From positions 86,792 to 150,791 of the forward strand of contig CAYLJX010000001.1 of NCBI GenBank assembly GCA_964384235.1: a stretch of DNA of 64,000 bases, read 5' to 3'. The translations under genes were made by a program, and so were the position numbers. The stretch's first letter is position 1. Every line of letters begins with the position of its first letter. The notes under the pieces were generated by a model. The model did no database searches and was not told the origin of the DNA. It was given only the letters and a program-made list of their open reading frames with translations. This DNA is from an uncultured Bdellovibrionales bacterium (GTDB lineage: Bacteria; Patescibacteriota; Minisyncoccia; Moranbacterales; UBA1568). This document shows, piece after piece, positions 1 through 64,000 of the stretch.

Positions 1-499
1 CGTGGAGATGCGTGAACATGGTATTTTGTATCATGTATTCTGTATCATGTATTTTCTCCGATACATAATACCAAATACGAGATACATGATACTTTCAAAA
101 ACAAAAGCACCAATCATCATGAAAGGTGCGGCAATGCAAATAGGAAAGGTTTTGTCATAGCGATAGGGTTCCCTCATAGCCCGGAATCAATCCATGGGTT
201 TTGCAGGGAAGGTTTGATACGCTTCCAGTCTACATTTTTTTAAGGAAAATGAAAACCCCAGGCTGCGATGTTTTGCAAACCTGGGGCACCCAACTACTTT
301 GGAAGCATCTCCTCCGAAAGTTTCCACTCGTGGGTGAAGCGAGCGGTCCGACTTTCGAAGTGTCCCTGTTATTCTCCCGGAGACCGAGGAACGTCTTTCC
401 GAGAACCTAGCTGTCCACCTTCATTCGAAGTCCGCCAGGCGACTTTCGAAAAATAATTATAGCATCAGGATTGGTTTTTGTCAATAAGCACGCTGTATT

Positions 500-1312
500 T
501 TGGCTGAAATGAGGTATAATATTGTCATGCAAACGACGACATTCGAAAAAGAGAAGGAACGGATGCTTGCGGGGCATCGGTTCGTGATCGGCGTGGATGA
601 GGTGGGACGAGGACCGCTCGCCGGGCCGGTGGTCGCGTGTGCCGTAACAATCCGGAATTCCCAATTCCTCATTTCTCATTTCCAATGCAGTCCGGAAGAG
701 GAGAAGATGTGGAATCTGATACGGGACTCGAAGACGCTCTCCGAGAAACAACGAGAGAAACTGTTCGACTTTATCCACGAGCATTTCCATGTCGGTATCG
801 GCATCGTGTCGGCGGAGACGATCGATCGGGTGAACATCCTTGAGGCGACGTTTCTGGCGATGAAAGCGGCCGTGTCTGATTTGCTGAAACAAATCAGACA
901 AGAAACAAGAAACAAATTACAAGATACAAATGACTTGCAAGAAACAGAAGGAAAAACAAAAGACGCCCCTGGAGAAAGTTTTTATTGTCTGATCGATGGG
1001 AACCAACTCATTCCAAACTTTTCGTATCCGCAGGAGGCGGTTGTCGGTGGGGACGGGACGGTCAAATCTATCGCGGCAGCTTCGATCGTCGCCAAAGTGA
1101 CGCGCGACCGGATGATGGATGAGTATGAGACACAGTATCCCGGGTACGGCTTTGCCAAGCACAAGGGATACGGCACCAAGATCCATATGGATGCTCTCCG
1201 TCACCTCGGACCATGCCCGATTCATCGGATGTCGTTCAAACCAGTCTCATTGTCGATACCGGAAAACGTGAACAAACGCTTTTCGAATGTTCTGAAGCCG
1301 AAAAGAAGATAA
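500..1312 (+). CDS. rnhB: Ribonuclease HII. Alternative start at 527 (MQTTTF). Contains a ~30-aa AT-rich low-complexity insertion (KQIRQETRNKLQDTNDLQETEGKTKDAPGESF).
   Basis: Translation has the RNase HII N-terminal motif 'VIGVDEVGRGPLAGPVVACAV' and the C-terminal 'AASIVAKVTRDRMMDEYETQYPGYGFAKHKGYGT' block. A terminator hairpin follows at 1403-1430. Confidence 0.85.
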   Translation: MAEMRYNIVMQTTTFEKEKERMLAGHRFVIGVDEVGRGPLAGPVVACAVTIRNSQFLISHFQCSPEEEKMWNLIRDSKTLSEKQREKLFDFIHEHFHVGIGIVSAETIDRVNILEATFLAMKAAVSDLLKQIRQETRNKLQDTNDLQETEGKTKDAPGESFYCLIDGNQLIPNFSYPQEAVVGGDGTVKSIAAASIVAKVTRDRMMDEYETQYPGYGFAKHKGYGTKIHMDALRHLGPCPIHRMSFKPVSLSIPENVNKRFSNVLKPKRR

Positions 1313-1402
1313 GGAGATTCTTAAAATACCTGTCAGGAGAATTTTTTGACGAACTCGGCACTGTCCGAGAAGGCTTCTTCGGTTCGAAAAAATCGGCTTC
1401 TC

Positions 1403-1430
1403 CGCCGTCAATCGGGGGCGGATTTTTTCG
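1403..1430 (+). terminator. Rho-independent terminator after rnhB
   Basis: Hairpin 'ccgccgtcaatcgggggcgg' followed by a TTTTTT run. Confidence 0.55.
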
Positions 1431-1510
1431 GTAACGAAAAGCCTTCGAGTTTGGCGAGTCGGAAAAAAATTACTTCTGATCAGGTATTTTCCCTCTTTGC
1501 TTTTCGAGGC

Positions 1511-1539
1511 TTGCCAAAGAGGGGAAACCCTGTTATAGT
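1511..1539 (+). promoter_or_regulatory. Sigma70-type promoter for rpmF (TTGCCA - 17 bp - TATAGT)
   Basis: 'cTTGCCAaagaggggaaaccctgtTATAGTg' lies about 35 nt upstream of the L32 start codon. Confidence 0.5.
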
Positions 1540-1574
1540 GGCTGTAACGATAATTTCTACTGACAGTCCTGATT

Positions 1575-1775
1575 ATGGCGTTGCCCAAGCAAAGACACAC
1601 CCACCACCGCCGCGACCGCGCGAGAAAGCAGTACGACGTGAACCTCGTGAACACCACCGAGTGCCCCAAGTGCAAGGCCCGCGTGCTCTCGCACCGTGTC
1701 TGCCCGGAATGCGGTACCTACAAGGGTCGCGAGATGGTGAATACCGCTCCCAAACTCAAAGCGGAAAAGAAATAA
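1575..1775 (+). CDS. rpmF: 50S ribosomal protein L32
   Basis: 66 aa 'MALPKQRHTHHRRDRARKQYDV...ECPKCKARVLSHRVCPECGTYKGRE', the classic L32 N-terminus with a CxxC...CxxC zinc ribbon. Confidence 0.9.
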   Translation: MALPKQRHTHHRRDRARKQYDVNLVNTTECPKCKARVLSHRVCPECGTYKGREMVNTAPKLKAEKK

Positions 1776-1840
1776 TTTGACCAACGACTCACGACCAACG
1801 ACAAGAAGATATATTCCTGTCGTACGTTGTAAGTTGTACG

Positions 1841-2419
1841 TTGTCGGTTGAAAACAAAATGGCCAATAGGCATCTTCAAAGATCGGTGGTGATGCAGTCC
1901 CTCTTTGAATGGGACTTCCAAGGGAAGCGCGACGAGATATCGCGCGAGATTCTCAGCCGCAACATCGAGGAATTCGCGCCTGGTATCGAGGACACCATCT
2001 TTGCCGAGCACCTGATGGAAGGAACGCTCCGCGAACGCAAAACCATCGACAAGCTCATCGAGAAGTGCGCTCCCGAGTGGCCGCTCGAGCAGGTGACGGT
2101 CGTGGACCGCAACATCCTCCGTCTCGGCATCTACGAGCTCATGTTCGGCAATTACGACGAGGTCCCGCCCAAGGTCGCCATCAACGAGGCGATCGAACTG
2201 GCCAAGTCGTTCGGGAGCGACTCGACGCCGCGCTTCGTGAACGGCGTCCTCGGGACGATCTATCGCGAGATGGGCGAGCCCATGAAGGACGACGTGTCCG
2301 AGAACCACAAGCGCAACCTGGAAAAGACCGCGCAAGAGAACGCGCCCAAGGAACCGAAGAAGCAAGAAACGAAAGAGAAGAAAACGGTAAAGAAAAGTAC
2401 CAAGAAAGAAAGCGCCTGA
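1841..2419 (+). CDS. nusB: Transcription antitermination factor NusB with a K/E-rich C-terminal tail
   Basis: NusB fold motifs 'LFEWDF...', '[11 protein letters not shown]', '[17 protein letters not shown]...RFVNGVLG'. Confidence 0.85.
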
Positions 2420-2439
2420 GCGCTTTTTTTGAAACCACT

Positions 2440-3141
2440 ATGAAAGGACAGTTGTTCGATCAGGAAAAATTCGAGACGCGGTTCGGGGTGACGGTGCAAA
2501 ATGTCGCCTTGTTTCAGGAGGCGCTCACGCACCGCTCCTACCTCAACGAACACCGCGAGTACACGTTTCCGCACAACGAGCGCTTGGAATTCCTCGGGGA
2601 TGCCGTCTTGGAGCTCGTCGTGACGGAACACCTCTTCCATAATTTCGACAATCCGGAAGGGGAGCTCACGAGTTTCCGCGCGGCCCTCGTGAACGGCGAG
2701 ATGCTCGCGACGATCGGTCGCGACCTCGGTGTGCAGGACTTTCTCCTCATGAGCCGCGGTGAGGCCAGGGACACCGGCCGGGCCCGCTCCTATCTCATCG
2801 CCAACGCCGTCGAAGCCATCATCGGCGCGATCTATCTCGACCAGGGCTACGGACCGGCGGCCGCGTTCATCGAGAAATATATCCTCTCCCGTCTCCCGGA
2901 AGTCCTCGAACAGGAACTCTATACCGATCCCAAGAGTCGCTTCCAGGAAACGGCCCAGGAGAAAGTCGGTGTGACGCCGAGCTATCGCGTACTCAAGGAG
3001 TGGGGACCGGATCATGACCGACACTTCATCGCCGGGGTCTATCTCGACGAGGAAAAGGTGGCCGAAGGTGAAGGTGCTTCCAAACAGGAAGCCCAGCGCG
3101 CCGCGGCCAAAGCCGCTCTGGAGAAAAAAGGCTGGCAATAA
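2440..3141 (+). CDS. rnc: Ribonuclease III
   Basis: 'ALTHRSY', 'NERLEFLGDAVLELVV' (RNase III signature) and the dsRBD 'KSRFQETAQEK...PDHDRHFIAGVYLDEEKVAEGEGASKQEAQRAAAKAAL'. The start is taken at the ATG at 2440; the long upstream ORF frame is an R-rich artefact overlapping nusB. Confidence 0.9.
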   Translation: MKGQLFDQEKFETRFGVTVQNVALFQEALTHRSYLNEHREYTFPHNERLEFLGDAVLELVVTEHLFHNFDNPEGELTSFRAALVNGEMLATIGRDLGVQDFLLMSRGEARDTGRARSYLIANAVEAIIGAIYLDQGYGPAAAFIEKYILSRLPEVLEQELYTDPKSRFQETAQEKVGVTPSYRVLKEWGPDHDRHFIAGVYLDEEKVAEGEGASKQEAQRAAAKAALEKKGWQ

Positions 3142-3175
3142 GACAAGGACTTAGCTTGTAGCTGGTAGCTTGTAG

Positions 3176-3204
3176 AAAGCGGCAAGGACCGCTTTTTCTT
3201 TTGG
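3176..3204 (+). terminator. Rho-independent terminator after rnc
   Basis: 'aaagcggcaaggaccgcttt' hairpin followed by 'ttcttttgg'. Confidence 0.55.
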
Positions 3205-3330
3205 CTTGTTTTCGGGTATACTGGTGGAAACAGTATACGGTATTATGTATGATGTATTAAGGGAACGCCCCGTGTGTTTTTCTGTATTTATACATGATAC
3301 GCAATACATGATACGTGATACCTCTTTAGA

Positions 3331-5628
3331 ATGTATTTAAAGAAAGTCGAAATAACCGGGTTCAAGTCGTTCGCCAACAAGACGGTGTTGGATTTTTTAC
3401 CTGAGTGCGATATCGCGAGCGGTGGCAAGTGTGGTATCACCGCCATCGTCGGGCCGAACGGTTCCGGTAAGTCCAACGTGGCCGACGCCATCCGATGGGC
3501 CATCGGCGAGCAGTCGTCCAAGAACCTGCGCGGCAAGAAGTCCGAGGACGTGATTTTCGCCGGTACCGACAAGAAGACACGACTCGGGAGCGCGTCGGTC
3601 TCCTTGTATTTCGACAACTCCGACAAGCGCATCCCTATCGAGTTCGCCGAAGTTTCCATCACCCGCAAGATCTTCCGAAGCGGCGAGAGCGAGTACCTCA
3701 TCAACGGTTCGCACGTGCGCCTCATGGACATCGCCGATCTCCTGGCCAAGGCTGGTATCGGCAAGGACAGCTACTCGGTCATCACGCAGGGTATGAGCGA
3801 CGCCGTTTTGAACGCGACGCCGACCGAGCGGCGCTCCATCTTCGAGGATGCGGCCGGCGTGAAGCAGTACCAGATCGAGAAGGAACGGGCGCTCAGGAAA
3901 CTCGAGAGTACCCGCGAAAACCTGGTACGTGTCGACAGTCTCATCCTCGAGATCGAACCCCATCTCAAGAACCTCAAACGGCAGGCCGAGAAGGCCTCGC
4001 AGGGCAAGGATGTAGCCGTGAAGCTCAAGGAGAAACAGTTGCTCCTCTATGGTTTCCTCTGGAGCAATTTCCAGAACGAGCGAGGCGCACTCCTCAAGGA
4101 GCGGGACGCTCATGAGAAACGCGTCTTCGACCTGGAAGTGGAAACGAACAATCTGGAGCGCGAAGTGACGCAAGCTTCGGAAAAGATGCAGGATCAGAGC
4201 GGGGAGGAAGCGATCGCAGGGGAGCTCGCGAAACTGCGTGACGAGGCGAATATGCTTCTGCGTGATCGGAGCATCCTTGACGGCAAGATCGAGATCGAAA
4301 AGGAAAAGCAGAAGGAGCAGGAAATCATCCGTGTCATCCCGGTGGATCTCAACTATGTCCGCAAGGCCCTCGAGGAAATCCGATCGAACCAGCAGGAACT
4401 CATCGAACGCATCCAGAGCGCCGAGAAACTTGAGGATCTCCAGGATATCCGCGAGTTCGCCCAGGTTATCAAACAGAAGCTCTTCGATCTCGACGAGAAG
4501 GCGGGTGTCGGCTCCGTCAAGGAAAAGAAGGTGATCGCGCTCCCGGACGATGAGAAGAAAGCGAGCGACGAGCGGCTGGCCGCGTTTGCCAGGGAGAAAG
4601 AAGCGCTGAACAAGCGTCTGGAGGCACTTCAGAAGACGCTCACGGAGAAAGAGCAGTCACTCCAGACCCTGCGTGAGGCCGGCCGGGCGAGTCGTGAGAC
4701 ATTCTTTATCAAGGAAAAAGAATGGCGGCAGAAGGAATACGAGCTCACCCGTCTCAAGGACACGCTGAACGAAGTGAAGGTGCGTCTGGCTCGTGTCGAG
4801 GTGCGTGAGGAGGATCTGGTAGCACTGACGCGGGAAGAACTCTCGATGGACGTGAAGGATCTCACCTATGACGGAACGCCGGTGGAACGGGAACGGCTGG
4901 AACGGGAGATTACGCGGCTCAAGGTAGAAGTCGAGCACATCGGTACCATCGATCCGCTGGTCGTGGAAGAGTACGAAGAGACCAAGACGCGCTATGAGTT
5001 CCTGACGCGCGAGTCGACCGATCTCAAGTCCGCGATGGAATCGCTGAAGTCCGTCATCAAGGAAATGGACCAAAAGATCGACTACGCGTTCAAGGAGGCG
5101 TTCGAAGTGATCCGCAAGCGTTTCGAGGAATATTTCCGGATCATTTTCGGTGGCGGCAAGGCGAGCCTCGAAAAGGTCAAGATCCCGCTTCGTCGTCGCG
5201 GCGAGGAGTTCGACGTGGAGACGGACAACCCGGAAGAGGAAAAACCGGAAGAAGAAAGTGTCCTCGGCATCGAGATCGCGGCCTGCCCTCCAGGCAAGAA
5301 GATCACCAATCTCTCCATGCTCTCGGGAGGGGAGCGGTCGCTCACGTCCTTGGCGCTTCTCTTTGCCATCATTTCGCACAATCCGCCGCCCTTTGCGGTG
5401 CTCGACGAAGTGGAAGCCGCCCTCGACGAAGCCAACTCGCGGCGCTTCAGCTCGATGCTCCGGGAGCTCTCGGCCCATACGCAGTTCATCGCCATCACGC
5501 ACAACCGCGAGACCATGGCCCAGGCCGCGCTCCTCTATGGGGTTACTATGGGCGGTGACGGCGTTTCTCAGCTTCTCTCCGTCCGCCTCGACCAGATCGG
5601 CGAGAAGGGGAAAATTTTGGGAAAATAG
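3331..5628 (+). CDS. smc: SMC-family chromosome segregation ATPase. Unusually short at 765 aa, with no recognisable hinge.
   Basis: N-terminal 'MYLKKVEITGFKSFANKT...GPNGSGKSNVADAIRWAIGEQSSKNLRG', Q-loop 'VITQGMSDAVLNATPTERR', a long coiled coil, and C-terminal signature 'LSGGERSLTSLALLFAI' with Walker B 'FAVLDEVEAALD'. Confidence 0.8.
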   Translation: MYLKKVEITGFKSFANKTVLDFLPECDIASGGKCGITAIVGPNGSGKSNVADAIRWAIGEQSSKNLRGKKSEDVIFAGTDKKTRLGSASVSLYFDNSDKRIPIEFAEVSITRKIFRSGESEYLINGSHVRLMDIADLLAKAGIGKDSYSVITQGMSDAVLNATPTERRSIFEDAAGVKQYQIEKERALRKLESTRENLVRVDSLILEIEPHLKNLKRQAEKASQGKDVAVKLKEKQLLLYGFLWSNFQNERGALLKERDAHEKRVFDLEVETNNLEREVTQASEKMQDQSGEEAIAGELAKLRDEANMLLRDRSILDGKIEIEKEKQKEQEIIRVIPVDLNYVRKALEEIRSNQQELIERIQSAEKLEDLQDIREFAQVIKQKLFDLDEKAGVGSVKEKKVIALPDDEKKASDERLAAFAREKEALNKRLEALQKTLTEKEQSLQTLREAGRASRETFFIKEKEWRQKEYELTRLKDTLNEVKVRLARVEVREEDLVALTREELSMDVKDLTYDGTPVERERLEREITRLKVEVEHIGTIDPLVVEEYEETKTRYEFLTRESTDLKSAMESLKSVIKEMDQKIDYAFKEAFEVIRKRFEEYFRIIFGGGKASLEKVKIPLRRRGEEFDVETDNPEEEKPEEESVLGIEIAACPPGKKITNLSMLSGGERSLTSLALLFAIISHNPPPFAVLDEVEAALDEANSRRFSSMLRELSAHTQFIAITHNRETMAQAALLYGVTMGGDGVSQLLSVRLDQIGEKGKILGK

Positions 5629-5715
5629 TCAGTTAGCGGGTGTACAGTGAATTGACAGCCTTATGGTCACGGCGTATAGTCTTTGCATGTACCTTACATC
5701 GAAGGAGAGTGACAA

Positions 5716-6200
5716 TGACTCAGGGACCTGGAGTTATCAACAAAAAAGAGAGAAGCTTTTCCCGTTTGACGAACTGCCCGTATGACGTCGCTTCGTGGCT
5801 GTTCGTTTCCGATCTCGTTCTCGGGCTCTCGGAAGCGGGTGTCCGTGAACTCTGGGTGCGCGATGAACCTCATCGGAGCGTGAACTGTGCTCTCCACCGT
5901 TTGTGCTGGCATTCTGGCGCCATGGCCCGGTTTTTCACGGGTCGTGGGAATGATCCGGTTAAGGCCTGTGCGTTTCATCTGATCCATCTCGTTCTTGTTC
6001 CGGATCCGATCATGGGTTCTTTCAATGGGTTCTGGGAGAGTGTCATCATGAACCATTTGCCGTGGCGCTCCGAGGGGTACTATGGCATGCCGTATAGCCC
6101 GGTGTTCGCGCAGAGCATTCTTGAAAGAGAGTGTGTGCCAGACTATGCCGAACTCATTCGCCGTTACGCTCGGGTGATCCGGCGTTCACTCTACGGTTGA
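5716..6200 (+). CDS. Hypothetical Cys/His-rich protein (161 aa from MTQGPG; the track ORF begins at 5640)
   Basis: RBS 'gaaggagagtgacaATG'. No recognisable family. A terminator follows at 6222-6258. Confidence 0.4.
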
Positions 6201-6221
6201 AATCACGCAATGCTGCAAAAT

Positions 6222-6258
6222 AGCCCGGGAGAGCGCGTCTCACCCGGGCTCTCTTTTT
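6222..6258 (+). terminator. Rho-independent terminator
   Basis: 'agcccgggagagcgcgtctcacccgggct' hairpin followed by 'ctctttttgcttt'. Confidence 0.6.
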
Positions 6259-6264
6259 GCTTTG

Positions 6265-6293
6265 TTGACATATTTTAACGGATGCGTTACAGT
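6265..6293 (+). promoter_or_regulatory. Sigma70-type promoter for rpsP (TTGACA - 17 bp - TACAGT)
   Basis: 'gTTGACAtattttaacggatgcgtTACAGTg' upstream of the RBS 'aaaggagg'. Confidence 0.55.
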
Positions 6294-6346
6294 GGAACCT
6301 GTATCCTCCAAAGGAGGACAGATTACTCTATTCACGAAAGACCGAT

Positions 6347-6772
6347 ATGTTGATGATCCGTTTCAACCGGGTGGGCAAGAGGAACCGCGCGCATTTCCGC
6401 GTCGTGCTGCAGGAACGCACCAAGGCTCCGGGCAAGCGCCATGTGGAGATTCTCGGAAGCCACGACCCGCACAAGAAGACCACGATTCTCCAGAAGGACC
6501 GCATCCTCTACTGGCTCAGCCAGGGTGTCCAGACCTCCGACGTGGTGCACAACCTCCTTGTGAAGGAAGGTGTCATCGAAGGCAAGAAGCTCGCCAAGAA
6601 GATGCCTCGTCCGGTAAAAAAAGAGGAACCTGTTGCTAAGACTCCGGTTGAAGAAGCAAAGACAGAAGAAGCTCCTGTAGCTGAGGAAGCGAAGACCGAG
6701 GAAACTGTTTCCGAGACTCCGGCCACTGAGGCCCCGACTGAAGAGAAGAAAGAGGAAACGCCGGCTGCGTAG
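6347..6772 (+). CDS. rpsP: 30S ribosomal protein S16 with an E/K/T/A-rich C-terminal extension
   Basis: 'MLMIRFNRVGKRNRAHFRVVLQERTKAPGKRHVEILGSHDPHKK' matches the S16 N-terminus. Confidence 0.9.
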   Translation: MLMIRFNRVGKRNRAHFRVVLQERTKAPGKRHVEILGSHDPHKKTTILQKDRILYWLSQGVQTSDVVHNLLVKEGVIEGKKLAKKMPRPVKKEEPVAKTPVEEAKTEEAPVAEEAKTEETVSETPATEAPTEEKKEETPAA

Positions 6773-6773
6773 A

Positions 6774-6802
6774 TTGACAGAAAGCCGGTTCTCGAGTACA
6801 CT
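6774..6802 (+). promoter_or_regulatory. Sigma70-type promoter for rplJ (TTGACA - 17 bp - TACACT)
   Basis: 'aTTGACAgaaagccggttctcgagTACACTtgaac'. Confidence 0.5.
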
Positions 6803-6809
6803 TGAACAT

Positions 6810-6960
6810 AACAACTTAGTTCCGCAGACATAAGGCATTGCTTCGGCAAAGAAGACCTTACGAGGAAATTTCCGGCGACGCTTGCAAAAGATAGCGTCGG
6901 AAAATATTTCTTCAGAGAGGTCTGTGGTTATCCCACGGATTTTTCTTTTGTAACGATAAC
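6810..6960 (+). promoter_or_regulatory. Putative L10 (rplJ) autoregulatory leader
   Basis: A ~160-nt structured untranslated leader between the promoter and rplJ, with the hairpin 'ccggcgacgcttgcaaaagatagcgtcggaa'. The position is the one expected for an L10 leader; no covariance model was run. Confidence 0.35.
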
Positions 6961-6964
6961 ATTT

Positions 6965-7486
6965 ATGCAGACCAAACAGCAGAAACAAGAGCTCGTCGCC
7001 GAGGTCGTCGAGAAGGTCAAGGGTTCCAAGGCACTCGTCTTCGCCAACTTCAAGGGCGTGACGGTGAAGGATCTGACCGGTATCAGTCGCGAACTGCGCA
7101 AAAGCGGATCGGGTTGGAAGGTGCTCAAGAAGACGCTCCTCAATATCGCCCTCAAGGAAGCCGGTGTGAGCGTGGATGCCCGGGCCCTCGAAGGCCAGGT
7201 CGGTGTCGCGTTCTCCCATGACGAGGTTTCGGCCGCCAAGGTGCTCACCGAGTTCATCAAGGCCAACAAGGAAACGAGCCTTACGATCGAAGGGGGATCA
7301 CTTGGAGAGAAGTCTCTGTCCGAAGCCGAGATCAAGGCCCTCGCCAAGCTCCCGAGCCAGGACGAGATGCGAGCCAAGCTCGTGGGAACGCTCCAGGCGC
7401 CGGTCGCGAGCTTTGTCCGGGTCTTGGGTGGCAACCTCTCCGGTCTGGTGCAGGTGCTGAAGGCGATCGAAGGAAAGAAAGCGTAA
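6965..7486 (+). CDS. rplJ: 50S ribosomal protein L10
   Basis: '...ELVAEVVEKVKGSKALVFANFKGVTVKDLTGISRELRKSGSGWKVLKKTL' resembles the L10 N-terminus, and L7/L12 is immediately downstream. Confidence 0.9.
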   Translation: MQTKQQKQELVAEVVEKVKGSKALVFANFKGVTVKDLTGISRELRKSGSGWKVLKKTLLNIALKEAGVSVDARALEGQVGVAFSHDEVSAAKVLTEFIKANKETSLTIEGGSLGEKSLSEAEIKALAKLPSQDEMRAKLVGTLQAPVASFVRVLGGNLSGLVQVLKAIEGKKA

Positions 7487-7540
7487 AGAAAAATTTCCAA
7501 TTGTCATTAATTATTGTAATTAACCATAACGTTTAAACGT

Positions 7541-7948
7541 ATGTCAGAGGAAAAGAAGGAAGTCGTGGTGCCGGAGAAATTCGAGAAGCTCGTCGCCGAG
7601 ATCGAGAAGATGAGCGTGCTCGACCTGTCCGAGCTCGTCAAGGTGCTCGAGGACAAGTTCGGTGTGTCCGCCGCCGCCCCGGTCATGATGGGTGCGATGC
7701 CGGCCGCCGGAGGCGCCGCTGAGGCCGCCGAGGAGAAGACCGAGTTCGATGTCGAGCTCACCGCCGCCGGTGCGCAGAAGATCAACGTCATCAAGGCGGT
7801 CCGCGAAGTGACCGGTCTTGGTCTCGCTGAGAGCAAGGCGCTCGTCGACGGTGCCCCGAAGGTGGTCAAGGAGAAGGTCGGGAAGGCCGATGCCGAAGCC
7901 ATGAAGAAGAAGCTCGAGGAAGCCGGCGCGTCCGTGACCCTCAAGTAG
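7541..7948 (+). CDS. rplL: 50S ribosomal protein L7/L12
   Basis: 'MSEEKK...[29 protein letters not shown]', an A/G/P hinge, and C-terminal '[34 protein letters not shown]...'. Confidence 0.95.
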
Positions 7949-7968
7949 TCTTTTCTGGAGAATCGTAT

Positions 7969-8009
7969 GATCCCGTCCCTTTCGAGGGGCGGGATCTTCT
8001 AATCTTTTT
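7969..8009 (+). terminator. Rho-independent terminator after rplL
   Basis: 'gatcccgtccctttcgaggggcgggatc' hairpin followed by 'ttctaatcttttt'. Confidence 0.6.
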
Positions 8010-8062
8010 AGAGTGCTTTTTTAGAAACCCTCTTTCGGGAAAGGGGATTTCCAAACGAGCTC

Positions 8063-10150
8063 TTGCGACATATGACGCTCGAATACGTCCTGGCACTTTT
8101 CGTGCTGATGCTCATCTCGATGGGTGTGTTTTTCTTCGCCGGCCGCATCAAGGTGCCGTACACGGTGCTCCTGGTGCTCGTGGGATCGCTCCTGGTGCCG
8201 CTCTCTTCCGTGCCCGGTTTCCGTTTTCTCGGTGAGTTTCAGCTGACACCGGAGCTTCTCTTCTATATTTTCCTGCCCATCCTCATTTTCGAATCCGCCT
8301 ACAACATGCGGATACGGGAACTGCAGGAGAATATCCGTTCCGTCTCCTGGTTCGCGGTCGGCAGCCTCATCCTCTCGACGTTCTTCGTGGCGGGAGGGTT
8401 GTTCTTCGCTCTGCGGCTCATCGGTCTGGAGGTACCGTTCCTGGTGACGCTGCTCTTCGGGGCGCTCATTTCCGCGACCGATCCGGTAGCCGTTCTCGCA
8501 CTCTTCAAAGAGTTCGGGGTGCCGCGGCGGCTCTCGTTCATCTTCGAAGGAGAGAGTCTCTTCAACGACGGAACGTCACTAGCGGCCTTCCTCATCGTTC
8601 TGGAAGTCGTACTCAAGGGCTTCTCCGGAACGGGAACGGTTCTCGAGGGCGTTTTCATGTTTACGACGATGGTGGCGGGAGGCGTCGCGTTCGGTATCCT
8701 CATGGGGTTCCTCTTCGCGAAGCTCATCGAGAAGGCCGAGGGAAACGAGCATGTCGAGATCACGCTGACGCTTCTCGTCGCGCACCTGACATTCATCCTC
8801 TCCGAAGTGCTCTCGCACCATCTAGTGATCGCCGGTCAGGAGATCAAGTTCTCCTCCATCATCGCCACGGTCATGGCTTCCATGGTCATCGGCAATTACG
8901 GGCGTTCCAAACTGTCCGTCAAGACGGCGCACTTCATGGAGCGGTTCTGGGGGTACTTCGCCTTCGTGGCCAACTCCCTTGTCTTCATCACCATGGGACT
9001 CCTGTTCGCGAGCCTGCCGATCGATTTCGTGCCGTTCGTCGCGCCGATCCTGCTCGCGGTCTTCGTGGTGATGGTGGGCCGCGCCGTTTCCATCTATCCG
9101 GTCGCTGCCTGGCTCAACTTTTCCGGGAAGGAGAAGCGGATCCCGACCGCCTGGCAGCACCTCCTCGCCTGGGGGAGCCTGCGCGGGGCGCTCGCCGTCA
9201 CGATGGTGCTTCTCATTCCCGACGACCTGGTCCTGCCCGGCTGGCAGTATGACTTCACCATCAAGGAATTCATCACGGCGATCACCATCGGCTGCATCTA
9301 CTTCACGCTCTTCGTGAAGGCGACCACTATCGGGAGCATGATCAAACGCTACCGGTTGGACGCGCTGACGCCCACGGAACGGGCCGAGTATCACCAGAGC
9401 CGCACGTTCATCTTTTCGTACGCGCTGGAGAAGATCGGCGGTTTCCTCGAGAAGGGGTATGTGCCCGCCACGGTGCATGACCGGCTCGAGCGCGAGCTCA
9501 TGACGAAACGGGACGGGGAATATGCCGCCTGTGAAAAGATGCTCGGTCGGCGGTCGGAGGATTTCGAGCAGGCCCTGCGCATCTACGCGCTCGGCATCGA
9601 ACGCTACATCCTCAGGATGCTCTACCGTTTCGACGAGGTGAGCGAATCCGTCTACAAGAGGATCCTGACGAAGCTCGAGGTCCAGCAGGAACGGGTCGAG
9701 GAAGGCACTCCTCAGGTCCGGTCGCTCGATGAGCATTTCACGCCGGACTGGTTCGAACAGATGACCGGATTCGTCCGTTCCCGGTTGTTTCATCCGTCAG
9801 CGGAAGAATCCCTCAGGGAGCGATACATGTATTATCGGGCGCAGGAGATCATGGCCCGCAAGGCCGTCAAGGAATTAGGGAAGCTCAAGCACCGTTCCCG
9901 GCTGGAGTCGGAGATGTATTGCCGCGTGCTGGACGAGACGGTGGCCGCCTATCAGGCGTTTCATGATGACGCGCGGAAACGGACGGCGGAACTGGTCGCT
10001 GGAAACGGGACCGTCCTTCGGGAAATCGATCAGGAATTCGGACAGAGGAGCGTGAAGAAAGCGCTCGCGGAAGGACTGAACGAACTGACCCGCAAAGAAA
10101 TGCTTCCGTCCAAGCTTGCTGTCCTTTTGGAGGACGAGTTCGCGGGATAG
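8063..10150 (+). CDS. CPA1-family Na+/H+ (cation:proton) antiporter, NhaP-type, with a ~290-aa cytoplasmic C-terminal domain
   Basis: About 400 aa with 10-12 TM helices carrying antiporter motifs ('FEGESLFNDGTSLAAF', 'LSEVLSHHLVIAG'), then a charged soluble tail. Confidence 0.75.
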   Translation: MRHMTLEYVLALFVLMLISMGVFFFAGRIKVPYTVLLVLVGSLLVPLSSVPGFRFLGEFQLTPELLFYIFLPILIFESAYNMRIRELQENIRSVSWFAVGSLILSTFFVAGGLFFALRLIGLEVPFLVTLLFGALISATDPVAVLALFKEFGVPRRLSFIFEGESLFNDGTSLAAFLIVLEVVLKGFSGTGTVLEGVFMFTTMVAGGVAFGILMGFLFAKLIEKAEGNEHVEITLTLLVAHLTFILSEVLSHHLVIAGQEIKFSSIIATVMASMVIGNYGRSKLSVKTAHFMERFWGYFAFVANSLVFITMGLLFASLPIDFVPFVAPILLAVFVVMVGRAVSIYPVAAWLNFSGKEKRIPTAWQHLLAWGSLRGALAVTMVLLIPDDLVLPGWQYDFTIKEFITAITIGCIYFTLFVKATTIGSMIKRYRLDALTPTERAEYHQSRTFIFSYALEKIGGFLEKGYVPATVHDRLERELMTKRDGEYAACEKMLGRRSEDFEQALRIYALGIERYILRMLYRFDEVSESVYKRILTKLEVQQERVEEGTPQVRSLDEHFTPDWFEQMTGFVRSRLFHPSAEESLRERYMYYRAQEIMARKAVKELGKLKHRSRLESEMYCRVLDETVAAYQAFHDDARKRTAELVAGNGTVLREIDQEFGQRSVKKALAEGLNELTRKEMLPSKLAVLLEDEFAG

Positions 10151-10235
10151 GTATCCCTTTCGGGGTCGGACACGAATCTTGGCATCGGGCGTGATTTCCC
10201 GTATACTGTGAGGAGTCAGCGGTTAACGTTTCCTT

Positions 10236-10850
10236 ATGGAATTTTTCGGTATCGACCTGGTGGAGCTCATCAAGCTTGTCGGTCTCGTCGGGCTTTTCGC
10301 GATCGTGTTCGCGGAGACGGGGCTGTTCCTGGGATTTTTTCTCCCGGGAGACAGTCTGCTCTTCGTGGCAGGGTTTCTCGCGGCGGACGGATTCTTTTCA
10401 CTCCCGATTCTTCTTTTGGTGCTCTTCGTGGCGGCGGTGACGGGCAATCTGGTCGGGTACGAGTTCGGCCGGCGCGTGGGGGAGAAGCTCTTCAGCAAGG
10501 AGGATTCCCTTATCTTCAAGAAAGCGCACGCCGTGAAGGCACAGAACTTCTATGAAAAGCACGGTCCCAAGACCATCGTCTTGGCGCGTTTCATGCCGAT
10601 CGTCCGGACCTTCGCTCCGATCGTGGCCGGTGTCGCCAAGATGCGCTTCTCGGTCTTTTTCATGTACAACCTGATCGGAGCGCTGGCCTGGATCATTCTC
10701 TTGGTGCTTCTGGGGTACTCCCTCGGAAATGTCATCGATGTGGACAAGTATCTCCTGCCGATCGTTCTCCTCATCGTGTTCCTGTCTTTTCTCCCGGGGG
10801 TCGTGAGTTATGTCCGCGAGAAGCGCCGGGCAGCCGTTCCGACTGAATAG
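10236..10850 (+). CDS. DedA/SNARE-associated (VTT-domain) membrane protein
   Basis: 'FAETGLFLGFFLPGDSLLFVAGFLAA', 'GYEFGRRVGEKLFSKEDSLIF', 'KAQNFYEKHGPKTIVLARFMPIVRTFAPIVAGV' form the DedA core. Confidence 0.85.
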   Translation: MEFFGIDLVELIKLVGLVGLFAIVFAETGLFLGFFLPGDSLLFVAGFLAADGFFSLPILLLVLFVAAVTGNLVGYEFGRRVGEKLFSKEDSLIFKKAHAVKAQNFYEKHGPKTIVLARFMPIVRTFAPIVAGVAKMRFSVFFMYNLIGALAWIILLVLLGYSLGNVIDVDKYLLPIVLLIVFLSFLPGVVSYVREKRRAAVPTE

Positions 10851-10871
10851 GGACTGAGAATAGGGGATTTT

Positions 10872-10902
10872 TTGACAAAAAAGCCAAAAAGAGTAAGATA
10901 AT
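10872..10902 (+). promoter_or_regulatory. Candidate promoter for the complex-I-like operon (TTGACA ... GATAAT)
   Basis: 'tTTGACAaaaaagccaaaaagagtaaGATAATttt'. The spacer is 19 nt, so this is a weak call. Confidence 0.3.
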
Positions 10903-10968
10903 TTTGTTATAGCGAATATATCGCCAAGGAGGGGGCGGCGATTTTCTGTTGCCGAAATTCCCGGATAT

Positions 10969-11499
10969 ATGTATCAATTGCTCCGAAAAATCTTCGTGAC
11001 CCCCAAGTTAACGATTCCCAAGGAAGAACTGCTCCAGGAAGATGTGGCCGTGATAGGGGAGAAGCTCGAGGCTTCCGTCCGAAAGCTTTTCAAGGGATCG
11101 CTTGCCATCCGCGAGGTGGCGGCCGGATCGAGCAATGCCGAGGAACAGGAACTCACGGCGCTCACCAATCCGTACTATGATATCGAACGTTTCGGCGTCC
11201 ATTTTGTCGCGTCTCCACGGCATGCCGATATGCTCTTCGTCACCGGTCCGGTCTCACGCAACATGGGGGAGGCGCTTAAGCGCACCTATGAGGCGATGCC
11301 GACTCCGAAGTACGTGGTAGCGGTGGGGGACGGCGCCATTGATGCAGGAGTGTACCGTGATTCCTATGCTGTCTACAACAGCGTGGCGGACGTCATTCCG
11401 GTCGATTTCAAGATTCCTGGTGATCCTCCTTCTCCCAAGACGGTCATGGCATCCCTTTTGAAGATCCTGGAAACGATTGATTCCGAAAAAACTCCCTAG
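10969..11499 (+). CDS. NuoB / [NiFe]-hydrogenase-small-subunit-like protein in which all four Fe-S (N2 cluster) cysteine ligands are replaced
   Basis: 'HFVASPRHADMLFVTGPVSRNMGEALKRTYEAMPTPKYVVAVGDGAIDAGVYRDSYAVYNSVADVIPVDFKIPGDPP' aligns to NuoB 'QSDLMVVAGT...[24 protein letters not shown]...[22 protein letters not shown]'. The CC, GAC and GCP cysteines are A/G, D and D here. Confidence 0.7.
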   Translation: MYQLLRKIFVTPKLTIPKEELLQEDVAVIGEKLEASVRKLFKGSLAIREVAAGSSNAEEQELTALTNPYYDIERFGVHFVASPRHADMLFVTGPVSRNMGEALKRTYEAMPTPKYVVAVGDGAIDAGVYRDSYAVYNSVADVIPVDFKIPGDPPSPKTVMASLLKILETIDSEKTP

Positions 11500-11513
11500 C
11501 CTCCTTCCTGCAT

Positions 11514-13571
11514 ATGATGGAATTCCTGCTTTCTTCAACTAGTATCCTTTTTCTGATCAGTCTTTTCCTGATCGGCGGTTTCGGGGCGCTGTTTCTGGAG
11601 CGCTTTTTCGATGACGGCGGCCGGATAGGGGGGATCTTCGCTCATGCGTTCGCGACGGCCGGATCGCTCCTGGGACTCGGGATCGCTTCCTCGGCCCTTC
11701 TGTCCGGACAGGGCATCAGTCTGCAGTTGCCGAGCGTCTTTCCTCTCTTCTCGTTCGCGTTCCGTCTCGACGGGCTTTCGGCGTTTTTCCTGGCGGTCGT
11801 GTCGCTCGTCGCCTTCGCCGCTTCCCTGTACGGTCTCTCGTATCAGAAACATTTCCTGGGTCAGTATCGTCTGGGACGCCTCGGCTTTTTCTACAATATT
11901 TTCGTCGGGAGCCTGATGCTGGTCACGCTTGCCAATCAGGGGCTTTTCTTCCTCTTCGTCTGGGAGATCATGTCGCTCGCGTCGTATTTCCTCGTCGTCT
12001 TCGAACATAAGAAGGATGAGAATATCCGCGCCGGCTTCCTGTACTTCCTCATGACGCACTTCGGGACCGTGTTCATCACGCTTGCGTTCTTCCTCGCGTA
12101 CCAGGCCACCGGATCGTTCCACTTCGATGTCTGGCGCGAATCCTTCGGGACGCTCTCGCCGACGGTGCAGGGACTGATCTATCTCTTCGTGCTCATCGGT
12201 TTCGGGACCAAGGCCGGTATCGTGCCCTTGCATATCTGGCTGCCCGAGGCGCATCCGGCCGCACCGTCCCATGTCTCCGCGCTCATGTCCGGCGTCATGA
12301 TCAAGACCGCGATCTTCATGTTCGTGCGGTTTTTCTTCGATTTCTTCCCGGGAGCATCGTACCAGTGGGGACTCGTCTTTCTGGTGCTCGGCGCCGTCGC
12401 GTCGCTTCTCGGTGTCCTGTACGCGCTTTCGGAGCATGACCTCAAGCGGCTTTTGGCGTATCACAGCGTGGAGAACATCGGTATCATCCTCTTGGGGTTC
12501 GGTGCTGCCGTCACTTTCTTCAGTCTGGGGCTTGAGAGCTTCGCCCTCTTCGCGCTCGCCGCATCGCTCTACCACACGATGAACCATGCCATCTTCAAAG
12601 CACTGCTCTTTTTGGGAGCAGGGTCGGTAGTTTCGGCCACCGGGACGCGTAATATGGAGGAGTACGGCGGACTGATCAAGCTGTTGCCGTTCACGTCGTT
12701 CTTCTTTCTCATCGGGTCGCTCGCCATCTCGGCCTTCCCGCCGTTCAACGGTTTCGCGAGCGAGTGGCTGACATTCCAGGCGCTCTTTGTCGGTATCGGA
12801 TCGGCCAGCATCCTGGTGAAGGCCGTTTTCATCGTCGCTATCGCGAGTCTCGCCTTTACTGGGGGGCTGGCGGCCGCCTGTTTCGTCAAGGCGTTCGGAG
12901 CGACATTCCTGGCCAAAGCGAGGAGTGCGGAGGTATCGCATGCGCATGAGGCAGCCCTTCCGATGCTCTTCGCGATGGGAGTGCTCGCGCTCCTGACGCT
13001 CGTTCTCGGCGTGTTCGCGACGTATGTGATCGCGGCCCTGGTCGCGGTCGTCGCGAGTATCGGACTCATCCAGCCGCAGACGCTCCAGTTCCCGTTCCTT
13101 GAGATCGTCTCGGCCCGGGACAACTTCGCTGACATCCTGCCGTTGGACCGGGTCGGATTCGCGCTGCTTCTCCTGCTGGTCCTCTCGATCGCCGTCGTCT
13201 CGTATCTGACGCGCCGCCGAAAAACCATCATCGGCAAGACGTGGGATTGTGGATATCCTCTCAATCCGCGTATGGAGATCACTGCGACGAGTTTCTCACG
13301 CTCGCTCATCACCATTTTCAAAGGCATCCTCAAGCCGACGAAACAGCATGATGTCGAGTACCATGACGAGAGCATGCGCTATTTCACCAAGGCAGAAGGC
13401 GTGACCCTCGGTTTCACGGACCTCTATCGCAAAGTCCTCTATCGTCCGCTGCACCGTATACTGCTTTTTTCCGCGACGCAGGCGAGACGGATCCAGGGAG
13501 GCAACATCAATGTCTATATCCTCTACGTGTTCGTCACCCTGATCGCGCTCCTTATCTGGTCCGCCCGCTAA
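11514..13571 (+). CDS. NuoL/MrpA/HyfB-like antiporter-type membrane subunit
   Basis: 685 aa, polytopic. 'FFLFVWEIMSLASYFLVVFEH', 'GIVPLHIWLPEAHPAAPSHVSALMSGVMIKTAIF', 'LLAYHSVENIGIILLGFG' are complex-I antiporter-like subunit motifs. Confidence 0.8.
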   Translation: MMEFLLSSTSILFLISLFLIGGFGALFLERFFDDGGRIGGIFAHAFATAGSLLGLGIASSALLSGQGISLQLPSVFPLFSFAFRLDGLSAFFLAVVSLVAFAASLYGLSYQKHFLGQYRLGRLGFFYNIFVGSLMLVTLANQGLFFLFVWEIMSLASYFLVVFEHKKDENIRAGFLYFLMTHFGTVFITLAFFLAYQATGSFHFDVWRESFGTLSPTVQGLIYLFVLIGFGTKAGIVPLHIWLPEAHPAAPSHVSALMSGVMIKTAIFMFVRFFFDFFPGASYQWGLVFLVLGAVASLLGVLYALSEHDLKRLLAYHSVENIGIILLGFGAAVTFFSLGLESFALFALAASLYHTMNHAIFKALLFLGAGSVVSATGTRNMEEYGGLIKLLPFTSFFFLIGSLAISAFPPFNGFASEWLTFQALFVGIGSASILVKAVFIVAIASLAFTGGLAAACFVKAFGATFLAKARSAEVSHAHEAALPMLFAMGVLALLTLVLGVFATYVIAALVAVVASIGLIQPQTLQFPFLEIVSARDNFADILPLDRVGFALLLLLVLSIAVVSYLTRRRKTIIGKTWDCGYPLNPRMEITATSFSRSLITIFKGILKPTKQHDVEYHDESMRYFTKAEGVTLGFTDLYRKVLYRPLHRILLFSATQARRIQGGNINVYILYVFVTLIALLIWSAR

Positions 13572-13586
13572 TTTTCCCGCATCCGT

Positions 13587-14558
13587 ATGAGTATCCTCAT
13601 CTTTCTCCTCCAACTGATCGTCGTGCCGGTTCTCTCACCGCTCTCTATCGGCATCGTCCGCAAGCTGAAGGCCCGGATGCAGAACCGCGTCGGCGCGAGC
13701 GTGTTCCAGCCGTACCGGGACCTGTGGAAACTCTTCCACAAAGACGAAGTCATCTCGGAGGATGCCTCCTGGATCTTCCGTTTTTCGCCGTATCTCATCT
13801 TCGCGGTCGTGCTCCTCATCGGGGCGGGGGTGCCCGTCGTGACGGCGCTCACCCCGTCGATCATCGCCGGGGACGGGGCTTCGGAATGGCTCTCGCTCCT
13901 TTCGGCGGGTGATTTTCTCGTCATCGTGTACCTCTTGGCGCTCGCGACATTCTTCCTGGCGCTTGGTGGGATGGAGACAGGGAGCGGTTTCGGAGGATTC
14001 GGCTCCAGCCGTGAGATGACCATGGCGGCGCTGACCGAGGGAGGACTCCTGTTCTCGCTCCTTTCCGTGTCCGTCGTCGCCCAGACGGGCAATGTCATGA
14101 CGATGGTGGAGAATCTCCAGCTCATGCCGTTTCAGGCCTTCCTGCCGCTTATCGTGGCGTTCTTCGCGTTCTACATCGCGCTCCTTTCCGAAAACGGTCG
14201 CTTCCCGGTGGACAACCCGGCGACCCATCTCGAGCTCACCATGATCCATGAGGCGATGATCCTTGAGTATTCCGGCAAGCGTCTCGCTCTTTTGGAGTGG
14301 GCGAGCTGGAGCAAGTTCCTCATCTTCGTCGTTCTGGGTGTCAACCTGTTCTTTCCGTGGGGGGTGGCGACGAGTCTGGAACCGAAAGTACTGCTTCTTT
14401 CAACGGTTTTCTTTGTGCTCAAGACCCTCGTGCTTTTGGGAAGCGTCGCGTTTCTCGAATCGACCATGGCGAAATTCCGCATTTTCCGCGTTCCGGATCT
14501 CCTGTTCACCTCGTTCGTTCTCGGTGTCATCGCCCTTGGCATCATCATAACCTTTTAG
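13587..14558 (+). CDS. NuoH/HycD/HyfC-like membrane subunit
   Basis: 'RKLKARMQNRVGASVFQPYRDLWKLFHKDEV' resembles the NuoH/HycD N-terminal 'RKxxARxQxRxGP...QPxADxxKLxxKE' motif; about 8 TM helices. Confidence 0.75.
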   Translation: MSILIFLLQLIVVPVLSPLSIGIVRKLKARMQNRVGASVFQPYRDLWKLFHKDEVISEDASWIFRFSPYLIFAVVLLIGAGVPVVTALTPSIIAGDGASEWLSLLSAGDFLVIVYLLALATFFLALGGMETGSGFGGFGSSREMTMAALTEGGLLFSLLSVSVVAQTGNVMTMVENLQLMPFQAFLPLIVAFFAFYIALLSENGRFPVDNPATHLELTMIHEAMILEYSGKRLALLEWASWSKFLIFVVLGVNLFFPWGVATSLEPKVLLLSTVFFVLKTLVLLGSVAFLESTMAKFRIFRVPDLLFTSFVLGVIALGIIITF

Positions 14559-14561
14559 TTT

Positions 14562-15218
14562 ATGGAATTTTCCGCTGAACTTTTCTTCTTTCTCGACCTG
14601 CTCGCGTTTCTCGCGGCGATCTTCATGCACCTCGTGAAGAAGAATGCCAACCTGATCCGGCTCTACGTGGCGCAGTCCCTTGCCGTTTCCGTGCTGCTCC
14701 TGGTCATCGGACTGAGCGAGGGGGAACAGAGTCTCATTTGGATCGCGGTGCTCACGTTCGCCATCAAGAGTGTCGCGGCCCCGGCCTTCTTTTTCCGCCT
14801 CATGCGGCGCTTCGGATCGCAGTTCACCGCGAGCAACTACCTCAATACCCCGCTCACGCTCCTCGTCTTGGCGGCCCTCATTATTCTTGCGTATTCCCGC
14901 GTCTTCCTGCCGCTCGGCACGCTCGTTCCGCAGGCGGTCGGGTATCTTTCTCTCACCCTCTCGATCGTCTTCGTATCGATATTCCTCATGATCAATCGCC
15001 GCGGGGCGTTCGCCCAGATGGTCGGCATCCTGTCACTCGAGAACGGTATCGTACTCCTGGCGGCCCTCATCGGTATACAGCAGCCGCTTGCCCTGGAAAT
15101 CGGCATCATCTTCGACATCGTCATCTGGATGGTCATCGCCAACGTGTTCATCGCCATGATCTATCGCCAGTTCGGTTCGCTCAACATCACCGAGCTTAAA
15201 CGTCTCACGGAAGATTAA
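14562..15218 (+). CDS. HyfE/NuoK-NuoJ-like small membrane subunit
   Basis: 218 aa, about 6 TM helices. Its size and operon position match hydrogenase-4 component E / Mrp-like small subunits. No catalytic motif. Confidence 0.55.
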   Translation: MEFSAELFFFLDLLAFLAAIFMHLVKKNANLIRLYVAQSLAVSVLLLVIGLSEGEQSLIWIAVLTFAIKSVAAPAFFFRLMRRFGSQFTASNYLNTPLTLLVLAALIILAYSRVFLPLGTLVPQAVGYLSLTLSIVFVSIFLMINRRGAFAQMVGILSLENGIVLLAALIGIQQPLALEIGIIFDIVIWMVIANVFIAMIYRQFGSLNITELKRLTED

Positions 15219-15223
15219 ACCCT

Positions 15224-16678
15224 ATGCAGCTCACGTTTCTCATCGCTTTGCCGCTTCTCGTCGTCTGTTTCATCGCGCTCCTGCAGGCGAGGCACGTCCG
15301 TTTCATCGAGGCGGCGGTCGTTCTCTCGGCCTTCGTCGAGTTCGGTCTCGCACTAGTGCTTCTCCCGTCGGTCCTCGCGAACGGGGCGGTGGCAGCCACC
15401 TCTTTCTTTTCGCTGGATGCCTTCGGGGCGTTCCTGTCGCTCATCATCGCGCTCGTCGGATTGTTTGTCAGTCTCTACTCCGTCGGGTACCTGCGGGCGG
15501 AAGTGACCAAGGGGATCATCGGTCTGCGGCGCGTCCGCCAGTACTATCTCCTCCTGGAGCTCTTCCTCTTCGCGATGATGCTCGCGGTCGCGACCATCAA
15601 TCCGGTCGTCATGTGGATCGCCATCGAGGCCACGACGCTCTCCACGGCGTTCCTCATCAGCTTCTACAACAAGCCTTCCGCGACGGAAGCGGCGTGGAAG
15701 TACCTCATCCTCAACTCCCTGGGACTGCTCCTCTCCCTCCTCGGAACGCTCATGTTCCTCGCCCTGCCGGAACTGAAAAGCGGCTCGCTCACCTGGGAGA
15801 ACCTGCGTGCCGCGGCGGGTGATTTCCATCCGCTCGCGGTCAAGGTCGCCTTCGTGTTCATCCTGGTCGGGTACGGGACCAAGGCCGGCCTGGTGCCGTT
15901 CCATACCTGGAAGCCGGATACCTATTCCAAGGCGCCGGCCCCGGTCGTCGCGCTGCTTTCCGGTGTCCTTCTCAACGTGGCGTTTTTCGCGATCATGCGT
16001 TTCAAGGGCGTGACGGATGCGGCGCTCCAGTCCGAATTCGCTGGGGGACTTCTCATCTTCTTCGGAACGCTGTCCGTGGCGCTCGCCGCACTCATCATTT
16101 TCATCCAGAAGAACTACAAGCGGCTCCTCGCCTATTCCAGCATCGAACATGCGGGACTCATCGCGCTCGGCTTCGGCTTCGGCGGTATCGGGACGTTCGC
16201 GGCCCTGCTCCACATGTTGTACCACTCGCTCACCAAGGCACTCCTCTTTTTCGGATCAGGAAACATCTTCCTCAAGTACAGCTCCACCAAGATGAAGAAC
16301 GTGACGGGCGTTCTCCAGGTATTGCCGGCGACGACGGTGCTGTTTTTTGCCGGGTTCATCGCGATCGCCGGACTGCCGCCTTTCGGAATATTCGTGTCCA
16401 AGATGCTCCTGCTTTCGGCTGGTATGGGCGAGCATCCGGTCCTGGTGGGTTTCATCCTGCTTTCCCTGGCGGTCGTCTTCTTCGGTTTCTTCCGGCATCT
16501 CACCGCGCTCCTCTTCGGTGAGCCGGCCCCGGGCATCGAGAAGGGGGAGATGCACATACTGACGCTCTTCCCGGTCTTTCTTCTGGCCGGACTGATCATC
16601 GTCTTGAGTTTCCACTTCCCTGCGGAACTGGAGCTGCTTATCGAGTCCGCGGCGGATAGTCTCTCGATCAAACCCTAA
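15224..16678 (+). CDS. NuoN/NuoM/HyfF-like antiporter-type membrane subunit
   Basis: 'GLVPFHTWKPDTYSKAPAPVVALLSGVLLNVAFFAIMRF', 'LLAYSSIEHAGLIALGFG'. Confidence 0.8.
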   Translation: MQLTFLIALPLLVVCFIALLQARHVRFIEAAVVLSAFVEFGLALVLLPSVLANGAVAATSFFSLDAFGAFLSLIIALVGLFVSLYSVGYLRAEVTKGIIGLRRVRQYYLLLELFLFAMMLAVATINPVVMWIAIEATTLSTAFLISFYNKPSATEAAWKYLILNSLGLLLSLLGTLMFLALPELKSGSLTWENLRAAAGDFHPLAVKVAFVFILVGYGTKAGLVPFHTWKPDTYSKAPAPVVALLSGVLLNVAFFAIMRFKGVTDAALQSEFAGGLLIFFGTLSVALAALIIFIQKNYKRLLAYSSIEHAGLIALGFGFGGIGTFAALLHMLYHSLTKALLFFGSGNIFLKYSSTKMKNVTGVLQVLPATTVLFFAGFIAIAGLPPFGIFVSKMLLLSAGMGEHPVLVGFILLSLAVVFFGFFRHLTALLFGEPAPGIEKGEMHILTLFPVFLLAGLIIVLSFHFPAELELLIESAADSLSIKP

Positions 16679-16683
16679 CGGCC

Positions 16684-18279
16684 ATGCCTATGTCTGAAAT
16701 GACGAACACTTCATTGGAACGCTACGGTCTGGGACGGCACCTCTCCGTTCGGAAAGGAAATCTCTCCCTGTTCGACGTGTCGGCGGAGGATCTGCCGGAA
16801 ACGGTGCAGACGCTCATGCACGAGCACAACCTCCCGCTCAAGACCGTCGTAGCGACCGACGAACGCAAAGAGGGAGGAGTCTTCCGTATCCGGTATGTCT
16901 TCGGTCTCCCCAAGCAGGACGGGTTTCTCGTCCCGGTCCTGTCCGTCGATCCGTACGTGCAGAGCTTTCCGTCGCTGGTCTCCGTCGATCAGGAGTTCGC
17001 CGTCTATGAACAGGAGATACAGACCTTCTTCGGACTGGAACCCCTGGGGCATCCGCGTCCCGGTCGCATCCTGCTCCACGGGGAAAACTTTCCTGCGGAC
17101 TGCCATCCGCTTCGGAAGGACTTCGCTTGGAATACGAATGTCGAGGCACCGAAAGAAAAAATCCTTCCGACATTCAGGAAGTTCGAGGGTGAGGGAGTGT
17201 ATGAGATTCCTGTCGGACCGGTCCATGCCGGGATCATCGAGCCGGGACATTTCCGTTTCAGCGTCTTGGGTGAGGAAATCCTCCGTCTCGAGCCGCGTTT
17301 GGGCTACGTGCACAAGGGGACCGAGAAACTATTTGAGACGCTGCCTCTAGATCAGAAGCTCCGGCTTTCGGAGCGTGTTTCCGGTGACAGTTCCTTCCAT
17401 CACGCGCTCGCTTTCGCCCAGGCGATCGAGACGCTTGCGGGAGTCGCGGTGCCGGATCGGGCCAGATTCCTGCGGACGGTGTACGCCGAACTCGAGCGCC
17501 TCGCCAATCATTTCAATGATCTTGCCTTCATCATGCTCGATACCGGTTTCAGCTTCGGTGGCAGTCAGGGGACGCGCCTGCGGGAACGGGTGATGCGGTG
17601 GAACGAGAGGCTGACCGGGAGCCGGTTCCTGCGAGGAGTGGTCGCTTTCGGCGGCGTGACGAAGGATCTCGATGAAAAAATGATCGATGAGCTGCAGGAC
17701 GATCTCGAACTTTTGGAAAAGGATTTCCAGGAAGTGATCGATGCGACCAAGGAGACCGACTCGCTCCTTAACCGACTCAAAGGGACGGGAACGCTCTCAT
17801 CCCAGGTGGCCCGGGATCACGGGGCGGTGGGTATCGCCGCGCGGGCCGTCGGCGAAGAAACGGACGCCCGGGCCGACTATCCCTATGCCGCCTACGAAGA
17901 GGTTCAGTTCAGTGTCCCGACGGAAGAGAGCGGGGACGTCTATGCCAGATATCGGGTGCGTATCCGTGAGGTACACCAGTCCTTCCGTATCCTCAATCAG
18001 GCGCTTACGCTTCTCACTCACCAGCCGGCACCGATCGTCTCGGGATTGCCCAAATTCCCTGCGTCCTCCATGGCGCTCGGGGTCGTCGAGGGATGGCGTG
18101 GAGATATCGTGTATTTTGTGGCGACGGACGCCGAAGGCAACATCTCGCGTGTCAAAGTGCGCGACCCCTCCTTCCTCAACTGGCAGCTTTTCCCGTACGT
18201 CGTGACCAATGACATGGTGCCGGACTTCCCTTTGATCAACAAGAGTTTTAACCTCTCCTATACCGGAAACGACCTCTAG
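16684..18279 (+). CDS. Fused NuoC-NuoD-like / hydrogenase-large-subunit-like protein without NiFe-binding cysteines
   Basis: The N-terminal third is NuoC-like. Then 'VGPVHAGIIEPGHFRFSVLGEEILRLEPRLGYVHKGTEKLFE' resembles NuoD 'GPQHPAAHGVLRL...HRGTEKL'. Positions that hold RxCGxC and DPCxxC in [NiFe] hydrogenases read 'LGYVHKGTEK' and 'DPSFLNWQ'. Confidence 0.75.
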   Translation: MPMSEMTNTSLERYGLGRHLSVRKGNLSLFDVSAEDLPETVQTLMHEHNLPLKTVVATDERKEGGVFRIRYVFGLPKQDGFLVPVLSVDPYVQSFPSLVSVDQEFAVYEQEIQTFFGLEPLGHPRPGRILLHGENFPADCHPLRKDFAWNTNVEAPKEKILPTFRKFEGEGVYEIPVGPVHAGIIEPGHFRFSVLGEEILRLEPRLGYVHKGTEKLFETLPLDQKLRLSERVSGDSSFHHALAFAQAIETLAGVAVPDRARFLRTVYAELERLANHFNDLAFIMLDTGFSFGGSQGTRLRERVMRWNERLTGSRFLRGVVAFGGVTKDLDEKMIDELQDDLELLEKDFQEVIDATKETDSLLNRLKGTGTLSSQVARDHGAVGIAARAVGEETDARADYPYAAYEEVQFSVPTEESGDVYARYRVRIREVHQSFRILNQALTLLTHQPAPIVSGLPKFPASSMALGVVEGWRGDIVYFVATDAEGNISRVKVRDPSFLNWQLFPYVVTNDMVPDFPLINKSFNLSYTGNDL

Positions 18280-18412
18280 GACGAGGACATATCTCAAATC
18301 CGTTTTTTCTGTCATTCCGGACTTGATCCGGAATCTCTGACGGGCTTTTCAAGATCCTGAAACAAGTTCAGGATGACAAGCATGCATATATTTCGTATTC
18401 TTGAGATGCGAT

Positions 18413-19372
18413 CTAGATATTGATTCCGAAGAAGGAGCGGAGAATATATCCGAAAAGCGATGAGATGCCGACGGCGATAACGATGGTCGCGATGTTGATG
18501 AGGATGCGTTTGCGGGTCTTCATGCCGGAGAGAAAGGCGAGAACGGCGGAAACGACTACGATCGCGAGACCGGCAAAGAGGATCGACAGGAGCGGATCAG
18601 TGGCGCCCAGGAAGACGGGAAGGATCGGAAAGGCAGCCCCGATGAAGTAACTTATCCCGACGATGAGAGCGGTGGAAAGGGGATTTTCGACGGTTTCGCT
18701 GCTCCCGTTTTCGGTTCCCAGGAAGCGTGCTTTGCCACGTTCGAGCGAGCGTACTTCGTTCTCGGAGTTGGAGGCGGCAAAGGCTCCGGCTCCCATGGAG
18801 ATGGCGCCCGCGACCGCGACCGTGAGACCGGCGATCAGGACCGAGGGGGCGTGCTGAAAGGCGGCAAAGAAACCGCTCACCGCGCCAAGGATCTCGACGA
18901 GACCGTCGTTGAATCCCAGGAAGACGCTTCGTACCCGCTCGGGACTGATGTTCTTGCTGGTGTAGCGGCTGACGATCTCGTCTTCGTGGCCGAACTCGTC
19001 TTGGAGGACGTCCCGGACCTTGGATTCGAAGGGTGTGCCCTTGGTCTGTTTCCAAAGGACGAGATATTTCCTGATCCCGTACACCTCGATGGCTTCGAGC
19101 GTGAGGTGGATGCCGGCTTCCCCGAAGATGCGGCAGACGACCAGGAGGACGGACATCTTGATCTTTTGCTTCCAGGTCAAGGTTTTGAGTTTCAGGTCGA
19201 AGTAGTCCTGCCAGAAAGCCAGATGCCGCGTTTCCACGGTCACGAGCGAATCGAGCATCGTTTTTGTGTCCCCCGTGGCGATGAGGGAGAGTTTCTGGTA
19301 GAGCGTCAGGTCGAACAGTTCGTCAAGGACGAGCTGTCGCGCCAGTTTGTGGTCATAATCCGGAGTATCCAT
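18413..19372 (-). CDS. VIT1/CCC1-family Fe/Mn transporter with an N-terminal ferritin/rubrerythrin-like domain
   Basis: From 'MDTPDYDHKLARQLVLDELFDLTLYQKL...' (ferritin-like helices), then 'GFNDGLVEILGAVSGF...' and a glycine-rich TM C-terminal half typical of VIT1. Confidence 0.7.
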   Translation of the reverse strand: MDTPDYDHKLARQLVLDELFDLTLYQKLSLIATGDTKTMLDSLVTVETRHLAFWQDYFDLKLKTLTWKQKIKMSVLLVVCRIFGEAGIHLTLEAIEVYGIRKYLVLWKQTKGTPFESKVRDVLQDEFGHEDEIVSRYTSKNISPERVRSVFLGFNDGLVEILGAVSGFFAAFQHAPSVLIAGLTVAVAGAISMGAGAFAASNSENEVRSLERGKARFLGTENGSSETVENPLSTALIVGISYFIGAAFPILPVFLGATDPLLSILFAGLAIVVVSAVLAFLSGMKTRKRILINIATIVIAVGISSLFGYILRSFFGINI

Positions 19373-19443
19373 AGACAATAAAGAAAAAAGCGGTATCTCC
19401 AGTATACCACTTTCTCCCGGGTTGCCGAGATATTGGGGGGTTG

Positions 19444-20247
19444 TCACATCCAGCGAGTGATGACGAAGACGTAGGCGGCGACGAGGACCCAGAATGACCA
19501 GAGGAAGAAACGTCGGCCCCTGTTCCGCAGGACCTCGTCCTGCATGACTTCCTTGGTGGTGATGCCGAAGCTCTTGAAGATGAAGGTGGATTCGAAGAGA
19601 CGGACGATGACGACCCAGGCGAGGAACATGCCGACATATAATCCGAGTCCCGGTATGTTCGGGCGGGCGAGCTCCGGGGTGGGATTGCCGCCGCCGACTT
19701 TCAGCCACTTCATCCACCCGGCCCACTTCATGTTAAAGACATGGATGATCGTGAGGAGAACGACGAGACGGAGTCCCCAGCGCTGCATGAACCACCAACG
19801 CTTGGCACCGAGAAGCGCTATAGCCTTTTTGAACGAAATGAGGAAGAGAAAGACGAGAAGCGCGATGCCGACGAGTCCCGCGGCGAACTCGAGCGAAGCG
19901 AGTGATACTTTGGAGTGGGGGAACTTGAGCGGGAGGAAGAAGTACGAGACGATCACATGGCCGAGGAGGACGAACGTGGCGACGATGCCGATCTCCTTGC
20001 GAAGGCCGAGCCAGTTGTCGAAGCGATCGAAATAGCGCGCGATCGGCCCGATGAGGAAGACGAGGGAGAGCATCACCGTCCCGGTGCCAGCCAGGGCCTT
20101 GTTGGGGACGTAGAGCACGTCGGCGGTCGGTGGCGCGTCGAAGAAGTAGCCACGCCGGAACAGGAGGTAGAGACTGAAAAACCCGAAAAGGGCGGCCGCG
20201 ATGAGGATCGCGATGAGATAGTCCCGCAGACTCGACGGCTTATGCAT
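19444..20247 (-). CDS. Polytopic membrane protein, possibly with a ferric-reductase-like/MsrQ-like haem-binding TM domain
   Basis: Six or seven TM helices with conserved His in the helices ('LLGHVIVSYFF', 'TIIHVFNMKW'). Lies immediately upstream of the VIT1 gene. The family call is tentative. Confidence 0.35.
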   Translation of the reverse strand: MHKPSSLRDYLIAILIAAALFGFFSLYLLFRRGYFFDAPPTADVLYVPNKALAGTGTVMLSLVFLIGPIARYFDRFDNWLGLRKEIGIVATFVLLGHVIVSYFFLPLKFPHSKVSLASLEFAAGLVGIALLVFLFLISFKKAIALLGAKRWWFMQRWGLRLVVLLTIIHVFNMKWAGWMKWLKVGGGNPTPELARPNIPGLGLYVGMFLAWVVIVRLFESTFIFKSFGITTKEVMQDEVLRNRGRRFFLWSFWVLVAAYVFVITRWM

Positions 20248-20451
20248 AAGTTTTTTGTTTCTTTGTCGGATTAGCTGTATTATATATCAAACACGCTGAA
20301 ACGTATAAAAGTGTCGTTTTGAGTTTGTAAAGTCTGTAAAGTTCATAAAGTCTATAAAGTGTCTGGTCCTTGCTTTACGAACTTTAAAAACTTGATAAAC
20401 TTTATAGACTAGCCTGCCTTTTGAAGGAAAAGACCTTTAGAGAGCCATTTC

Positions 20452-20480
20452 TTGACAAAATACCAGGTCTTTTCTACTAT
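20452..20480 (+). promoter_or_regulatory. Sigma70-type promoter (TTGACA - 17 bp - TACTAT) for the 20540 gene
   Basis: 'cTTGACAaaataccaggtcttttcTACTATgg'. Confidence 0.5.
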
Positions 20481-20539
20481 GGAGGCCTGTACCTTTGAAG
20501 TTTTTCTCACAACCAACTTGCCCTGAGAGGAGAGTGAAG

Positions 20540-20983
20540 ATGTCTGTCAAAGTTACGCAGCGTCCGGAGTACACCGGAAAGTATTCCGCTATCGATGGCA
20601 TGGCTCAGGAAGGAAGAGTTCTGATTCAGAGAGAAGGGGATGACGGGCATCCGGCTTTTCATGCGGGGCCTACATATCCATCCAAGCTTCCTATCCGTTC
20701 CGATGTGCAGAAGCTTCTCGACATGTCGGACGACGACTTCGAGAGGTGGTACAAGGCTCGCCAGCTGGCGATCGTGTCCGAACTCAACAAGTGGAAGCTG
20801 ATCGGAGATGTCCCTCATCTTACATATCCTGCTGAGGATCAGCGGTGGACGTTTGGATCAGCCGTCACCGCCTTCAAGCAAGTTACCGAGACGCTTCAGC
20901 AAGCTTTGAAGCACCTCGAGGTCATCAAGGCCAGGCGGGGAGACATCATCAAGTCCGAGAAAGAGCAACCCGTTCTTCCTTGA
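20540..20983 (+). CDS. Hypothetical protein (147 aa from MSVKVT)
   Basis: RBS 'gagaggagagtgaagATG'; no family recognised. Confidence 0.45.
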   Translation: MSVKVTQRPEYTGKYSAIDGMAQEGRVLIQREGDDGHPAFHAGPTYPSKLPIRSDVQKLLDMSDDDFERWYKARQLAIVSELNKWKLIGDVPHLTYPAEDQRWTFGSAVTAFKQVTETLQQALKHLEVIKARRGDIIKSEKEQPVLP

Positions 20984-21041
20984 ACTGTCGGGCGACAAGA
21001 AACAAGAAGGGTCCGTCTCGGAACACACGAGGCGGACCTTT

Positions 21042-21653
21042 TCAATTTTCCAGTAATTTTGCCAGGGCTCGGATGACCGGTTGCATTTCCATGAGTTCTT
21101 CCTCTTCCGTATGGAGAATGGCGGGCTTCATGGTCGCTTTGGAGTAGTAGAGGGTCCGGATCGACATCCAGAGCGGGACCCCGCCGAATTCCTGGTCGGT
21201 GAGAATGATCCCCCTTTTCGCTTCGGATGTTTTCAGTGTTCCGTCCGGATGAAGCACGGCGAACGCTTCGATCCAGGTGGCATCTACTTTTCCGTCGTGT
21301 TTTCTCGCGACGCTCTTCCAGAATTCCACCAACCGATTGGCGACTTCCTGCGGTGAGAGATCCTTTTCATGCGCATCGCCGAGCGCCATCCGTTTGGGCG
21401 CGTCCATGAATCCCTCTCCTTCGACGAAGAAGCCCGTGTCGTTTCCGATGATCGCTAGGTCGGTGTGCCCGAAGTATGCTCTCACTTTCAGCTCGGCGTT
21501 TGCGGCAAGGGTGGCCCCGTCTTCGACGACGTCTTTTGCCTCGATACCGAGATCCTCCGGCGTATACACCTCGAAGTCCCCGACATGCGCGAGGAGCTTC
21601 CTGTACCGCTCCCTCTTCCCCTCATTGTTCGTCGCCAAAAGGATTTTTTTCAT
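21042..21653 (-). CDS. Ham1/RdgB-like non-canonical NTP pyrophosphatase (tentative)
   Basis: 'KKILLATNNEGKRERYRKLL' resembles the RdgB N-terminal 'VLATxNxGKxxE' motif at the right length (203 aa). The C-terminal motifs are divergent. Confidence 0.4.
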   Translation of the reverse strand: MKKILLATNNEGKRERYRKLLAHVGDFEVYTPEDLGIEAKDVVEDGATLAANAELKVRAYFGHTDLAIIGNDTGFFVEGEGFMDAPKRMALGDAHEKDLSPQEVANRLVEFWKSVARKHDGKVDATWIEAFAVLHPDGTLKTSEAKRGIILTDQEFGGVPLWMSIRTLYYSKATMKPAILHTEEEELMEMQPVIRALAKLLEN

Positions 21654-21654
21654 A

Positions 21655-22116
21655 CTAGTATCCTTTCGGTGGGAGTTTCTTCTTTCCTAACAAGGAAAGA
21701 TTAAGATTAACTATCTTTTCGTTGAGTTCTTGTACGTATTCTAGCAGGTCGTTTCGTTCTGACGGAGAGAGTGTCTCCTGGATATGTTCAAGGGTCTTAT
21801 CGAAGTCGTTTTTGTATTTTTGATTGATGTCTTTCCAAGGAATTCCTTTCAGGAGATTCGCGAGGTTTTCTTTATATTCAAGTACCCCGATTTTCAGGAG
21901 AAAGGCGATGGCGGGATACCCGAGATATCCCTGCCAGTACGACCCGTTGTCATTGGTCATTATGGACTGACTTTCTGGATCGTATTCAACGTCGTAGAAC
22001 TTGTTTCCACTGGAAGAAAAAACTTTTGCGGAGTTTCCCGAGACTTCGACTCTTCCGTCGGCCACAGCTCCCAGAGCTTCATAGATCTTGATAACAGGAG
22101 GTTGCTTCCATTTCAT
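21655..22116 (-). CDS. Hypothetical protein, low-GC gene
   Basis: 153-aa ORF in a ~38% GC stretch. Its stop abuts the start of the downstream gene. Confidence 0.4.
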   Translation of the reverse strand: MKWKQPPVIKIYEALGAVADGRVEVSGNSAKVFSSSGNKFYDVEYDPESQSIMTNDNGSYWQGYLGYPAIAFLLKIGVLEYKENLANLLKGIPWKDINQKYKNDFDKTLEHIQETLSPSERNDLLEYVQELNEKIVNLNLSLLGKKKLPPKGY

Positions 22117-22156
22117 AAAGGAATACTTGCTTGAGGCTTTGGAATGAAGTTGGGAC

Positions 22157-22423
22157 CTATTTTAAAGTAAAGTAGAGAGCGATGATCACTACTATCTGAA
22201 TGAAAATCACGGACAGGAGTCTTTTGGGGTTCGCAAAGGGGAAAAAGGAATACGCTGTTACGGCCAAGAAATACAGGATCATTGCCAATACCGTGACGAT
22301 CAAGAGATTGGGACCTTCGGGATCATCGAACAAGAAAAACAGCGCTCTCGAGCATACGATGGATGTCGCAGCCAAAATGACCAAACGAAACTTCTTTGAG
22401 TCGAGATACGTGTTTCTAATCAT
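22157..22423 (-). CDS. Hypothetical small membrane protein (88 aa, 2 TM), low-GC
   Basis: ORF with two hydrophobic helices beside tRNA-Gln. Confidence 0.3.
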   Translation of the reverse strand: MIRNTYLDSKKFRLVILAATSIVCSRALFFLFDDPEGPNLLIVTVLAMILYFLAVTAYSFFPFANPKRLLSVIFIQIVVIIALYFTLK

Positions 22424-22439
22424 GGCTGGAATTTGTCTG

Positions 22440-22511
22440 CTGGGGAGGTAGGGATCGAACCTACGTATGGAGGCTTCAAAGGCCCCTGCCTTACCACTTG
22501 GCTACTCCCCA
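22440..22511 (-). tRNA. tRNA-Gln (anticodon UUG)
   Basis: Reverse complement 'TGGGGAGTAGCCAAGTGGTAAGGCAGGGGCCTTTGAAGCCTCCATACGTAGGTTCGATCCCTACCTCCCCAG' folds as a 72-nt cloverleaf. Parts: 7-bp acceptor stem, 3-bp D stem GCC/GGC, anticodon loop CTTTGAA, T-loop TTCGATC. It is close to E. coli tRNA-Gln. CCA is not encoded. Confidence 0.85.
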
Positions 22512-22600
22512 AGGTAATTGCTGATTGAAGATTTGAGATTGATGAGTTGGAAAATGATTACGAATCAGAAATTTGCAATCGTAAATCTAAAATCTGCAAT

Positions 22601-24232
22601 TTACGCTTCGTTTACAAGCTTTCCTCCCAACGCTTCGAGGGCTTGGGCGATGAAGGAGTCGGAAGAGGAGGGTGTTTCCTTCGTCGAAGCGCTCTCCAGC
22701 ACGACGCGAAGTCTGGTTCGCGATCCCAAAATCGTATCAAAGGCCTTGCCGAGTGTCAATTGGTTGCCTGGTTCCTCAAGGCGCTCCTTGTGGAAGGGAT
22801 ATTTGACGGCGATGGTCACCGTCCCCGCTTCGGTCGAGACGGGTCGGGCGGTGGAGAGGGCGAGCGTGAGCGAGGCGTTCAGTCGTTTGGCGGTGTCGAG
22901 AATAGCCGCCCAGTTGTTCTGGATGGAACTGAGTTCGATGTCGGATTCTTTGGACCCGTTTGTTTTCTCGCTAAGGGACGAATCTGGATCCTGGATTCCC
23001 GCCTCCGCGGGAATGACAGAGGAAGAGGTTTTCTGTTGGTTGTTTTCTGTTGACTGTTCTTTGGTTTCCGTTGCTGTTTTTGTCTCAACTTTTTTTGGTG
23101 CTTCTGGTTTTCTTTCTCCTGCCTCCTGCCTCCTGCCTCCTGCCTCATTCGACAGTATTTTTACCACCGCTATCTCGATCGGTAGCTCCGGAATGACAGC
23201 GGTCTTCACCTGTGTCTGGGCGACCTGGAAGTGTTCGAGCATGCGCACGATCTCGTTCGGGGAAAAGGATTCGGCGAGTTCGGAGAGGTTTGAAACCTGT
23301 TCATCGGTGAGGTGGTCGAGCTCGAGGGGAGCGTGCTTCGGGTGAGCGGAAACCAAGAGGAGCTCGTGGAGGTAGTGGAGGAGTGCGCCGGAAAAGACGG
23401 CGATGTCGACACCATCCTGGGAGAGCTTGCCGATGAAGGAGAGCGCGCCGGAGAGATCGTTTTGCGCGATGAGACGGAGCAGTCCGGAGAGATTAGCCTT
23501 GGTCGTGGTGCCGAGGACTTCTATCACCTTGGCTTCGGTGATAGGGCTTTCCTCGAGGGCGGCGATCTGGGTGAGGAGGGACTCGGCGTCACGCATGCCG
23601 CCTTCGGCCGTGAGCGCGATCATCTCGAGGGCGCCTTTTTCGATTTTGAGTTTTTCTTCTTTGGCGATTTTTTCGAGCTTTCCGACGATCGATTTGACCG
23701 GGAAACGCGAGAGATCGAAGCGCTGACAACGCGAGACGATGGTATCCGGCACTTTGTGGAGCGCGGTGGTGGCGAGGATAAAGATGACGTGAGTGGGTGG
23801 CTCCTCGAGGGTCTTGAGAAGGGCGTTGAAGGCCCCGATGGAGAGCATATGCACCTCGTCGATGATGTAGATCTTGTGAGAGCCGAGGGTGGGCGGGAGC
23901 GCGACGGTCTCGCGGAGTTCGCGGATATTGTCGACACCGGTATGCGAGGCGGCGTCGATCTCGATGACGTCGAGCGAGCGCCCTTCGTTCATGAGGAGGC
24001 AGTGTTCACATTTTCCGCACGGTTCGAAACCGCGCCGGTCGGAGCAGTTGACGGCCTTGGCGAAGAGACGGGCGAGCGTCGTCTTGCCGGTACCGCGCGG
24101 CCCGGTGAAGAGATAGGCCTGGCCGACCCGGCCGAGCTTCAAGGCGTTCTCGAGAGTCGTGACGATGTGTTTCTGTCCGACGACATCGGCGAACGTCTGC
24201 GGACGGTACTTTCTATACAGGGTCGTGCTCAT
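22601..24232 (-). CDS. dnaX: DNA polymerase III subunit gamma/tau
   Basis: 'LYRKYRPQTFADVVGQKHIVTTLENALKLGRVGQAYLFTGPRGTGKTTLARLFAKAVNC', zinc module 'CGKCEHC', 'IYIIDEVHML'. The start is taken at MSTTLY. Confidence 0.9.
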   Translation of the reverse strand: MSTTLYRKYRPQTFADVVGQKHIVTTLENALKLGRVGQAYLFTGPRGTGKTTLARLFAKAVNCSDRRGFEPCGKCEHCLLMNEGRSLDVIEIDAASHTGVDNIRELRETVALPPTLGSHKIYIIDEVHMLSIGAFNALLKTLEEPPTHVIFILATTALHKVPDTIVSRCQRFDLSRFPVKSIVGKLEKIAKEEKLKIEKGALEMIALTAEGGMRDAESLLTQIAALEESPITEAKVIEVLGTTTKANLSGLLRLIAQNDLSGALSFIGKLSQDGVDIAVFSGALLHYLHELLLVSAHPKHAPLELDHLTDEQVSNLSELAESFSPNEIVRMLEHFQVAQTQVKTAVIPELPIEIAVVKILSNEAGGRRQEAGERKPEAPKKVETKTATETKEQSTENNQQKTSSSVIPAEAGIQDPDSSLSEKTNGSKESDIELSSIQNNWAAILDTAKRLNASLTLALSTARPVSTEAGTVTIAVKYPFHKERLEEPGNQLTLGKAFDTILGSRTRLRVVLESASTKETPSSSDSFIAQALEALGGKLVNEA

Positions 24233-24295
24233 AGGGAGTCTTGGAAAAAGAATTTTTTGGAATGTATTCGTATTATATCTTTTTCCGTCCAATAA

Positions 24296-24331
24296 AAAAA
24301 GCCTGTAGAAACAGGCTTTTCTGTTCGTTTT
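24296..24331 (-). terminator. Rho-independent terminator for the minus-strand gtrA-like gene
   Basis: On the minus strand, 'agcctgtttctacaggct' is followed by 'tttttttt'. Confidence 0.55.
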
Positions 24332-24363
24332 TTTACTACCAGCTACAAGCTAATTCCTAACTC

Positions 24364-24966
24364 CTATTTCTTAAACACGAAGAACTTGTACCCGACGAAG
24401 TTCCAGGTGAGGACGAGGATGGAGGCGGTGAGGCCACCGACGTTGGCCCAGACCTTTTCGTCGACGCCGGTCGGGGCACCGATGACGTTCACGACGAGCG
24501 AGGTGATACCGACGTTTAAGAGGAGACCGACCAGGGAGACGACGAGGAACTGCATGAATTCCTCACCGACGTTCTCGGTGTTCTTGTGCTCGAACGACCA
24601 GAACTTGTTCCAGATGTAGCTGTTGATAATGGCGGCAAGCACCGCAAAGCTCTTGAAGACCGAGATGAGGTAGCCGCTCGAGACGTCGCTCATGTAGATG
24701 AAGAGATTGTAGATGCCGAGGTCGATGACGGTGTTGGTCACGCCGACCAGCCCGAATTTGGAAAGCTGGAAGAAAAAACCGCGAACCTTGGAAAGAAGGT
24801 AGCCGAAAGCGACGCCGAGGGCGGCCAGGAGCGCAAGGAGGGGAGCGAAGAACGCAATCGGTACAGGAAGATTTACTGAGAGATTGGAAAAGATGAACGG
24901 AGCAAGGATCCCGATGAACGCCCCGTTGATGGCCGCGAAGATCAGATCACGTACGGTCAATTTCAT
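24364..24966 (-). CDS. GtrA-family polysaccharide-synthesis membrane protein
   Basis: 'QLSKFGLVGVTNTVIDLGIYNLF' is the GtrA signature. Four or five TM helices. Start taken at MKLTVRDL. Confidence 0.65.
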   Translation of the reverse strand: MKLTVRDLIFAAINGAFIGILAPFIFSNLSVNLPVPIAFFAPLLALLAALGVAFGYLLSKVRGFFFQLSKFGLVGVTNTVIDLGIYNLFIYMSDVSSGYLISVFKSFAVLAAIINSYIWNKFWSFEHKNTENVGEEFMQFLVVSLVGLLLNVGITSLVVNVIGAPTGVDEKVWANVGGLTASILVLTWNFVGYKFFVFKK

Positions 24967-24979
24967 ATCCTCTGTTAAG

Positions 24980-25777
24980 TTATTTGTTTTGGTTAATCTC
25001 CTTTTCGATGTCTTCCATATCTCGTACCCACGCGTCGAGCATGGAAGGACTGTCCGAACCCTGCGAGGCGGTCGGTGTTTCGTGAAGGGTGACGGTTTTC
25101 TTTTCCTCTTCCTCCTCCTCTTCGGAGACACCTTTCAGTCCGTGTTTCCACTGGTTGATGCTTTCGTTCTCTTCGGTCGCTTTGGAGAGGGAGGTCTGCC
25201 AGTCCTGGTGGGCGCCCTTCTGGAGGATGTTCTCGATGGCGGACCAGGAAGCCTCGAGGTCGCGGGGAACCACGACGGCCACTTCGTCTCCGGGGACGGC
25301 CTTGAAGTAGGTGATGGACGCGAGGAGGACGCGGTAGGGTTTGCCGTTCGCGACCACGTAGTAGTTGCCTGATTCGTCCTGGGTGACGATGCCGATGGCA
25401 TGTCGGCGCTCGACCGGTCCGATCTGCTTGTAGAGAAAGGTCCCGTCCTGGGTGATGGTGAGCTTGAGCATGTCGCCCTCGACGAGCTTGGACTTGGAAG
25501 CGTAGTTGGCCGGGACGGGATACTGTTTGCCGTCCGTGCCCATCATGATCTGTCCGTCAAAGGTACCTTCGACCACCGTGCCACCGGTCTCGTCGGTTTC
25601 GAACTTGCGCGGGCGACCGGACTTCTTCTTGCCTTCGAGCTGGAGGAGCATGGCCTTGGCGCTCTGGATGGTCTTCTCGGCATTGAGCACCATGTCGCGC
25701 AGCGCCTGGATCTTCTGGGTGCGCTCCGCTTCGTCATGAACTTCGGAATCAGGTTGGGTGTTGTTGTTCGGTGTCAT
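24980..25777 (-). CDS. Hypothetical protein with an N-terminal coiled coil, an AT-hook-like 'SGRPRK', and an acidic C-terminus
   Basis: 265-aa ORF; no family recognised. Confidence 0.45.
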   Translation of the reverse strand: MTPNNNTQPDSEVHDEAERTQKIQALRDMVLNAEKTIQSAKAMLLQLEGKKKSGRPRKFETDETGGTVVEGTFDGQIMMGTDGKQYPVPANYASKSKLVEGDMLKLTITQDGTFLYKQIGPVERRHAIGIVTQDESGNYYVVANGKPYRVLLASITYFKAVPGDEVAVVVPRDLEASWSAIENILQKGAHQDWQTSLSKATEENESINQWKHGLKGVSEEEEEEEKKTVTLHETPTASQGSDSPSMLDAWVRDMEDIEKEINQNK

Positions 25778-26009
25778 AGTTTTGTGCCTTCCAGGGGAGA
25801 ATTTTGTCCCTTTTGTGGAGAGGCGGTTTGGTTTTTGCTTTTGACGATGTAATTATACGTGATTTTTTTTCGACAAGCAAATGTATCACAAACCGCTCCC
25901 TATTTTTGTCAACGATTTCGCATAGTGTAATACGATATACATTTCTTTTTCGGTGCATATCCACATCTTGGTCAAAAACTCTTCTGCGGTTACAGGAAAA
26001 TCGTGACCC

Positions 26010-26039
26010 TTGACAAAATATCGGTTCGTGCGGTAATAT
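26010..26039 (+). promoter_or_regulatory. Sigma70-type promoter (TTGACA - 17/18 bp - TAATAT)
   Basis: 'cTTGACAaaatatcggttcgtgcggTAATATaac' upstream of the 26065 gene. Confidence 0.5.
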
Positions 26040-26064
26040 AACTTGTTGATAAATTCAATATTTT

Positions 26065-27126
26065 ATGGCACCCGCAACCCCGGAATCATCCGAAAACAAG
26101 CACTTTTCATTCATTGAGGCGCTCGAGGTATTCTTGGAGCGTCTGCCGGCACGTTCCCGCACGATCGTGGAGGCCCGTTTCGGTATCGGTGAGGGGAAGG
26201 ATCAGTCAACCCCCAAGACGCTCGAAGAAATCGGTAAAAGCTATGGCATCACGCGCGAGCGGGTACGCCAGGTTATCGGGAGCGCTCTCTCATCCCTTCG
26301 CAAGGAACAGGGACGTCCTGAGGTCAAAGCCGCCGAAGCCTACATCCAATCGACGCTTGAAAAGAAGAGTGGTATCATGGGAGCGGATGCGCTGCTTGAG
26401 ACGCTTGCCTCCGATGAGAGGGAGCGGGGGGCACTCCTCGTCTTTCTCGAATGTCTCTCCGGCGTGCGGTATGAGAAGCCGGCCAAGGACCGCGAGGCCG
26501 CGTATATGACGGAAGGGTTTTCCCTTACGGCGTGGCAGAAGGTCGCGGACACTGCCAAGAAGATCCTGGCGGAGAAAAAGGAATCACTCGACTCCGTGTC
26601 CCTTTTCGGTTCGTTTCGGAAGAGCGGGGGTTCACTCGACGAGACGGCTTTCTTCGACTACCTCTCCGTTTCCAAGGACGTGAAACGAAACGTCTTCGGT
26701 CAGTGGGGACTCTCGGGCTGGAACGACATCAAACCGCGCGGTACCCGGGAAAAGGCCTACCTCGTCCTCAAGACCAAGAAGAAGCCGCTTCACTTCCGCG
26801 AGATCGCCAGGCTCATCGATGAGTACGGCCTGCACGCCCGTACGCGCAAGAGCCATCCGCAGACCGTCCACAACGAGCTCATCAAGGACAAACGGTTCGT
26901 CCTCGTCGGTCGCGGCATCTACGCGCTCGCCGAGTGGGGATACAAGAAGGGCACGGTCAAGGAAGTCGTCGAAGAGATCCTGCGCGGTGCCAAGGAGCCG
27001 ATGTCCCGTGAGACGATTCTCGATCGCGTGCTCAAGGTCCGCAAGGTCAAGAAGTCGACCGTCATCATCAATCTGAACATGTTTTTCTCCCGGGTCGGCA
27101 AAGACACATATACTATCAGGAAGTAA
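26065..27126 (+). CDS. Sigma-70 region-4-like HTH followed by a HARE-HTH winged-helix domain; putative transcription regulator
   Basis: 'TLEEIGKSYGITRERVRQV' is a sigma70 region 4.2 HTH. The C-terminal 'HFREIARLIDEYGL...HPQTVHNELIKDKRFVLVGRGIYALAEWGY' resembles the HARE-HTH of RNAP delta / RpoE-N. Confidence 0.55.
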   Translation: MAPATPESSENKHFSFIEALEVFLERLPARSRTIVEARFGIGEGKDQSTPKTLEEIGKSYGITRERVRQVIGSALSSLRKEQGRPEVKAAEAYIQSTLEKKSGIMGADALLETLASDERERGALLVFLECLSGVRYEKPAKDREAAYMTEGFSLTAWQKVADTAKKILAEKKESLDSVSLFGSFRKSGGSLDETAFFDYLSVSKDVKRNVFGQWGLSGWNDIKPRGTREKAYLVLKTKKKPLHFREIARLIDEYGLHARTRKSHPQTVHNELIKDKRFVLVGRGIYALAEWGYKKGTVKEVVEEILRGAKEPMSRETILDRVLKVRKVKKSTVIINLNMFFSRVGKDTYTIRK

Positions 27127-27178
27127 CGGGCATTGTTCGGAAAGGGGGTCAAAATACAAAAAATCTTTCAGAAGAAAT

Positions 27179-28474
27179 ATGTTCTCAGGTCTCCTGGACA
27201 TTTTTGCGAAGATGGGAACGATTCTCTCGGCCGTACTGGATGTCTGGTTTCTCATCTTTCCTCCCTTGCTGTATTTTCTTTTCAAGACGCTCTGGATGCA
27301 GTACGTCTGGGGCAAGTATGCCTCGACCCTCAAGTGGGTGATGCTCGAGATCATCCCGCCGCGCGACATAGAGAAGGGGCCGCTCCCGATGGAGTCGATT
27401 TTCGCGGGGCTCGCCGGTGTCGTCAAGAGTTCCAATACCGCCGAAGAGATGATCAAGGGTGAGTTCCCGACATCCTTCAGTCTCGAGATCGTGAGCATGG
27501 AGGGGAAGGTGCGGTTCTTCGTCCGGACGCAGTCCGGTTTCCGCAACCTGGTGGAGGCGCAGTTCTACGCCCACTATCCCGACATCGAGATCGTCGAGGT
27601 ACCGGATTACGTCTTCGATGTTCCCAAGACCGTTCCCAACAAGGAGTGGGACCTTTGGGGCGCGGACCTCGTACTGGTCAAGGATGACCTCTATCCCATC
27701 CGGACGTACAAATATTTCGAGGAATCGGTCACCGGCAAGATGGTCGATCCGCTCGCGAGCGTCCTCGAGACCATGGGCAAGGCCGGCCCGGGTCAGTTCA
27801 TGTGGCTGCAGATGATCACTACGCCCTTCAGTGAGAAGTGGTACAAGACCGGCCAGGTGACCGTCGACGAGTTTCTCGGCAAGGTCAAGGAGAAGCCGGT
27901 CGGTGTCCTCACGCGCCTCCTGCAGGAAATCTGGGATATCATCGGGAATATCGGAAAAGGCATCATGGGCAAGGAAATCGAGTTCACGGCCGGGGCGACC
28001 GCGGAGAAGAAAGAGGAGCAGCCGGTGGAATTCCGTCTCACGCCGGGCGAGAAAGACGTCCTCAAGGCCCTCCAGTCCAATCTTGCCAAGCAGCAGTTCC
28101 GGATGCGCATGCGCTACGTCTATGTGGCCCGCCGCGACGTGTTCAGCAAGCCGTTCGGTGTCTCCGGTTTCTTCGGCGCGCTCAAGCAGTTCAACGACCA
28201 GAACCTCAACAGCTTCAAACCCGAGGACGGCTCCAAGACGGATGCCAAGTATCTCTGGGTCGAAGAGCGCATGCGGTACCGCCAGCGTCGTATCTTCCGT
28301 CGGTACATCACCCGCGACACCGATCCGCAGAGTACCCGCTTTCTCCTGAGTTCGGAGGAGCTCGCCACGATCTTTCATATGCCGGATATGTCGGTGGTCG
28401 CTCCGACCATGGCCCGTGTCATGGCCAAGCGTGGCGGAGCGCCTGCCAATCTCCCGGTTCAAGACTTTGAGTAG
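27179..28474 (+). CDS. Hypothetical membrane-anchored protein (2 N-terminal TM helices plus a large soluble domain), partner of the downstream ATPase
   Basis: 431 aa; hydrophobic segments 'ILSAVLDVWFLIFPPLLYFLF'. No family recognised. A short gap of ~40 nt separates it from the next gene. Confidence 0.5.
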   Translation: MFSGLLDIFAKMGTILSAVLDVWFLIFPPLLYFLFKTLWMQYVWGKYASTLKWVMLEIIPPRDIEKGPLPMESIFAGLAGVVKSSNTAEEMIKGEFPTSFSLEIVSMEGKVRFFVRTQSGFRNLVEAQFYAHYPDIEIVEVPDYVFDVPKTVPNKEWDLWGADLVLVKDDLYPIRTYKYFEESVTGKMVDPLASVLETMGKAGPGQFMWLQMITTPFSEKWYKTGQVTVDEFLGKVKEKPVGVLTRLLQEIWDIIGNIGKGIMGKEIEFTAGATAEKKEEQPVEFRLTPGEKDVLKALQSNLAKQQFRMRMRYVYVARRDVFSKPFGVSGFFGALKQFNDQNLNSFKPEDGSKTDAKYLWVEERMRYRQRRIFRRYITRDTDPQSTRFLLSSEELATIFHMPDMSVVAPTMARVMAKRGGAPANLPVQDFE

Positions 28475-28514
28475 GATATTTGCGGAGTTTCTCGATATTC
28501 AATACCATTAAGGT

Positions 28515-30542
28515 ATGACTACCCAGTCCGATATCACATTTTTCGCCAAGACGAACTTCCGCAATCAGGAGCGGACGTTCGGTATCAAGACCGACGACCG
28601 ACGACGTCATATGTACGTCATCGGCAAGACCGGCATGGGCAAGACCAACCTCCTGGAGAACCTGGCCATCCAGGATATACAGAAGGGACACGGCATCGCC
28701 TTCATCGATCCGCACGGTGACACCGCGGAAAAGCTCATACGGGCGATTCCCGCGAGCCGCATCAACGACGTCATCTATTTCAATCCGGCCGACCAGGACT
28801 TTCCGATCGCCTTCAACGTGATGGAGAAGGTGAGTCCCGAGTACCGCCACCTGGTCGCTTCGGGTCTCGTCGGTGTCTTCAAGAAGCTCTGGGCTGACTC
28901 GTGGGGTCCGCGGCTCGAATACATTCTCCGAAACGCCATCATCGCGCTCCTCGAATACCCGGGTTCGACCCTTCTCGGCGTGACACGCATCCTCGTCGAT
29001 AAGTCCTACCGTGACCGCGTCGTGGAAAAGATCTCCGATCCGGTGGTGCGCTCCTTCTGGGTGGACGAGTTTTCCAAGTGGGACCCGCGCGTCCTTCAGG
29101 AAGTCATCTCGCCGATCCAGAACAAGGTCGGTCAGTTCCTCTCGAGCGCTCTCATCCGCAACATCGTCGGTCAGACGGTGTCGTCCTTCGACGTGCGCAC
29201 GATCATGGACGAGCGCAAGATCCTCATCATGAACCTCTCCAAGGGCCGCATCGGTGAGGACAACAGCGCACTCCTTGGCGCCATGATGATCACCAAGATC
29301 CAGCTCGCAGCCATGGGGCGTGTCGATATGCCGGAGGAGGAACGCAAGGACTTTTACCTCTATGTCGACGAGTTCCAGAACTTCGCGACGGAATCCTTCG
29401 CCAATATCCTCTCCGAGGCCCGCAAGTACCGCCTCAACCTCGTGCTCGCCAACCAGTACATCACGCAGATCGACGAGAAAGTGCGCGATGCCATCTTTGG
29501 AAACGCCGGGACACTCGTATCGTTCCGCGTGGGCGCCATGGACGCCGAAGCGCTCGAGAAGGAGTTCGAGCCGGTCTTCATGATGAACGATATCGTCAAT
29601 CTGCCGAAGTATCAGATCTACCTCAAGCTCATGATCGACGGTATCGCGGGGGACGCCTTCAGTGCGACGACTTTGCCGCCCATCGCGCTCCAGGATGGGG
29701 GTAACGAGGAAAAGATCATCCGGATTTCCCGCGAGCGCTATGCGACATCCAAGGCGGATGTGGAAGAAAAGATCCGCCGCTGGAGCGGCATGCTCACGCC
29801 GGAGGAAAAAGCGGCGCTCATCGAGACGGTGCAGAGTCCTCGTCCGAGACAGGAGGCACCCAGAAGGATGTCCGAAGAAAGTTTCCGGTCACCTCGTCCC
29901 GAGAGGAAAAACGCACCGCAGACTCCGATGACTCCTCGACCTCAGGCTGCTCCGAAGACCGTGCCGGTCGAAAAGCCTCAGGCGGAAGAGCGTGTCGAAA
30001 CAGGTACCCCGAAAGTTCAGCCGGAAGAACCGGCTCGTCCTGAACCAATTGAAGAAAAAACCGTTTCTCAGGAGACCGAGGAAAGAGTCGAAGAGATTTC
30101 CGGACAGGAGACTCATACGCGACCGCTCCCGGAAGAAGGGAAGCAGGAAGAACGACCGATGTACGCGGCGGTCTGCGCTTCCTGCGGGACCGAGATCGAG
30201 GTGCCGTTCAGGCCCGATGGCAAGCGCCCGACCTTCTGCAAGGACTGCCTGCGGGATTACCAGCGCGCCACTGCCAAGGTTCGTCGCGAGGTCGAAACCA
30301 AGCAGGCACCGGTCTCGCAACCTTCTGTCCAGCGATCATCACAACCGACCGATGTTCCTCCTCGTCCCCGCAAACAGGTGGTGAGGAGTACCTACGTGTC
30401 CGATCAGTCTCCCATCTCGCTTTCCCAGGTACAGCACATCGAGCCCAAGAAATTCAAAGCGCTCAAGAAGCGCCCCAGTGTCAATCTTGACGAGATTCGC
30501 GCGCTCCTCGACGATGCGAAGAAGAAGAACGATGCCGAATGA
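28515..30542 (+). CDS. VirD4/TraD/TrwB-like (type IV coupling protein) or HerA/FtsK-fold P-loop ATPase with a C-terminal CxxC...CxxC zinc ribbon
   Basis: Walker A 'VIGKTGMGKTN', 'IAFIDPHGD', 'IYFNP', 'LYVDEFQNFA', 'EARKYRLNLVLANQYITQID', 'GNAGTLVSFRVG'. Then a long linker and 'CASCGTEIEVPFRPDGKRPTFCKDC'. Confidence 0.65.
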   Translation: MTTQSDITFFAKTNFRNQERTFGIKTDDRRRHMYVIGKTGMGKTNLLENLAIQDIQKGHGIAFIDPHGDTAEKLIRAIPASRINDVIYFNPADQDFPIAFNVMEKVSPEYRHLVASGLVGVFKKLWADSWGPRLEYILRNAIIALLEYPGSTLLGVTRILVDKSYRDRVVEKISDPVVRSFWVDEFSKWDPRVLQEVISPIQNKVGQFLSSALIRNIVGQTVSSFDVRTIMDERKILIMNLSKGRIGEDNSALLGAMMITKIQLAAMGRVDMPEEERKDFYLYVDEFQNFATESFANILSEARKYRLNLVLANQYITQIDEKVRDAIFGNAGTLVSFRVGAMDAEALEKEFEPVFMMNDIVNLPKYQIYLKLMIDGIAGDAFSATTLPPIALQDGGNEEKIIRISRERYATSKADVEEKIRRWSGMLTPEEKAALIETVQSPRPRQEAPRRMSEESFRSPRPERKNAPQTPMTPRPQAAPKTVPVEKPQAEERVETGTPKVQPEEPARPEPIEEKTVSQETEERVEEISGQETHTRPLPEEGKQEERPMYAAVCASCGTEIEVPFRPDGKRPTFCKDCLRDYQRATAKVRREVETKQAPVSQPSVQRSSQPTDVPPRPRKQVVRSTYVSDQSPISLSQVQHIEPKKFKALKKRPSVNLDEIRALLDDAKKKNDAE

Positions 30543-30558
30543 CGGCAGGGTAAAAATC

Positions 30559-30568
30559 TGATACACTG
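30559..30568 (+). promoter_or_regulatory. Extended -10 promoter (TGaTACACT). The predicted start site is about at the ATG, giving a leaderless mRNA.
   Basis: The 14-mer 'tctgatacactgaa' is identical to the one at 56907-56920. TACACT is also the -10 of the rplJ promoter. Confidence 0.4.
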
Positions 30569-30574
30569 AACATC

Positions 30575-30685
30575 ATGAGTTTCAAGAAATGGCACAAACG
30601 AGCGTACGCCTTCTGGGTGGTGATTTCCGTTCTGGTAGCGATCTCGATGGTCGCGTTCCTGTTCGCGCCGTTCTTCATGTATTAG
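30575..30685 (+). CDS. Putative 36-aa single-TM small protein (MSFKKWHKRAYAFWVVISVLVAISMVAFLFAPFFMY)
   Basis: ATG 7 nt after the extended -10, with a hydrophobic core. It is under 60 aa, so it is absent from the ORF track. Confidence 0.3.
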   Translation: MSFKKWHKRAYAFWVVISVLVAISMVAFLFAPFFMY

Positions 30686-30692
30686 CGCCCAT

Positions 30693-31115
30693 ATGACTGG
30701 AGGCAAGCTTCTTGTCCGGGGAGTGATCGGAGGAGTGATCGTCCTGGTCGCCTGGGTGGCCTATGCTTCCTCCAAACAGATCGAACGGAACAAGGGTATC
30801 GAGAAGGAAGTGGCCGCGCTCCAGGCCGAAGCCGACAAGATCCGCCGGGAAAACGAGACCCTTTCCGAAAAGATCAGTTATTTTTCCTCATCGTCCTTTC
30901 AGGAACAGGAAGCCAAGAAGAAGCTCGGACTGCGGAAAGCCGATGAAAACGTCGCCGTGATACAGCCCCGGACAGTCGTGGAAGAAGAAAAGAACGAGGA
31001 ACAAACGACCATGGCCGGAGCCTCGTCTGCCGGCACGAGAGACCGGGACCATCTGCCGAATTACCGGAAGTGGTGGGAGAGATTTTTTTCGAATGAACAA
31101 GGAAAAGATATATGA
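30693..31115 (+). CDS. FtsB/DivIC/FtsL-family septum formation initiator
   Basis: N-terminal TM followed by the coiled coil 'KEVAALQAEADKIRRENETLSEKI', the typical architecture. Confidence 0.55.
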   Translation: MTGGKLLVRGVIGGVIVLVAWVAYASSKQIERNKGIEKEVAALQAEADKIRRENETLSEKISYFSSSSFQEQEAKKKLGLRKADENVAVIQPRTVVEEEKNEEQTTMAGASSAGTRDRDHLPNYRKWWERFFSNEQGKDI

Positions 31116-32161
31116 CGGAAACAGCGAAACAAGGAGCGAGGCGGATCAAATGGGGAACGATCGGACTCCTGGGACTTGTCGTCATCGGGGTGCTGTTCAT
31201 CGCGACCCTGGTCATGGTGTACGCGCTGCCGCGGTCGCAGGCTGAGAGCGTCGTGAACCGGTTCCCATACCCTGTCGCGGTCATCGGGTATCGTGAGGCT
31301 GTCACCCATCGGACACTCTCTGCCAATCTCGCGTCGGTCAGGAGTTTTTATGAGAATCAGGATTTTTCCAAGATCGGCATGCGTGTCGATTTCACCACCG
31401 AGGAAGGACAGAAGCGTCTCAAGGTGCGCGAGAAGGAGGTCCTCAACAAGATGATCGAGGACAAGGCGATCATGCTCCTCGCCAAGGAGCGAGGTATCCG
31501 GGTGAGCGACGAGAGCGTCCGTGAGGGGCTCCGGCGCAAGCTCGAAGAGTACGGCAGCGGGGAAGAAGTGAAAAAGAGCCTGGCTCGTCTGTATGGCTGG
31601 ACACTCTCCGATTTCGAGGAAAAAGTGGTCCTGCCGAGTCTCTACGAGGAAAAACTCCGCGAAAGTTTTCTCAAAGAAACTGACAATTCCAAGGCTGAAG
31701 ACAAGATCCGTTCCGCCCAGGAAGCGCTTCGTGGCGGCATGACGTTCGAGGATGTAGCGAAAAAATATTCAGAGGGAAAAACGGCCGATGAGGGAGGGGA
31801 ACTCGGATGGTATCGTCTCGGCGATCTGACACCCGAACTCCAGAAAGCCGTCGCGGCGCAGAAGAGTGGTGTGGCGGGGGATGTCGTGGAAAGCGACCTC
31901 GGTTTCCATATCGTCCTCGTCGAGGAGGTCAAGAAAGAGCAGGACACGTCGCTCTACCGACTGCGCCAGATTTTCATGAAGAAAACGATGTTCGCGGATT
32001 GGCTCTCGGAAAAGATGCGGCAGGTGTCCATCTTCATCCTTTCGCCCGAATACCGCTGGAATGCCGACGAGGCCCGGGCGGAATTCCGTGACAAACAGAT
32101 GATCGAATTCGAAAAGGAACTTTTCGAGAAAGCTCAGGGCGACGCGTCCTTTTTCTTCTAA
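31112..32161 (+). CDS. PpiC-type (parvulin) peptidyl-prolyl isomerase, PrsA/SurA-like, membrane-anchored
   Basis: N-terminal TM; parvulin domain 'GMTFEDVAKKYSEGKTADEGGELGWYRLGDLTPELQKAV...GFHIVLVEEV'. Confidence 0.75.
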   Translation: MTETAKQGARRIKWGTIGLLGLVVIGVLFIATLVMVYALPRSQAESVVNRFPYPVAVIGYREAVTHRTLSANLASVRSFYENQDFSKIGMRVDFTTEEGQKRLKVREKEVLNKMIEDKAIMLLAKERGIRVSDESVREGLRRKLEEYGSGEEVKKSLARLYGWTLSDFEEKVVLPSLYEEKLRESFLKETDNSKAEDKIRSAQEALRGGMTFEDVAKKYSEGKTADEGGELGWYRLGDLTPELQKAVAAQKSGVAGDVVESDLGFHIVLVEEVKKEQDTSLYRLRQIFMKKTMFADWLSEKMRQVSIFILSPEYRWNADEARAEFRDKQMIEFEKELFEKAQGDASFFF

Positions 32162-32212
32162 GCGTCGTATCTGTAGAAGGAGCTGATCATGGAGTTTTCT
32201 TTCTTCTTTTCC

Positions 32213-32393
32213 CTTCGAACGGAAGGCAAAGATTCCTTTTCGGAGTCTTGAAGATCCGAAAGCGGGCATGGTTCCGACTGACAAGGAGGAGAGTGAAGGA
32301 GCTTCAGGAGTGAGGGTGCACGCCTGCCCGCAGTGCTACAGCGTTGCAGGCGGGCCGGGCAACCGAGCGACTCCGAAAAGGGAGACTTTGCCT
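32213..32393 (+). repeat. MITE-like structured repeat, copy 1 (~180 bp; terminal inverted repeats TTTCGGAGTC / GACTCCGAAA)
   Basis: About 85% identical to the reverse complement of 44742-44898. Differs by a 25-30 bp internal indel ('ctgcccgcagtgctacagcgttgcaggcgg'). Confidence 0.6.
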
Positions 32394-32441
32394 GAAGAGA
32401 GTTGTACTAAAACGGGTAATCACTCTTAAAGTATCAATATC

Positions 32442-33728
32442 ATGGAAACACTTGAACCGATGCCGACAACCTCGCAAGAGACACCGAAACAGGAAAAGCG
32501 GATTTCCCGGGGACAGTACTTCGGGATGGTCGCGATCGCCCTCGTTTTCGGGTTCCTCGGAGGACTGATCGCACCCCGTCTTTCAGGGCTGTCCGATTTT
32601 CCCTTTCAACCCAAGAAAAAACAGGAAGTGAGACAGGAGACCGGGACGACTATCACGCCGCCCGTCTCGCTGGTGGCCGAGGATGATGCCGTCGTGAACG
32701 TCGTCGAGAAGAACTCGCCAGCCGTGGTGAGTATCGTCATCACCAAGGACGTGCCGCAGGTGCGCCGGTTCTTCAATACTCCCTTCGGCAACGGCTTCCC
32801 GTTCTTCAGTGATCCCTTTCAGAACGAGGATACTCAGGGAAACGGCAGGGGAGAGACACAGAAGCGGCAGGTCGGTTCCGGTTCAGGCTTCTTCGTTTCT
32901 TCCGACGGTCTCGTTGTGACCAACAAGCACGTGGCCTCCGACACCCAGGCCGATTACACGGTCATCACCACCGACGGCAAGGAATACCCGGCCAAGGTGC
33001 TCGCCCGCGATCCCAACAATGACATCGCCGTGCTCAAGGTGGAGGGCAAAGATTTCCCGGCACTCTCACTCGGTGATTCCGACGTGGTGAGGGTCGGTCA
33101 GACCGCCATCGTCATCGGTAACCCCTTGGGTGAGTTTGCCAACTCCGTTTCGCGCGGCATCATCTCGGGACTCAAGCGCAGTGTCACGGCCGGATCCGGC
33201 TTCGGCGATGAGGAGAAGCTCACCGGTATCATCCAGACGGACGCGGCCATCAATCCCGGCAACTCCGGCGGCCCGCTCCTCAACATTTCCGGGCAGGTCA
33301 TCGGCGTGAACGTCGCCATGGCACAGGGCGCGGAGAACATCGGTTTCGCTCTCCCTATCAATCAGGTCAAGCGCATCGTCGAACAGGTCCGCACCACCGG
33401 CAAGATCACCACGCCGTACATCGGTGTCCGCTATGTCCTCCTCAATGACGAGATCCAGAAGGAAAACAATCTCCCATACAACTACGGTGCGCTGGTGCTT
33501 CGTGGGCAGAATATGACGGACTTCGCGGTCATCCCGGGCTCGCCGGCCGACAAGGCGGGCATCGTCGAGAACGACGTCATCCTCGAGATCGGCGGCACCA
33601 AGGTGGACGAGGAACACCCCCTCGGCAACCTCATCGCCGAGCACAACGTCGGCGACGAGATCACGCTCAAACTCTGGCACAAAGGCGACACGAAGGACGT
33701 CAAAGTGAAACTAGAGGAGAGAAAGTGA
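32442..33728 (+). CDS. HtrA/DegP-family serine protease (S1C) with a PDZ domain, membrane-anchored
   Basis: 'GSGFFVSSDGLVVTNKHV' (His), 'DIAVLKV' (Asp), 'TDAAINPGNSGGPLLN' (Ser), and a C-terminal PDZ 'GSPADKAGIVENDVILEIGG'. Confidence 0.85.
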   Translation: METLEPMPTTSQETPKQEKRISRGQYFGMVAIALVFGFLGGLIAPRLSGLSDFPFQPKKKQEVRQETGTTITPPVSLVAEDDAVVNVVEKNSPAVVSIVITKDVPQVRRFFNTPFGNGFPFFSDPFQNEDTQGNGRGETQKRQVGSGSGFFVSSDGLVVTNKHVASDTQADYTVITTDGKEYPAKVLARDPNNDIAVLKVEGKDFPALSLGDSDVVRVGQTAIVIGNPLGEFANSVSRGIISGLKRSVTAGSGFGDEEKLTGIIQTDAAINPGNSGGPLLNISGQVIGVNVAMAQGAENIGFALPINQVKRIVEQVRTTGKITTPYIGVRYVLLNDEIQKENNLPYNYGALVLRGQNMTDFAVIPGSPADKAGIVENDVILEIGGTKVDEEHPLGNLIAEHNVGDEITLKLWHKGDTKDVKVKLEERK

Positions 33729-33744
33729 CATTGCCTTAGCAATG

Positions 33745-33850
33745 TCATCCCCGCGCAGGCGGGGATCCAGTCTGTTTTGTCGAAGGGTCATCCCGGGCTC
33801 CCGCCCGAACGTATCAGTTCGGTACGGGCGGGCGACCCGGGATCCAGTAT
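33745..33850 (+). terminator. Two tandem terminator-like hairpins after htrA, each ending in 'GGGATCCAGT' followed by a T-rich tail
   Basis: 'atccccgcgcaggcggggatccagtctgttttg' and 'tcccgggctcccgcccg...cgggcgggcgacccgggatccagtattttg'. Confidence 0.45.
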
Positions 33851-33980
33851 TTTGAATCTGAATACTGAATAGTTAAAGAGGCTTGAAGGAACCTCTTTGA
33901 ATTTGTATTGACAATCGTTTCAGCGGGTGTAGGATAGGGCTGTCGTCGCGGGGGTGACGGTTTGATGCAAGGGGGATGGC

Positions 33981-34193
33981 ATGGAACATGAGGAAGCGGA
34001 GTTTTATTTGAAACCGGGACAGAAAGTGGTGGCATACGGCGATCCAAGGCTCTTGGCTCAGGGTATCCAGGAAGGAGAACAGGGCACTGTGAAGGAGGGT
34101 CGGGGTTTGAGCTTCTATGCCGTAAGTTTTCAGCACGGCGAACGCACCGTGGTAGCTTTCTGTTATGCCGGCTGGATACATCCCATCCAGTAG
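33981..34193 (+). CDS. Hypothetical small protein (70 aa)
   Basis: Has its own TTGACA promoter (33908-33936), RBS 'agggggatggcATG', and a terminator at 34224-34258. No family recognised. Confidence 0.35.
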   Translation: MEHEEAEFYLKPGQKVVAYGDPRLLAQGIQEGEQGTVKEGRGLSFYAVSFQHGERTVVAFCYAGWIHPIQ

Positions 34194-34223
34194 CATGACG
34201 GACAACGTGTAAAAGGGTCTGGT

Positions 34224-34258
34224 GATGCGTCTAACGCCAGACCCCTATTTTTTCAGGG
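34224..34258 (+). terminator. Rho-independent terminator
   Basis: 'gggtctggtgatgcgtctaacgccagaccc' followed by 'ctatttttt'. Confidence 0.55.
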
Positions 34259-34277
34259 ATTTCGTGGACGCATACGA

Positions 34278-34304
34278 TTAGCACTCTCATGTTGAGATTG
34301 CTAA
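34278..34304 (+). promoter_or_regulatory. CIRCE element (HrcA operator) upstream of clpB
   Basis: 'TTAGCACTCtcatgttgaGATTGCTAA' against the consensus TTAGCACTC-N9-GAGTGCTAA (one mismatch). Confidence 0.6.
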
Positions 34305-34335
34305 TTTTTTGTTTTTGTGATAAATTGAGTCCATA

Positions 34336-34387
34336 AAGTGGAAAGTCTAAGTGGAAAGTCTAAGTGGAAAGTCTAAGTGGAAAGTCT
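34336..34387 (+). repeat. Four perfect tandem copies of the 13-bp unit 'AAGTGGAAAGTCT'
   Basis: Direct tandem repeat between the CIRCE element and the clpB promoter. It carries the same 'AAAGTC' core as the boxes at 34383-34457 and 20322-20410. Confidence 0.8.
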
Positions 34388-34457
34388 ATAAAGTTTATCA
34401 AGTACTATATACAAAGGACTTTCTTGGCTTTATTGAACTTTACAGACTTTACAAACT
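34383..34457 (+). promoter_or_regulatory. Putative operator: box1 'AGTCTATAAAGTTTATCAAGT' and box2 'GAACTTTACAGACTTTACAAACT' (heptad direct repeats), overlapping the clpB -35/-10 (TTGAAC-18-TATTAA)
   Basis: Both boxes recur with the same order and orientation relative to the minus-strand VIT1 operon, at 20322-20344 and 20390-20410. Confidence 0.45.
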
Positions 34458-34463
34458 ATTAAT

Positions 34464-37115
<2,652 letters not shown>

Positions 37116-37146
37116 ATCAGGAATAATAAGTCCCGAAAAAAAGAAC

Positions 37147-37176
37147 CTCTTCTAAGGTTCTTTTTCGATATGATAT
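37147..37176 (+). terminator. Rho-independent terminator after clpB
   Basis: 'aaagaacctcttctaaggttcttttt'. Confidence 0.55.
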
Positions 37177-37240
37177 AGTAAAAAAGAAGGATTTTTCTTC
37201 GTCATGATTCTCAATTCTTGATTCCTGATTCTTCTCCAAA

Positions 37241-37996
37241 ATGGTCTTCCATTTCACGATATTTTTCTGGAGCGTCGTTTTCTTTCTCGGATTGGAAACG
37301 GTCACCCTGCGGCCGGTCTCCCTTTCGTGGAGCTGGTACCTTTTTTCCGTCTTACCGCTCCTCGTCATTTCCCTCATGGCGAGCCGCCGCCTCACCAAAC
37401 GGTATGCCGACGGATTCATCCCGATGCTTCTTTCACTCTCGGCACCGACGCTTCTGTCACTCATCGATCACCCTACGCAGAGGCAGGTTTTCGTTTTTCT
37501 CGGAGCGCTCATGTACTATTTCGCGCTTCTCGGCATCTACCGGTTGCGTCACAATCCGACGGATCGGACAGGACAATCATTTCTCAACGCCGCCGCCATG
37601 GCCGGCATGCTTTTCTTCTATACCGGCATGTACGGTTTCTTTCTCAACTTCAACTTTCCACTCTGGGGACTGATGGCACTCTACGCGGTCGGCACCATGC
37701 TCACGAGCTATGAGACGTTCATCGGACGAGAAAAGAAGGAACGACACCGCGTGCTCACATACAGCCTGCTCCTGGGACTCATCATGGGGGAGCTCGTCTG
37801 GGTGATAAGTTTCTGGCCGTTCGGATATCTGACGACCGGGACGATCGCGCTCATCCTTTTCTTTCTCGTATGGGACATCGCGTTCGACGCCTTTCGGCAG
37901 TCTCTCTCGCTCAAGAGAGCGCTGTTCCGGATCGGCTTTTTCCTTGGACTGACCCTTCTGCTCTTTTTGAGTTCTCCGTGGAGAATCCTTGTCTGA
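37241..37996 (+). CDS. Hypothetical polytopic membrane protein (start uncertain)
   Basis: About 7 TM helices; no family recognised. Confidence 0.45.
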   Translation: MVFHFTIFFWSVVFFLGLETVTLRPVSLSWSWYLFSVLPLLVISLMASRRLTKRYADGFIPMLLSLSAPTLLSLIDHPTQRQVFVFLGALMYYFALLGIYRLRHNPTDRTGQSFLNAAAMAGMLFFYTGMYGFFLNFNFPLWGLMALYAVGTMLTSYETFIGREKKERHRVLTYSLLLGLIMGELVWVISFWPFGYLTTGTIALILFFLVWDIAFDAFRQSLSLKRALFRIGFFLGLTLLLFLSSPWRILV

Positions 37997-38024
37997 AGAA
38001 GGAAAACGTGATACAAAAGGAATA

Positions 38025-39197
38025 ATGTTTTCCTCTATGTTTCTCAAAAAATGCCTCAAATACGGGCTCATTGCGATAGCTGTTTTCGTTTTGGGTGGGA
38101 TCGGCGGAGTGACCTTTGAACGCTACGCCGTACCGCGTCTGGCGGGCATACCGGAGCTTTCGCAGATGCGTTTCTTCAAGAAGGCGACCGAGAATGTCAC
38201 CATCATCAACAAGACCGAGCAGGTCGTCATCCGCGAGGATGATTCGGTGGAACGGATCGTGTCCCAGCCAGCGACGGCCGTCGTCAATATCGTGACGGAA
38301 AAGAGCGTGACGCCGGCAGCTTCGACCGCTGTCAGGCAGGAGGGCAACACCGAGACCGGCGTCCTCCTTACCAACGACGGGCTCATCGTGACCTATCACC
38401 AGTCCGCGCCGACCGATGCGACACTTCGTTACTCGGTGCTTCTCTTCGACGGTACCAGTCACAAGGCCGAGTATGTCGGTCGTGATCCGCTTACCAATCT
38501 CGCCTTCTTTCGGCTCCTTGACGGAGTGAACGCGCCGGCCATCGCGCTCGCTAATTCCGATGACGCGCGTACCGGCAGGAAACTCATCGCCATCGGCAAT
38601 GCGGCTGGCGAGTACCAGAACCGCCTCTTCGTCGGCATCCTCGAGAATATCGACCGGACATTCAACCTTTCCGGCAAGACGGTGGCCTCGTCGGAGAAGT
38701 GGGAGGGTGTCTTCGATATGAACCTGGACAACCCAGAGGATTTCGTCGGCGGTCCGGCTATCGGTTTCAACGGTGAGATGGTCGGGTTGGTGGGGGAGAT
38801 GGATCTCGATACTGCCAAGCGGTCCTTTCTCATCCCGTCCAATGTCGTCCGTGCCTCTATGGATAGAGTGATCGGCGGTAAGCTCGAGACGCGTCCGGTC
38901 CTCGGGGTGTACTACCGCTCCATCACCAAGGCGTATGCGCTCTCGCAGGGGTTGTCCCGCGACCGGGGCGCGCTCGTCTATTCACCTTCCGGCAAGACGG
39001 GACTCGCGGTCATCGCGGGGTCACCGGCTGATCGGGCCGGACTCCAGTACGGTGATATCGTCATAGCGGTGAACGGTGCCGAGATCAATCTCGACAATCC
39101 GCTCGCGCGTGCCCTGAGCCGTTTCGAGAAGGGTGACACTATGGAACTGACCGTGCTTCGAAACGGGGAAGAAAAGAAAATAACCGTACAACTCTGA
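38025..39197 (+). CDS. HtrA-like pseudo-protease with a PDZ domain and a degenerate catalytic triad (alternative start at 37989)
   Basis: Trypsin fold is recognisable ('VLLTNDGLIVTYHQ', 'LIAIGNAAGE', 'GFNGEMVGLV'). The Ser box reads 'DFVGGP' instead of GNSGGP, and the Asp position reads 'NLAFFRL'. C-terminal PDZ 'GSPADRAGLQYGDIVIAVNG'. RBS 'aaaaggaataATG'. Confidence 0.65.
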   Translation: MFSSMFLKKCLKYGLIAIAVFVLGGIGGVTFERYAVPRLAGIPELSQMRFFKKATENVTIINKTEQVVIREDDSVERIVSQPATAVVNIVTEKSVTPAASTAVRQEGNTETGVLLTNDGLIVTYHQSAPTDATLRYSVLLFDGTSHKAEYVGRDPLTNLAFFRLLDGVNAPAIALANSDDARTGRKLIAIGNAAGEYQNRLFVGILENIDRTFNLSGKTVASSEKWEGVFDMNLDNPEDFVGGPAIGFNGEMVGLVGEMDLDTAKRSFLIPSNVVRASMDRVIGGKLETRPVLGVYYRSITKAYALSQGLSRDRGALVYSPSGKTGLAVIAGSPADRAGLQYGDIVIAVNGAEINLDNPLARALSRFEKGDTMELTVLRNGEEKKITVQL

Positions 39198-39198
39198 T

Positions 39199-40446
39199 AT
39201 GAGACAATCGCAACTGTTCACCAAGACGAAGAAGGAAGCGCCCAAGGACGAAGTATCCAAGAACGCAGAGCTTCTCATCCGGGCCGGTTTCATCCATAAG
39301 GAGATGGCCGGAGTATACGCGTTCCTGCCGCTCGGGCTTCGCGTCCTCAATAACATCATCGGGATCATCCGCGAGGAGATGAACAGGATCGGCGGACAGG
39401 AATTGTTTCTCACGGCGCTCCAGAATCCTGAACTCTGGAAGACGACGAACCGTTGGGATGATACGATTGTCGACAACTGGTTCAAGACGAAGCTGAAGAA
39501 CGATTCGGAACTGGGCTTGGGCTTCACGCACGAGGAACCGATCACGGCTGCCATGAAGTCCTTCATCCAGTCGTACCGTGACCTGCCGTTTTCCGCTTAT
39601 CAGTTCCAGACGAAATTCAGGAACGAGACCCGGGCCAAGTCCGGTATCATGCGCGGACGTGAGTTCATCATGAAAGACCTGTATTCCTTCGCTCGGACGG
39701 AGGAGGAACTGGATGCGTTCTACGATCAGGCAGCCGAGGCCTACAGGAAAGTCTTCGCCCGTGTCGGTCTCGGAGAGAAGACCTATATGACGTTCGCTTC
39801 CGGAGGGGTGTTTTCCAAATACAGTCATGAGTTCCAGACGCTCTGCGAGGCGGGTGAGGATATCATCTACGTCGACGAGGAGAAAGGCATCGCGGTGAAC
39901 AAGGAGGTCTATACCGACGAGGTGCTCGGTGACCTTTCCCTCGACAAGGATAAGCTGGTCGAAAGGAAGTCAGTAGAGGTCGGCAATATTTTCAAGCTGG
40001 GGACGCGGTTTTCCGAACCGTTGGGACTCATGTACAAGGATGAGAACGGCGAATCCAAGCCGGTGGTGATGGGATCGTACGGTATCGGACCGGGGAGGCT
40101 TATGGGGACGATCGCTGAGGTGCTCTCCGACGAGCGCGGTCTTGTGTGGCCGGAGGCGGTCGCACCATATCGCGTGCACCTTCTCTCGCTCAATACGAAC
40201 GAGAAGGCCGAGGAACTCTACAAGGACCTGCAGGCGGCCGGTATCGAGGTGCTCTATGACGATCGCGATACGTCGGCGGGAGAGAAATTCGCCGACAGCG
40301 ATCTCATCGGTATCCCGTACCGCGTCATTGTCGGCAAGCGCTCGATCGAATCCGGTGAGGCGGAGGTGAAACACCGTGCTTCGGGAGATGTCGAAATGGT
40401 TCCCTTTGCGGATCTCGTCTCGTATTTCAAAAAACAATCTTCATGA
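39199..40446 (+). CDS. proS: Proline--tRNA ligase (short form without the INS editing domain)
   Basis: 'MRQSQLFTKTKKEAPKDEVSKNAELLIRAGFIHKEMAGVYAFLPLGLRVLNNI', 'FTHEEPIT', 'QFQTKFRNETRAKSGIMRGREFIMKDLYSF', C-terminal anticodon-binding domain. Confidence 0.9.
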   Translation: MRQSQLFTKTKKEAPKDEVSKNAELLIRAGFIHKEMAGVYAFLPLGLRVLNNIIGIIREEMNRIGGQELFLTALQNPELWKTTNRWDDTIVDNWFKTKLKNDSELGLGFTHEEPITAAMKSFIQSYRDLPFSAYQFQTKFRNETRAKSGIMRGREFIMKDLYSFARTEEELDAFYDQAAEAYRKVFARVGLGEKTYMTFASGGVFSKYSHEFQTLCEAGEDIIYVDEEKGIAVNKEVYTDEVLGDLSLDKDKLVERKSVEVGNIFKLGTRFSEPLGLMYKDENGESKPVVMGSYGIGPGRLMGTIAEVLSDERGLVWPEAVAPYRVHLLSLNTNEKAEELYKDLQAAGIEVLYDDRDTSAGEKFADSDLIGIPYRVIVGKRSIESGEAEVKHRASGDVEMVPFADLVSYFKKQSS

Positions 40447-41144
40447 AGCGGAAAAAAGAGCGCATCATCATCTCGCTCGGAGGGTCGCTCCTTGTGCCGG
40501 AGAGCATCGACCATGATTTTGTCGGGAAGTTCAAGAAGTTCATCCTTGCCCATATCAGGCAGGGGTACCACTTCATTCTCGTGACCGGCGGCGGCAAGAC
40601 GGCCCGCAAGTACATCGAGGCCGCGGCCACCGTGACCAAGATCACCAATGAGGACAAGGATTGGCTCGGTATCCATGCGACGCGCATGAACGCGCACCTG
40701 GTGCGTACCATCTTCCGCGAGTATGCCCATCCGCGGATCAATACTAATCCTCATGACCTCGAGGAGTTCTATTCTGCTCCGGAGCCGATCCTGGTGGCGG
40801 CCGGTTGGCGACCGGGGTTCTCCACGGATTTCGACGCCGTGGTCCTCGGCAAGTATCTCGACGTCAAACGCATCATCAACCTCTCCAATATCGAGCGGGT
40901 GTACGACAAGAATCCGCACGACCACGCCGATGCCAAGCCGTATGATCGGTTGACGTGGAAGCAGTTCCGCAAGATCGTCGGCAACAAGTGGAATCCGGGG
41001 ATGAACTCGCCTTTCGATCCGATCGCGTCGCAGATGGCCGAGGCTGAAGGGATGGAAGTCGCGGTGCTGAACGGCGGCGACCTGAAAAACGTTTCCAACT
41101 ACATCGCCGGAAAAAAATTCGTTGGCACGCTTATCAAGGATTGA
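40443..41144 (+). CDS. pyrH: UMP kinase (amino-acid-kinase family)
   Basis: 'RIIISLGGSLL', 'HFILVTGGGKTARKYI', 'LGIHATRMNAHLV', 'VAAGWRPGFSTD'. Overlaps the proS stop by 4 nt. Confidence 0.7.
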   Translation: MKRKKERIIISLGGSLLVPESIDHDFVGKFKKFILAHIRQGYHFILVTGGGKTARKYIEAAATVTKITNEDKDWLGIHATRMNAHLVRTIFREYAHPRINTNPHDLEEFYSAPEPILVAAGWRPGFSTDFDAVVLGKYLDVKRIINLSNIERVYDKNPHDHADAKPYDRLTWKQFRKIVGNKWNPGMNSPFDPIASQMAEAEGMEVAVLNGGDLKNVSNYIAGKKFVGTLIKD

Positions 41145-41151
41145 CAAGAAT

Positions 41152-42102
41152 ATGGGAGTACGGAAAGTATTGTTGGCGTCGCCTCGGGGATTCTGTGCCG
41201 GTGTGGCCCGGGCAGTCAAGGCGGTGGAGGATACGCTTGTTCTGTTTGGTTCGCCTGTGTATGTGAAACATGAGATCGTGCACAATCGGCATGTGGTGGC
41301 CGATTTGGAGAAAAAAGGTGCGGTCACGATCGAAGACCTCTCCGAGGCGCCCGATGGCGCGGTCGTTGTTTTCTCGGCGCATGGGTCGCCACCTCGGCAC
41401 TACGAGGAAGCCAAGCGTCGTGGCATGCGGCTCATCGATGCGACCTGTCCATTGGTGACCAAGGTACATCTCGAGGTGCAGCGCTTTTTCAAGGACGACT
41501 ACGCTATCGTCTACATCGGGCACAAGGGACACATCGAGGGTATCGGCGTGCGTGCGGAAGCGGTCGGGCATGATATTCCGATCGTAGAAACGGTGGAAGA
41601 CGTGGAAAAGCTCGACATCGGAAGGCCTGAAAAACTCGTGTATCTCACGCAGACAACACTCTCTGTCGATGACACGAGCATCGTCATCGAAGCTCTCAAG
41701 AAAAAATATCCGCAGATCGTCGCACCACCGCTTGAAGATATCTGCTACGCGACGACCAATCGCCAAGGTGCGGTGAAGGAACTGGCTCAAGCGTCGGATC
41801 TTGTTTTAATTCTCGGATCCAAAACGTCTTCCAATTCCACACGCCTCATGGAAACGGCTCGTGCGCAGGGGACGGCCGCACACCTCATCGATGATGCCTC
41901 GCATATCGAGGGGGCTTGGCTCGACGGTGTGGAAACAGTCGGTATTTCCGCTGGAGCGAGCGCCCCGGAACACCTCGTGCAGGGCGTCGTCGAATACTTT
42001 GTCTCCCGCGGCGCGACCCTTGAGGACTTCCTCGTCAAGGATGAGAACATGAAGTTCGCAGAACCGCTGGAGTTGATGAATATTCGAAAGAACGGAATAT
42101 GA
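41152..42102 (+). CDS. ispH: 4-hydroxy-3-methylbut-2-enyl diphosphate reductase (IspH/LytB)
   Basis: 'LLASPRGFCAGVARAVKAVEDTLVLFGSPVYVKHEIVHNRHVV', 'VFSAHGSPP', 'IDATCPLVTKVH'. All three Cys boxes are present. Confidence 0.9.
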   Translation: MGVRKVLLASPRGFCAGVARAVKAVEDTLVLFGSPVYVKHEIVHNRHVVADLEKKGAVTIEDLSEAPDGAVVVFSAHGSPPRHYEEAKRRGMRLIDATCPLVTKVHLEVQRFFKDDYAIVYIGHKGHIEGIGVRAEAVGHDIPIVETVEDVEKLDIGRPEKLVYLTQTTLSVDDTSIVIEALKKKYPQIVAPPLEDICYATTNRQGAVKELAQASDLVLILGSKTSSNSTRLMETARAQGTAAHLIDDASHIEGAWLDGVETVGISAGASAPEHLVQGVVEYFVSRGATLEDFLVKDENMKFAEPLELMNIRKNGI

Positions 42103-43214
42103 AGATCGCGATTCAAGCTTCCGATCTTGATGCGCAGAGGATCGACGGGACGAGGGTGTATCTCAAGGAACTGCTCAGACGGTTCGGGACGTTGTCACCT
42201 GAGACGGATTTTTTCCTCTATCACAAGCATACTTTCAATCCTGTCCTGGAGCCGCCGAAGTTTCAGAATTATGAGGAGCGGGCGATTCCCTTTCCTAAGG
42301 CATGGATGCAGACGAGATTCGCATGGGAGATGTTTCGTACCCGTCCGGACAAACTTTTTCTCCCGATCCAAGCCGCGCCGCTCTTTCTTCCTTCCGGGAC
42401 GGACGTGACGGCGACCATCCATGACCTCGCCTTCAAACGGTATCCTGAGACGTTCCCGAAAGATCATCTCCGGAAACTCAACTTTCTCCTCGATGTCGTC
42501 GTGAAACGTGCAGACAAGCTCATTGCCGTTTCTGAATCGACCAAACGGGACCTTTTGGAATTTTTCCCCAAACTTTCCGAGGATAAGATCCGTGTTATTC
42601 ATCACGGCTTCGATGGCGACTTTTTCGGGAAAAGGCTCTCCTCGGAAGAAATTTCCGAAGAGCTCGAAAGCTACAAGCTACCAGCTACCAGCTATATCCT
42701 TTATGTCGGTGCCCTCCAGCCTCGTAAGAATCTCATCCGTCTCATTGAAGCGTTCAATATTGCCAAGAAGAGCGTACCTGACATGAGGTTGGTTCTTGCT
42801 GGTGAACCGGCTTGGCTCTCGGAGGGTATTCTCCAAGCGAGAGAGAAGAGCCCGTACAAAGACGATATCATTCTGACCGGGAGAGTCTCATTCAAGGATC
42901 TGCGTGCGTTGTATCAGGGTGCGAGATTCTTCGTGTTCCCGTCGCTCTACGAGGGGTTCGGTCTGCCGCTCCTCGAAGCGTTCGCTTCCGGGACACCGGT
43001 CCTCACCGCCGACAACTCAAGTCTCTCCGAAGTGGCCGGCCGCGGCGCGCTCTATTGCGACGCGCAGAGTGTCGAGGACATGGCCGAAAAAATGGAGCGC
43101 CTCTGGAAGGACGAAACGCTCCGAAACGGACTCGTCGAGCGTGGCACGGACCGTCTCAAGGGTTTCTCCTGGGACACATGCGCCAAAGAGACGCTGGAAT
43201 ATATTCTCAGGTAG
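42099..43214 (+). CDS. GT4-family glycosyltransferase
   Basis: 'ILYVGALQPRKNLIRLIEAF', 'FVFPSLYEGFGLPLLEAFASGTPVLTADNSSLSEVAG'. Confidence 0.85.
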   Translation: MKIAIQASDLDAQRIDGTRVYLKELLRRFGTLSPETDFFLYHKHTFNPVLEPPKFQNYEERAIPFPKAWMQTRFAWEMFRTRPDKLFLPIQAAPLFLPSGTDVTATIHDLAFKRYPETFPKDHLRKLNFLLDVVVKRADKLIAVSESTKRDLLEFFPKLSEDKIRVIHHGFDGDFFGKRLSSEEISEELESYKLPATSYILYVGALQPRKNLIRLIEAFNIAKKSVPDMRLVLAGEPAWLSEGILQAREKSPYKDDIILTGRVSFKDLRALYQGARFFVFPSLYEGFGLPLLEAFASGTPVLTADNSSLSEVAGRGALYCDAQSVEDMAEKMERLWKDETLRNGLVERGTDRLKGFSWDTCAKETLEYILR

Positions 43215-43279
43215 TCTTGCAAATTTCTAGTCTCTATGTCACAATATTTCTGCCGCAAGGCATTTTTTGTTTACAGAAT

Positions 43280-44737
43280 ATGGCGAAAGACCAGGTAGTA
43301 ATGAGATTCGATAACGTGTCCTTCGAATATGGGCACAAGAAACCGATCCTTGATGAGGTGAGCTTCAGCGTGCGAAGCGGAGCCAAACTCACCCTCATGG
43401 GACAGAACGGCGCGGGAAAGAGCTCGCTCTTCAAGCTCATCACCAGGGAACAGGAACCGCAGTCCGGCCGCATCTCCATCGACCGTGACGCCACGGTGGC
43501 GATCGCCCGGCAGGTCATTCCGCGTGAAAAACTCACCCTGACCGTAGAAGAGTTCTTCGCTGATCATTTCCCCGGCAAGGAATGGGAACTCCCTCCGGCC
43601 ATCAAGGACGTGCTCGCGGTCGTGCACATGCCCGTGCCGCCTCTGGACAAGAAGATGAACGAGTTTTCCGGCGGCCAGCAGGCGAGACTCCTTCTCGCGT
43701 CGGCGCTCATCCAGGATCCGGACATCCTCCTCCTCGACGAACCGACCAATAACCTCGACTACGAAGGCATCGCGCATCTCACGCAGTTCCTCGTCGACTA
43801 TCACAAGACCGTCATCGTCATCTCGCACGACGCGGAATTCCTCAATGCCTTCACGCAGGGAGTCCTCTACCTTGATGTCTTCACGCACAACATCGAGCAG
43901 TACACCGGTAATTACTACGACGTGGTCGAGGATATCAAACGCCGTATCGAAAAGGAACAGAGCGAGAACGTCCGTTTGGAACGCACCATCAAGGAAAAGA
44001 AAGAGCAAGCCAACGTCTTCGCCAACAAGGGTGGGAAACTGCGTGCCGTGGCCAAGCGCATGCGTGACCTCGCGACTGAGCTCGAAGAGAACAAGGTGGA
44101 CATCCGTCAGGAAGACGCGACGCTCCCGTCCTTCGAGATCGTCTGTCAGGACATCGTCGGGCCGATCGTAGAAATCAAGACCGTATCGCTCATCCTCGAG
44201 ATGGGTCCGGCGGTCAAACAGGTCGGTCTGACACTGAAGCGCAACACACACCTCCTCGTCTCGGGACGAAACGGCATCGGCAAGAGTACGTTCCTCGAGG
44301 CGCTCGCTTCAGGCGATACCGAACGCGCTGCCATCACGCCCGGCGTAAAGGTCGGGTACTACCGGCAGGATTTCTCGACGCTCGACTTCGACAAGACCGT
44401 CGCCGAGACACTTCTCGACGTGACGAAGGACAAGAGCATGGAAACCGTCTATCGGGTAGCGGCGAAGTTTCTCCTGCCGGCGGAGCTCGTCCAGAACCAG
44501 GTCGGGAGCCTCTCGGAAGGACAGAAGGGCCTCCTCATGTTCGCGTATCTGTTTCTCCAGGAACCGGAACTCCTGATCCTCGACGAACCGACCAATCACA
44601 TCAACTTCCGTCACATCCCGGTCATCGCCGAAGCGCTCGATAAGTACAAGGGGACGATGATCTTCGTCTCGCACGTGCCCGATTTCGTCGCGCAAATCCG
44701 CATCGACGAAGTCCTCGACCTCGAGTCCTTATCTTAA
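43280..44737 (+). CDS. ABC-F family ATPase (two ABC domains, no TMD)
   Basis: 'LMGQNGAGKSSLFKLI', 'FSGGQQARLLLASALIQDPDILLLDEPTNNLD', second cassette 'VSGRNGIGKSTFLEAL', 'LSEGQKGLLMFAYLFLQEPELLILDEPTNHI'. Start taken at MAKDQV; the longer track ORF overlaps the upstream GT4. Confidence 0.85.
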   Translation: MAKDQVVMRFDNVSFEYGHKKPILDEVSFSVRSGAKLTLMGQNGAGKSSLFKLITREQEPQSGRISIDRDATVAIARQVIPREKLTLTVEEFFADHFPGKEWELPPAIKDVLAVVHMPVPPLDKKMNEFSGGQQARLLLASALIQDPDILLLDEPTNNLDYEGIAHLTQFLVDYHKTVIVISHDAEFLNAFTQGVLYLDVFTHNIEQYTGNYYDVVEDIKRRIEKEQSENVRLERTIKEKKEQANVFANKGGKLRAVAKRMRDLATELEENKVDIRQEDATLPSFEIVCQDIVGPIVEIKTVSLILEMGPAVKQVGLTLKRNTHLLVSGRNGIGKSTFLEALASGDTERAAITPGVKVGYYRQDFSTLDFDKTVAETLLDVTKDKSMETVYRVAAKFLLPAELVQNQVGSLSEGQKGLLMFAYLFLQEPELLILDEPTNHINFRHIPVIAEALDKYKGTMIFVSHVPDFVAQIRIDEVLDLESLS

Positions 44738-44741
44738 TCTT

Positions 44742-44898
44742 TCTCCCTCGCGGTCAAGTCTTTCCTTTCGGAGTCGCTCGGTTGCCCGGCGTGCAACCTC
44801 ACTCCTGAAGCTCCTTTGTTCTCCCGCCTCTGGCGGAATCCATGCCCGCTTTCGGATCTTCAAGACTCCGAAAGAAAAGCTTGGCCTTCCGGTCGAAA
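44742..44898 (-). repeat. MITE-like structured repeat, copy 2 (inverted relative to copy 1)
   Basis: Its reverse complement aligns over ~155 nt with 32213-32393, including the terminal inverted repeats 'TTTCGGAGTC...GACTCCGAAA'. Confidence 0.6.
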
Positions 44899-45023
44899 CT
44901 AAAGATGTGAAGAAAAAATAAGGAGACTAATGGATCTCGTAATAGGAAAATGGATTTTAGAAAAGAAAAAAGCGCCGGTGGTGTGGATAACCACGGGCGC
45001 TCCAATTGATGGAAAGGAATCGG

Positions 45024-45728
45024 TCAAAAGTTGACCTTCTGAAACTTGATCCCGTCCGGCAGGAACTTGTTACGCAAGGCCTCGCTCAGATGTTCGCGGA
45101 TTTCTTCTTCCTTTTTGTCATAGGCTTCTCGGCTGGACCATGTCAGGCTGACGTCTGATCCCGAGAATTGCCGCCGCACCTCCTCGAGGAAGACTGTCCT
45201 GACTTCGGTGCATACGTCGTCATCTTTCCAGTACTTTGCGTAGGACTTGTAACCGTCCACTCGTTTGAGATGCACCGCCCATGGCCAAGGAGGACCCGAA
45301 AGTTCAAATCGTATCGTCCCGTTGATGTAGAAGTAATAGTTGCTGTTGCATTGCAGTTCGGGTGCCAATCGGGAGACTTTGTTGAACCCATAGATGAGAT
45401 CGATAGCCCCGAAAGGGAGCTCGCGAATCGTGCCATCGTCCAGGCGTGTCGCTGGCACCGTACCGAACATCGCCGGATACGTGATGAGCAGAGGGTGGAA
45501 GAGTCCGACAACGAAGAGAATGACGGTGATGGTCCCGCTGAGGATACCGAACATTTTCCTCTGGATGTCCGAGTACAGATAGTTTCTCTTTTCTTCGTCG
45601 AGTCCGTACTTCTTCGACTCGATTACACGGTCGATCTTGAACGCGAGTACACAGAAGCCGACAAAAACGACGAACCAGATGATGAAGAGGATGAATCCGG
45701 TAAGAGTGAATCCGGTAAGAGTGGACAT
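45024..45728 (-). CDS. Hypothetical membrane-anchored protein, possibly SPFH/band-7-like
   Basis: N-terminal TM with a 15-bp tandem duplication encoding FTLTGFTLTG. The C-terminal soluble domain has weak band-7 resemblance. A perfect sigma70 promoter (TTGACA-17-TATAAT) lies upstream at 45830-45858. Confidence 0.35.
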   Translation of the reverse strand: MSTLTGFTLTGFILFIIWFVVFVGFCVLAFKIDRVIESKKYGLDEEKRNYLYSDIQRKMFGILSGTITVILFVVGLFHPLLITYPAMFGTVPATRLDDGTIRELPFGAIDLIYGFNKVSRLAPELQCNSNYYFYINGTIRFELSGPPWPWAVHLKRVDGYKSYAKYWKDDDVCTEVRTVFLEEVRRQFSGSDVSLTWSSREAYDKKEEEIREHLSEALRNKFLPDGIKFQKVNF

Positions 45729-45829
45729 CGCTTATTTCCCCGGCTTGTTAGGCTTCGCGGCGGGCTCACAAGAAAGGTTGTTAAAGAAGGGCGTTCTTAG
45801 TCGTATAGGATCTGACTAATAAACCGTCC

Positions 45830-45858
45830 ATTATAGCTCTTTTTTGTCATTTTGTCAA
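45830..45858 (-). promoter_or_regulatory. Consensus sigma70 promoter on the minus strand (TTGACA - 17 bp - TATAAT)
   Basis: Minus-strand read 'TTGACAaaatgacaaaaaagagcTATAAT', about 100 nt upstream of the 45728 start. Confidence 0.6.
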
Positions 45859-45912
45859 CAAAAAAATCTCCACAAAGAAGGGAATTCCTTTGAAGAAAGC
45901 CTCTTTTTATTC

Positions 45913-47730
45913 TTAATGGATTTCGTACAAAGTGTTCACCGTCCTGGTTTCGATCTGTTCGGGGAGGCGGAGGGTTGAGGAGTCGGTGGCGGAGAGGAGT
46001 TCGAGGTGTTTGGTTGTGAAGGTGAATGTTCCTTTCATAGTCAAGCGGTCGCCGAAAGCTTCCACGTAGCGTGCCTCGCTTCCCTGTGGCACGAGGAGAT
46101 AGGTGTGTTCGAAGAGCGAGCGGTCGAGCTTGTCCAGATCGGCCGGGTTGAAGAAATAGACGGCGTTCCGGTGGAAGAGAGTTTGAGCTGGACCGGTGAG
46201 CATCGAGAAACCTGATCCCGTCGCGAAGCGGTCGACCAGGATGAGATCGCGCTCGGAAAAGTTCTTGGAAAATTGTTCGATCTGCGGGAGGAGATCACGG
46301 TTCTCGGAAAAGGAAATCGTGCGACTCCAGGCCGGCAGCTGCAGCAGGATGAGGCCGGCAAAGAGCAGGCTGACAAAGAAGGCTCGCTTGCCCCGTGGCC
46401 GCTCAAGGGGGTACGAGTGGTGCTTGGCAAAGAGAAGCGCGATACCGACGACCGCTCCGAAGAGGAAAAGAGGAAAGAGCGTGAAAAGGAATCGGCGGAG
46501 CATCCAGGGATGGTCGAGGGTGATGTTGGGTGAAAAGAGATAGAGGAGAGTCGGGAGGGCGATGAGGAGCGGAAGGAAGAGGGTGCGTTCCCGTTTCTTG
46601 GCGAAGACCAGATACCCGAACGTTCCGGCGACAAAGAGGATGAGAAATCCGTAGAGGAAGAAGAGCGACCCGAGCGTGAAGGTGTTGCCCGAGAGGAACG
46701 AGGCATTGGTCGTCACGACGTCGCTTCCGATGCCATGGACGAACTTGAGAAAGGCCTTGGCGATCATCTTGTAGTAGGGGACGTTGAGGAAAAAATCACG
46801 CAGGAGAAAGAAGCCATATACCGCTGCCGGGAGTACGAGGCTTTTGACAGGATAGGTTTTCCAGATGTTCCGGGCGTAGGGTGAGAAGAACAGGACGAGC
46901 GCTACGAGGGGAAGGAAGAGGAATCCCTCAAAACGGGTGAAGGTGAAGAGTCCTGCCGAGAGCAGGATGCCGGCGTAGGAGACGAATTTTCCTTCCCGGA
47001 GAAACAGGAAGACGTTGTAGAGGAGAAAGAGAAAAAGGAAGAGGCCGAGGTTTTCCGTCAGGGCGAACTTGGCGAACCACTCCGGAAGAAACGAGGTAAG
47101 CGCGACGAGGAGACCGGCGGAAGCGTACCAGGGACTGACGAAGAGCCGGAAGAGCTGGTAGAGCGTGAAAAGCGAGAGGAAGAGGAGAAGGGTGTTGCCG
47201 AGCGTGATGCCGCCGAGACCGAAGAGTGAGACGAAGCTCGCGAGGAATCCGGTATATCCCAAGGGAAACTGCGTGATGAGATCGCCGTCCGTGGTATAGG
47301 CGAAACCGGGGAAATTGAGCGCGGTACCGGAACCGTAGATTTGGAAGAATGCTTCGCTCCCCGCGGTAGAGAAGGCGAGTTGCCCGTGTTCGGAGAGTCG
47401 GAGAGCGGCTTCGGCGATGGAGCCTTGGTCGCGACCGGAGAAGACGGTAGGAGTGGAAAAGGAACCGACCAGGATAGCGTACGCGAGCGTGACGACAAGG
47501 GCGATCCGGACATCGGAAGGGGAATTCGCGAGGAGTTTCCAGAGGATGAAAAGCGCGACCCCGAAAAAGAGCGCCATGCCGACAAAGACGAGCGGAAAGA
47601 GGAAGAGGCTGCCGAGCGTGAGCGAGAGCGCGAACCATCCGAAGATGACAAAGACGAGCCCGAAGAGGACGAAGAGGATATCGGTTCTTTGTTCGAAGGG
47701 AAACCACCGCATATGGTCCCATTGTACCAC
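45913..47730 (-). CDS. GT-C fold membrane glycosyltransferase (ArnT/PMT-like, tentative)
   Basis: About 600 aa, more than 11 TM helices in the N-terminal ~430 aa, then a periplasmic C-terminal domain. General resemblance to 4-amino-arabinose / dolichyl-phosphate-mannose transferases. Confidence 0.45.
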   Translation of the reverse strand: MVQWDHMRWFPFEQRTDILFVLFGLVFVIFGWFALSLTLGSLFLFPLVFVGMALFFGVALFILWKLLANSPSDVRIALVVTLAYAILVGSFSTPTVFSGRDQGSIAEAALRLSEHGQLAFSTAGSEAFFQIYGSGTALNFPGFAYTTDGDLITQFPLGYTGFLASFVSLFGLGGITLGNTLLLFLSLFTLYQLFRLFVSPWYASAGLLVALTSFLPEWFAKFALTENLGLFLFLFLLYNVFLFLREGKFVSYAGILLSAGLFTFTRFEGFLFLPLVALVLFFSPYARNIWKTYPVKSLVLPAAVYGFFLLRDFFLNVPYYKMIAKAFLKFVHGIGSDVVTTNASFLSGNTFTLGSLFFLYGFLILFVAGTFGYLVFAKKRERTLFLPLLIALPTLLYLFSPNITLDHPWMLRRFLFTLFPLFLFGAVVGIALLFAKHHSYPLERPRGKRAFFVSLLFAGLILLQLPAWSRTISFSENRDLLPQIEQFSKNFSERDLILVDRFATGSGFSMLTGPAQTLFHRNAVYFFNPADLDKLDRSLFEHTYLLVPQGSEARYVEAFGDRLTMKGTFTFTTKHLELLSATDSSTLRLPEQIETRTVNTLYEIH

Positions 47731-47807
47731 AGAATCCGTTTGCTCTGGTGGTGAATCTTGTCTACAATGGAGGTGAAAGCCGGCCGGTTGGTCGGTGGTT
47801 TGTCTAT

Positions 47808-50264
47808 ATGATGAGCGAGAATTTTTTCCTTTGGTACTACACGGACGGGATGCGACAGGCGTTCATGCTTGTGAAAAATGCCGTGCGTTTCGTCATTTTC
47901 CGTTTCCATATCGTCCCGCTTCTCTTCACGCTTTTTTCACCGTGGAAGCGCGATATCGAGTTCCGGACATGGCGGGGACTGCACCCGCTCAAGTCCCTGA
48001 GTGCATTGTTCGGAAACTTCATCTCGCGTTTCTTGGGAATGATCGTCCGTCTCGGGGTGATCGCTTTCGGGACGGTCCTGCTGATCGCGACGTGCTGTAT
48101 CGCGGCCACTTTGTTTCTCGCGTACGCGCTCTCGCCGCTTTGTATCAGCATCGGCCTCATCTCGTTTTTCATCAATCCGATCCTGGGGTCCGGACTGCTT
48201 CTTTTCGGGGCGGTCGGATTTCTTATGGCACTCTTCGGGTTCGTCTCCCGGAAACAGACGGAACCACAGACGTACGATGTGACGATCCTCAAGGAGCGAC
48301 GGTGGTTCCAGCGGGTGCTTGCACGGCTCGGTATCGATCGGAAGACACTCGATGCATCGGTCTTGAAGGATACCGAGACTCTGGTGAAATATCTCGAGGG
48401 TCTGGGGATGTCCCGGACGCTCTTCGAACAGGTGGTCCGTATCGAGCGGGAAGCGTTCGAACGTCGCGACCACAAAGGACGCTTTTGGCTGTGGGAGAAT
48501 CTCGAGAAGTATCCGCCTATCGGCAAGGGGTGGGCTTTCGCTTATACTCCTCACTTGGATCGGTATGTGCTCGACCTTTCGGCGGGCGATCCGACGGAGT
48601 ACGGTCGGTACGAACTTGTCGGACGACAGGAGGAATTCCGCGTCGCCAAACTTATCCTGGAACGTCCGGTACAGAACAGTTTCCTCTTGGTCGGCGATCC
48701 GGGACTGGGCAAGAAGACGTTCGTCCATTACCTGGCACGGAAGATCCGGGAGAACGCCATGGCCGGCAGTGTGATCGGTGACGCGCGGGTTCTCCTCTTC
48801 GATCTCGGTCGGGCGGTCGGTGACGCGACGAGCCATGATGTCGATCCGGAACATTACCTCCGACCGCTTTTTCATGAGGCGGCCTACGCTGGAAACGTCA
48901 TCCTCGTCATCGATCAGATCGATCTCTTTCTCGGGGGAGATCCCGTTCATCCGAATCTCGCGCCGCTCTTCTCGGAATATCTGGCATTGCCGACGTTTAG
49001 GGTGATCGGGATGGCGACGACTGAGCGCTATCACGCTCTGGCCAAGACTGACGAACAAGCGCTTAAGTTTCTTGAGACGATCTATCTGCGCGAACCGGAG
49101 CCGGACGAAACGCTGGCGATCCTTCTGGATAACCATGAGCGACTCGAGCGGAAAAGGGTTGTTTTTACTCTTGCGGGGCTGCGATCGATCGTCGAGACGG
49201 CCGGCCGGTATGATTGGGAGGTGCCTTTTCCGGAACGCGCCCTCGACCTGGCTCAGGAAGTCCTCCTGTTTTTCCGTGAACGGCCGGAGCCCTTCGTGAC
49301 ACCGGAAACGGTGAATGCCTTCGTCTCGCTCAAGACGGGCGTGCCGACCGGAGCGATCGGCGGCGACGAGAAGGAAAAGCTCCTTCATCTCGAGGAGCTC
49401 CTGCACGAGCGTATCGTCGGACAGGAAGAGGCGGTGAAACAGGTGGCGGAAGCCATGCGCAAGGCACGAGCCGGCTTCGGGAACGACAAGAAGCCGCTCG
49501 GGAGTTTCTTGTTTCTTGGTCCGACCGGCGTCGGGAAGACCGAGACAGTGAAGGCCTTTGCGGAGAGCTATTTTGGTGACGAGGAGAAGATGATCCGGCT
49601 CGATATGAGCGAGTACCAGAACCCGGGCGCCGTGGAGCAACTCATCGGTTCCCGGGCGCTTGGGTTGCAGGGGACGCTCACTAGTGCCGCCAAGGAACAG
49701 CCGTTCTCGATCTTGCTGCTTGATGAACTCGAGAAGGCCTATCCTAAAGCGCTTGACCTCTTCTTGCAGATCCTGGATGAGGGGTTCGTGACGGACGCCT
49801 TTGGTGAGAGGGTGAGTTTCCGCAATATGATCATCGTCGCCACCTCCAACGCCGGGGCGCCGCTCATCCGGTCGCTCATCGCAGAGAAGGCACCGCTTGC
49901 GGACATGCGCAGACGGGTACTCCAGGAGATCGTGGACAAGAATCTTTTTCGGTTGGAATTCCTCAATCGTTTTGATGGTGTGATCTTCTTCGCGCCGCTT
50001 CAGGAGAATGAACTGAAACAGGTGACAGAACACCAGTTGGAACGGTTCGCCGAGCGTCTGAAAAAGGAAAAGAACATCACGCTCCGGTTCGCGCCCGGCG
50101 TGGTGGACGCGGTGGTGACGCACGGGTATGAGCCGGAGTTCGGGGCCCGTTCCGTCTTCCGGTATATCGAGGATACGATCGAGGACGCGGTCGTCAAGAA
50201 AATCATTGCCGGCGAGATCGCGTCGGGAGGCGAGCTTCTTATTTCCACTGACGAGTTCAATTGA
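47808..50264 (+). CDS. Membrane-anchored two-domain Clp/Hsp100-like AAA+ ATPase (N-terminal 4-TM segment; degenerate D1 Walker B; canonical D2). Alternative GTG start at 47748.
   Basis: TM helices at about residues 20-160. D1 'LLVGDPGLGKKTFVHYLARKI' with 'VILVIDQIDLF'. D2 'HERIVGQEEAVKQVAEAMRKARAGF...GSFLFLGPTGVGKTE', 'ILLLDELEKAYPKALDLFLQILDEGFVTDAFGERVSFRNMIIVATSN'. Confidence 0.7.
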   Translation: MMSENFFLWYYTDGMRQAFMLVKNAVRFVIFRFHIVPLLFTLFSPWKRDIEFRTWRGLHPLKSLSALFGNFISRFLGMIVRLGVIAFGTVLLIATCCIAATLFLAYALSPLCISIGLISFFINPILGSGLLLFGAVGFLMALFGFVSRKQTEPQTYDVTILKERRWFQRVLARLGIDRKTLDASVLKDTETLVKYLEGLGMSRTLFEQVVRIEREAFERRDHKGRFWLWENLEKYPPIGKGWAFAYTPHLDRYVLDLSAGDPTEYGRYELVGRQEEFRVAKLILERPVQNSFLLVGDPGLGKKTFVHYLARKIRENAMAGSVIGDARVLLFDLGRAVGDATSHDVDPEHYLRPLFHEAAYAGNVILVIDQIDLFLGGDPVHPNLAPLFSEYLALPTFRVIGMATTERYHALAKTDEQALKFLETIYLREPEPDETLAILLDNHERLERKRVVFTLAGLRSIVETAGRYDWEVPFPERALDLAQEVLLFFRERPEPFVTPETVNAFVSLKTGVPTGAIGGDEKEKLLHLEELLHERIVGQEEAVKQVAEAMRKARAGFGNDKKPLGSFLFLGPTGVGKTETVKAFAESYFGDEEKMIRLDMSEYQNPGAVEQLIGSRALGLQGTLTSAAKEQPFSILLLDELEKAYPKALDLFLQILDEGFVTDAFGERVSFRNMIIVATSNAGAPLIRSLIAEKAPLADMRRRVLQEIVDKNLFRLEFLNRFDGVIFFAPLQENELKQVTEHQLERFAERLKKEKNITLRFAPGVVDAVVTHGYEPEFGARSVFRYIEDTIEDAVVKKIIAGEIASGGELLISTDEFN

Positions 50265-50309
50265 CGGAGAAGTTACTTCTCTTCTTTTTCTACTCACTAC
50301 TCACTGTTT

Positions 50310-51485
50310 ATGAAGATTTTGGTCATCGCCCCGACTCCGTTCTTTTCCGATCGAGGGACGCATATCCGCATCCTCGAGGAAGCGCTCGCTCTGGAGCGTC
50401 TCGGTCACGAGGTCAAGATCGCGACGTACCATATCGGTTCCGATCTGCCGCAGTCCCTCGGGACGGACATCGAAGTGCGCCGCATCCGACGGCTTCTCTT
50501 CTGGTATCACAAGCTTTCCGCCGGACCGGACTGGCAGAAGATCATCCTCGACCTCCTGCTCATCAAGAAGACGTTTTTCCTCGCGCGTACCTGGAAACCT
50601 GACGTGATGCACGGGCATCTGCACGAGGGCGCGCTCATCGGATGGATCGTGCAGAAAGCCGTTTTTTGGAGAAGGATTCTGCTCCTCGCGGATTTCCATG
50701 GAAGCCTGACTCGTGAGATGGTCTCGCATGCGTATCTCCGGGCGACGGGCCTCAAGAGATTTTTTCAGATGGTCGAGCACTGGATCGATCGTCTGGGTGA
50801 ACGGGCCGTGGCGAGCTCGTGGATGAATGCGGAGGAGATCACTCGTGTCCGAAACCAGAAAGTGACACCGCTTCTTGATGGCGCACGATTGTTCGTCGTG
50901 GCCGATGCTAAGAGGAAACAGATGCTCCGGGAGCGGTATGACATCCCGACCGACAAGACAGTCGTGACATACACCGGTGCCTTCGTCGCGAACAAGGGCG
51001 TGAAGATGCTCGTCGAGGCCATTCCTTCAGCCCTCGAGAAGGATGCACGGTTGCATTTTGTTCTCGCCGGTTTTCCTCAAAACGAACTGGAACCGCTTCT
51101 TGCCGGGAAACCGTGGCGCAACCGTGTGACAGTCGTTTCTCCGCTTTCGTACTTCGCTTTGGGCGATGTGTTGGAGTTTTCCGATATCGGTGTCGATCCG
51201 AAACATGATGATACGGGACAGGCGAGCGGAAAAATGCTTAACTACATGGGGGCGGGGCTGCCGGTCGCGTGTTTCGATACCGTGAACAACCGCGAATACC
51301 TGGGCGAAGGAGGCGTCTATGCCCGTGAGACGACCCCTGAGGGACTGGCAACTGCGATCGTCGAGCTCGCTCAAAACGAAACGCTTCGCCGTGAGAAGGG
51401 TGCTATTGCCCGCGAGCGCGCTACGGATTTCAGTTGGGACAAGACGGGTATGGAGTTGGAAAAAATTTACAAGACGTTGGTATGA
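50310..51485 (+). CDS. GT4-family glycosyltransferase
   Basis: N-terminal 'MKILVIAPTPFFSDRGTHIRILEEALAL', C-terminal 'TYTGAFVANKGVKMLVEA...GAGLPVACFDT'. Confidence 0.8.
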   Translation: MKILVIAPTPFFSDRGTHIRILEEALALERLGHEVKIATYHIGSDLPQSLGTDIEVRRIRRLLFWYHKLSAGPDWQKIILDLLLIKKTFFLARTWKPDVMHGHLHEGALIGWIVQKAVFWRRILLLADFHGSLTREMVSHAYLRATGLKRFFQMVEHWIDRLGERAVASSWMNAEEITRVRNQKVTPLLDGARLFVVADAKRKQMLRERYDIPTDKTVVTYTGAFVANKGVKMLVEAIPSALEKDARLHFVLAGFPQNELEPLLAGKPWRNRVTVVSPLSYFALGDVLEFSDIGVDPKHDDTGQASGKMLNYMGAGLPVACFDTVNNREYLGEGGVYARETTPEGLATAIVELAQNETLRREKGAIARERATDFSWDKTGMELEKIYKTLV

Positions 51486-52708
51486 AATTGCTTCTTATCA
51501 AAATCGGCAAGGCGTGGCATACGCTCCGACGCGAAGGGTTGGTCCGGGGCGGCCGGCGTGTCCTGACCGCGTTTCTCGCGCTCTTCGGACGGGTGAAGCC
51601 GGGCGATATCCTCTTCATCACGGGCGGGGTGGGGGACAGCGCGCGGTATCGATGCCAGCACGTGGCGGAAGAACTCGAACAGCATGGTTTTCGGACGGCG
51701 GTGACGGTGCAGGATAATCCGTTCCTTGCTTCGTATGCCGATCGGTTTTCGATTTTTGTGTTCCATCGAGTTCTCTTTACGCCGAGTGTCGCCAAACTTG
51801 TCGGACGGATCAAGGAGAAACAGAAAACGATCATCTTCGAAACGGACGATCTCGTCTATGACAAGGCGTTCCTTCAGCATATGGACTACTTCAGGCAGAT
51901 GAATACGTTCGAGCGCAAGCTCTACGAGAACGGCGTGGGCGGGGAGATCTTGGCCGATCCGTACGTGGAGGTCTGCACGACATCGACGACGTACCTCGCG
52001 AACAAGCTGCGGGAGAAAGGCAAACGGGTGTATATCGTTCCGAACAAGCTTTCAAAAGAGGACGTTGCAAATGTTGAAAAGATCCTCTCTTCTTGTCATT
52101 CCGACCGTAGTGGAGGAATCTCGAGATCCCTCGGCGATGCTCGGGATGACACGGTAGTGCGCGTCAGCTATCTTTCCGGCACGCCGAGTCACAACAAGGA
52201 TTTCGCGACGATCACGGACGCGCTCGCGACGCTTTTGGAAAAGTATCCGAACCTCCGTCTGGTGCTGGCTGGGCCGCTCGATACCGATGATCGGTTGCAG
52301 CATTTCGCCTCACAGATCGAGCGCCTGCCCTACGTGCCGCGTCGGGAATACTTCGGAAATGTCGCCCGGATGGATATCAATGTCGCACCCCTTGAGATCG
52401 GCAATCCCTTTTGTGAGTCGAAGTCCGAGCTCAAGTTTTTCGAAGCAGGTATCTGCGGCGTGCCGACGGTGGCCGCGGCGACACAGACCTTTCGTGAGGC
52501 GATCCGGGACGGCGAGGACGGGTTCGTCGCGAGCAATACCGAAGAATGGCGAGACAAGATCGAACGATTGATCGTCGATGCTGATTTACGAAAGACAATG
52601 GGGCAGAGAGCCCGCGAAACAGCCTCTGAAAAATACACGACGACAAGCGCGAAGAACGAAGCATACTATGAATATCTAAGATCATCGGTTAACCGGCTAA
52701 AAAGTTAA
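51482..52708 (+). CDS. Glycosyltransferase (GT1/GT4-like C-terminal domain)
   Basis: 'LRLVLAGP', 'INVAPLEIGNPFCESKSELKFFEAGICGVPTVAAATQTFREAIRDGEDGFVA'. The start ATG overlaps the upstream stop (ATGA). Confidence 0.7.
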   Translation: MKLLLIKIGKAWHTLRREGLVRGGRRVLTAFLALFGRVKPGDILFITGGVGDSARYRCQHVAEELEQHGFRTAVTVQDNPFLASYADRFSIFVFHRVLFTPSVAKLVGRIKEKQKTIIFETDDLVYDKAFLQHMDYFRQMNTFERKLYENGVGGEILADPYVEVCTTSTTYLANKLREKGKRVYIVPNKLSKEDVANVEKILSSCHSDRSGGISRSLGDARDDTVVRVSYLSGTPSHNKDFATITDALATLLEKYPNLRLVLAGPLDTDDRLQHFASQIERLPYVPRREYFGNVARMDINVAPLEIGNPFCESKSELKFFEAGICGVPTVAAATQTFREAIRDGEDGFVASNTEEWRDKIERLIVDADLRKTMGQRARETASEKYTTTSAKNEAYYEYLRSSVNRLKS

Positions 52709-52721
52709 CAGGTTAACAGGT

Positions 52722-53117
52722 TTGAATATGAAGATCAACCGATTTGAAGATTTGAATGTATGGAAATCGAGTGTTGGTTTAACAAAGACGATTTATGATC
52801 TTACAGCAAAAGAAAAGTTCTCTAGAGATTTTGGTTTGCGAGATCAGATTCGGAGAGCAGTAGTCTCGATAAGTTCGAACATCGTAGAAGGATTTGAAAG
52901 AAGTAGTAATAATGAGTTTATACGATTTTTAAAAATAGCTAAGGGTTCGGCAGGAGAAGTAAGGAATCAACTTCATATTGCTTATGCGGTAGGATATATG
53001 ACGGAAAAGGAATTCGACGAGGTTTATGAGGAAGTTGAACTGTTGACGAAGCAAATTGGAGCATTCGTGAATTACTTGGAAAGCAAGAGGCTATCCGGAG
53101 AATTCGTAAGAAAATAA
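52722..53117 (+). CDS. Four-helix-bundle protein (23S-rRNA-intervening-sequence protein family), low-GC
   Basis: 131 aa 'FEDLNVWKSSVGLTKTIYDLT...VSISSNIVEGFER...AKGSAGEVRNQLHIA' matches the family signature. Flanked by GTTAAC-rich spacers. Confidence 0.65.
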   Translation: MNMKINRFEDLNVWKSSVGLTKTIYDLTAKEKFSRDFGLRDQIRRAVVSISSNIVEGFERSSNNEFIRFLKIAKGSAGEVRNQLHIAYAVGYMTEKEFDEVYEEVELLTKQIGAFVNYLESKRLSGEFVRK

Positions 53118-53163
53118 AAACCCGTTAGCCTTTTAACTTGTTAACTGATTAACTGAAAATTAT

Positions 53164-54120
53164 ATGAAGGTATTGATAACGGGAGGGGCGGGTTTTATCG
53201 GTACGGCCATCGCCAAGAAACTCATCGATCGCAAGGACAAAGTCGTACTCATCGACAATTTCAACGACTATTACGATCCGCAGTTGAAGCGGGACCGCAT
53301 CAAGAAATTCCTCAAAGGATACGAACATGGGTTCAAGCTGTACAAGGGTGATATCCGCGACCGGAAATTTCTCGACAAGGTCTTCACGACGGAGAAGCCG
53401 GACAAGGTGATCCATCTTGCGGCCATGGCCGGGGTGCGCTATTCCCTGACCAATCCGGCCCTCTATGCCGACGTCAACGTCATGGGAACGACCAACCTCC
53501 TCGACATGGCGGTGAAGTACAAGGTGAAGAACTTCGTCTATGCGTCCTCGTCCTCGGTCTATGGCAACAGCACCAAGGCGAAATTCTCCGAGACGGACAA
53601 CGTCGACCAGCCCATCTCGCCCTACGCCGCGACCAAGAAGGCGACGGAACTCATCGCGCACGTTTACAGCCATATCTACAAGCTTCCGACCACCGGCCTG
53701 CGGTTCTTTACGGTGTACGGTCCGTGGGGCCGCCCGGACATGGGCGTCTTCAAATTCATCGAGAACATCATCCGCGGCAAGGAGATCGAGCTCTTCAACC
53801 GCGGCAAGATGCGGCGAAACTTCACCTATATCGACGACATCGTCTCAGGAACGATCACGGTGCTTGATACGAATCTGTCATGTGATGTCATGAACATCGG
53901 CGGCGATCGGGACGTGGAACTCTCCGAGTACATCGAGGCCGTCGAGAAACATACCGGCAAGAAGGCCAAAAAGAAGATGATGCCGATGCAGGCCGGGGAC
54001 GTGGAACGCACGGTAGCCGACATCCGCAAGCTCCGCAAGCTCGGCTGGAAACCGACCACGCGCGTCGACGAAGGCGTCCGCCAGTTCGTCGCCTGGTACA
54101 AAGAATATTACAAAGTATAG
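53164..54120 (+). CDS. NAD-dependent sugar-nucleotide epimerase/dehydratase (UDP-glucuronate/UDP-glucose 4-epimerase-like SDR)
   Basis: 'MKVLITGGAGFIGTAIAKKL', 'YASSSSVYG', 'YAATKKATELIAHVYSHIYKLPTTGLRFFTVYGPWGRPDM'. Confidence 0.9.
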   Translation: MKVLITGGAGFIGTAIAKKLIDRKDKVVLIDNFNDYYDPQLKRDRIKKFLKGYEHGFKLYKGDIRDRKFLDKVFTTEKPDKVIHLAAMAGVRYSLTNPALYADVNVMGTTNLLDMAVKYKVKNFVYASSSSVYGNSTKAKFSETDNVDQPISPYAATKKATELIAHVYSHIYKLPTTGLRFFTVYGPWGRPDMGVFKFIENIIRGKEIELFNRGKMRRNFTYIDDIVSGTITVLDTNLSCDVMNIGGDRDVELSEYIEAVEKHTGKKAKKKMMPMQAGDVERTVADIRKLRKLGWKPTTRVDEGVRQFVAWYKEYYKV

Positions 54121-54161
54121 GCTTGACATCCTTTCGGGGGGGGGTGTTACCGTAAAACCAT

Positions 54162-54797
54162 ATGATTATGACCAAAAAAATCGTCATTTTAGCTGTGCTT
54201 ACGATCCTTCTCGTTGGAGGTGTTTTATGGTTTGTCATTGTCCGGGAAACGAAGGATGCATCGCCGATCGCACAAGATACTCCTTCATCTAAGGTTGTAC
54301 CTACAGATGATAGGCAGAACATTTTCGAAAAGTATCCTCAACATGTCGAGGTTATTCCTGGAACGGACGAAGCTTGGTACAACATTCCGGAGCTTGGTAT
54401 CCGTATGAAACTCAACAAAGAGTTTGCTGAAGGTTTGATTTATCAGTACATTCATGTAGTCACTAATGATTTGCAAGAAGAATGGGACGCTACGCATTTT
54501 TCGACGAAATCACTAACTGCCATTGATAAAGGATGTTCTCCAGAAGAAGGTAGGCCTTTAGGAACTATCACAAAGACAAAAGGTGATGTTAAGGAATTAG
54601 CAAAGACAGATGTATTCTATTCTTCAAGACTCGATGATATTATCCAGATTGGAGAATATTACTTTATGTGGACGGGCCCGCAAGCAACTTGTTGGGATCC
54701 TAAGAATGATGAAGCGGTACAAAAAGTACGTGGACCTGAGATTTATAAAGCTATTCAGGATGGTGTAAAAACTATCCAATTGATTCCATCAAAATAA
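54162..54797 (+). CDS. Hypothetical membrane-anchored protein, low-GC
   Basis: N-terminal TM 'IVILAVLTILLVGGVLWFVIV'; ~40% GC; no family recognised. Confidence 0.4.
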   Translation: MIMTKKIVILAVLTILLVGGVLWFVIVRETKDASPIAQDTPSSKVVPTDDRQNIFEKYPQHVEVIPGTDEAWYNIPELGIRMKLNKEFAEGLIYQYIHVVTNDLQEEWDATHFSTKSLTAIDKGCSPEEGRPLGTITKTKGDVKELAKTDVFYSSRLDDIIQIGEYYFMWTGPQATCWDPKNDEAVQKVRGPEIYKAIQDGVKTIQLIPSK

Positions 54798-54952
54798 AAG
54801 TTGTAGTTAGGAAATAAAACAAACGGAAAGGAGCTCATTTTTATCGGGGAACACCCTGAGCTAAGTGATTTCCAACCGTTTGTTTTTCTTAGGAAAGGAT
54901 AATCGGTCTGAGTTCGTTCACAAATCTATCAACTCTTTCGAAGGAATGCATC

Positions 54953-56080
54953 ATGTTGCGACTCATCTGTATTTTGCTGTTCTGTTTTGCTTCTGCTGTC
55001 TATGCAGCCGAGGATCCAAACGACACCTACTTGCACCGGACAGACTGTCCAGCAGTTGGGCCGTCAAAACCTACAGATACATCTTCCAACTTCTTCAAGT
55101 GCCAATGCACCTCGTACGTGGCCCATAAGTTGAATGAAAAGTGGGGGAATAGCAACCCGCGCTTCACGAATCAGTACTACGGATTTAGCGCATGGAGCGA
55201 TGCTTGGAAGTGGCTCGGCCGAGCCAGAGACGCCGAAATAGGTGTCACTGGTGGCAGGGACAACTTCACCTGGGATGTGCCAAGCTACAATGCAATTTTT
55301 CCCGGGGATGTAGCCTTATGGGAAGTGCATAGTGGCGGCTATTCGGCCGGGCACGTTGCCTACGTCGAGGCTGCTGGAGCCGATACAAGTGGCAATGGTG
55401 TTGCTTGGGTGACAGTCTCTGAATATAACATCACATCGTTTGAGTTCAGTCGACGCACTCTCTACAAGAGCCAGCATCCTAACCCTCGATTCCCTGACTA
55501 CTTCCTTCACATCGATAAAGACCGTGCTTACTGTCTTGCTAATCCATCCGTCGGTAACTGCCCGAGTCTTATTGCTGGGCAGCAAGTGGCGAACGGACCC
55601 GGAAGCAAAGTAAGTGGTATCGGTGGCAGTTCCGACACCTTCAACCTCAAGCTGGATTACGATATCATCGATCCGGTGACGGGGAATGAGTATCAGGCTG
55701 GGGCGGTCACACTCAAAGCCGGTCAGAACCTCAAGCACCAGGTCAAGGTCAAGGCCGAGAACGGTAACGCGGCAGCACACATGCGTCCCGGGAAGGACAA
55801 GATCGAGATCGACTACTACGTCAGGGTCGGCTTAGGAGAATGGACGTGGTTTCATCGCGGGTACATTACGGCCGACAAACTTACCAATGGCAACACCATT
55901 CAGGAAAGTGCCTATGCGACGCTCCCACAAGGAGCTTCGGAGGTCTCGTTCAAGGTGAAAATCGACGCTGAGGACGAAGCGTATGAATCCAACGAAGGCG
56001 ACAACTGGTCCCGGATCGAGACGTTCCAGGTGTTTGATCCAGCCTGGCTTGTTCCGATCATCAATCTCATTCTCAACTAA
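54953..56080 (+). CDS. Secreted CHAP-domain (cysteine/histidine amidohydrolase-peptidase) protein with a C-terminal beta-rich domain
   Basis: Signal peptide 'MLRLICILLFCFASAVYA'. CHAP Cys box 'FKCQCTSYVAHKL' and His box 'GYSAGHVAYVE'. Confidence 0.6.
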   Translation: MLRLICILLFCFASAVYAAEDPNDTYLHRTDCPAVGPSKPTDTSSNFFKCQCTSYVAHKLNEKWGNSNPRFTNQYYGFSAWSDAWKWLGRARDAEIGVTGGRDNFTWDVPSYNAIFPGDVALWEVHSGGYSAGHVAYVEAAGADTSGNGVAWVTVSEYNITSFEFSRRTLYKSQHPNPRFPDYFLHIDKDRAYCLANPSVGNCPSLIAGQQVANGPGSKVSGIGGSSDTFNLKLDYDIIDPVTGNEYQAGAVTLKAGQNLKHQVKVKAENGNAAAHMRPGKDKIEIDYYVRVGLGEWTWFHRGYITADKLTNGNTIQESAYATLPQGASEVSFKVKIDAEDEAYESNEGDNWSRIETFQVFDPAWLVPIINLILN

Positions 56081-56091
56081 CTGAAGGAGAA

Positions 56092-56433
56092 GTGAACATG
56101 AAAACGAAGACACTTGCAAAGGCTCTCATGGCCATGGTTCTGGTGCCTACGGTGGTCTATGCCTACGACTGGAGTGTTGGTGGTGCGGCGGTCACGATAC
56201 TCGAACCGTCGTACATGCCGGGACATATCGCTTTTCAGATTGACAAGGGCAGTGCCGCTTGTCCGTCTGGGACATGGCTGGTGTATTTCGGTCAAGGATC
56301 GACTACTGAGACGCAACAGCAGAATGCGCGTGTAACGTATGCCACGCTGATGTCGGCTATGCTGTCCGGAAAGAAGGTTAGCATCTACGGGGCGAACAAT
56401 TGCTACACCGACCACGTCCATTTGCTTCCGTGA
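56092..56433 (+). CDS. Small secreted Cys-containing protein (113 aa), paralog A
   Basis: Signal peptide 'MKTKTLAKALMAMVLVPTVVYA'. Shares '...SGKKVSIYG...C' with the next ORF. Confidence 0.5.
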   Translation: MNMKTKTLAKALMAMVLVPTVVYAYDWSVGGAAVTILEPSYMPGHIAFQIDKGSAACPSGTWLVYFGQGSTTETQQQNARVTYATLMSAMLSGKKVSIYGANNCYTDHVHLLP

Positions 56434-56498
56434 CGGACAATCGGATGGTTACCGTTCTGGCTTGTCCCATTGCTGTAAATGAAAGAGAGGAAAGTGGA

Positions 56499-56846
56499 AT
56501 GAGAAAGCTTGCAATGGCAGTGTCGATGCTCTGTAGTGCGATGTTCTGTGGTACGGCTTCCGCCGACCTTCCGGGTGACTGGAGCGGCGCGGTCACTATC
56601 ACCGCGATCAATATGGGTGGCACGGGCGAGTTCGTCATCGTCGCTCCCAATGCCCCCAATCCAGGCAGTTGCGGTGGCTACTACCGGGTGTACTTCAACT
56701 CGACCATGGGCGTTACCACCAACTTCGGACTCGAGATGTTTCACAAGCAGGCGGCATCGGCGCTGGTGAGCGGCAAGAAAGCCTCGATATTCCGAACGAA
56801 CGACACCTACTGCTACGTCGGCTATATCCAACTGAACAGCAACTGA
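56499..56846 (+). CDS. Small secreted Cys-containing protein (115 aa), paralog B
   Basis: RBS 'gagaggaaagtggaATG', signal peptide 'MRKLAMAVSMLCSAMFCGTASA'. Shares 'G.C...Y..VYF...', 'SGKKASIF' and '..C' with paralog A. Confidence 0.5.
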   Translation: MRKLAMAVSMLCSAMFCGTASADLPGDWSGAVTITAINMGGTGEFVIVAPNAPNPGSCGGYYRVYFNSTMGVTTNFGLEMFHKQAASALVSGKKASIFRTNDTYCYVGYIQLNSN

Positions 56847-56862
56847 TGACATCTGATCATCA

Positions 56863-56900
56863 CCGGGAGTCCTTATGCGAGGGCTCCCGTTTTCTTTTTA
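56863..56900 (+). terminator. Rho-independent terminator
   Basis: 'cgggagtccttatgcgagggctcccg' followed by 'ttttcttttt'. Confidence 0.6.
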
Positions 56901-56914
56901 TACAGCCAATTTTC

Positions 56915-56923
56915 TGATACACT
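56915..56923 (+). promoter_or_regulatory. Extended -10 promoter (TGaTACACT) 7 nt before the ATG, giving a leaderless transcript
   Basis: Same 14-mer 'tctgatacactgaa' as at 30557. Confidence 0.4.
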
Positions 56924-56929
56924 GAAGAC

Positions 56930-58045
56930 ATGAAAATCGCGTTGGTGCATGACTATCTGGTGCAGTACGGGGGAGCGGAGCGGGTGCTCGAGGCCTTCAC
57001 CGAACTTTTTCCCTATGCCCCGATCTATACCCTCATCCATGACAAGGACGCCATGCACGGCGCCTTCGAGGACAAGCTGATCTATACGTCCTTCCTCCAG
57101 AACATGCCGCTCGCGCGTCGGAACCACCGTCTCTTCCCACCCCTGATGCCCTTGGCCATCGAACAGTTCGACTTCAGCAAGTATGATGTCGTTCTCTCCG
57201 ATTCGTCGAGCTATGCCAAGGGGATCATCACCCGGCCCGAGACGCTCCATATCTGCTACATGCACACGCCGATGCGCTACGCCTGGGACGACTGCCAGAA
57301 ATACACTTCGGATTTCGGTTTTCCTGCGTTCGTCAAGAAGTTCGTGCCGTTCTTCATGAACCCTATCCGTCTTTGGGACAAGGCGAGCGCCGACCGGGTG
57401 GACCGCTTCCTCGCCAACTCGCAGTTCGTGGCCAAGCGTATCCGAAAGTACTACCGGAAAGACGCCCTTGTGATCCATCCGCCGGTGAACGTCGAGCGTT
57501 TTTATATCGCCAAGCCGGAGGATCGTAAGAATTACTTCCTCATGGTGGGCCGTCTCATCGCCTACAAGCGTCACGACATCGCCATCGAAGCCTTCAATCG
57601 TCTCAAGCTGCCCCTCAAGATCATCGGGCGCGGGCCGGAGTACGATCGATTGAAAAAGATGGCCGGACCGACGATAGAATTTCTCGGGCGTGTGCCTGAA
57701 GAGGATCTGCCGAAACATTATGCCGAGTGCCGGGGTGTAGTCTTTCCTCAGGAGGAAGATTTCGGTATCGTGGCGATCGAGGCGCTGAGCTCGGGGCGGC
57801 CGCTCATCGCCTATCGGGGCGGGGACATCGTCGAGCATATGGAGGAGGGAAAAACCGGGGTATTGTTTGACGAGCAGACTCCCGAGGCGATCATCTCGGC
57901 AGTGGGGCGATTTCAAGACGATGCATATGATCCGGAATATATCCGAACAAAAGCGCTTGCCTTTGACAAAGAGCGTTTCAAGGCTACAATGAAGGACTAT
58001 GTGGAAAAGGCCCTGGAAGAGCATTTAAGACAGAGACTCTCGTAG
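56930..58045 (+). CDS. GT4-family glycosyltransferase
   Basis: 'MKIALVHDYLVQYGGAERVLE', 'FLMVGRLIAYKRHDIAIEAF', 'VVFPQEEDFGIVAIEALSSGRPLIA'. Confidence 0.85.
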   Translation: MKIALVHDYLVQYGGAERVLEAFTELFPYAPIYTLIHDKDAMHGAFEDKLIYTSFLQNMPLARRNHRLFPPLMPLAIEQFDFSKYDVVLSDSSSYAKGIITRPETLHICYMHTPMRYAWDDCQKYTSDFGFPAFVKKFVPFFMNPIRLWDKASADRVDRFLANSQFVAKRIRKYYRKDALVIHPPVNVERFYIAKPEDRKNYFLMVGRLIAYKRHDIAIEAFNRLKLPLKIIGRGPEYDRLKKMAGPTIEFLGRVPEEDLPKHYAECRGVVFPQEEDFGIVAIEALSSGRPLIAYRGGDIVEHMEEGKTGVLFDEQTPEAIISAVGRFQDDAYDPEYIRTKALAFDKERFKATMKDYVEKALEEHLRQRLS

Positions 58046-58048
58046 ATT

Positions 58049-58666
58049 ATGGAACTGAAAGAATTCATCGCTCTCTTTAGGAAGCAGAAAATGCTGTTCA
58101 TCGGTATCGTGCTTTTTGTTCTGGTAGGGGCTTTCGTCTGGCAGCGCAGTCAGCCGGTGTCCTATCAGGCGACGCTCCTTCTCAACGTCGGACGTTCCGG
58201 TGCGCAGGAGACGACCGACTATACGTATGACAGCTTCTATCGTCTCCAGGCCGACGAGCGGTTCGCTGATACGGTGGTCCGGTGGCTGGGGAGTCCGCGG
58301 GTCGTGGAGGATATCTATGCCGAGGCGCGTCTCGATCCCGGATCGATCGGTACCCGCGATCTCAAGAGTGTCTTTCGGGCTGGGAGACTTTCGTCCCAGA
58401 TGATTGAAGTAAACTTCACGGGGAGGAGTGAAAAGACGGTACGCGCCCTCTCAGACTCGTCCGCGACGGTGCTCAACCGCTACGCCGAGAGTCTCAACCG
58501 TGACAATCAGGAAAAGAACTGGTTCGTCATCATCGGAAGCGATCCGGTGATCCGGGATGGTCGGGTCAATCTGTCGCTCTCGCTCCTTGTCGGACTGCTC
58601 GCAGGTTTCTTCATCGCGTTCTGGGCAGTGCTCATCAGACATTACTTTTCTTCAGAAACAGAATGA
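58049..58666 (+). CDS. Wzz/polysaccharide co-polymerase-like (chain-length determinant) protein
   Basis: N- and C-terminal TM helices flank a ~150-aa periplasmic domain. N-terminal 'FIALFRKQKMLFIGIVLFVLVGAF' is typical of Wzz/Cap5A. Lies between two GT4 genes. Confidence 0.5.
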   Translation: MELKEFIALFRKQKMLFIGIVLFVLVGAFVWQRSQPVSYQATLLLNVGRSGAQETTDYTYDSFYRLQADERFADTVVRWLGSPRVVEDIYAEARLDPGSIGTRDLKSVFRAGRLSSQMIEVNFTGRSEKTVRALSDSSATVLNRYAESLNRDNQEKNWFVIIGSDPVIRDGRVNLSLSLLVGLLAGFFIAFWAVLIRHYFSSETE

Positions 58667-59817
58667 GGATCGGAATCGACGTACGGTGTCTGGCGGAGGG
58701 CAAGCGGACGGGAGTGGAGGAATATACACTCAATCTCCTGAGTGAGCTTTTCGAGCACGACCGGGACAACGAGTACATCCTCTTTTTCAACGCGTGGAAG
58801 CGCTCGGTACCCGATTTTTCCTGGGCGACCAGGTATCCCAACGTCACGCTCAAGACGTTTCGCTTTCCCAATAAACTCCTCAATCTGTGTCTGTGGTACC
58901 TTCGTTTCCCGAAACTCGATCGATTGGTCGGAGGAACGGACGTTTTTTTTCTTCCCAATCTCAATTTTTCGGCCGTCTCAAAAAAGACCAAGCTCGTCGT
59001 CACGGCCCATGACCTTTCCTTCGAGCTTTTTCCGGAAACGTTCTCTTGGAAGCAGCGGCTGTGGCACTACCTCGTTAATTTCCGCGGACTGCTGCGTAGA
59101 GCAGATCGGATCATCGCGGTCTCCCGATCGACCAAGGACGATCTCGTGGCTGAGTATGGAATTTCGGAAAAGAAGATAGCGGTCATTCATAGCGGGATCG
59201 GGGAGCAATTCCGGCCGTTCAGCCGCAACGATCCGGCACTGCTTGCCGTCAAGGAAAAGTACCGTCTCCCGTACCGGTTCATCCTGTATCTGGGAACATT
59301 CGAACCGAGAAAAAACATCCTCTCCATCGTGCAGGCCTATGAAGCCCTTCGGTCCGCCAAGCATCCGTCGCTTGAAAAACTGGCTCTCGTCCTAGCCGGT
59401 GGAACGGGATGGAAGGATACCCCGCTTCTTGAGGCGATAGGACAGTCTCCGTACAAAGACAGTATTCTTCTTCCTGGATTCATCGAGGATGAGGATAAGG
59501 CGGCTCTGTACAATCTGGCGGGCGTGTTCGTCTATCCGTCGTTCTACGAGGGTTTCGGATTTCCGCCGCTCGAGGCTCTGGCCTGTGATGTGCCGGTCAT
59601 CACGTCGCACTCGTCATCGCTTCCGGAAGTGGTCGGGGATGCTGGCGTGCTCATCGACCCGTACCAACCGGAGGAACTTCGTCTGGCTTTGGAGAAAGTG
59701 CTTTTGGAAGAAGGGTTTGGTGATCGGCTTCGTGAAAAGGGATCGGAGCGCGTGAAACTCTTTTCTTGGAAAAAAACAGCAGAGTTGACAAAAAACGTGT
59801 TCCATTCTCTCGCATGA
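58663..59817 (+). CDS. GT4-family glycosyltransferase
   Basis: 'ILYLGTFEPRKNILSIVQAYE', 'VFVYPSFYEGFGFPPLEALACDVPVITS'. Confidence 0.85.
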   Translation: MRIGIDVRCLAEGKRTGVEEYTLNLLSELFEHDRDNEYILFFNAWKRSVPDFSWATRYPNVTLKTFRFPNKLLNLCLWYLRFPKLDRLVGGTDVFFLPNLNFSAVSKKTKLVVTAHDLSFELFPETFSWKQRLWHYLVNFRGLLRRADRIIAVSRSTKDDLVAEYGISEKKIAVIHSGIGEQFRPFSRNDPALLAVKEKYRLPYRFILYLGTFEPRKNILSIVQAYEALRSAKHPSLEKLALVLAGGTGWKDTPLLEAIGQSPYKDSILLPGFIEDEDKAALYNLAGVFVYPSFYEGFGFPPLEALACDVPVITSHSSSLPEVVGDAGVLIDPYQPEELRLALEKVLLEEGFGDRLREKGSERVKLFSWKKTAELTKNVFHSLA

Positions 59818-59983
59818 TGGTATATATTGGAAACAGCAAGGAACGGATCAGGTCAAATCTGTTTCCTTAGACGTAAGAAATAAAAAAAAAATAACGGGCA
59901 TCGCCCGATTTTACCGTCACTTCGCTCGGAAACGAAAATAAACTTTCGTTTCGCTCGCTGCGTTCGGTAATAAAACAAATAAT

Positions 59984-61399
59984 ATGACGAAAACAAAAAC
60001 AAAGGAAAAGCGTCTGAGCATGCTCTCGGCGCTGATGATCGTTTTTCTGTCGTTCGGCGCGTTCGTCGCCGCGGCTTCTATCGTGAGTAAGAATCAGTCA
60101 GGGACGACACTTTTCTCGCTTGCAAGCGATGGAGAGGATGATGATGACGATGAAGAGGATGACGATGAGGACGAGGACGATGATGAAGATAAAGACGAGG
60201 ATGAGGACGATGATAAGGCTGAAAAGGAAGCCAAGAAGAAGGCTGAAAAGGAACGCGAGGCTGCCAAGAAAAAATTAGAGAAGGAACGTGAGGCCGCCAA
60301 GAAGAAAGCCGAATGGGAGCGGGAGGCCGCCAAGAAGCAGACTGAGCTTCTGAAAGCGGGTTCTTCTTCGGAAATGGAAGTCGAAGGTGATGAACTTGAA
60401 GACGTGGACGAAGCGGAAGATGAGGATGAGAACGAGGGTGGCGACCACGGTATGTTCAAGGACCGCTTGAAGACGATCGAGAAGCTTCAAAAAAGGATAG
60501 CGGAGGCCGAGAAAGAGATCGCCGAGAAGCAGGCCGAAGGAGTGGACGTATCGGCAGCCCTTGCCCGTCTCGCTTCGGCCAAGGCTGCTGTCACGGGTGT
60601 CGAAGGGGCGTTTGATGCGAGCAATCTCGATGAAGTGAAGCGTTTGAGTCTGGAGGCTCAGAAGCTCGCGCACTTTGCCAAGGAAAAAGATCTCCATGAT
60701 GCCAAGGAAGTGGCCAAGGATACCCAAAAGGTAGGGAAGCGCATCGCTCAGGTCAAGGAGAAACTCGCGAAGCTCAAAGCTCTCGGAGGCGACGCGACTT
60801 CCTTTGACTCGCAGCTTGCGGCGGTGGAACAGTCGTTTGCCGATGCCAAGATGCTCATCAGTCAGGGAGGGACGGATCTCACGAACGGTCTCGCGATGCT
60901 TGAGAGTGCGGAACGGGCGGCCAAGAATCTCAAGGACAACATCGAAAGCGCCATCCTGGCGCTCGGTGGCGAGGATGACGAGTTGGATGACGACCACAAG
61001 AGCGAGGTAGCGTTGTTCGTGGAGCGTCTGCATGAGATCGCGGACATCGAGGAAGGCGGTATCGGGGCACAGGTGCGCGAAGTGGCCAAGGCTCAGAACG
61101 CTTCGGCCGAGAAGGTGAGTGTGCTCATGAACGATACCGAGGAAAGGGGTGATGTGGCGGAATTCGTCCTCGGACCGAATTACGACGATCTGGACGATAT
61201 CAAGGAAGAAATCGCTGCTAATAGCGTGCGCATCGATATCCTCACCCGTGCCGCGGCGCAGGTGGAGGACGCGGACGTGCAGACGATGCTCGCCGAGCAG
61301 GCGGAAGCCCTCCGTCAGGAGAACCTGAAGCTCCAGAACTTCGTCGACTCCAAGACGGAACAAGCGAGCCTCTTCGGTTGGTTCCTCCAGTTGTTCTAA
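59984..61399 (+). CDS. Membrane-anchored/secreted poly-acidic coiled-coil protein (D/E tract, 'EKEREAAKKK' repeats, long alpha-helical region)
   Basis: Signal anchor 'LSMLSALMIVFLSFGAFVAAASIV'. Then about 45 consecutive D/E, three K/E repeats, and ~350 aa with heptad-like periodicity. Confidence 0.55.
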   Translation: MTKTKTKEKRLSMLSALMIVFLSFGAFVAAASIVSKNQSGTTLFSLASDGEDDDDDEEDDDEDEDDDEDKDEDEDDDKAEKEAKKKAEKEREAAKKKLEKEREAAKKKAEWEREAAKKQTELLKAGSSSEMEVEGDELEDVDEAEDEDENEGGDHGMFKDRLKTIEKLQKRIAEAEKEIAEKQAEGVDVSAALARLASAKAAVTGVEGAFDASNLDEVKRLSLEAQKLAHFAKEKDLHDAKEVAKDTQKVGKRIAQVKEKLAKLKALGGDATSFDSQLAAVEQSFADAKMLISQGGTDLTNGLAMLESAERAAKNLKDNIESAILALGGEDDELDDDHKSEVALFVERLHEIADIEEGGIGAQVREVAKAQNASAEKVSVLMNDTEERGDVAEFVLGPNYDDLDDIKEEIAANSVRIDILTRAAAQVEDADVQTMLAEQAEALRQENLKLQNFVDSKTEQASLFGWFLQLF

Positions 61400-61426
61400 G
61401 ACAGAGGACAAAGGCGGAAATTTTCG

Positions 61427-61462
61427 ACCCAGCATCTCACGAGGTGCTGGGTTTCGTTTTTT
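61427..61462 (+). terminator. Rho-independent terminator
   Basis: 'cccagcatctcacgaggtgctggg' followed by 'tttcgttttttt'. Confidence 0.6.
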
Positions 61463-61575
61463 TGTGAAATTTTCTTTTTCGTGTATGCTTGAGAGGCACT
61501 AGGGGGACTCTCGTTTCTTAACAACAAGGGTCTTTTTTTGTTGGTTCAAATCCTTTCTCGGAAGGGGAATAAAAC

Positions 61576-62859
61576 ATGTCTGCAACAGATGCCTTTATCA
61601 GATTTTCACAACCGCTTGACGCATTCGCTGACCGATGCAGGGCGAAGCATGTTTACAACTATCCATACACGCTGGTAGGTACCGCGCTCGGTACCAAAGT
61701 CCGTATCCGTGAGAAACCCGGAGTTTTTACGCCGTACTTCGGTCTAGACTATCTTGGAATCGGCCAGCATCCGGACCTTATCGATGCGTACAGGGAGAGC
61801 ATTTCGGAGTACGGAACAGGCAAGGCTTGTTCTCGGACCGTCACGGAATCGGAAGCGCATCAGGGACTTGAAGGAGACCTGGCGGATTTCAAACGGGCTG
61901 AGAGTTGCGTACTGGCAAATACTGGATATGGTGCCAACGTCATGCTTCTCTCTTTGTTGTTCGGTCCTATGGACGCGCTGGGAGCACGTTTCACGGAAAA
62001 GCGAAAGATCGAGGTGTTTGTCGATCGGCTTTCTCACAAGTCGCTCCTCGACACTTTGACTACGCTTCAGGCGCGGAAGAGCGGCACGATCGAATTGGAA
62101 GTGCGGAAGTACGATCATCTCGATTATGTCGCGCTCGAAGAGCTGATGGAAAAGACGAAGAATGATGATGTCTTTCGTTTTATCGTCGGAGACAGTCTCT
62201 ATTCCATGAACGGCGACTTCGCAGATGTGGAGAAACTGCTTTTACTCGCCAAAAAGTACGATGCTTTTCTCGTGCTCGATAACGCGCACAGCGACGGCGT
62301 GTACGGTCCGGAGGGAAGGGGATGTGTGGAAGCGGCCGGCATCACGGATCCGGAAGACCTGAGACGTATTTTCCAGACCGGAACGCTTTCCAAGGCGTTC
62401 GCAGGTATCGGAGGACATGCCACCATGTTTCCGAGTTTGGCGGAACTCGCCCGCGTCTCGCACAATCCTTATATCTTTTCCGTGGCACTACCGAGTTTCC
62501 AAGTGGCGGCAAAACGGAAGGGGCTTCGGCTTGTCCGTGGACCGATAGGAGATGCCAGACGGAAGAGACTCGTCGAGAGTTCGGAAACGCTACGGAACGA
62601 GTTCAGGACCGCAGGCTTCAATATCCTCGGGTCGCAGTCGCACATCATTCCGGTTGTCATCGGTAAAGGACCGACGTGTCTCTCGGTGCAGGAATATCTC
62701 GTCGATGAGTGGAAATTGCTTCTCCCTGCCATCCGCTTTCCGGCGGTCGGCAGAAACGAGGCGCTTCTCCGGATTTCGTGGTCGGCTCTGCATACGGATG
62801 ACGATCTTGAACGGCTGGTGAACGGACTGAGAAAGGCCCGCGACAAGTTCAGGTTCTGA
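61576..62859 (+). CDS. PLP-dependent alpha-oxoamine synthase family enzyme (BioF/KBL/serine-palmitoyltransferase-like)
   Basis: 'NTGYGANVMLLSLLFGP', 'LVLDNAHSDGVYGPEGRG', PLP-lysine motif 'GTLSKAFAGIGGH'. Confidence 0.75.
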   Translation: MSATDAFIRFSQPLDAFADRCRAKHVYNYPYTLVGTALGTKVRIREKPGVFTPYFGLDYLGIGQHPDLIDAYRESISEYGTGKACSRTVTESEAHQGLEGDLADFKRAESCVLANTGYGANVMLLSLLFGPMDALGARFTEKRKIEVFVDRLSHKSLLDTLTTLQARKSGTIELEVRKYDHLDYVALEELMEKTKNDDVFRFIVGDSLYSMNGDFADVEKLLLLAKKYDAFLVLDNAHSDGVYGPEGRGCVEAAGITDPEDLRRIFQTGTLSKAFAGIGGHATMFPSLAELARVSHNPYIFSVALPSFQVAAKRKGLRLVRGPIGDARRKRLVESSETLRNEFRTAGFNILGSQSHIIPVVIGKGPTCLSVQEYLVDEWKLLLPAIRFPAVGRNEALLRISWSALHTDDDLERLVNGLRKARDKFRF

Positions 62860-62878
62860 CGATCCTGCCTGGTTCTTC

Positions 62879-62936
62879 TGGGATGTGTCGTATTCATGGT
62901 ACAATGTACCTGTTACGCGACACATCCTTTTTGTTT
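62879..62936 (+). terminator. Terminator hairpin (10-bp stem, large loop) followed by a T-run
   Basis: 'ggatgtgtcg...cgacacatcc' followed by 'tttttgttt'. Confidence 0.45.
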
Positions 62937-62947
62937 AGAACCAAAGT

Positions 62948-64000
62948 ATGGAAAAAATCATCCTGGGGGCGGGAGTGCTCAACCTTTTTTTGGGCGTGCT
63001 CGCGTTGCGGCAGGGGGAGCGGACGAAGGAAATCGTCTCCTTTGGTGTCTTCTGTGTCGTTACCGGATTGTGGTGCCTTTCCAATTTTCTCCTTTATCTC
63101 TTTTTCGACGTCCTGTTTCTCAAGCTCGCCTATGCCTTCGGGGCGCTCACGGTGGCATCGCTCCTTTCCTGGTCGTTTTTCTACAATGAACGGCTCAAGC
63201 GCTATTGGATCCATACGGTCATCTATCTGGTCGGTATCGGGGTCGCGGTCTTTTCGATGCTCGACCACTATATCGTCGGGGAAGTCCGCGGCCTGACGGC
63301 GAGCGGCATCGACGCGGACGAAGGACGGTTCTTCAGTGTCTTCAGCGCCTATCTCCTCCTCACGATCATCTGGTCGATCGTCAACGTCTTTCTCATCTAT
63401 CGGCGCGCCGAAGGTGCCAAGAAGCACCAGGCCCGGTACGTGCTCATCGGGATATCCGGCTTCATGCTGGTCACGCTCCTGGTGAGCGGCATCCTCCCGA
63501 GCTTCGGTATCCTCGGCCTCACCAATCTCGACAGTCCGAGTTCGCTCATCTTCGTCATTTTCGCGATGCTCGCCATCGTACGGCACAAGTTCCTGGGTGC
63601 CAAGGTCATCCTGACGCAGATCCTCGCGAGCGTCCTCGTCACGATCTCTCTCATCCAGCTGATCGGTTCCCGGACTTTTTCGGAGACCGTCACCAACGTC
63701 ATCGCCCTCATCGTCGTGTTCGTAGTTGGGGAGTCGCTGGTCCGGAACGTCCTGACCGAAGTCAAACGCAAGGAAGAGTTCCAGGACATGGCGACGCGTC
63801 TGGCCCGGGCCAATGAGGAGCTCCGCCAGCTCGATACCACCAAGTCGGAATTCGTCTCCATCGCCTCGCACCAGCTGCGCACGCCGCTCACGGCCATCAA
63901 GGGATACGTGGCGCTCGCCCTCGAGGGCTCCTACGGTCCCGTGAACGAATCGCTCAAGGACATCCTGCGAAAGATCGGCGACGTCAATACCCGGCTGGCC
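62948..64000 (+). CDS. Sensor histidine kinase (polytopic membrane sensor + HisKA), 3'-partial at the window edge
   Basis: Translating from the ATG at 62948 gives ~7 TM helices, then the coiled coil 'KEEFQDMATRLARANEELRQLDTTKSEFVSIASHQLRTPLTAIKGY' with the H-box. It is unterminated, so it is absent from the ORF track. Confidence 0.8.
   Translation, partial: MEKIILGAGVLNLFLGVLALRQGERTKEIVSFGVFCVVTGLWCLSNFLLYLFFDVLFLKLAYAFGALTVASLLSWSFFYNERLKRYWIHTVIYLVGIGVAVFSMLDHYIVGEVRGLTASGIDADEGRFFSVFSAYLLLTIIWSIVNVFLIYRRAEGAKKHQARYVLIGISGFMLVTLLVSGILPSFGILGLTNLDSPSSLIFVIFAMLAIVRHKFLGAKVILTQILASVLVTISLIQLIGSRTFSETVTNVIALIVVFVVGESLVRNVLTEVKRKEEFQDMATRLARANEELRQLDTTKSEFVSIASHQLRTPLTAIKGYVALALEGSYGPVNESLKDILRKIGDVNTRLA

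Follow-up and report, generated by a model that had tools for sequence, protein, structure and literature searches.

REP/BIME elements that lie between the genes of one operon can protect the mRNA upstream of them and cause these genes to be expressed at different levels. Individual REPs are 20 to 40 nt long, have GTAG/CGTC heads, and owe their mobility to RAYT transposases (PMC3733652). ERIC elements vary widely in copy number between host genomes (PMC10969869), and in Yersinia mRNAs that contain them have altered stability (PMC10969869, PMC2649163). In Correia elements, the stem formed by the terminal inverted repeats (TIRs) is bound or cleaved by RNase III when it is present in mRNA (PMC2649163, PMC10969869). 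QMITE2 of Coxiella burnetii has TIRs of 23 to 29 bp around a core of 113 to 145 bp, lies mostly in the 3' untranslated regions of open reading frames (ORFs), and yields a transcript with a very stable fold (PMC10969869). Prokaryotic MITEs in general are defined as elements of <500 bp without a transposase or conserved ORF, with TIRs of ~4 to 30 bp, flanking direct repeats at least in young copies, several dispersed copies, and evidence of mobility; an AT-rich sequence in an AT-rich intergenic target is typical, not obligatory (PMC10969869).

Full-text literature searching turned up no account of repeat families, whether MITE-like or structured, in CPR/Patescibacteria. Genomes of this group are small and streamlined. 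The element analysed here comes from an uncultivated CPR bacterium; HtrA homologues place the window in Patescibacteria, Candidatus Moranbacteria/Moraniibacteriota. It is best read as belonging to a small family of interspersed palindromic repeats that code for no protein and are specific to one lineage; among known elements, ERIC, Correia/CREE, and Coxiella QMITE are the nearest in type. It was found twice in the window (the whole 64-kb stretch of DNA that was analysed). Copy 1 lies at positions 32214 to 32397 on the plus strand (184 nt; 174 bits with covariance model R1) and was delimited by alignment to copy 2, with its 5' limit of 32214 set from an assembly breakpoint at 32243; copy 2 lies at 44747 to 44898 on the minus strand (152 nt, without the insert described below; 182 bits with R1). 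Identity is 83% with the indel counted and 90% without the 32-nt insert. Three exact blocks of 34 nt (TTTCGGAGTCTTGAAGATCCGAAAGCGGGCATGG), 20 nt (AAGGAGCTTCAGGAGTGAGG), and 25 nt (GCCGGGCAACCGAGCGACTCCGAAA) are common to both copies; each occurs twice in the window, once per strand, where shuffled sequence gave an expectation of 0. A whole-window repeat search and R1 detected no third copy inside the 64 kb. The sequence-only reading had placed two inverted homologous copies here, and the alignment and the exact blocks verified both the homology and the inverted orientation. Its figure of ~85% identity is refined to the two values above, its copy limits were right in location and are adjusted to those given, and the extra hairpin that it saw in copy 1 is present, at 32 nt (32322 to 32353) and not 25 to 30.

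Both copies sit among housekeeping genes. The neighbourhood encodes RNase HII, RNase III, SMC, DnaX, a sigma-70-like factor, a VirD4-like ATPase, DivIC, a SurA-like PPIase, two HtrA proteins, two ClpB-type ATPases, a class II aminoacyl-tRNA synthetase, IspH, glycosyltransferases, and an ABC-F protein. Copy 1 lies in a 280-nt spacer, with the SurA-like PPIase gene (31112 to 32161, plus strand) before it and htrA (32442 to 33728, plus strand) after it, and starts 53 nt past the PPIase stop codon. Copy 2 lies between two convergent genes, the ABC-F gene (43280 to 44737, plus strand; 43280 is the true start) and a gene for a 234-aa protein without an assigned family (45024 to 45728, minus strand); read on the plus strand, it ends 10 nt past the ABC-F stop. 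The 234-aa gene has a canonical intrinsic terminator of its own (44958 to 45002, minus strand), a GC-rich hairpin followed by UUUUUUCUUUUC. On the sense strand of the element, this terminator precedes copy 2 by ~45 nt. With so good an intrinsic terminator ahead of it, copy 2 could be transcribed in that sense only by read-through or from its own promoter. Among the window ORFs scanned, there was no transposase, integrase, or reverse transcriptase, and neither the window nor the fetched loci held an insertion sequence with matching ends.

The element is non-coding, as had been proposed. Short ORFs span both copies, with frames that differ owing to indels; none of those that overlap the element has an exact match in a collection of 15 billion proteins, and the six-frame translation of both copies (concatenated) had no match at E ≤ 10 among 5.8 billion protein clusters. 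A small protein gene is ruled out by the unlike frames, and the pair does not trace to a duplicated gene fragment, one of two origins that the sequence-only reading had held up as fatal to its interpretation. The other, a known RNA family, was not found either: at the gathering threshold, Rfam 15 reported only a tRNA elsewhere in the window, and at E ≤ 10 the two regions gave only chance-level matches, well under the cut-offs. The element thus matches no known family.

Several specific classes were tried and rejected. ARAGORN found no tRNA-like signal in the element, which rules out a tRNA-derived origin; a retron noncoding RNA was also rejected. The junction motif UUGAAGA resembles the CUGANGA of a hammerhead core, but the GAAA and UH elements are missing and Rfam gave no match. 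Diversity-generating retroelements (DGRs) are common in CPR bacteria, and their signature is mismatches confined to the adenines of one repeat, with the variable repeat in a coding gene and a reverse transcriptase nearby. The copies do not form such a template/variable pair: their differences include C/T, T/G, and two-sided pair changes, both are intergenic, and no reverse transcriptase was found among the window ORFs scanned. An integron attC site is an imperfect palindrome of 57 to 141 nt with R''/R' core sites (RYYYAAC / GTTRRRY), situated in a cassette array beside intI. The element has GGCAAAG/CTTTGCC ends, a length of 152 to 184 nt, and syntenic housekeeping neighbours, and no integrase was found.

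In both MFE and consensus folds, the two copies fold alike into an outer helix (P0), a closing stem (P1), a junction, and two inner hairpin domains (P2 and P3). P0 comprises 4 bp and lies outside the TIR. P1 is the imperfect 23- to 24-bp TIR itself, with one bulge and a perfect inner part of 13 to 15 bp in both copies. Its 5' arm in copy 1 (32225 to 32247, plus strand; GGCAAAGATTCCTTTTCGGAGTC) pairs with 32369 to 32392 (plus strand; GACTCCGAAAAGGGAGACTTTGCC) through 22 pairs around the single bulge; the corresponding arms of copy 2 (minus strand) are 44864 to 44886 (GGCCAAGCUUUUCUUUCGGAGUC) and 44752 to 44775 (GACUCCGAAAGGAAAGACUUGACC), where three base pairs are changed on both sides relative to copy 1 and pairing is kept. 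The 7-nt junction strand UUGAAGA leads into P2 (together 32248 to 32309 in copy 1, plus strand), which has an invariant base, a variable tip, and, on its 3' side, the conserved purine-rich, SD-like block AAGGAGCUUCAGGAGUGAGG. P3 of copy 1 (32310 to 32368, plus strand; GGGUGC/GCAACC) holds the copy-specific insert in its loop, a hairpin that occurs only once in the window. In copy 2, the inner domains as folded cover 44776 to 44856 (minus strand), with P2 at 44803 to 44856 ending in a tip hairpin, UUCCGCC-AGA-GGCGGGA, and P3 at 44776 to 44802 closed by GGUUGC/GCAACC. Folding the whole PPIase-htrA spacer (~280 to 296 nt) left the fold of copy 1 unaltered.

The strand that reads copy 1 on plus and copy 2 on minus (hereafter the sense strand) folds at −85.5 kcal/mol (z = −5.1) for copy 1 and −69.8 kcal/mol (z = −4.7) for copy 2; the opposite strand reaches −68.2 kcal/mol (z = −3.7) and −57.4 kcal/mol (z = −3.6), respectively, leaving the sense strand more stable by 12 to 17 kcal/mol. 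None of 200 shuffles folded as well as the element. The strong structure noted from the letters therefore goes far beyond chance, and its details needed adjusting: the 10-bp terminal repeat 'TTTCGGAGTC...GACTCCGAAA' is real and is only the inner part of the 23- to 24-bp imperfect inverted repeat; the 'ccgcc-aga-ggcgg' hairpin exists in copy 2, with a weaker hairpin of other sequence at the same place in copy 1; and the 'ggttgc..gcaacc' hairpin is perfect in copy 2 and has one G.A mismatch in copy 1.

A very stable stem placed close behind a stop codon (53 nt after PPIase and 10 nt after ABC-F on the plus strand) could be a terminator or attenuator for the upstream gene, namely PPIase for copy 1 and, for copy 2, ABC-F (opposite strand) or the 234-aa gene, and the ABC-F gene has no other obvious terminator. 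Against this, no U-tract follows P1 on either strand; on the better-folding strand, T-rich sequence precedes the stem on its 5' side, and the same stretch appears as an A-tract when the other strand is read. The terminator scan did not report the element, the 234-aa gene already has its canonical terminator, and in relatives the PPIase and htrA genes are only 20 to 55 nt apart, which leaves no room for a terminator and suggests an operon that does not want one. Because the U-tract is missing after the stem and the T-rich tract lies on its 5' side, we do not read the element as a terminator; of the alternatives weighed here, we give this one the least credence, and the terminator/insulator option of the sequence-only reading is not supported.

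The differences between the copies carry some information on the RNA fold. Of 48 modelled pairs, 14 differ between the copies: all four two-sided changes still pair (AU>CG, CG>UA, and UA>CG in P1; UA>CG at the P2 tip), seven one-sided changes stay paired through G.U, and three changed pairs have a mismatch in one copy. With only two sequences, a shuffle control matched the observed number of pairing-preserving two-sided changes in 34 of 500 trials (~1 in 16), and the two-sided compensatory changes are suggestive only as a sign of selection on the fold. P3 and the base of P2 are invariant, so the comparison is silent on those helices; junction and loop sequences are 100% conserved, and the variation falls in the stem tips and P1.

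A wobble pair on one strand is an A.C mismatch on the other, and the G.U pairs provide a line of evidence independent of the two-sided changes. Nine wobble cells favour the sense strand and one the opposite strand; a strain SNP at 44817 (copy 2, Logan contig L102), which turns a U-A pair of P2 into U.G, adds a tenth. This asymmetry (10 of 11) has a one-sided binomial probability of ~0.006. The bias is the same in both copies despite their opposite chromosomal orientation, which argues against a mutation bias of replication or transcription and for an RNA read from the sense strand. Taken together, comparison of these two sequences hints that the RNA fold is under selection.

The same observations bear on the possibility of a multi-copy family of stand-alone structured small RNA (sRNA) genes with their own promoters. 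The RNA, with its three-way junction, would then work in trans, for instance on a protein that it binds or on a pyrimidine-rich RNA that pairs with the SD-like block AAGGAGCUUCAGGAGUGAGG. The 10-to-1 strand asymmetry of the wobble pairs, the retention of pairing in four of four two-sided changes, the better folding of the same strand in oppositely oriented copies, and the complete conservation of junction and loops beside variable stem tips and P1 all favour such genes, as does the position of copy 2 downstream of a terminator, where its sense strand, if expressed, would need its own promoter. The expression signals speak the other way. No sigma-70-like promoter was detected near either copy in a sigma-70-type search (CPR promoters are, to our knowledge, poorly known), the terminator scan tied no hairpin with a U-tract to either copy, and the sequences upstream of the copies have only a pyrimidine-rich tract in common. 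Moreover, the element is missing from all relatives examined, syntenic ones included, copy 1 lies inside what is an operon spacer in those relatives, and a near-perfect 24-bp closing stem with an optional 32-nt insert is more typical of MITE-type repeats than of sRNA genes. As neither a promoter nor a hairpin-plus-U-tract terminator was found, we judge a stand-alone sRNA gene to be the less likely reading, and an unlikely one on the whole. Structured RNA, a second option of the sequence-only reading, is thus partly supported: the compensatory changes and the strand-asymmetric G.U excess fit it, but neither a promoter nor a terminator belonging to the element was found.

At the DNA level, the element might instead act as a hairpin or cruciform. 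It could then be a target for recombination or inversion, resemble an attC site in function, or bind proteins as an insulator, and any RNA fold would be incidental. The copies are inverted and flank a 12.5-kb gene block, the long inverted repeat forms on either strand (z = −3.6 to −3.7 for the opposite strand), and expression signals were not found, all of which would suit such a function. Yet the genes between the copies keep the order and orientation that they have in L105, a 43-kb Logan contig from a relative, so that no inversion is recorded; this also rules out a composite transposon or inversion module. No integrase or recombinase was found nearby, the ends are unlike the R''/R' core sites of attC, the element is longer than attC, and a symmetric DNA hairpin leaves the wobble bias of 10 versus 1 unexplained. 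We regard a purely DNA-level role as very improbable.

Relatives of the organism show both sites empty. The nearest are not close (HtrA identity of only 67 to 69% over full length and up to 73% for partial matches). L105 keeps the gene order of the window from dnaX through ABC-F, without two window genes (an amino-acid-kinase family gene and IspH/LytB), and has spacers of 33 nt between PPIase and htrA and 28 nt after ABC-F. The PPIase-htrA spacer is similarly short in L003 (~55 nt), L106 (~20 nt), and L107 (49 nt); in L004, it is 170 nt of unrelated, non-repeated sequence. By this comparison, the place of copy 1 corresponds to a spacer of 20 to 55 nt in relatives that looks internal to an operon. 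R1 had no match outside the two copies in 655 kb of sequence (~590 kb from 36 related Patescibacteria loci, the rest being the window) and none in L105 to L107, the closest Logan relatives. A search of 77 loci with blastn and nhmmer returned no homologue, and approximate matching of the TIRs across all loci gave no hit. The search of relatives that the sequence-only reading had called for was thereby carried out, and the short empty spacers at both sites in syntenic relatives indicate that the copies are lineage-specific insertions at two independent sites.

More distant collections were equally empty. A 23-mer had no match in 185,579 species genomes (the window's own genome not included), a 20-mer matched JGI metagenomes once, by chance, inside a 390-aa ORF, and four patterns searched against IMG/VR hit one chance 18-mer in coding-looking sequence, which R1 does not match. 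Phage and plasmid collections yielded nothing with blastn.

The organism itself is present, with 0 to 3 mismatches over kilobases, in at least 10 public runs, where its Logan contigs (k = 31; 1 to 17 kb) break inside the element. The PPIase contig ends at 32243 (seven runs), the htrA contig starts at 32355, the ABC-F contig ends at 44795 (six runs), and the contig of the 234-aa gene ends at 44844 (four runs), the last exactly as the shared 34-mer predicts. Control breaks at a 13-nt tandem array (34365) and at a histidine-kinase H-box (63869) show that contig breaks mark any repeated 30-mer; the latter, a conserved H-box, also disposes of a third repeat copy at the right end of the window. It follows from the breaks at 32243, 32355, and 44795 that the 30-mers 32214 to 32243, 32355 to 32384, and 44766 to 44795 must recur elsewhere, since the other visible copy differs there. 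Judging from these contig ends, at least one further copy probably exists and would account for all three otherwise unexplained breakpoints; its outer arms would resemble those of copy 1, and its P3, lacking the insert, that of copy 2. Within the population, a version of copy 1 that carries a deletion could explain the breaks at 32243 and 32355 but not that at 44795. The earlier statement that the element is present more than once therefore holds for two copies in 64 kb, and contig ends are what point to another.

Set against the MITE definition, the element is short (152 and 184 nt) and non-coding, with unconserved frames and no protein match, and is bounded by imperfect 23- to 24-bp TIRs. 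It is dispersed to the extent of two copies seen in 64 kb and at least one more suggested by contig breakpoints in six to seven runs. With 56 to 58% G+C, in a window of mostly 52 to 59% G+C, it is not AT-rich. Target-site duplications (TSDs), which the sequence-only reading had proposed to look for, were not seen in a direct reading, as neither copy has a direct repeat next to any of its plausible boundaries; the relatives, with HtrA at 67 to 69%, are too diverged to fix the insertion point to the base. Old MITE copies can lose their TSDs. As for mobility, the sites are empty in syntenic relatives, and no transposase was found in the window and no matching TIR in the fetched loci; both copies occurred in all strains sampled with sequence reported as identical (compare the SNP at 44817), and recent mobility is thus not in evidence. 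Size, non-coding character, and TIRs agree with a MITE, but no TSD or partner transposase was found and the sequence is not AT-rich, which is why we call the element MITE-like and not a MITE. Of the options offered from the letters alone, the MITE is best supported, by a small, non-coding, dispersed element with long TIRs and empty sites, and is weakened by the missing TSD and transposase and the lack of AT-richness.

We favour a palindromic repeat of the MITE/ERIC type that, once transcribed, works in cis as a stable stem-loop or as a site for RNase III, a statement that, taken whole, we consider somewhat more probable than its negation. Confidence is higher that this is an interspersed palindromic repeat which became inserted in this lineage, and it is lower for the RNase III step, which is suggested by analogy. 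The element would have entered short spacers just downstream of housekeeping genes, with the mobility function probably supplied in trans. Copies inside transcription units would be co-transcribed with their neighbours, for example in a PPIase-element-htrA message, the most economical arrangement for copy 1. The transcript is predicted to fold into the 23- to 24-bp closing stem, a three-way junction, and two hairpins. Its effect, if any, would most likely be on the host mRNA, where it could be a stable 3' stem-loop that stops exonucleases or a double-stranded substrate for RNase III whose cleavage uncouples the upstream and downstream cistrons. A near-perfect duplex of 23 to 24 bp is the kind of substrate that RNase III cuts. 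The window encodes an RNase III with an RNase III domain and a dsRBD (1909 to 3141, plus strand; Pfam PF14622, PF00636, PF00035), which, by analogy, is a candidate trans-acting nuclease for the P1 stem.

Elements of this kind are well known, but the sequence family is new and has no sequence relation to ERIC, Correia, QMITE, or REP. Like ERIC/IRU (Enterobacteriaceae, Vibrionaceae; ~127 bp), it is a non-coding imperfect palindrome found in either orientation; ERIC also lies in transcribed intergenic regions and has longer variants formed by internal insertions at fixed sites, as with the insert of copy 1. Unlike ERIC, which is common to several genera and folds into a single long imperfect hairpin, it shares no sequence similarity with those repeats, has a branched three-way junction inside, and was found in one lineage only, in a small-genome CPR host with apparently very few copies. 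Correia elements (CREE/NEMIS, Neisseria) resemble it in length (~100 to 160 bp) and in being enclosed by inverted repeats (~26 bp in Correia). They insert next to genes and are co-transcribed with them, as the present element probably is, and the window carries an RNase III gene. Correia elements are further marked by TA target duplications, by an IHF site, and by ends that form promoters, none of which was found here, and Correia has hundreds of copies per genome against the at least three inferred here. QMITE2 has nearly the same dimensions as the element but also direct repeats of 7 to 9 bp, of which the element has none; the two share no sequence similarity, and their hosts are unrelated. 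With REP/BIME, the element shares the position of a palindromic repeat between genes of one operon; unlike a REP, it is 150 to 185 nt long and branched, and no RAYT was seen.

The least ordinary interpretation would be a previously undescribed three-way-junction CPR RNA that has spread as a repeat, with invariant junction and loop nucleotides, an SD-like block, and a fold selected for a specific RNA action. Such an RNA would work through protein binding, by sequestering ribosomes or anti-SD-like sequences, or by self-processing, and would not be a passive palindrome; we consider this doubtful, and improbable on balance.

On the favoured reading of a palindromic interspersed repeat, the presence of copy 1 in the conserved PPIase-htrA spacer shows that such elements do colonise CPR genomes, and the repeat explains why public assemblies of the organism are fragmented at both spots; beyond these two points, the element is of an ordinary kind. 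If transcribed, copy 1 could reshape the expression of protein-quality-control genes. T-rich sequence is confined to the 5' flank, where a pyrimidine-rich stretch precedes copy 1 (32195 to 32213, plus strand) and has an equivalent beside copy 2 (44899 to 44916, minus strand) of weak similarity (~58%). The third copy suggested by the breakpoints shares sequence only from 32214 onward, that is, not this flank, which may form the outer edge of the element or be a sequence that it prefers as a target.

The final codons of the PPIase gene (GAATTCGAAAAGGAACTTTT, window 32105-32124) resembled the 3′ arm of copy 1, the structured palindromic repeat in the PPIase-htrA spacer, and showed 80% complementarity to its 5′ arm (compared over 32228-32247), so that an alternative pairing would be possible. 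The complementarity may instead be coincidental, because the peptide encoded at the PPIase end, FEKEL, is kept in relatives. The PPIase-htrA spacer of a relative, a Moranbacteria metagenome-assembled genome (CAVURJ01; locus L004, 9781-9949), was hairpin-rich (170 nt; z = −2.2), was unrelated, and had no second occurrence within the 21-kb locus.

Copy 2, the inverted second copy (44747-44898, reverse strand), is closely followed by a 34-aa open reading frame (44930-45034, forward strand; MDLVIGKWILEKKKAPVVWITTGAPIDGKESVKS), which has a good Shine-Dalgarno sequence (AAGGAG), overlaps the convergent 234-aa gene's terminator (44958-45002, reverse strand), and is present as a gene call in contigs from Logan and ENA.

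The clpB gene (34464-37115) has a CIRCE-like operator (TTAGCACTC-N9-GATTGCTAA, 34278-34304) ~160 nt upstream of it, suggesting that it is under HrcA-type heat-shock control in this Moranbacterium. Between this site and clpB is a perfect 13-nt tandem array (AAGTGGAAAGTCT, 4.1 copies, 34336-34388), after which come two short arrays of nonamers, inverted relative to each other (34381-34409 and 34436-34457); the 13-nt array is a breakpoint of public contigs assembled at k=31, one of which (L001) ends at 34365.

Many short tandem arrays (7- to 9-nt units, 3 to 4.6 copies) were seen across the window, mostly in spacers and with a unit that differs from array to array (21-53/67-92, 3152-3175, 3290-3321, 20328-20404, 23116-23146, 37093-37124/37205-37233, 42668-42694, and 52687-52722). 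Inverted pairs were frequent among them: GAATCAT (4.6 copies) and TGATTCT (4.1 copies) flank a terminator-like hairpin downstream of clpB, and the TAGCTTG array at 3152 has its complementary unit at 42668. Such arrays are thus a feature that recurs in the window.

Four individual genes or open reading frames were also noted, all on the forward strand. The RNase III gene (1909-3141) encodes 410 aa, with the RNase III domain and dsRBD at residues ~200 to 406 and an N-terminal extension of ~190 aa without a Pfam match. The coupling-protein ATPase encoded at 28515-30542 is VirD4/TrwB-like, carries a treble-clef zinc finger at its C terminus and has housekeeping neighbours; its position is the same in a syntenic relative (L105, a 43-kb Logan contig), so it appears to be chromosomal and not to belong to a mobile element. 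A homologue of the “23S rRNA intervening-sequence protein” (52722-53117; PF05635, E = 5e-36) is free-standing within a glycosyltransferase/sugar-epimerase cluster, distant from any rRNA. Lastly, a 471-aa open reading frame (59984-61399), for which there was no Pfam match, carries long acidic (D/E) and K/E/A-rich repeats that are tandem at the DNA level (60127-60337).

Follow-up and report, generated by a model that had tools for sequence, protein, structure and literature searches.

Upstream of clpB, the window (the whole 64-kb stretch of DNA analysed here) probably has a class I (HrcA/CIRCE) heat-shock promoter and, after it, a leader filled with repeats. If so, an uncultured lineage of Patescibacteria has a conserved promoter-operator design for heat-shock control, in which HrcA/CIRCE reaches clpB. 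One arm of the operator would double as the -35 hexamer, an arrangement that should help regulon prediction in organisms that cannot be grown.

A predicted HrcA operator and promoter at clpB

The ClpB of the window is 82-67% identical to proteins labelled Candidatus Moranbacteria, and the gene order HtrA, clpB, DUF5656, HtrA, HisRS is common to the window and Candidatus Moranbacteria contigs. The gene and the features before it are:

34215-34253, + strand: intrinsic-terminator-like hairpin of the upstream 70-aa ORF (33981-34193), GGGTCTGG / CCAGACCC then TTTTTT (inverted repeat 8/8 complementary, 14-nt loop)
34278-34304, no strand assigned: CIRCE (HrcA operator), TTAGCACTC-TCATGTTGA-GATTGCTAA (consensus match and conservation in eight loci)
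34298-34303, + strand: predicted -35 hexamer TTGCTA, inside the right CIRCE arm (invariant GAGATTGC-A in eight orthologs)
34318-34326, + strand: predicted extended -10 TGaTAAATT, 17 nt after the -35 (TG, TA and final T invariant)
about 34333 (34331-34335), + strand: predicted transcription start, placed from the -10 position and giving a leader of about 131 nt
34457-34463, + strand: TATTAAT abutting the clpB ATG, -10-like but geometrically unusable (not conserved in orthologs)
34464-37115, + strand: clpB, 883 aa, full-length ClpB (Clp_N, AAA, AAA_lid_9, AAA_2, ClpB_D2-small)

The hairpin at 34215-34253 was missed by the terminator scanner, which accepts loops of up to 8 nt only.

The preliminary description of this DNA had reported a near-consensus CIRCE with one mismatch, and it is indeed present at 34278-34304, above chance and conserved in eight orthologous loci. 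Compared with TTAGCACTC-N9-GAGTGCTAA, it keeps the consensus in 17/18 positions. The match is unique in the 64-kb window at up to three mismatches, where 0 are expected by chance (100 shuffles). It overlaps a conserved -35-like hexamer, and the clpB ATG lies 160 nt downstream. Seven further clpB loci were aligned (L082, L083/84, L085-87, L088, L209, L210 and L211; ClpB identity 77-82%), and in all eight Moranbacteria-like loci, window included, the CIRCE is kept upstream of clpB at the orthologous position. The eight align ungapped from the CIRCE to about 25 nt past it, with the pattern TTRGCACTCTC-N5-GAGATTGCYAA, N17, TGnTAnnnT; the motif positions are invariant, and no conservation is seen among these loci downstream. 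Written as invariant columns, this is TT-GCACTCTC ... GAGATTGC-A, a T-rich spacer and TG-TA---T.

The lone departure from the CIRCE consensus, a G-to-T change in the right arm (GAG to GAT), is shared by all eight loci. It is most simply explained if the right arm, GATTGCTAA, provides the -35 hexamer TTGCTA; the mismatch would then be invariant because the arm doubles as that hexamer. Relatives have TTGCTA, as in the window, or TTGCCA at this position, and their extended -10 is TGGTATATT in most cases or TGaTATTTT. The window promoter matches 8/12 consensus positions plus the TG, and so falls below the promoter-scanner threshold of at least 9/12 consensus matches; promoters of the form TTGACA-N17-TAnnnT are visible at other places in the window. 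The CIRCE call is well supported by consensus and conservation, and HrcA would be predicted to bind at 34278-34304. The same two kinds of evidence, consensus and conservation, point to the -35 and -10 roles and to a start near 34333.

HrcA bound to the CIRCE would block RNA polymerase. Protein-folding stress would release HrcA and allow clpB to be transcribed from about 34333. The clpB start is without a Shine-Dalgarno (SD) sequence. Only 10/52 genes of the window have an SD-like motif, so an SD-less start is normal for this genome. Translation would begin, as in most genes here, at an AU-rich and mostly unpaired AUG.

The ORFs scanned in the 64-kb window include no hrcA or HrcA domain (PF01628), and dnaK and groEL are likewise absent from the window. 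Sources labelled Patescibacteria are rich in short HrcA proteins (PF01628). Proteins retrieved with a CPR HrcA as query were Magasanikbacteria-like and Parcubacteria-like, and none could be traced to the source contig of the window. The hrcA of one CPR-like contig, the Magasanikbacteria-like L187, is preceded by its own CIRCE and TGGTATATT. Five other CPR loci also have a CIRCE directly before clpB, placed downstream of a promoter of the TTGACA-N17-TATACT type. In L001, from another CPR lineage, the CIRCE ends 1 nt before the clpB ATG.

The repeat element in the clpB leader and its relatives

Between the predicted promoter and the start codon lie the following repeats:

34328-34457, no strand assigned: inverted tandem-array element filling the leader (inverted repeats, second copy at 20.3 kb, homologue in L088)
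34328-34400: left arm of the element, AGTCCATAAAGT..., with 9-mers AGTCTATAA/AGTTTATCA
34336-34387, + strand: 13-mer array in the left arm, four perfect copies of AAGTGGAAAGTCT (TRF 4.1 copies, 100% match, score 106)
34417-34457: right arm of the element, GACTTTCTT GGCTTTATTG AACTTTACAG ACTTTACAA ACT
34436-34453, + strand: heptad boxes AACTTTACAGACTTTACA (= ACTTTACAG ACTTTACAA), the terminal 9-nt units of the right arm (ACTTTAC twice, 9-nt period)

The element has the formula [AGTYYRTAA]n - spacer - [RACTTTAYR]n and takes up nearly the whole leader of about 131 nt, its right arm ending 6 nt before the ATG at 34464. Arrays of the 9-nt unit lie at 34381-34409 and 34436-34457, and 3.7 copies at 20328-20360. 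As a tandem array it comprises at least three copies of a 5-11-nt unit, is intergenic, lies near an SD-less start and belongs to a density of arrays above background. The 13-nt array is outside this range of unit lengths, yet it is built from the same arm.

Both the four 13-bp tandem units and the two heptad boxes are present as first reported and far above chance. The further proposal, that the 13-mers are extra sites for the factor binding the boxes since they share a core, stands only in part. The 13-mers carry GAAAGTC on the + strand and the boxes carry the reverse complement GACTTT; because the two are reverse-complementary, the shared core is an inverted repeat. The 13-mers are therefore related to the boxes, as an amplified left arm, but nothing indicates a common binding factor. 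Positions 34378-34395 and 34436-34453 are complementary over 18 nt at 89% (16/18), and the element also has a 27-nt inverted repeat that is 74% complementary.

Variation in the copy number of the 13-mer, which had been put forward as a check, was looked for and not found, with four copies in 3/3 assemblies spanning the array. Two independent assemblies, L212 and L213, come from other samples and match the window without a single difference across the whole spacer, with four copies of the 13-mer, so the array is no assembly artefact. Five short-read contigs match it exactly as far as a break 30 nt into the 13-mer array; breaking within the array, they are uninformative on copy number. The L088 clpB leader has a homologous element with one 13-mer equivalent (AGTCCATACAGTGTAAAGTTCACAAG), so the fourfold 13-nt array appears to be a recent local, lineage-specific amplification. 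Another unit (ATGATTC) stands at the same leader position in L082 and L085, the L083 leader has no clear array, and the leaders of L210 and L211 are about 25 nt long and without repeats; the distance from CIRCE to ATG among orthologs is 86-159 nt. Because it is missing or replaced among orthologs, the element is no conserved part of clpB control.

Two other readings of the leader were considered and rejected. An upstream ORF coupled to clpB (GTG 34351 to TGA 34467, overlapping the ATG as ATGA) was taken as a by-product of the AT-rich repeats. Short ORFs ending at or beside the clpB ATG can also be read in L082, L083, L085 and L088; coupling was rejected because their starts and ribosome-binding sites are inconsistent and there is no room for them in L210 and L211. 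As for the 13-mer being a DnaA box at an origin, AGTGGAAAG matches TGTGGAAAA in 7/9 positions, but the cumulative GC skew shows a steady rise, without a switch around 34 kb.

Elsewhere the window holds a second copy of the element and further inverted pairs:

20-98 and 3235-3325: inverted pair [TGTATCA]n / [GATACAT]n
20322-20420, no strand assigned: second copy of the element, flanked by promoters that diverge toward a 267-aa membrane ORF (19444-20247, - strand) and a 147-aa ORF (20540-20983, + strand)
37093-37233, no strand assigned: sister element, [GAATCAT]n over the clpB stop, a terminator and promoter-like site, then [ATGATTC]n (hairpin z-score -4.8)
flanking the gene at 52722-53117: inverted pair (GTTAACAG)n / (CTGTTAAC)n

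The exact box 18-mer is found again at 20326-20343 on the opposite strand. Two blocks are identical between the clpB-leader and 20.3-kb copies, one of 21 nt (AGTCTATAAAGTTTATCAAGT) and one of 24 nt (TGAACTTTACAGACTTTACAAACT), and the sequence between and around them is unrelated. The ACTTTAYRR-type element has these two copies in 64 kb. The 20.3-kb copy has a hairpin z-score of -4.2 on either strand and is located upstream of both promoter-like sites, not over them. At 37.1 kb, [ATGATTC]n ends 8 nt before the next ATG (37241); L083 and L088 have no such sister element, and 4 nt separate their clpB from the next gene. Repeats of TTAACTGA lie at 53133-53156. Arrays with a period of 7-9 number 21 in 64 kb (0.33/kb), versus 0.06/kb in 80 unrelated clpB loci, and nearly all of the window arrays are confined to intergenic DNA, which makes up roughly 8% of the window. 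The clpB-leader element belongs to a class of arrays with short units (7-9 nt), many of them inverted pairs, which abound in the window, vary between close relatives and are widespread in other genomes. Arrays end 5-10 nt before the SD-less ATGs of clpB, smc, the DUF5656 gene and the genes at 50310, 52728 and 53164, a regular spacing that hints at a role in translation initiation.

Metagenome contigs were scanned with ACTTTAYRRACTTTAYRRACT, and ACTTTAYRR arrays were found in at least 120 contigs. Carriers range in GC content from 25 to 59% among the matches listed. They include the Magasanikbacteria-like L187 and a Flavobacteriaceae contig, L110, the Obg of which shares 94% identity with named Flavobacteriaceae proteins. 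Clusters of at least four units, again among the matches listed, comprise 35 that are one-armed, 25 in the order AAAGT...ACTTT and 2 in the opposite order, and elements in other contigs start AGTC... and end ...GACT. L115 carries the element inside a 23S rRNA gene, as an insertion that adds 103 nt to a hairpin loop. Array orientation relative to the downstream gene is without bias (ACTTTA-sense 32 and TAAAGT-sense 26 of 133, among the matches listed). Some ORFs 0-50 nt downstream of an array have N-termini that we take to be those of rplK, rpmG, secY, groEL and obg, and other genes downstream of arrays are presumably ftsE and rsmH; of these N-terminal readings, obg and groEL alone were checked further. 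The genes downstream of 35 arrays are functionally unrelated, and a heat-shock regulon defined by the boxes was rejected on this ground. Since the unit adjoins unrelated genes across metagenome contigs, the boxes are no heat-shock operator.

Possible roles of the leader repeats

We favour the reading that the clpB-leader element is a passenger from insertion or slippage that would affect mRNA structure or stability modestly and non-specifically at most, because the leader offers no CtsR box, no Rfam family, only weak folding and an ordinary accessibility of the AUG. The passenger view leaves the regular spacing to start codons and the fixed polarity of the arms unexplained. The 21-24-nt identity of the window copies would fit selection for function too, as would the fact that L088 as well as the window has kept the element.

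A broader proposal, which we think unlikely and put forward tentatively, is that the boxes are arms of an undescribed, widespread family of inverted tandem arrays of the formula above, with a fixed inward polarity, which would settle in leaders, at gene boundaries and in 23S rRNA loops of SD-poor Patescibacteria and Flavobacteriaceae, either mobilised by an unknown enzyme or acting as structure-based post-transcriptional punctuation. If this is true, the clpB-leader element would add a second, RNA-level layer to HrcA control.

Conspicuous tandem and heptad repeats beside genes in these genomes are part of a genome-wide class and are not to be read as gene-specific operators. The repeat class, with its fixed polarity, its position near SD-less starts and its occurrence in CPR and Flavobacteriaceae, is a more interesting lead than the clpB finding.

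It is also possible, if quite improbable, that the arms pair as an AU-rich zipper, forming a thermosensor at the AUG or a site for RNase III processing or stability. Both arms are on the predicted clpB leader, and the core arms pair in the 16/18 positions given above. The window's other inverted array pairs are far more stably folded than shuffles (z-scores -4 to -7), the type of element is tolerated as the hairpin insertion in the 23S rRNA loop, and an RNase III gene is present in the window. The folding of the whole clpB leader, however, is on a par with shuffles (z -0.57), and that of the core arms is weak (z -2.3). The segment from -20 to +12 is predicted to be 60% unpaired at 37 C, compared with 0.55 +/- 0.11 when the upstream sequence is shuffled. 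Its temperature dependence is ordinary too: the predicted unpaired probability rises from 0.47 at 15 C to 0.65 at 55 C, no different from the shuffled-upstream controls. No Rfam family matched the leader at the gathering threshold, and relaxing to E<=1 gave chance-level matches only. An RNA thermometer or structured leader was judged unlikely on these three grounds: Rfam, folding and accessibility. Such arms are missing in L210, L211 and L083, and because they flank promoter-like sites at 20.3 and 37.1 kb, the arms of those elements would not share one transcript.

About as improbable, in our estimate, is a role of the arrays as substitutes for a ribosome-binding site, recruiting ribosomes via S1 or a cold-shock-type protein, as has been proposed for TAACTGA arrays in Beggiatoaceae. 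The 5-10-nt spacing to the SD-less starts of clpB and five other genes would suit such a role, as would the scarcity of SD-like motifs in the window and the metagenome arrays 0-50 nt before ORFs read as ribosomal protein and other genes. TAACTGA arrays are placed likewise (PMC4679880). But the metagenome arrays have no strand preference in the orientation counts above, and many different units are in use. Most SD-less genes of the window are without an array, and clpB orthologs without arrays exist. Nearness to a start codon is also partly unavoidable, because intergenic regions are short.

The preliminary description had proposed dual control of clpB, by HrcA at the CIRCE and through a second operator, together with a leaderless or near-leaderless mRNA. 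Read as a CtsR-like repressor on the boxes and 13-mers and a promoter adjacent to the ATG, this is most improbable. Regularly spaced direct repeats of a 7-nt core do recall the layout of CtsR operators, chaperone genes of staphylococci are under dual CtsR and HrcA control, and the boxes are found again at a second promoter region (20.3 kb). However, the consensus RGTCAAA-NAN-RGTCAAA has no match at up to three mismatches in 34200-34470, and window-wide there are 4 matches versus 4.2 expected; a CtsR-like operator was rejected, the search having found nothing near clpB. The boxes are missing in L210 and L211, absent in L083 and replaced by unrelated heptads in L082 and L085. Their 9-nt unit lies beside unrelated genes, in either orientation and in distant phyla, and the 20.3-kb element is upstream of promoter-like sites, not on them. 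Boxes and 13-mers are better described as one recurrent repeat element.

The leaderless mRNA is not supported either. A leaderless clpB is plausible in L001, where the CIRCE ends so close to the ATG. TATTAAT in the window, however, ends 1 nt before the ATG, and a -10 so placed would start transcription about 6-8 nt downstream, within the ORF, so it is unusable as the -10 of a transcript containing the ATG at 34464. As in relatives, this ATG marks the N-terminus of ClpB. The hexamer at the correct leaderless distance, ending about 6-8 nt upstream, is TACAAA/CAAACT and has no -35. No promoter-like site (at least 9/12 matches) occurs within the clpB leader, and a promoter adjoining the clpB ATG is absent from all orthologs examined. 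A leaderless promoter was rejected on this geometry and for want of an alternative site in the leader; the conserved promoter lies about 130 nt upstream.

Comparison with known systems

RNA thermometers such as ROSE and fourU resemble the clpB leader as AU-rich heat-shock leaders with potential pairing near the start codon. They differ in that the clpB leader has no Rfam match, no Shine-Dalgarno to mask and a predicted AUG accessibility like that of shuffles. The CtsR operator of Firmicutes clp genes is likewise built from direct repeats with a 7-nt core, upstream of the gene. Its sequence is unrelated, though, and the period here is 9 nt, not 10; the repeats here are long inverted arrays, downstream of the promoter, unconserved in orthologs and beside unrelated genes.

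Closer are the simple-sequence repeats of 5-11 nt, such as TAACTGA and the cyanobacterial STRR heptamers, which also have short units, are mostly intergenic and are scattered across phyla. Beggiatoaceae, Cyanobacteria and Bacteroidetes have TAACTGA heptamer arrays just upstream of SD-less starts, without a known function (PMC4679880). They form 169 direct sets and one indirect (PMC4679880), whereas the arrays here are usually inverted pairs of fixed polarity. The present arrays also differ in having several unit families per genome and CPR carriers, and they can bracket a terminator and promoter-like site. Inverted-pair polarity, coexisting unit families and occurrence in CPR are not described in PMC4679880.

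The REP/BIME, Correia, RUP/BOX and MITE elements share with the leader element a length of about 100-130 bp, inverted ends, a location in intergenic regions or leaders, co-transcription with genes and the ability to form hairpins. Like MITE-type elements, it is present or absent among relatives, and together with its inverted ends this suggests that it may behave in a MITE-like way. No flanking target-site duplication is evident by eye at either window copy. Different from MITE-type elements are the arms, which are tandem 9-nt arrays and not unique terminal repeats, the two copies in 64 kb and the occurrence of the 9-nt unit in distant phyla.

The predicted promoter itself compares with the CIRCE/HrcA systems of Bacillus subtilis (dnaK, groE) and Mollicutes (clpB, lon, dnaK). 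Alike are the 9-bp inverted repeat with its 9-nt spacer and the operator at a chaperone-gene promoter, conserved in orthologs. In B. subtilis the CIRCE lies just downstream of the -10, and in other CPR loci (L002, L004, L010 and L011) it is also found just downstream of the -10, unlike in the window. Here the operator is upstream of the predicted start, and its right arm would serve as the -35, fixing one non-consensus base. The host also differs, being a member of the Patescibacteria with hrcA not found in the 64-kb window. Control of clpB by HrcA has been documented in Mollicutes (PMC5138195). The regulatory core of the clpB region is thus a known kind of system, in a new host and with a predicted overlap of operator and -35.

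CIRCE and short-unit arrays before other clpB and hrcA genes

The following features lie at clpB or hrcA in other contigs.

L001, 2294-2324: CIRCE, CTAGCACTC-N9-GAGTGCTAA, before clpB of a Patescibacteria contig
L187, 1830-2650, including the upstream region: short hrcA gene, 225 aa, PF01628
L008, 1153-1440: (CATTTTAA) x 9.6 and (AATGTTAA) x 3.5, upstream of clpB of an unclassified bacterium
L061, 1690-2990: (CAGAATT) x 3.9, upstream of clpB of a Phycisphaerales MAG

In L001, the last base of CIRCE lies 1 nt before the clpB ATG, with TTGACA shortly upstream. It is plausible that this clpB, in another CPR lineage, is truly leaderless and CIRCE-controlled. Upstream of the L187 hrcA we find TTGACG-N17-TGGTATATT and a CIRCE variant, TTATCACTC-N9-GAGTGATAA, that overlaps the -10; the hrcA leader also contains an inverted repeat, AATCCTGATTTACGGAT ... 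ATCCGTAATCCGTAAGT. Separately, short-unit arrays stand directly 5' of clpB in L008 and L061.

Arrays of the predicted clpB leader in metagenomes and short-read assemblies

Arrays of the ACTTTAYRR type, which form the arms of the inverted element in the predicted clpB leader, are carried by more than 120 contigs among the matches listed (loci L089-L208). Within this set, the carriers range from 25 to 59% GC, the arrays reach about 18 units, and the two-armed copies run in the order AAAGT...ACTTT in 25 cases versus 2 in the opposite order. The spacers of two-armed copies measure 4-77 nt, with a GC-rich hairpin frequently inside. Among the carriers, L110 is a Flavobacteriaceae contig and L187 a Magasanikbacteria-like CPR contig. 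One carrier has its array within an rRNA gene.

L115, about 932-1035: inverted ACTTTAYRR-type array, a 103-nt insertion within the 23S rRNA gene (641-3398)

This insertion takes the place of a 5-nt hairpin loop at about position 283 of the bacterial LSU rRNA model, and resembles an expansion segment or an intervening sequence.

As for the 13-mer array of the same leader, the contigs of five short-read assemblies from separate runs (L214-L217, L219) all end exactly 30 nt inside it. The repeat breaks k-mer assemblies, and its copy number therefore cannot be read from such short-read data.

Other genes in the window

A second Clp/Hsp100-like ORF (47748-50264, 838 aa, GTG start) has Pfam matches confined to the second AAA module (AAA_2, ClpB_D2-small); neither Clp_N nor the first AAA domain was detected by Pfam. 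It overlaps a long antisense ORF. Within 1859-3141, the RNase III domain of the 410-aa "RNase III" ORF begins only at residue 200, and an other-frame ORF (ATG 1859 to 2419), starting 9 nt past an array, overlaps it. The region is probably two genes, or a frameshift, rather than one long RNase III. A complex-I/Mrp-like cluster at 10969-18279 encodes Oxidored_q6, two Proton_antipo_M, NADHdh and a fused 30-kDa/49-kDa subunit, and resembles a membrane-bound hydrogenase-type module. Such a cluster seems unusual in a genome of this group.

Tandem arrays at gene boundaries

Tandem arrays of period 7 to 9 are abundant at gene boundaries in the window.

20-98; 1779-1852; 3152-3175; 3235-3325; 22520-22600; 37093-37233; 50290-50305; 52698-52722 with 53133-53156: period-7 to -9 tandem arrays
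53133-53156: array TTAACTTG TTAACTGA TTAACTGA, shortly upstream of ATG 53164

Many form inverted pairs whose units differ (TGTATCA/GATACAT, GACCAAC/GTTGTAC, GAATCAT/ATGATTC, GTTAACAG/CTGTTAAC), and ATGs lacking a Shine-Dalgarno sequence lie 5-10 nt past the ends of right arms. Folded array regions gave hairpin z-scores of about -2 to -7, four of them at -4 to -7. Within coding sequence, a glycosyltransferase gene contains a heptamer array, AAGCTAC x 4 (42667-42696), that is kept in a relative (L083, 12124-12151); the complementary unit, TAGCTTG, makes up the intergenic array at 3152-3175.

The repeats at 53133-53156 include the heptamer TAACTGA, which has been described (PMC4679880) as the unit of numerous direct repeats between genes in Beggiatoaceae, Cyanobacteria and Bacteroidetes. 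The TGAATAAC arrays of contig L103 are of the same kind as these TAACTGA-containing repeats.

Follow-up and report, generated by a model that had tools for sequence, protein, structure and literature searches.

A conserved Patescibacteria family of HtrA-like proteins without a catalytic triad is encoded next to DUF5656

What is the role of an HtrA-like protein whose catalytic residues are gone? This question is raised by a gene located within a 64,000-nt stretch of DNA (the window), where it follows an intact htrA gene on the same strand (Table 1). Its product, hereafter termed triad-less HtrA, is a member of a large family in Patescibacteria (CPR bacteria), which is strongly conserved and previously undescribed. 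No paper on a triad-less HtrA family was found in the literature searched, and MamO was the sole bacterial precedent returned.

The reading frame extends on the plus strand from a TTG at 37989 to 39197. The ATG start at 38025 has an AAAGGA 5 nt before it, agrees with the N-termini of the orthologs and lies 28 nt downstream of the DUF5656 stop codon in the window. The sole strongly hydrophobic segment comprises 19 residues (13-31). As three lysines precede this segment, the positive-inside rule predicts an extracytoplasmic location for most of the protein, i.e., the protein would have a type-II anchor and be exposed outside the membrane like its active paralog. Pfam assigns Trypsin_2 to residues 111-255 (4.9e-12) and, as a second model for the PDZ domain, PDZ_6 (5.2e-9). 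HtrA, DegP, DegQ, HhoA and MucD chains from the PDB match residues 105-388 with E-values up to 8.6e-25 (phmmer). Within the PDZ domain, the carboxylate-binding-loop region LGVYY as well as the GSPA..AG and GD motifs show the same conservation as their counterparts in active HtrAs.

The AF2 model of the triad-less HtrA, built from 36 close orthologs, has a mean pLDDT of 64.6, with values <50 over residues 173-234. Since this model is mediocre, structural statements are based on sequence alignment, and no residue-level claims are drawn from it. A Foldseek search with this moderate-confidence model returned DegP, DegQ, MucD, DegS and M. tuberculosis HtrA (best 3.6e-16, to ~1e-13). The best NCBIfam model is TIGR02037 (degP_htrA_DO) with 128 bits at a cut-off of 416.2; TIGR02038 (DegS) reaches 72.6 bits at a cut-off of 422.95. 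The TIGR02037 cut-off is a weak criterion for CPR proteins because the active HtrA of the window, with 298.9 bits, also falls short of it.

Table 1 Features of the triad-less HtrA locus (positions refer to the window)
Feature	Position	Strand	Remarks
PpiC/PrsA-like rotamase gene	31112..32161	+	conserved member of the upstream cluster
Active HtrA paralog	32442..33728	+	H163/D194/S275, GNSGGP, Trypsin_2 7e-38; membrane-anchored, one PDZ domain
clpB	34464..37115	+	between active htrA and DUF5656; presence varies among related genomes
DUF5656 gene	37241..37996	+	251 aa, 9 predicted TM helices; Pfam DUF5656 (PF18900) 2.1e-10
Triad-less HtrA-like CDS	38025..39197	+	390 aa; other possible starts TTG 37989, ATG 38037
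N-terminal transmembrane anchor (predicted), YGLIAIAVFVLGGIGGVTF	38061..38117	+	residues 13-31, hydropathy; AF2 helix 2-24
Degenerate trypsin-fold (HtrA protease-like) domain	38277..38879	+	~residues 85-285; Pfam, PDB, Foldseek
Catalytic-His position, H125-Q126	38397..38402	+	TNKH163V of the active paralog corresponds to TYH125Q126S; family consensus S-E
Catalytic-Asp position, N158	38496..38498	+	NND194IAV of the active paralog corresponds to LTN158LAF
Nucleophile box, F240-V241	38742..38747	+	GNS275GGP of the active paralog corresponds to DFV241GGP; orthologs [FY][VI]GGP
PDZ domain	38901..39194	+	residues 293-390; Pfam PDZ_2 3e-14

Aligned end to end, the triad-less HtrA and the active HtrA of the window share 29% identity (BLASTP, E = 7e-45). 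The motif placement is identical in BLASTP against the active HtrA, in HMMER against solved HtrAs and in two MAFFT alignments, and the His-Asp-Ser triad typical of HtrA (TN.HV / D.A / GNSGGP) is absent. A preliminary description of the locus had interpreted the protein as an HtrA paralog that is catalytically dead but retains its fold and PDZ domain, which is borne out by the alignments, the Pfam matches and the orthologs; an active htrA is indeed found nearby. Also correct is its reading of the nucleophile box as DFVGGP with the serine replaced, where Val takes the place of Ser and the neighboring Phe that of Asn in GNSGG, and of an Asn at the Asp position. The shifted histidine it described holds for the window, where H125 lies one residue early, but not for the family, since the majority of orthologs (102 of 120) read S-E at this site. 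In the His column, Q126 is aligned by MAFFT, and H125 is aligned by HMMER after a 1-residue gap. H125 is found only in the window protein and in a 100%-identical copy (P0001) and is therefore not a conserved feature. A differently placed Ser/His/Asp triad, named in the preliminary description as what would contradict its interpretation, was looked for. Across the entire protein, no His is conserved at ≥90%, in either 36 close orthologs or 50 diverse clade members. Thus, a His-based triad cannot be restored for the family by aligning the sequences differently, and this candidate was rejected.

The loss of the triad is a family trait and not a lineage accident. In one search, 989 homologs were obtained at E ≤ 1e-5, so chance similarity is not an issue. 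The ortholog set consists of 120 sequences listed at 58-68% identity in addition to the identical copy. A complete triad is present in 0 of these 120: at the His position, 102 carry E and a single one H; at the Asp position, 117 carry N; and the Ser is replaced by V in 80 and by I in 36 (116 together). The few orthologs with a source name are labelled Moranbacteria/Moraniibacteriota or Patescibacteria. The conservation of the substitutions, a check proposed in the preliminary description, thus extends across the 120 orthologs and, beyond them, across 68 clade representatives.

These representatives were obtained with HMMER, which yielded 220 matches at E ≤ 1e-30 when 1.84 billion cluster representatives were searched exhaustively. 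In the first 40 representatives (56% to ~32% identity), the His is absent throughout and the Ser is absent in nearly all. Canonical KH/D/GNSGGP proteins are first seen at E ~1e-56 and dominate below 1e-45. Among the top 150, 68 representatives (to ~28% identity) have no His-Asp-Ser (HDS) triad, with the His absent in 67 of the 68. A neighbor-joining tree of 141 full-length sequences from the top 150, calculated without bootstrap and with the catalytic columns included (3 of 386), separates the 68 non-HDS from the 73 HDS sequences by a single split. Some clade members retain NSGGP without the His (EDS, QDS, RDS, ENS and QNS at the triad positions) and look like possible intermediates of triad loss.

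A motif scan of one genome per GTDB species identified a relative of the triad-less HtrA in 204 genomes, with the reading frame intact. The best 80 of these 204 genomes are records of Moranbacteria or other Patescibacteria. Many of these genome records are TPA entries titled 'uncultured Bdellovibrionales' and are evidently mislabelled. The dN/dS values of the triad-less HtrA (0.03-0.09) are the same as those of the active HtrA and ProRS, which indicates that the gene is functional and under strong purifying selection. As dS is saturated in most genome pairs, gene-wise values are quoted for the two closest pairs only: 0.032 for the triad-less paralog, 0.031 for the active HtrA, 0.038 for DUF5656 and 0.036 for ProRS in the one (L027/L028), and 0.073, 0.157, 0.040 and 0.103, respectively, in the other (L031/L032). 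Homology to an enzyme, conserved catalytic loss and purifying selection together support the classification of the triad-less HtrA as a pseudoenzyme, as judged from alignments and substitution rates.

The constraint on the triad-less family is domain-specific. Alignment columns were compared between 68 clade members and 73 active relatives, with a column regarded as conserved at ≥80% in the active proteins and as kept at ≥70% in the triad-less clade. The protease domain contains 66 columns conserved in the active relatives, of which 16 are kept and 38 fall below 50%. For the PDZ domain, 12 of 18 such columns are kept and 3 fall below 50%. Lost protease-domain signatures are TN.HV, D.A, IGNPLG, N.V..G..S...R, IQTDAAIN.GNSGGPL, G.N.A and GFA.P. 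The positions kept in this domain are mostly structural (G112, D118, G119, D154, G184, G242, G250, G254, P271). Those kept in the PDZ domain include G294, Y297, G315, A316, S333, A335, G339, D344 and R379. Further positions are conserved specifically in the clade, namely the juxtamembrane P37 (94%) and L39 (75%), I61 and E65 in the VTIINKTEQ strand, and T116, F161, N169, K186 and G228. The decay spans the whole catalytic apparatus, and the PDZ domain looks fully functional. With more than half of the protease columns below 50%, HtrA-like constraint no longer acts on the substrate-binding cleft. Constraint on the PDZ domain matches that in active HtrAs, which suggests that this domain is the working part of the protein.

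To characterize the gene neighborhood, a synteny analysis was performed by tblastn of the window proteins against 82 related loci. The usual gene order is DivIC - PpiC/PrsA-like - active HtrA - (ClpB) - DUF5656 - triad-less HtrA - ProRS. This neighborhood is a proteostasis cluster with envelope and cytoplasmic components, comprising the PrsA-like rotamase, the active HtrA and ClpB; a CIRCE operator precedes clpB. The active htrA is found 1-2 genes upstream of the triad-less HtrA in at least 45 related loci. A promoter and terminator scan of 33600-39500 gave sites not above chance, and the operon structure is therefore inferred from the short gaps only. The preliminary description had located the gene two genes past clpB; the gene in between encodes the DUF5656 membrane protein and is the important neighbor.

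DUF5656 is encoded directly upstream of the triad-less HtrA, on the same strand, in every one of the ~75 loci with enough upstream DNA apart from L049, where no DUF5656 is found within 5 kb upstream; at the locus of the very divergent member P0208 (L088), an unrelated 151-aa gene takes its place. The near-obligate adjacency persists when the other neighbors change. For P0164 (L084, 31% identity), the order is ribosomal proteins - SecY - DUF5656 - triad-less HtrA - FtsQ-type POTRA protein, and for P0185 (L090, an EDS member with 30% identity) it is DUF5679 - DUF5656 - triad-less HtrA - Wzz-like. DUF5656 is also encoded immediately 5' of P0218 (L091, a QNS member), P0150 (L083) and a distant member of the triad-less clade in L093. 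The 262-aa protein upstream of P0181 (L087) is a DUF5656 homolog with 29% identity, and the fragment upstream of P0213 (L092) is similar to the DUF5656 C-terminus. The same pairing is recovered in the reverse direction: starting from the distant DUF5656 protein P0396, the downstream gene encodes a triad-less HtrA, in which the His is missing and Ile takes the place of Ser. The strongest conserved link of the triad-less HtrA is thus the one with DUF5656, not with the active HtrA.

The AF2 model of DUF5656 shows nine helices with high confidence (pLDDT 88.6, pTM 0.86). No fold relative was found in the PDB (best E = 1), profile searches of PDB sequences and NCBIfam gave no match, and no mention of DUF5656 was found in the literature searched. 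Having no recognizable fold or family relative, DUF5656 itself gives no functional clue. Conserved residues are H4, Y93, R101, D108, T110, N136, E184, W192-P-F-G-Y-L-T198, W211 and W247. By hand count, 16 Lys/Arg residues are located in loops 2/3, 4/5, 6/7 and 8/9 versus 3 elsewhere. Based on this positive-inside count, the N-terminus is predicted to lie inside and the C-terminal tail outside, on the same side as the PDZ domain. The tail reads SSPWRILV in the window and follows the family pattern [ST][ST][PR]-W-x-x-hydrophobic-COOH; nearly all pairs share the invariant Trp and end in a hydrophobic residue.

The interpretation favored here, and considered reasonably probable, is that the triad-less HtrA, devoid of catalysis and dependent on its PDZ domain, partners with DUF5656 in envelope or secretory protein homeostasis. 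According to this interpretation, the protein would be anchored by its single N-terminal helix to the outer face of the cytoplasmic membrane in Moranbacteria (Patescibacteria), outside the cytoplasm. The degenerate trypsin-fold domain probably survives as a scaffold or oligomerization module. The PDZ domain would be the working part and bind a peptide ligand, for example the C-terminus of a client or, speculatively, the DUF5656 tail. Coupled physically or functionally, the triad-less HtrA and the DUF5656 product would form a two-gene module that operates jointly on the outer side of the membrane. For this coupling, the conserved gene adjacency counts as strong, albeit indirect, evidence. The emphasis is thereby shifted from the chaperone-only or regulatory role suggested in the preliminary description, because the cleft signature has mostly decayed and the strongest link is with DUF5656. 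A more specific version, considered doubtful, assumes a Patescibacteria-specific complex at or near the Sec translocon, in which the PDZ domain clamps the flexible DUF5656 tail and thereby tethers the silent HtrA scaffold for secretion or envelope quality control. HtrA PDZ domains bind hydrophobic C-termini, and the complex is proposed for this reason and because the DUF5656 tail is conserved and predicted to be outside; the SecY - DUF5656 - triad-less HtrA order in some lineages is cited for the proximity to the Sec translocon. If true, such a complex would tether a silent HtrA to a nine-helix protein in minimal, episymbiotic bacteria.

Two alternatives question whether the protein is a functional non-enzyme at all. 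The missing catalytic residues would be expected of a decaying duplicate without function (a pseudogene in progress), but the intact frame in 204 species genomes, dN/dS values equal to those of essential neighbors and the depth of the clade (to ~28% identity) refute this explanation, which retains practically no probability. It is also very improbable that the protein is a cryptic protease with unconventional residues, e.g., a Ser/Lys dyad of the SSEK motif. S223, E224 and K225 are invariant in the 36 Moranbacteria orthologs; in the wider clade, however, only E224 reaches ≥90%, with S223 and K225 below, and SSED, VPEK, SSEV and STER are found among the alignment rows listed. Furthermore, the active paralog also contains the E-K pair, which is non-catalytic there, and a conserved His is missing throughout. 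The Ser/Lys dyad at SSEK was rejected for its lack of conservation in the wider clade.

Two other alternatives accept the loss of catalysis. As a stand-alone extracytoplasmic chaperone or holdase, the protein would bind unfolded secreted proteins through the former cleft and the PDZ domain, independently of DUF5656 and in the manner of the engineered DegP S210A. E. coli DegP has chaperone activity when proteolytically inactive, and the retained HtrA fold and PDZ domain, the conserved GGP, G250 and G254 of the L1/L2 region and the location among proteostasis genes (PrsA-like foldase, active HtrA, ClpB) are consistent with such a role. The cleft and loop signature is mostly not conserved, however, and such a role would not explain why DUF5656 remains the neighbor almost without exception when the context changes, so that a holdase appears unlikely. 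Alternatively, the triad-less HtrA could be a regulatory subunit of the active HtrA, forming mixed trimers or oligomers with it or activating or restraining it in another way, similar to the action of MamO on MamE. Such a role is plausible in Moranbacteria, given the active htrA gene close by in so many loci and the MamO precedent. The LD loop of HtrA relays activation between subunits, and no motif of the Moranbacteria orthologs is more conserved than the corresponding region (FNLSGKTVASSEKWEGVF). Yet the two paralogs share only 29% identity, and in the distant loci L084 and L090 the triad-less HtrA travels with DUF5656 and not with an active htrA; a regulatory subunit is rated slightly below the holdase and is likewise unlikely.

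In databases, these proteins are labelled 'S1C family serine protease' or 'serine protease Do' in hundreds of Patescibacteria genomes. The serine protease label is unfit because the defining catalytic feature of S1C is missing, and the proteolytic capacity inferred for the reduced genomes of Patescibacteria is overstated by such labels. The very small CPR genomes retain the triad-less paralog under selection as strong as that on ProRS. Given this strength of selection and the conserved pairing, the DUF5656/triad-less HtrA pair is likely an important lineage-specific envelope module, and the pairing provides a first functional handle on DUF5656. New in this analysis are the picture at the level of the family, the differing constraint on the two domains and the link to DUF5656.

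The triad-less HtrA is homologous to HtrA, DegP, DegQ and DegS (MEROPS S1C) over the protease-like and PDZ domains. With the single-PDZ anchored HtrAs (DegS as well as Gram-positive and mycobacterial HtrA) it shares the anchor, the trypsin fold and the one PDZ domain. In contrast to S1C HtrAs, it has no triad, most of the catalytic-loop signature is gone, and it is paired with DUF5656. The engineered DegP S210A, an HtrA scaffold without nucleophile, can serve as a conceptual model of a chaperone-only function; it is, however, a point mutant made in the laboratory in which the rest of the cleft is intact, whereas the cleft signature of the triad-less HtrA has diverged naturally.

By analogy, the closest functional precedent is MamO, an HtrA-derived pseudoprotease joined to a polytopic membrane domain that promotes its active paralog MamE non-catalytically and requires the membrane domain to do so (PMC4794232). 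MamO and LimO of magnetotactic bacteria resemble the triad-less HtrA in combining a predicted non-catalytic HtrA domain with an active paralog and a polytopic membrane module, and MamO likewise originated by duplication and was then retained. The two systems differ in detail. MamO keeps the His and Asp, has a Thr nucleophile and contains a di-His metal site; the family described here has none of the three triad residues and, as no His is conserved, no di-His metal site. MamO has no PDZ domain, whereas the triad-less HtrA keeps one. The membrane domain of MamO is fused and TauE-like, whereas the triad-less HtrA has one anchor helix, no further fused membrane domain and a partner from an unrelated family that has its own gene. 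No relationship between DUF5656 and TauE was detected, with Pfam finding DUF5656 alone, and the NCBIfam MamO model NF040961 scores 32.7 bits on the triad-less HtrA at a cut-off of 800. After MamO, the family is the second case in nature of an HtrA pseudoprotease associated with a polytopic membrane partner; it is independent of MamO and much larger.

The order of genes around the catalytic-triad-less HtrA-like protein and the membrane protein gene directly upstream of it (DUF5656) is otherwise fixed among related loci from other genomes, with clpB as a variable element. Some Moranbacteria lineages carry clpB between the active htrA and the DUF5656 gene and others do not (locus L001 compared with the window; L003-L082), and clpB is therefore an insertion or deletion polymorphism. 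Extra DNA of 1.5-3.8 kb is found between the dead HtrA gene and proS, the gene of ProRS, in several loci of the same comparison (L001, L003-L082). Loci of the Moranbacteria type, with this gene order retained and 60-65% identity, also occur in dozens of TPA records of MAGs that bear the title 'uncultured Bdellovibrionales' (L004-L009, L011, L015, L016, L018 and others). The taxonomic titles of these records look wrong.

The active htrA and clpB are separated by a non-coding gap of 735 nt (window 33729-34463), which is unusually long for a compact CPR genome and contains several putative regulatory and repeat elements (see table). Among them is a CIRCE-type HrcA operator, of which no occurrence is expected by chance. 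The start of clpB (34464) is located approximately 160 nt downstream of this site. The operator suggests that clpB is under heat-shock control. If the DUF5656 and dead HtrA genes downstream are co-transcribed with clpB, this control possibly reaches them as well.

Features in and around the cluster, in window coordinates
Feature	Position	Strand	Remarks
TrwB/TraD-like ATPase, 675 aa	28515-30542	+	DUF87, TrwB_AAD_bind; C-terminal zinc-finger (zf_Tbcl_2)
Hairpin	33726-33747		directly 3' of active htrA
Sigma-70-like promoter match	33908-33935		10/12; inside htrA-clpB gap
CIRCE-type HrcA operator TTAGCACTCTCATGTTGAGATTGCTAA	34278-34304	+	1 mismatch to TTAGCACTC-N9-GAGTGCTAA
Tandem array, 13-nt unit AAGTGGAAAGTCT	34336-34387	+	~4 copies (3 perfect); between CIRCE site and clpB
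Inverted partial copy of AAGTGGAAAGTCT	34436-34453		
TTG-start ORF, 641 aa	42812-44737	+	overlaps end of GT4 gene

At the head of this syntenic block, the TrwB/TraD-like ATPase gene is conserved, and the ortholog locus L001 has a DUF8128 gene ahead of it. In the 641-aa ORF, which encodes an ABC-F-type ATPase, the first ~150 residues are of low complexity and rich in Arg and Ser; the true start is probably an internal Met.

In a distant lineage, the pair formed by the DUF5656 and dead HtrA genes is located where the ribosomal-protein operon ends, just 3' of SecY, and the gene of an FtsQ-type POTRA protein directly follows the pair (L084, 2925-6984; L094, 1449-4789). The first gene of the cluster in the window is DivIC-like. 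Taken together, the SecY, FtsQ-type POTRA and DivIC-like neighbors hint at a link to secretion or to the division machinery.

Follow-up and report, generated by a model that had tools for sequence, protein, structure and literature searches.

AB5 toxins, among them cholera toxin/LT-I, LT-II, pertussis toxin, the subtilase toxin SubAB, EcxAB and typhoid toxin, pair an A chain that ends in a helix with small, Sec-exported B subunits that adopt an OB fold containing a long central helix. In operons such as ctxAB, stxAB and subAB, the gene for the A chain comes first and is followed directly by one or more B genes, with Sec serving as the export route. To our knowledge, every AB5 toxin described so far is a weapon against eukaryotic cells. 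A review of these toxins describes the exchange of heads on one B platform and the occurrence of loci with two B genes as evolutionary modes, and mentions no A subunit that is a peptidoglycan hydrolase, a term that appears there once, in a citation on typhoid toxin secretion (PMC11610972).

Among peptidoglycan hydrolases, the nearest functional precedent for an enzyme-plus-ring build is the streptococcal phage lysin PlyC. As a phage endolysin, PlyC works either from inside the cell or when supplied externally, and it is not known to use Sec export. It comprises one PlyCA and eight PlyCB subunits, such that the CHAP-containing subunit docks via a helical element on a ring of separately encoded, carbohydrate-recognising wall-binding subunits (PMC10604209). 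In polymorphic toxin cassettes such as CdiA-CT/CdiI and Rhs-CT/immunity, a variable C-terminus that follows a near-invariant motif is exchanged together with a downstream small gene, and the single-chain enzymes lysostaphin, zoocin A and endolysins combine an M23 or CHAP domain with a separate specificity module.

Here we describe a locus that resembles AB5 operons in gene order, in Sec export and in an A chain that ends in a helix and, by prediction, in the OB fold and long central helix of its small proteins. It lies in a 64,000-nucleotide stretch of DNA that was analysed as a whole (the window), where three open reading frames (ORFs) between positions 54953 and 56846, all on the + strand, encode a CHAP hydrolase and two small secreted proteins (small1 and small2), as the initial annotation had them. 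Our interpretation, to which we give an even chance of being correct, is that the locus produces a secreted two-component (A-B) peptidoglycan hydrolase, in which the tail helix of the A chain docks on a B-like oligomer that targets a cell surface. Within this interpretation, it is the physical binding, the oligomeric state, the glycan binding, the target cell and any immunity role that we infer.

The hydrolase, small1 and small2 genes form one operon that is closed by a strong terminator (predicted RNA folding energy of -19.9 kcal/mol, z -3.25), and a search for + strand terminators between the three genes found none. The hydrolase stop codon and the small1 start are separated by a 17-nt gap, with a GGAG ribosome-binding site approximately 9 nt 5' of small1. 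Both small genes begin slightly downstream of their mechanical ORF starts, and identical starts are given by independent gene calls on five other contigs. The surroundings in the window form a surface-polysaccharide cluster with four GT4 glycosyltransferases, an epimerase and a Wzz-like protein. When 20 further ORFs of the window were compared with Pfam, none matched an outer-membrane or other lineage-diagnostic family. The neighbourhood is not conserved: elsewhere, related modules have restriction systems, a serine recombinase, a Fic protein, ScpAB or SecY as neighbours.

Table 1. Features of the locus, with positions in the window.
Feature	Position	Strand	Remarks
211-aa protein with N-terminal membrane anchor	54162..54797	+	Motif YPQHVEVIPG..WYNIPELGIRMKLNK; candidate partner of CHAP head
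Secreted modular peptidoglycan hydrolase (predicted), 375 aa	54953..56080	+	Signal peptide, CHAP head, linker, CARDB-like beta-sandwich, C-terminal helix
Sec signal peptide of hydrolase	54953..55006	+	MLRLICILLFCFASAVYA|AEDP, read by inspection
CHAP catalytic domain (residues 48-159)	55094..55429	+	Pfam PF05257; Cys52/His134/Asn159
CARDB-like beta-sandwich (residues ~226-361)	55628..56035	+	Weak Pfam CARDB match; ends in near-invariant KIDAEDEAYESNEGDNW..TF motif
Variable C-terminal tail (residues 362-375)	56036..56077	+	DPAWLVPIINLILN; predicted helical; proposed docking element
small1, 111-aa secreted two-Cys protein, DUF5992-like	56098..56433	+	ATG at 56098; first candidate 'B'; predicted AB5 B-subunit-like fold
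small2, 115-aa secreted two-Cys paralogue	56499..56846	+	ATG at 56499; second candidate 'B'
Intrinsic terminator	56864..56899	+	11-bp stem then TTTTCTTTTT, directly 3' of small2

The assignment of the first gene as a secreted CHAP peptidoglycan hydrolase is borne out. Its CHAP domain scores 31.6 bits against PF05257, above the gathering cut-off of 26, and the catalytic Cys52 (QCTSYV), His134 (GHVAYVE) and Asn159 (SEYN) are each at least 95% conserved across 49 CHAP homologues. Homologues also share its N-terminal sequence. In the AlphaFold model of the hydrolase (mean pLDDT 85.3), residues 210-225 form a disordered linker. The beta-sandwich that follows is only a weak match to CARDB (PF07705) in the window protein (18.4 bits; cut-off 22.7), whereas the homologous domain of a related protein (L017) scores 26.9 bits, above the cut-off, and many homologues carry a precomputed PF07705 match. 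This domain is common to CHAP, M23 and headless relatives, and its fold matches include the beta-sandwiches of PDE6D, RhoGDI, the Wzt carbohydrate-binding domain and NPC2. Searches with the hydrolase sequence against solved structures found nothing, and a search of a viral contig collection found no relative. The closest named homologues are from Candidatus Moranbacteria/Moraniibacteriota, and the producer is probably a Patescibacteria/Moranbacteria-like episymbiont.

The tail helix occupies residues 363-374 in the model, after the last globular domain of the A chain. This helix, the CARDB-like domain and the upstream anchored gene that tracks the catalytic head (see below) were absent from the initial annotation. 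The variable part of the A chain amounts to only 10-16 residues that begin right after the near-invariant motif, and the tails of 64 homologues sort into discrete classes. Tails of class 2 are charged and amphipathic (for example FYRRSLKKLLELTED). A role of the tail as a lipoprotein, sortase or membrane anchor was rejected because there is neither a lipobox nor an LPXTG motif, and because its hydrophobic stretch extends for only 10-12 residues before acidic residues follow. By analogy with the A2 helix of AB5 toxins, we propose that the tail helix may serve as a docking element.

Like the hydrolase, both small proteins carry signal peptides, of the n-h-c type, which end VYA|YD in small1 and ASA|DL in small2, and neither has a lipobox. 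Their description as secreted paralogues that share Cys positions and an SGKK(V/A)SI(Y/F) motif holds, with 33% identity over 91 aa (E 3e-6), and the Cys pair (C55 and C102 in small1 numbering) is invariant or nearly so in a 93-member family alignment. The positions of the pair differ from those of the Cys pair of CTB/LTB. Conservation in relatives is likewise evident, as orthologues with 61-79% identity occur on other metagenomic contigs; together with the dN/dS ratios given below, they mark the small ORFs as genuine genes. The view of the two proteins as otherwise divergent and rapidly evolving is correct in that the type of small gene present is what varies between loci, but the orthologues have dN/dS ratios of only about 0.16 (small1) and 0.11 (small2), which are approximate because dS is saturated. 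Judged by these ratios, the orthologues are under purifying selection.

A profile built from small1, small2 and their relatives retrieves 137 cluster representatives of similar length from 1.84 billion proteins. Among the 93 aligned family members, 24 match the Pfam family DUF5992 (PF19454), with a best E-value of 1e-28. The match of small1 itself (17.3 bits, E 0.005) falls below the cut-off of 23.8, and a scan of small2 against the same family gave no match. Length, signal peptide and two Cys residues are common to the small proteins and DUF5992 members. On sequence grounds, the small proteins fall into a wide family whose membership overlaps that of DUF5992, and intermediate sequences link them to the latter. 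Proteobacterial members of this DUF5992-like family exist; tblastn searches with the DUF5992-like proteins P0103 (plasmids and phages) and P0084 (plasmids) found nothing.

The initial annotation had noted, as a speculation, a likeness of the small proteins to AB5 B subunits, and this has become the best supported of its ideas. The AlphaFold model of small1 has four beta-strands, a 21-residue helix and two further beta-strands, which is the strand-helix order of AB5 B subunits. A Foldseek comparison of this model with the PDB gave AB5 B subunits for 43 of the best 50 matches at a TM of approximately 0.5, a count that is inflated by the redundancy of CTB/LTB entries, and the E-values are weak (4e-3 to 0.1); the OB-fold is also a common one. 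The families represented are LT-IIb/c, LT-I/CT, pertussis toxin chains, PltB and SubB; PlyCB is not among these top 50 matches. The small1 model is of moderate confidence (pLDDT 71.6, from 9 sequences), and the other four models reach 45-59. At the sequence level, the small-family profile has only signal-peptide-level matches to PDB sequences and no similarity to solved B subunits, and a Pfam scan of the family matched no toxin family. The small proteins are thus predicted, with moderate support, to fold like AB5 B subunits.

Comparison with approximately 20 related loci, of which 17 non-redundant loci were used for the statistics on tails and small genes, reveals a modular build of the hydrolases, in which the conserved CARDB-like domain has a CHAP, M23 or other head on its N-terminal side and the variable tail on its C-terminal side. 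When two loci share a tail class, the first downstream small gene is of the same type in 21 of 21 locus pairs (permutation p <= 1e-5), whereas a shared CHAP or M23 head is accompanied by a matching small type in 6 of 43 pairs and shows no association. In three tail classes, CHAP and M23 heads are both represented, and the small type stays the same within each. This association is the comparative ground on which we suggest that the tail docks on the small proteins. A downstream small secreted gene is present at all helical-tail loci (17/17) and at none of the four loci that lack a helical tail (three with beta-tails and one with extra CARDB domains), and hydrolases with the same CHAP head but without the helical tail have no small gene. 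The second small gene is not bound to tail class, in that an 'SYGGY' type is found with classes 1 and 3; the type represented by small2 of the window elsewhere follows hydrolases whose tail ends in ..WLIP[IL]L.

Homology of all small-gene types was suggested by hhalign probabilities of 83-98% that were inflated by the signal peptides included in the comparison. When these peptides were removed, only the L028 type was clearly homologous to small1 (97.7%), types D, L007 and L026b were marginal (52-65%), and types C (9%) and S (5.5%) were not demonstrably homologous. The idea that long relatives (~620 aa) carry a fused B-like domain was rejected, as two extra CARDB domains replace the tail and the small gene in these proteins.

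The catalytic head has a genetic companion of its own. The same type of upstream anchored protein is encoded directly 5' of all 11 CHAP loci examined, irrespective of tail, whereas all six M23 loci carry a PsbP_2-like anchored protein ('DWKTYRNE.YGF') in its place. The upstream protein of the window matched no family in Pfam or NCBIfam, and TPR matches in the PDB were dismissed as spurious short alignments. The GC content of its gene is about 0.40, against about 0.56 nearby. This protein is probably a partner of the catalytic head, as an immunity factor or a regulator.

Effector, immunity or lectin-like pairs were the original suggestion for the small proteins, and the order seen here, with the hydrolase gene ahead of a small secreted one, is indeed typical of effector-immunity pairs. 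If the small proteins were secreted immunity or inhibitor proteins that guard the producer's own wall, in the manner of the periplasmic Tsi proteins that counter T6SS amidase effectors or of PliC/MliC lysozyme inhibitors, then their signal peptides, their conserved Cys pair and the exchange of small-gene types as cassettes between loci would all fit. However, the small type tracks the C-terminal tail rather than the catalytic domain, and within three separate tail classes one type is paired with both a cysteine peptidase (CHAP) and a zinc metallopeptidase (M23). The absence of any small gene where the same CHAP head lacks the helical tail also argues against inhibition of the head, as do fold matches to toxin B subunits and not to known inhibitor folds. 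Because the upstream anchored gene does track the head, it is a better immunity candidate than the small genes, and we regard immunity as a very unlikely function for small1 and small2.

Physical interaction between tail and small protein is not needed to explain why they travel together, since only ~20 nt separate the tail codons from the small gene and a crossover inside the conserved CARDB-like domain would move both jointly; this linkage is a genuine weakness of our interpretation. The small proteins could then be free-standing secreted proteins, lectin- or adhesin-like or with some other role, that are linked to the hydrolase only genetically, and the tail helix could serve, for example, in membrane association or self-association. 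The independence of the second small gene from tail class and the proteobacterial members of the DUF5992-like family are in keeping with this explanation. It fits less well with the complete coupling of presence and absence between helical tail and small gene, or with the confinement of variation to a short stretch directly after a near-invariant motif, as would suit a cassette-borne recognition peptide. Moreover, tails of such length could not cross a membrane and have acidic ends, and those of class 2 are charged and amphipathic; on balance this explanation is unlikely. Finally, the A-B architecture may be as proposed but directed at the producer's own wall, with B-like proteins that hold, on the cell's own surface polysaccharide, an autolysin with a housekeeping role in growth or cell separation. 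CHAP and M23 enzymes are commonly autolysins, and the window module resides inside a surface-polysaccharide cluster, but this neighbourhood is not conserved among related modules. One relative's genome bin contains four paralogous CHAP loci that differ in tails and small genes, and on one contig a CHAP module and an M23 module, again with differing tails and small genes, lie close together. Polymorphic cassette swapping is seen more typically in conflict systems than in housekeeping genes, and we regard an autolysin as distinctly improbable. We count the presence of several paralogous modules per genome bin or contig, a weapon-like gene dosage, in favour of the two-component hydrolase.

If the locus does encode a two-component hydrolase, the A chain would carry a CHAP amidase/endopeptidase head and, at its C-terminal end, a short helix, with the CARDB-like beta-sandwich in between, and small1 and small2 would adopt an OB fold of the AB5 B-subunit kind. 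Once exported by Sec, the small proteins may assemble into a ring-like oligomer that takes up the tail helix of the A chain, much as the A2 helix is held in the pore of a B pentamer. By binding a surface glycan, the oligomer would direct the hydrolase to a cell wall, most probably that of another bacterium that is host or prey of the producer. The suggestion made in the initial annotation, that this is a host-cell-wall attack module, is plausible.

Head exchange on one platform and the presence of two B genes are common to the window family and AB5 toxins (PMC11610972). However, the heads of the window family are CHAP or M23 peptidoglycan hydrolases, and their substrate should thus be the bacterial wall rather than a target in the eukaryotic cytosol. 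Because such heads would not act on a target inside eukaryotic cells, we do not file the locus as a classical AB5 toxin. It also departs from AB5 toxins in that its small proteins lack sequence similarity to known B families, that a pentamer and pore insertion are features we only infer here, and that the producer is apparently a member of the candidate phyla radiation; a literature search found no report linking AB5-type systems with Patescibacteria. Relative to PlyC, in which the docking domain is central in PlyCA, the proposed docking element of the window hydrolase is C-terminal. The variable C-terminus differs from those of CdiA-CT and Rhs-CT proteins by being a 10-16-residue helix and not a toxin domain; in addition, the catalytic domain is N-terminal and is swapped independently, and the small partner is secreted and does not track it. 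Unlike in lysostaphin, zoocin A and endolysins, the presumed targeting module here is encoded apart from the enzyme and would be recruited via a short tail.

These features can be extended, more tentatively and with the chances somewhat against it, to an antibacterial family with AB5-type architecture, of which this locus would be the first example. Its members would combine swappable peptidoglycan-hydrolase heads (CHAP, M23 and others) with an exchangeable tail helix that plugs a cognate OB-fold ring of the DUF5992 superfamily, and ultrasmall episymbionts would use them to recognise specific host bacteria and breach their walls. The upstream anchored protein would then provide self-immunity, and the widespread proteobacterial DUF5992 proteins would be B-like lectins that have so far escaped recognition. 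A peptidoglycan-cutting A subunit would, if confirmed, carry the AB5 architecture into interactions between bacteria, and the uncharacterised DUF5992 family would gain a testable role. Engineering of targeted lysins has already been attempted with PlyC, and the three-part modularity seen here (head-specific upstream gene, conserved scaffold, and cassette of tail and B gene) suggests a plug-and-play design that may be usable for such lysins. For the candidate phyla radiation, a secreted hydrolase with exchangeable targeting subunits would be a concrete, clonable candidate for how these bacteria recognize and open their hosts.

The three genes are tightly packed on the + strand, and gene calls made independently on five further contigs with an identical locus place the starts of the two small genes at the same positions. 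A strong intrinsic terminator follows small2, and a terminator scan found none on the + strand between the hydrolase, small1 and small2; we therefore read the three genes as one operon. By inspection, all three products carry Sec-type signal peptides, with putative cleavage at VYA↓AE (hydrolase), VYA↓YD (small1) and ASA↓DL (small2). The genes, these peptides and the conservation of the sequences bear out the initial annotation of a CHAP hydrolase followed by two paralogous small secreted Cys proteins.

Features of the hydrolase locus and its surroundings (window positions)
Feature	Position	Strand	Basis or remark
Hydrolase (A chain), 375 aa	54953-56080	+	ORF reading
small1, 111 aa	56098 (actual ATG)-56433	+	ORF and gene calls
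small2, 115 aa	56499 (actual ATG)-56846	+	ORF and gene calls
Strong intrinsic terminator	56864-56899	+	11-bp stem, -19.9 kcal/mol, z -3.25
Upstream gene, membrane-anchored 211-aa protein	54162-54797	+	GC unusually low, ~0.40
23S-rRNA-IVP-type four-helix-bundle protein gene	52722-53117		
Low-GC patches	52600-53400; 54200-55000		GC 0.38-0.44 versus ~0.56 regionally
471-aa ORF	59984-61399		N-terminal hydrophobic segment, long poly-Asp/Glu tract, Lys/Glu-rich repeats (KKAEKEREAAKKK...)
Mrp antiporter- or group-4 hydrogenase-like set	11514-18279		two Proton_antipo_M proteins, fused Complex1 30-kDa/49-kDa protein
TrwB/TraG type IV coupling protein-like product	28515-30542		treble-clef zinc finger at C-terminus
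ClpB-like AAA+ chaperone gene	34464-37115		
ClpB-like AAA+ chaperone gene	47748-50264		assigned from the gene call on L001, a window-locus copy

The low-GC patches span the IVP-type gene and the upstream anchored gene, which suggests a mosaic or inserted origin within the glycosyltransferase cluster. The 471-aa ORF is placed just downstream of this cluster. Elsewhere in the window, two ClpB-like genes occur within 15 kb, and the antiporter- or hydrogenase-like set seemed unexpected in a presumably reduced genome.

The hydrolase matches Pfam CHAP above threshold (31.6 versus 26 bits), and Cys52, His134 and Asn159 are kept across 49 homologues, in agreement with the Cys and His boxes originally noticed. 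An AlphaFold model (50-sequence alignment, pLDDT 85.3) predicts the CHAP head, a disordered linker (residues 210-225), a beta-sandwich (~231-361) and a terminal helix (363-374). The sandwich is CARDB-like, with a Pfam match that is weak in the window protein and above threshold in relatives, and it structurally resembles the sandwiches of PDE6D, RhoGDI, the Wzt carbohydrate-binding domain and NPC2. The hydrolase is an exchangeable head on this conserved scaffold: 14 of the 64 homologues found combine this sandwich with a Peptidase_M23 domain and lack a CHAP match. One relative (L019 3167-3973, also L020) has a Cys-rich head in front of the CARDB-like domain, its short tail is WLIPIL, and a small2-type gene comes next; this head has neither CHAP nor M23 and is therefore a third type.

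The sandwich domain is closed by a near-invariant motif, KIDAEDEAYESNEGDNW..TF, directly past which the homologues diverge into discrete tail classes, among them ..LLPVLQ..L.. and those listed below. Thirty loci were compared: five (L001-L005) are copies of the window locus, and the rest contain sequences related to the hydrolase or to the small genes. For each hydrolase the downstream genes were read.

Hydrolase tails and the small genes that follow them
Tail	Loci (head)	First small gene
Class 1, hydrophobic helix ..WL[IV]P[IL][IL]N[LF]IL[ED], the window's own (by locus, ..WL[IV]P..N[LF]IL[ED])	window, L013, L015 (CHAP); L006, L030 (M23); L018 (head lost at contig end)	DUF5992/small1 type
Class 1 variant ..WLVPIILQILEE	L007 (CHAP)	own divergent two-Cys type ('ANYGG..')
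Short form ..WLIP[IL]L	L006 (CHAP); L019 (other head); L021/L022 (head off contig)	small2 type
Charged amphipathic, FYRRSLKKLLELTED and YYRTGIHRILRTED	L014/L025, L023 (CHAP); L017, L029 (M23)	type C, 107 aa, four Cys
FNPA[VL]FQTILNLLL[NE]D	L026 (CHAP); L027 (M23)	type D, 110 aa
..RVLLPVLQTILND	L028 (M23)	small2-like type, after a 370-nt gap
Non-helical, Pro/Thr-rich ..LTITVT[DN]	L008, L010, L012 (CHAP)	none downstream
Replaced by two further CARDB domains (~620-aa forms)	L011 (CHAP)	none downstream

Among 17 non-redundant loci with helical tails, every pair with the same tail class also shares the first small-gene type (21/21, permutation p <= 1e-5), whereas this is true of only 6 of the 43 pairs that share a head. 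The second small gene is less strict, as a four-Cys 'SYGGY' type follows class 1 and class 3 tails alike; in the window this position is held by a small2-type gene. The window tail, PAWLVPIINLILN, includes the short WL[IV]PI motif, which at other loci goes with small2-type proteins, and one A chain could therefore pair with small1 or small2 alternatively, or with a mixture of the two.

The catalytic head is tracked instead by the upstream gene. In all 11 CHAP loci, irrespective of tail, it encodes a 'YPQHIE..WYNIPE'-type anchored protein of ~200 aa, and in all six M23 loci a PsbP_2-like 'DWKTYRNE.YGF' type. The 211-aa product in the window, which follows the head and not the tail, is a candidate for a role in immunity or regulation. 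The locus is a three-part modular system of head-specific anchored protein, hydrolase, and a cassette comprising a 10-16-residue tail and one or two small secreted proteins of predicted OB fold.

Small1 and small2 are 33% identical (E 3e-6); a pair of conserved Cys, together with the SGKK(V/A)SI(Y/F) motif, occurs in both. Their orthologues elsewhere are 61-79% identical, and dN/dS is ~0.11-0.16, an approximate figure given saturated dS; both are therefore real genes under constraint, and the signal peptides and relatives on which the initial annotation made its reading depend are present. A word-index search recovered a handful of close relatives only. Searching 1.84 billion cluster representatives exhaustively with a profile yielded 137 proteins at E <= 1e-3, nearly all of 105-130 aa and aligned full-length, and the family layout is a signal peptide, a YDW-type start, Cys, helix and Cys. 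Pfam DUF5992 is matched by 24 of 93 aligned members (E down to 1e-28); small1 scores 17.3 bits, below the cut-off of 23.8, and small2 has no match to it. Named members are Proteobacteria (Rhodocyclales, Microbulbifer), and a literature search found no paper mentioning DUF5992 or PF19454. For types C and S, small-gene types of relatives, homology to small1 is not demonstrable after signal-peptide removal. Two longer database proteins, P0079 (2066 aa) and P0202 (573 aa), match the profile in 11 and 7 short stretches, respectively, and could be PNAPNPGS-like-motif repeat proteins or low-complexity artefacts.

The AlphaFold2 model of small1 (9-sequence alignment, pLDDT 71.6) has four strands, a 21-residue helix and two strands. 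A sequence search found no similarity of the small proteins to solved proteins, and Foldseek of the model against the PDB gave nothing at E <= 0.001. AB5 toxin B subunits (LT-IIc, LT-IIb, LT-I, cholera toxin, pertussis toxin chains, PltB and SubB) make up 43 of the 50 best Foldseek matches, at TM ~0.5 and reported probability close to 1; redundancy of CTB and LTB in the PDB inflates this count, but several distinct B families are still matched. The predicted fold and this dominance support, with moderate confidence and at the level of fold, the likeness to AB5 B subunits that was at first offered as speculation.

The initial annotation saw a possible effector/immunity pair, and immunity partners are expected to track the catalytic domain; the small types follow the tail, and it is the upstream gene that follows the head. 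Crossover inside the conserved sandwich domain would make tail and small gene travel together even if their products never touch. The tail codons lie only ~20 nt from the small gene, and the association is therefore suggestive and not proof. Each variable tail accompanies one particular kind of small secreted protein and is missing where that protein is missing, so the simplest reading is that the tail serves as its docking peptide. The tail-small-protein association, the moderately supported B-like fold, the A-then-B gene order, Sec export throughout and the terminal helix on the A chain together point to an AB5-like holoenzyme, in which B-like subunits would form a ring, the tail helix would dock into or onto it, and the ring would provide surface recognition for the hydrolase. 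We give the central claim, docking of the tail to the B component, about an even chance, and we infer the oligomeric state of B, that it binds glycan, and which cell is the target.

Action against other bacteria is favoured. One genome bin (CAYLPD01) holds four paralogous CHAP loci (L008, L010, L011 and L012; three with beta-strand tails, one with extra CARDB domains), and on contig L006 a CHAP and an M23 module are separated by ~1.2 kb, with a small gene of its own behind each. The cassettes are polymorphic, and the neighbourhoods are variable and often resemble mobile elements or defence islands: related modules (L023/L024 5537-8002; L025 1-3132; L026 3411-4349) adjoin a serine recombinase, a type I restriction enzyme, a DUF4011 helicase with DUF2130, and a Fic protein. 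The window module lies within a surface-polysaccharide gene cluster, so it may alternatively be a self-directed autolysin. Judging by the names on the nearest homologues, the producer is probably a Moranbacteria-like episymbiont of the Patescibacteria. Homologues with organism names are mostly Candidatus Moranbacteria or Moraniibacteriota (one is Nitrososphaera), whereas L007-L012 are labelled 'uncultured Bdellovibrionales bacterium'; some bins are probably mislabelled or mis-binned.

The evolutionary modes reviewed for AB5 toxins include the swapping of unrelated heads on a single platform and the use of two B genes (PMC11610972), and both are matched here; that review mentions no peptidoglycan-hydrolase A subunit. 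Literature searches combining AB5 toxins with peptidoglycan hydrolases, or Patescibacteria with CHAP or AB5, returned nothing relevant. The phage lysin PlyC, whose CHAP-bearing catalytic subunit docks through a helical domain onto eight small carbohydrate-binding subunits arranged as a ring (PMC10604209), offers a functional precedent for assembling a peptidoglycan hydrolase from enzyme plus ring. If the holoenzyme reading is true, the new element would be an AB5/PlyC-like architecture on a secreted hydrolase of the bacterial wall whose heads and tails can be exchanged.
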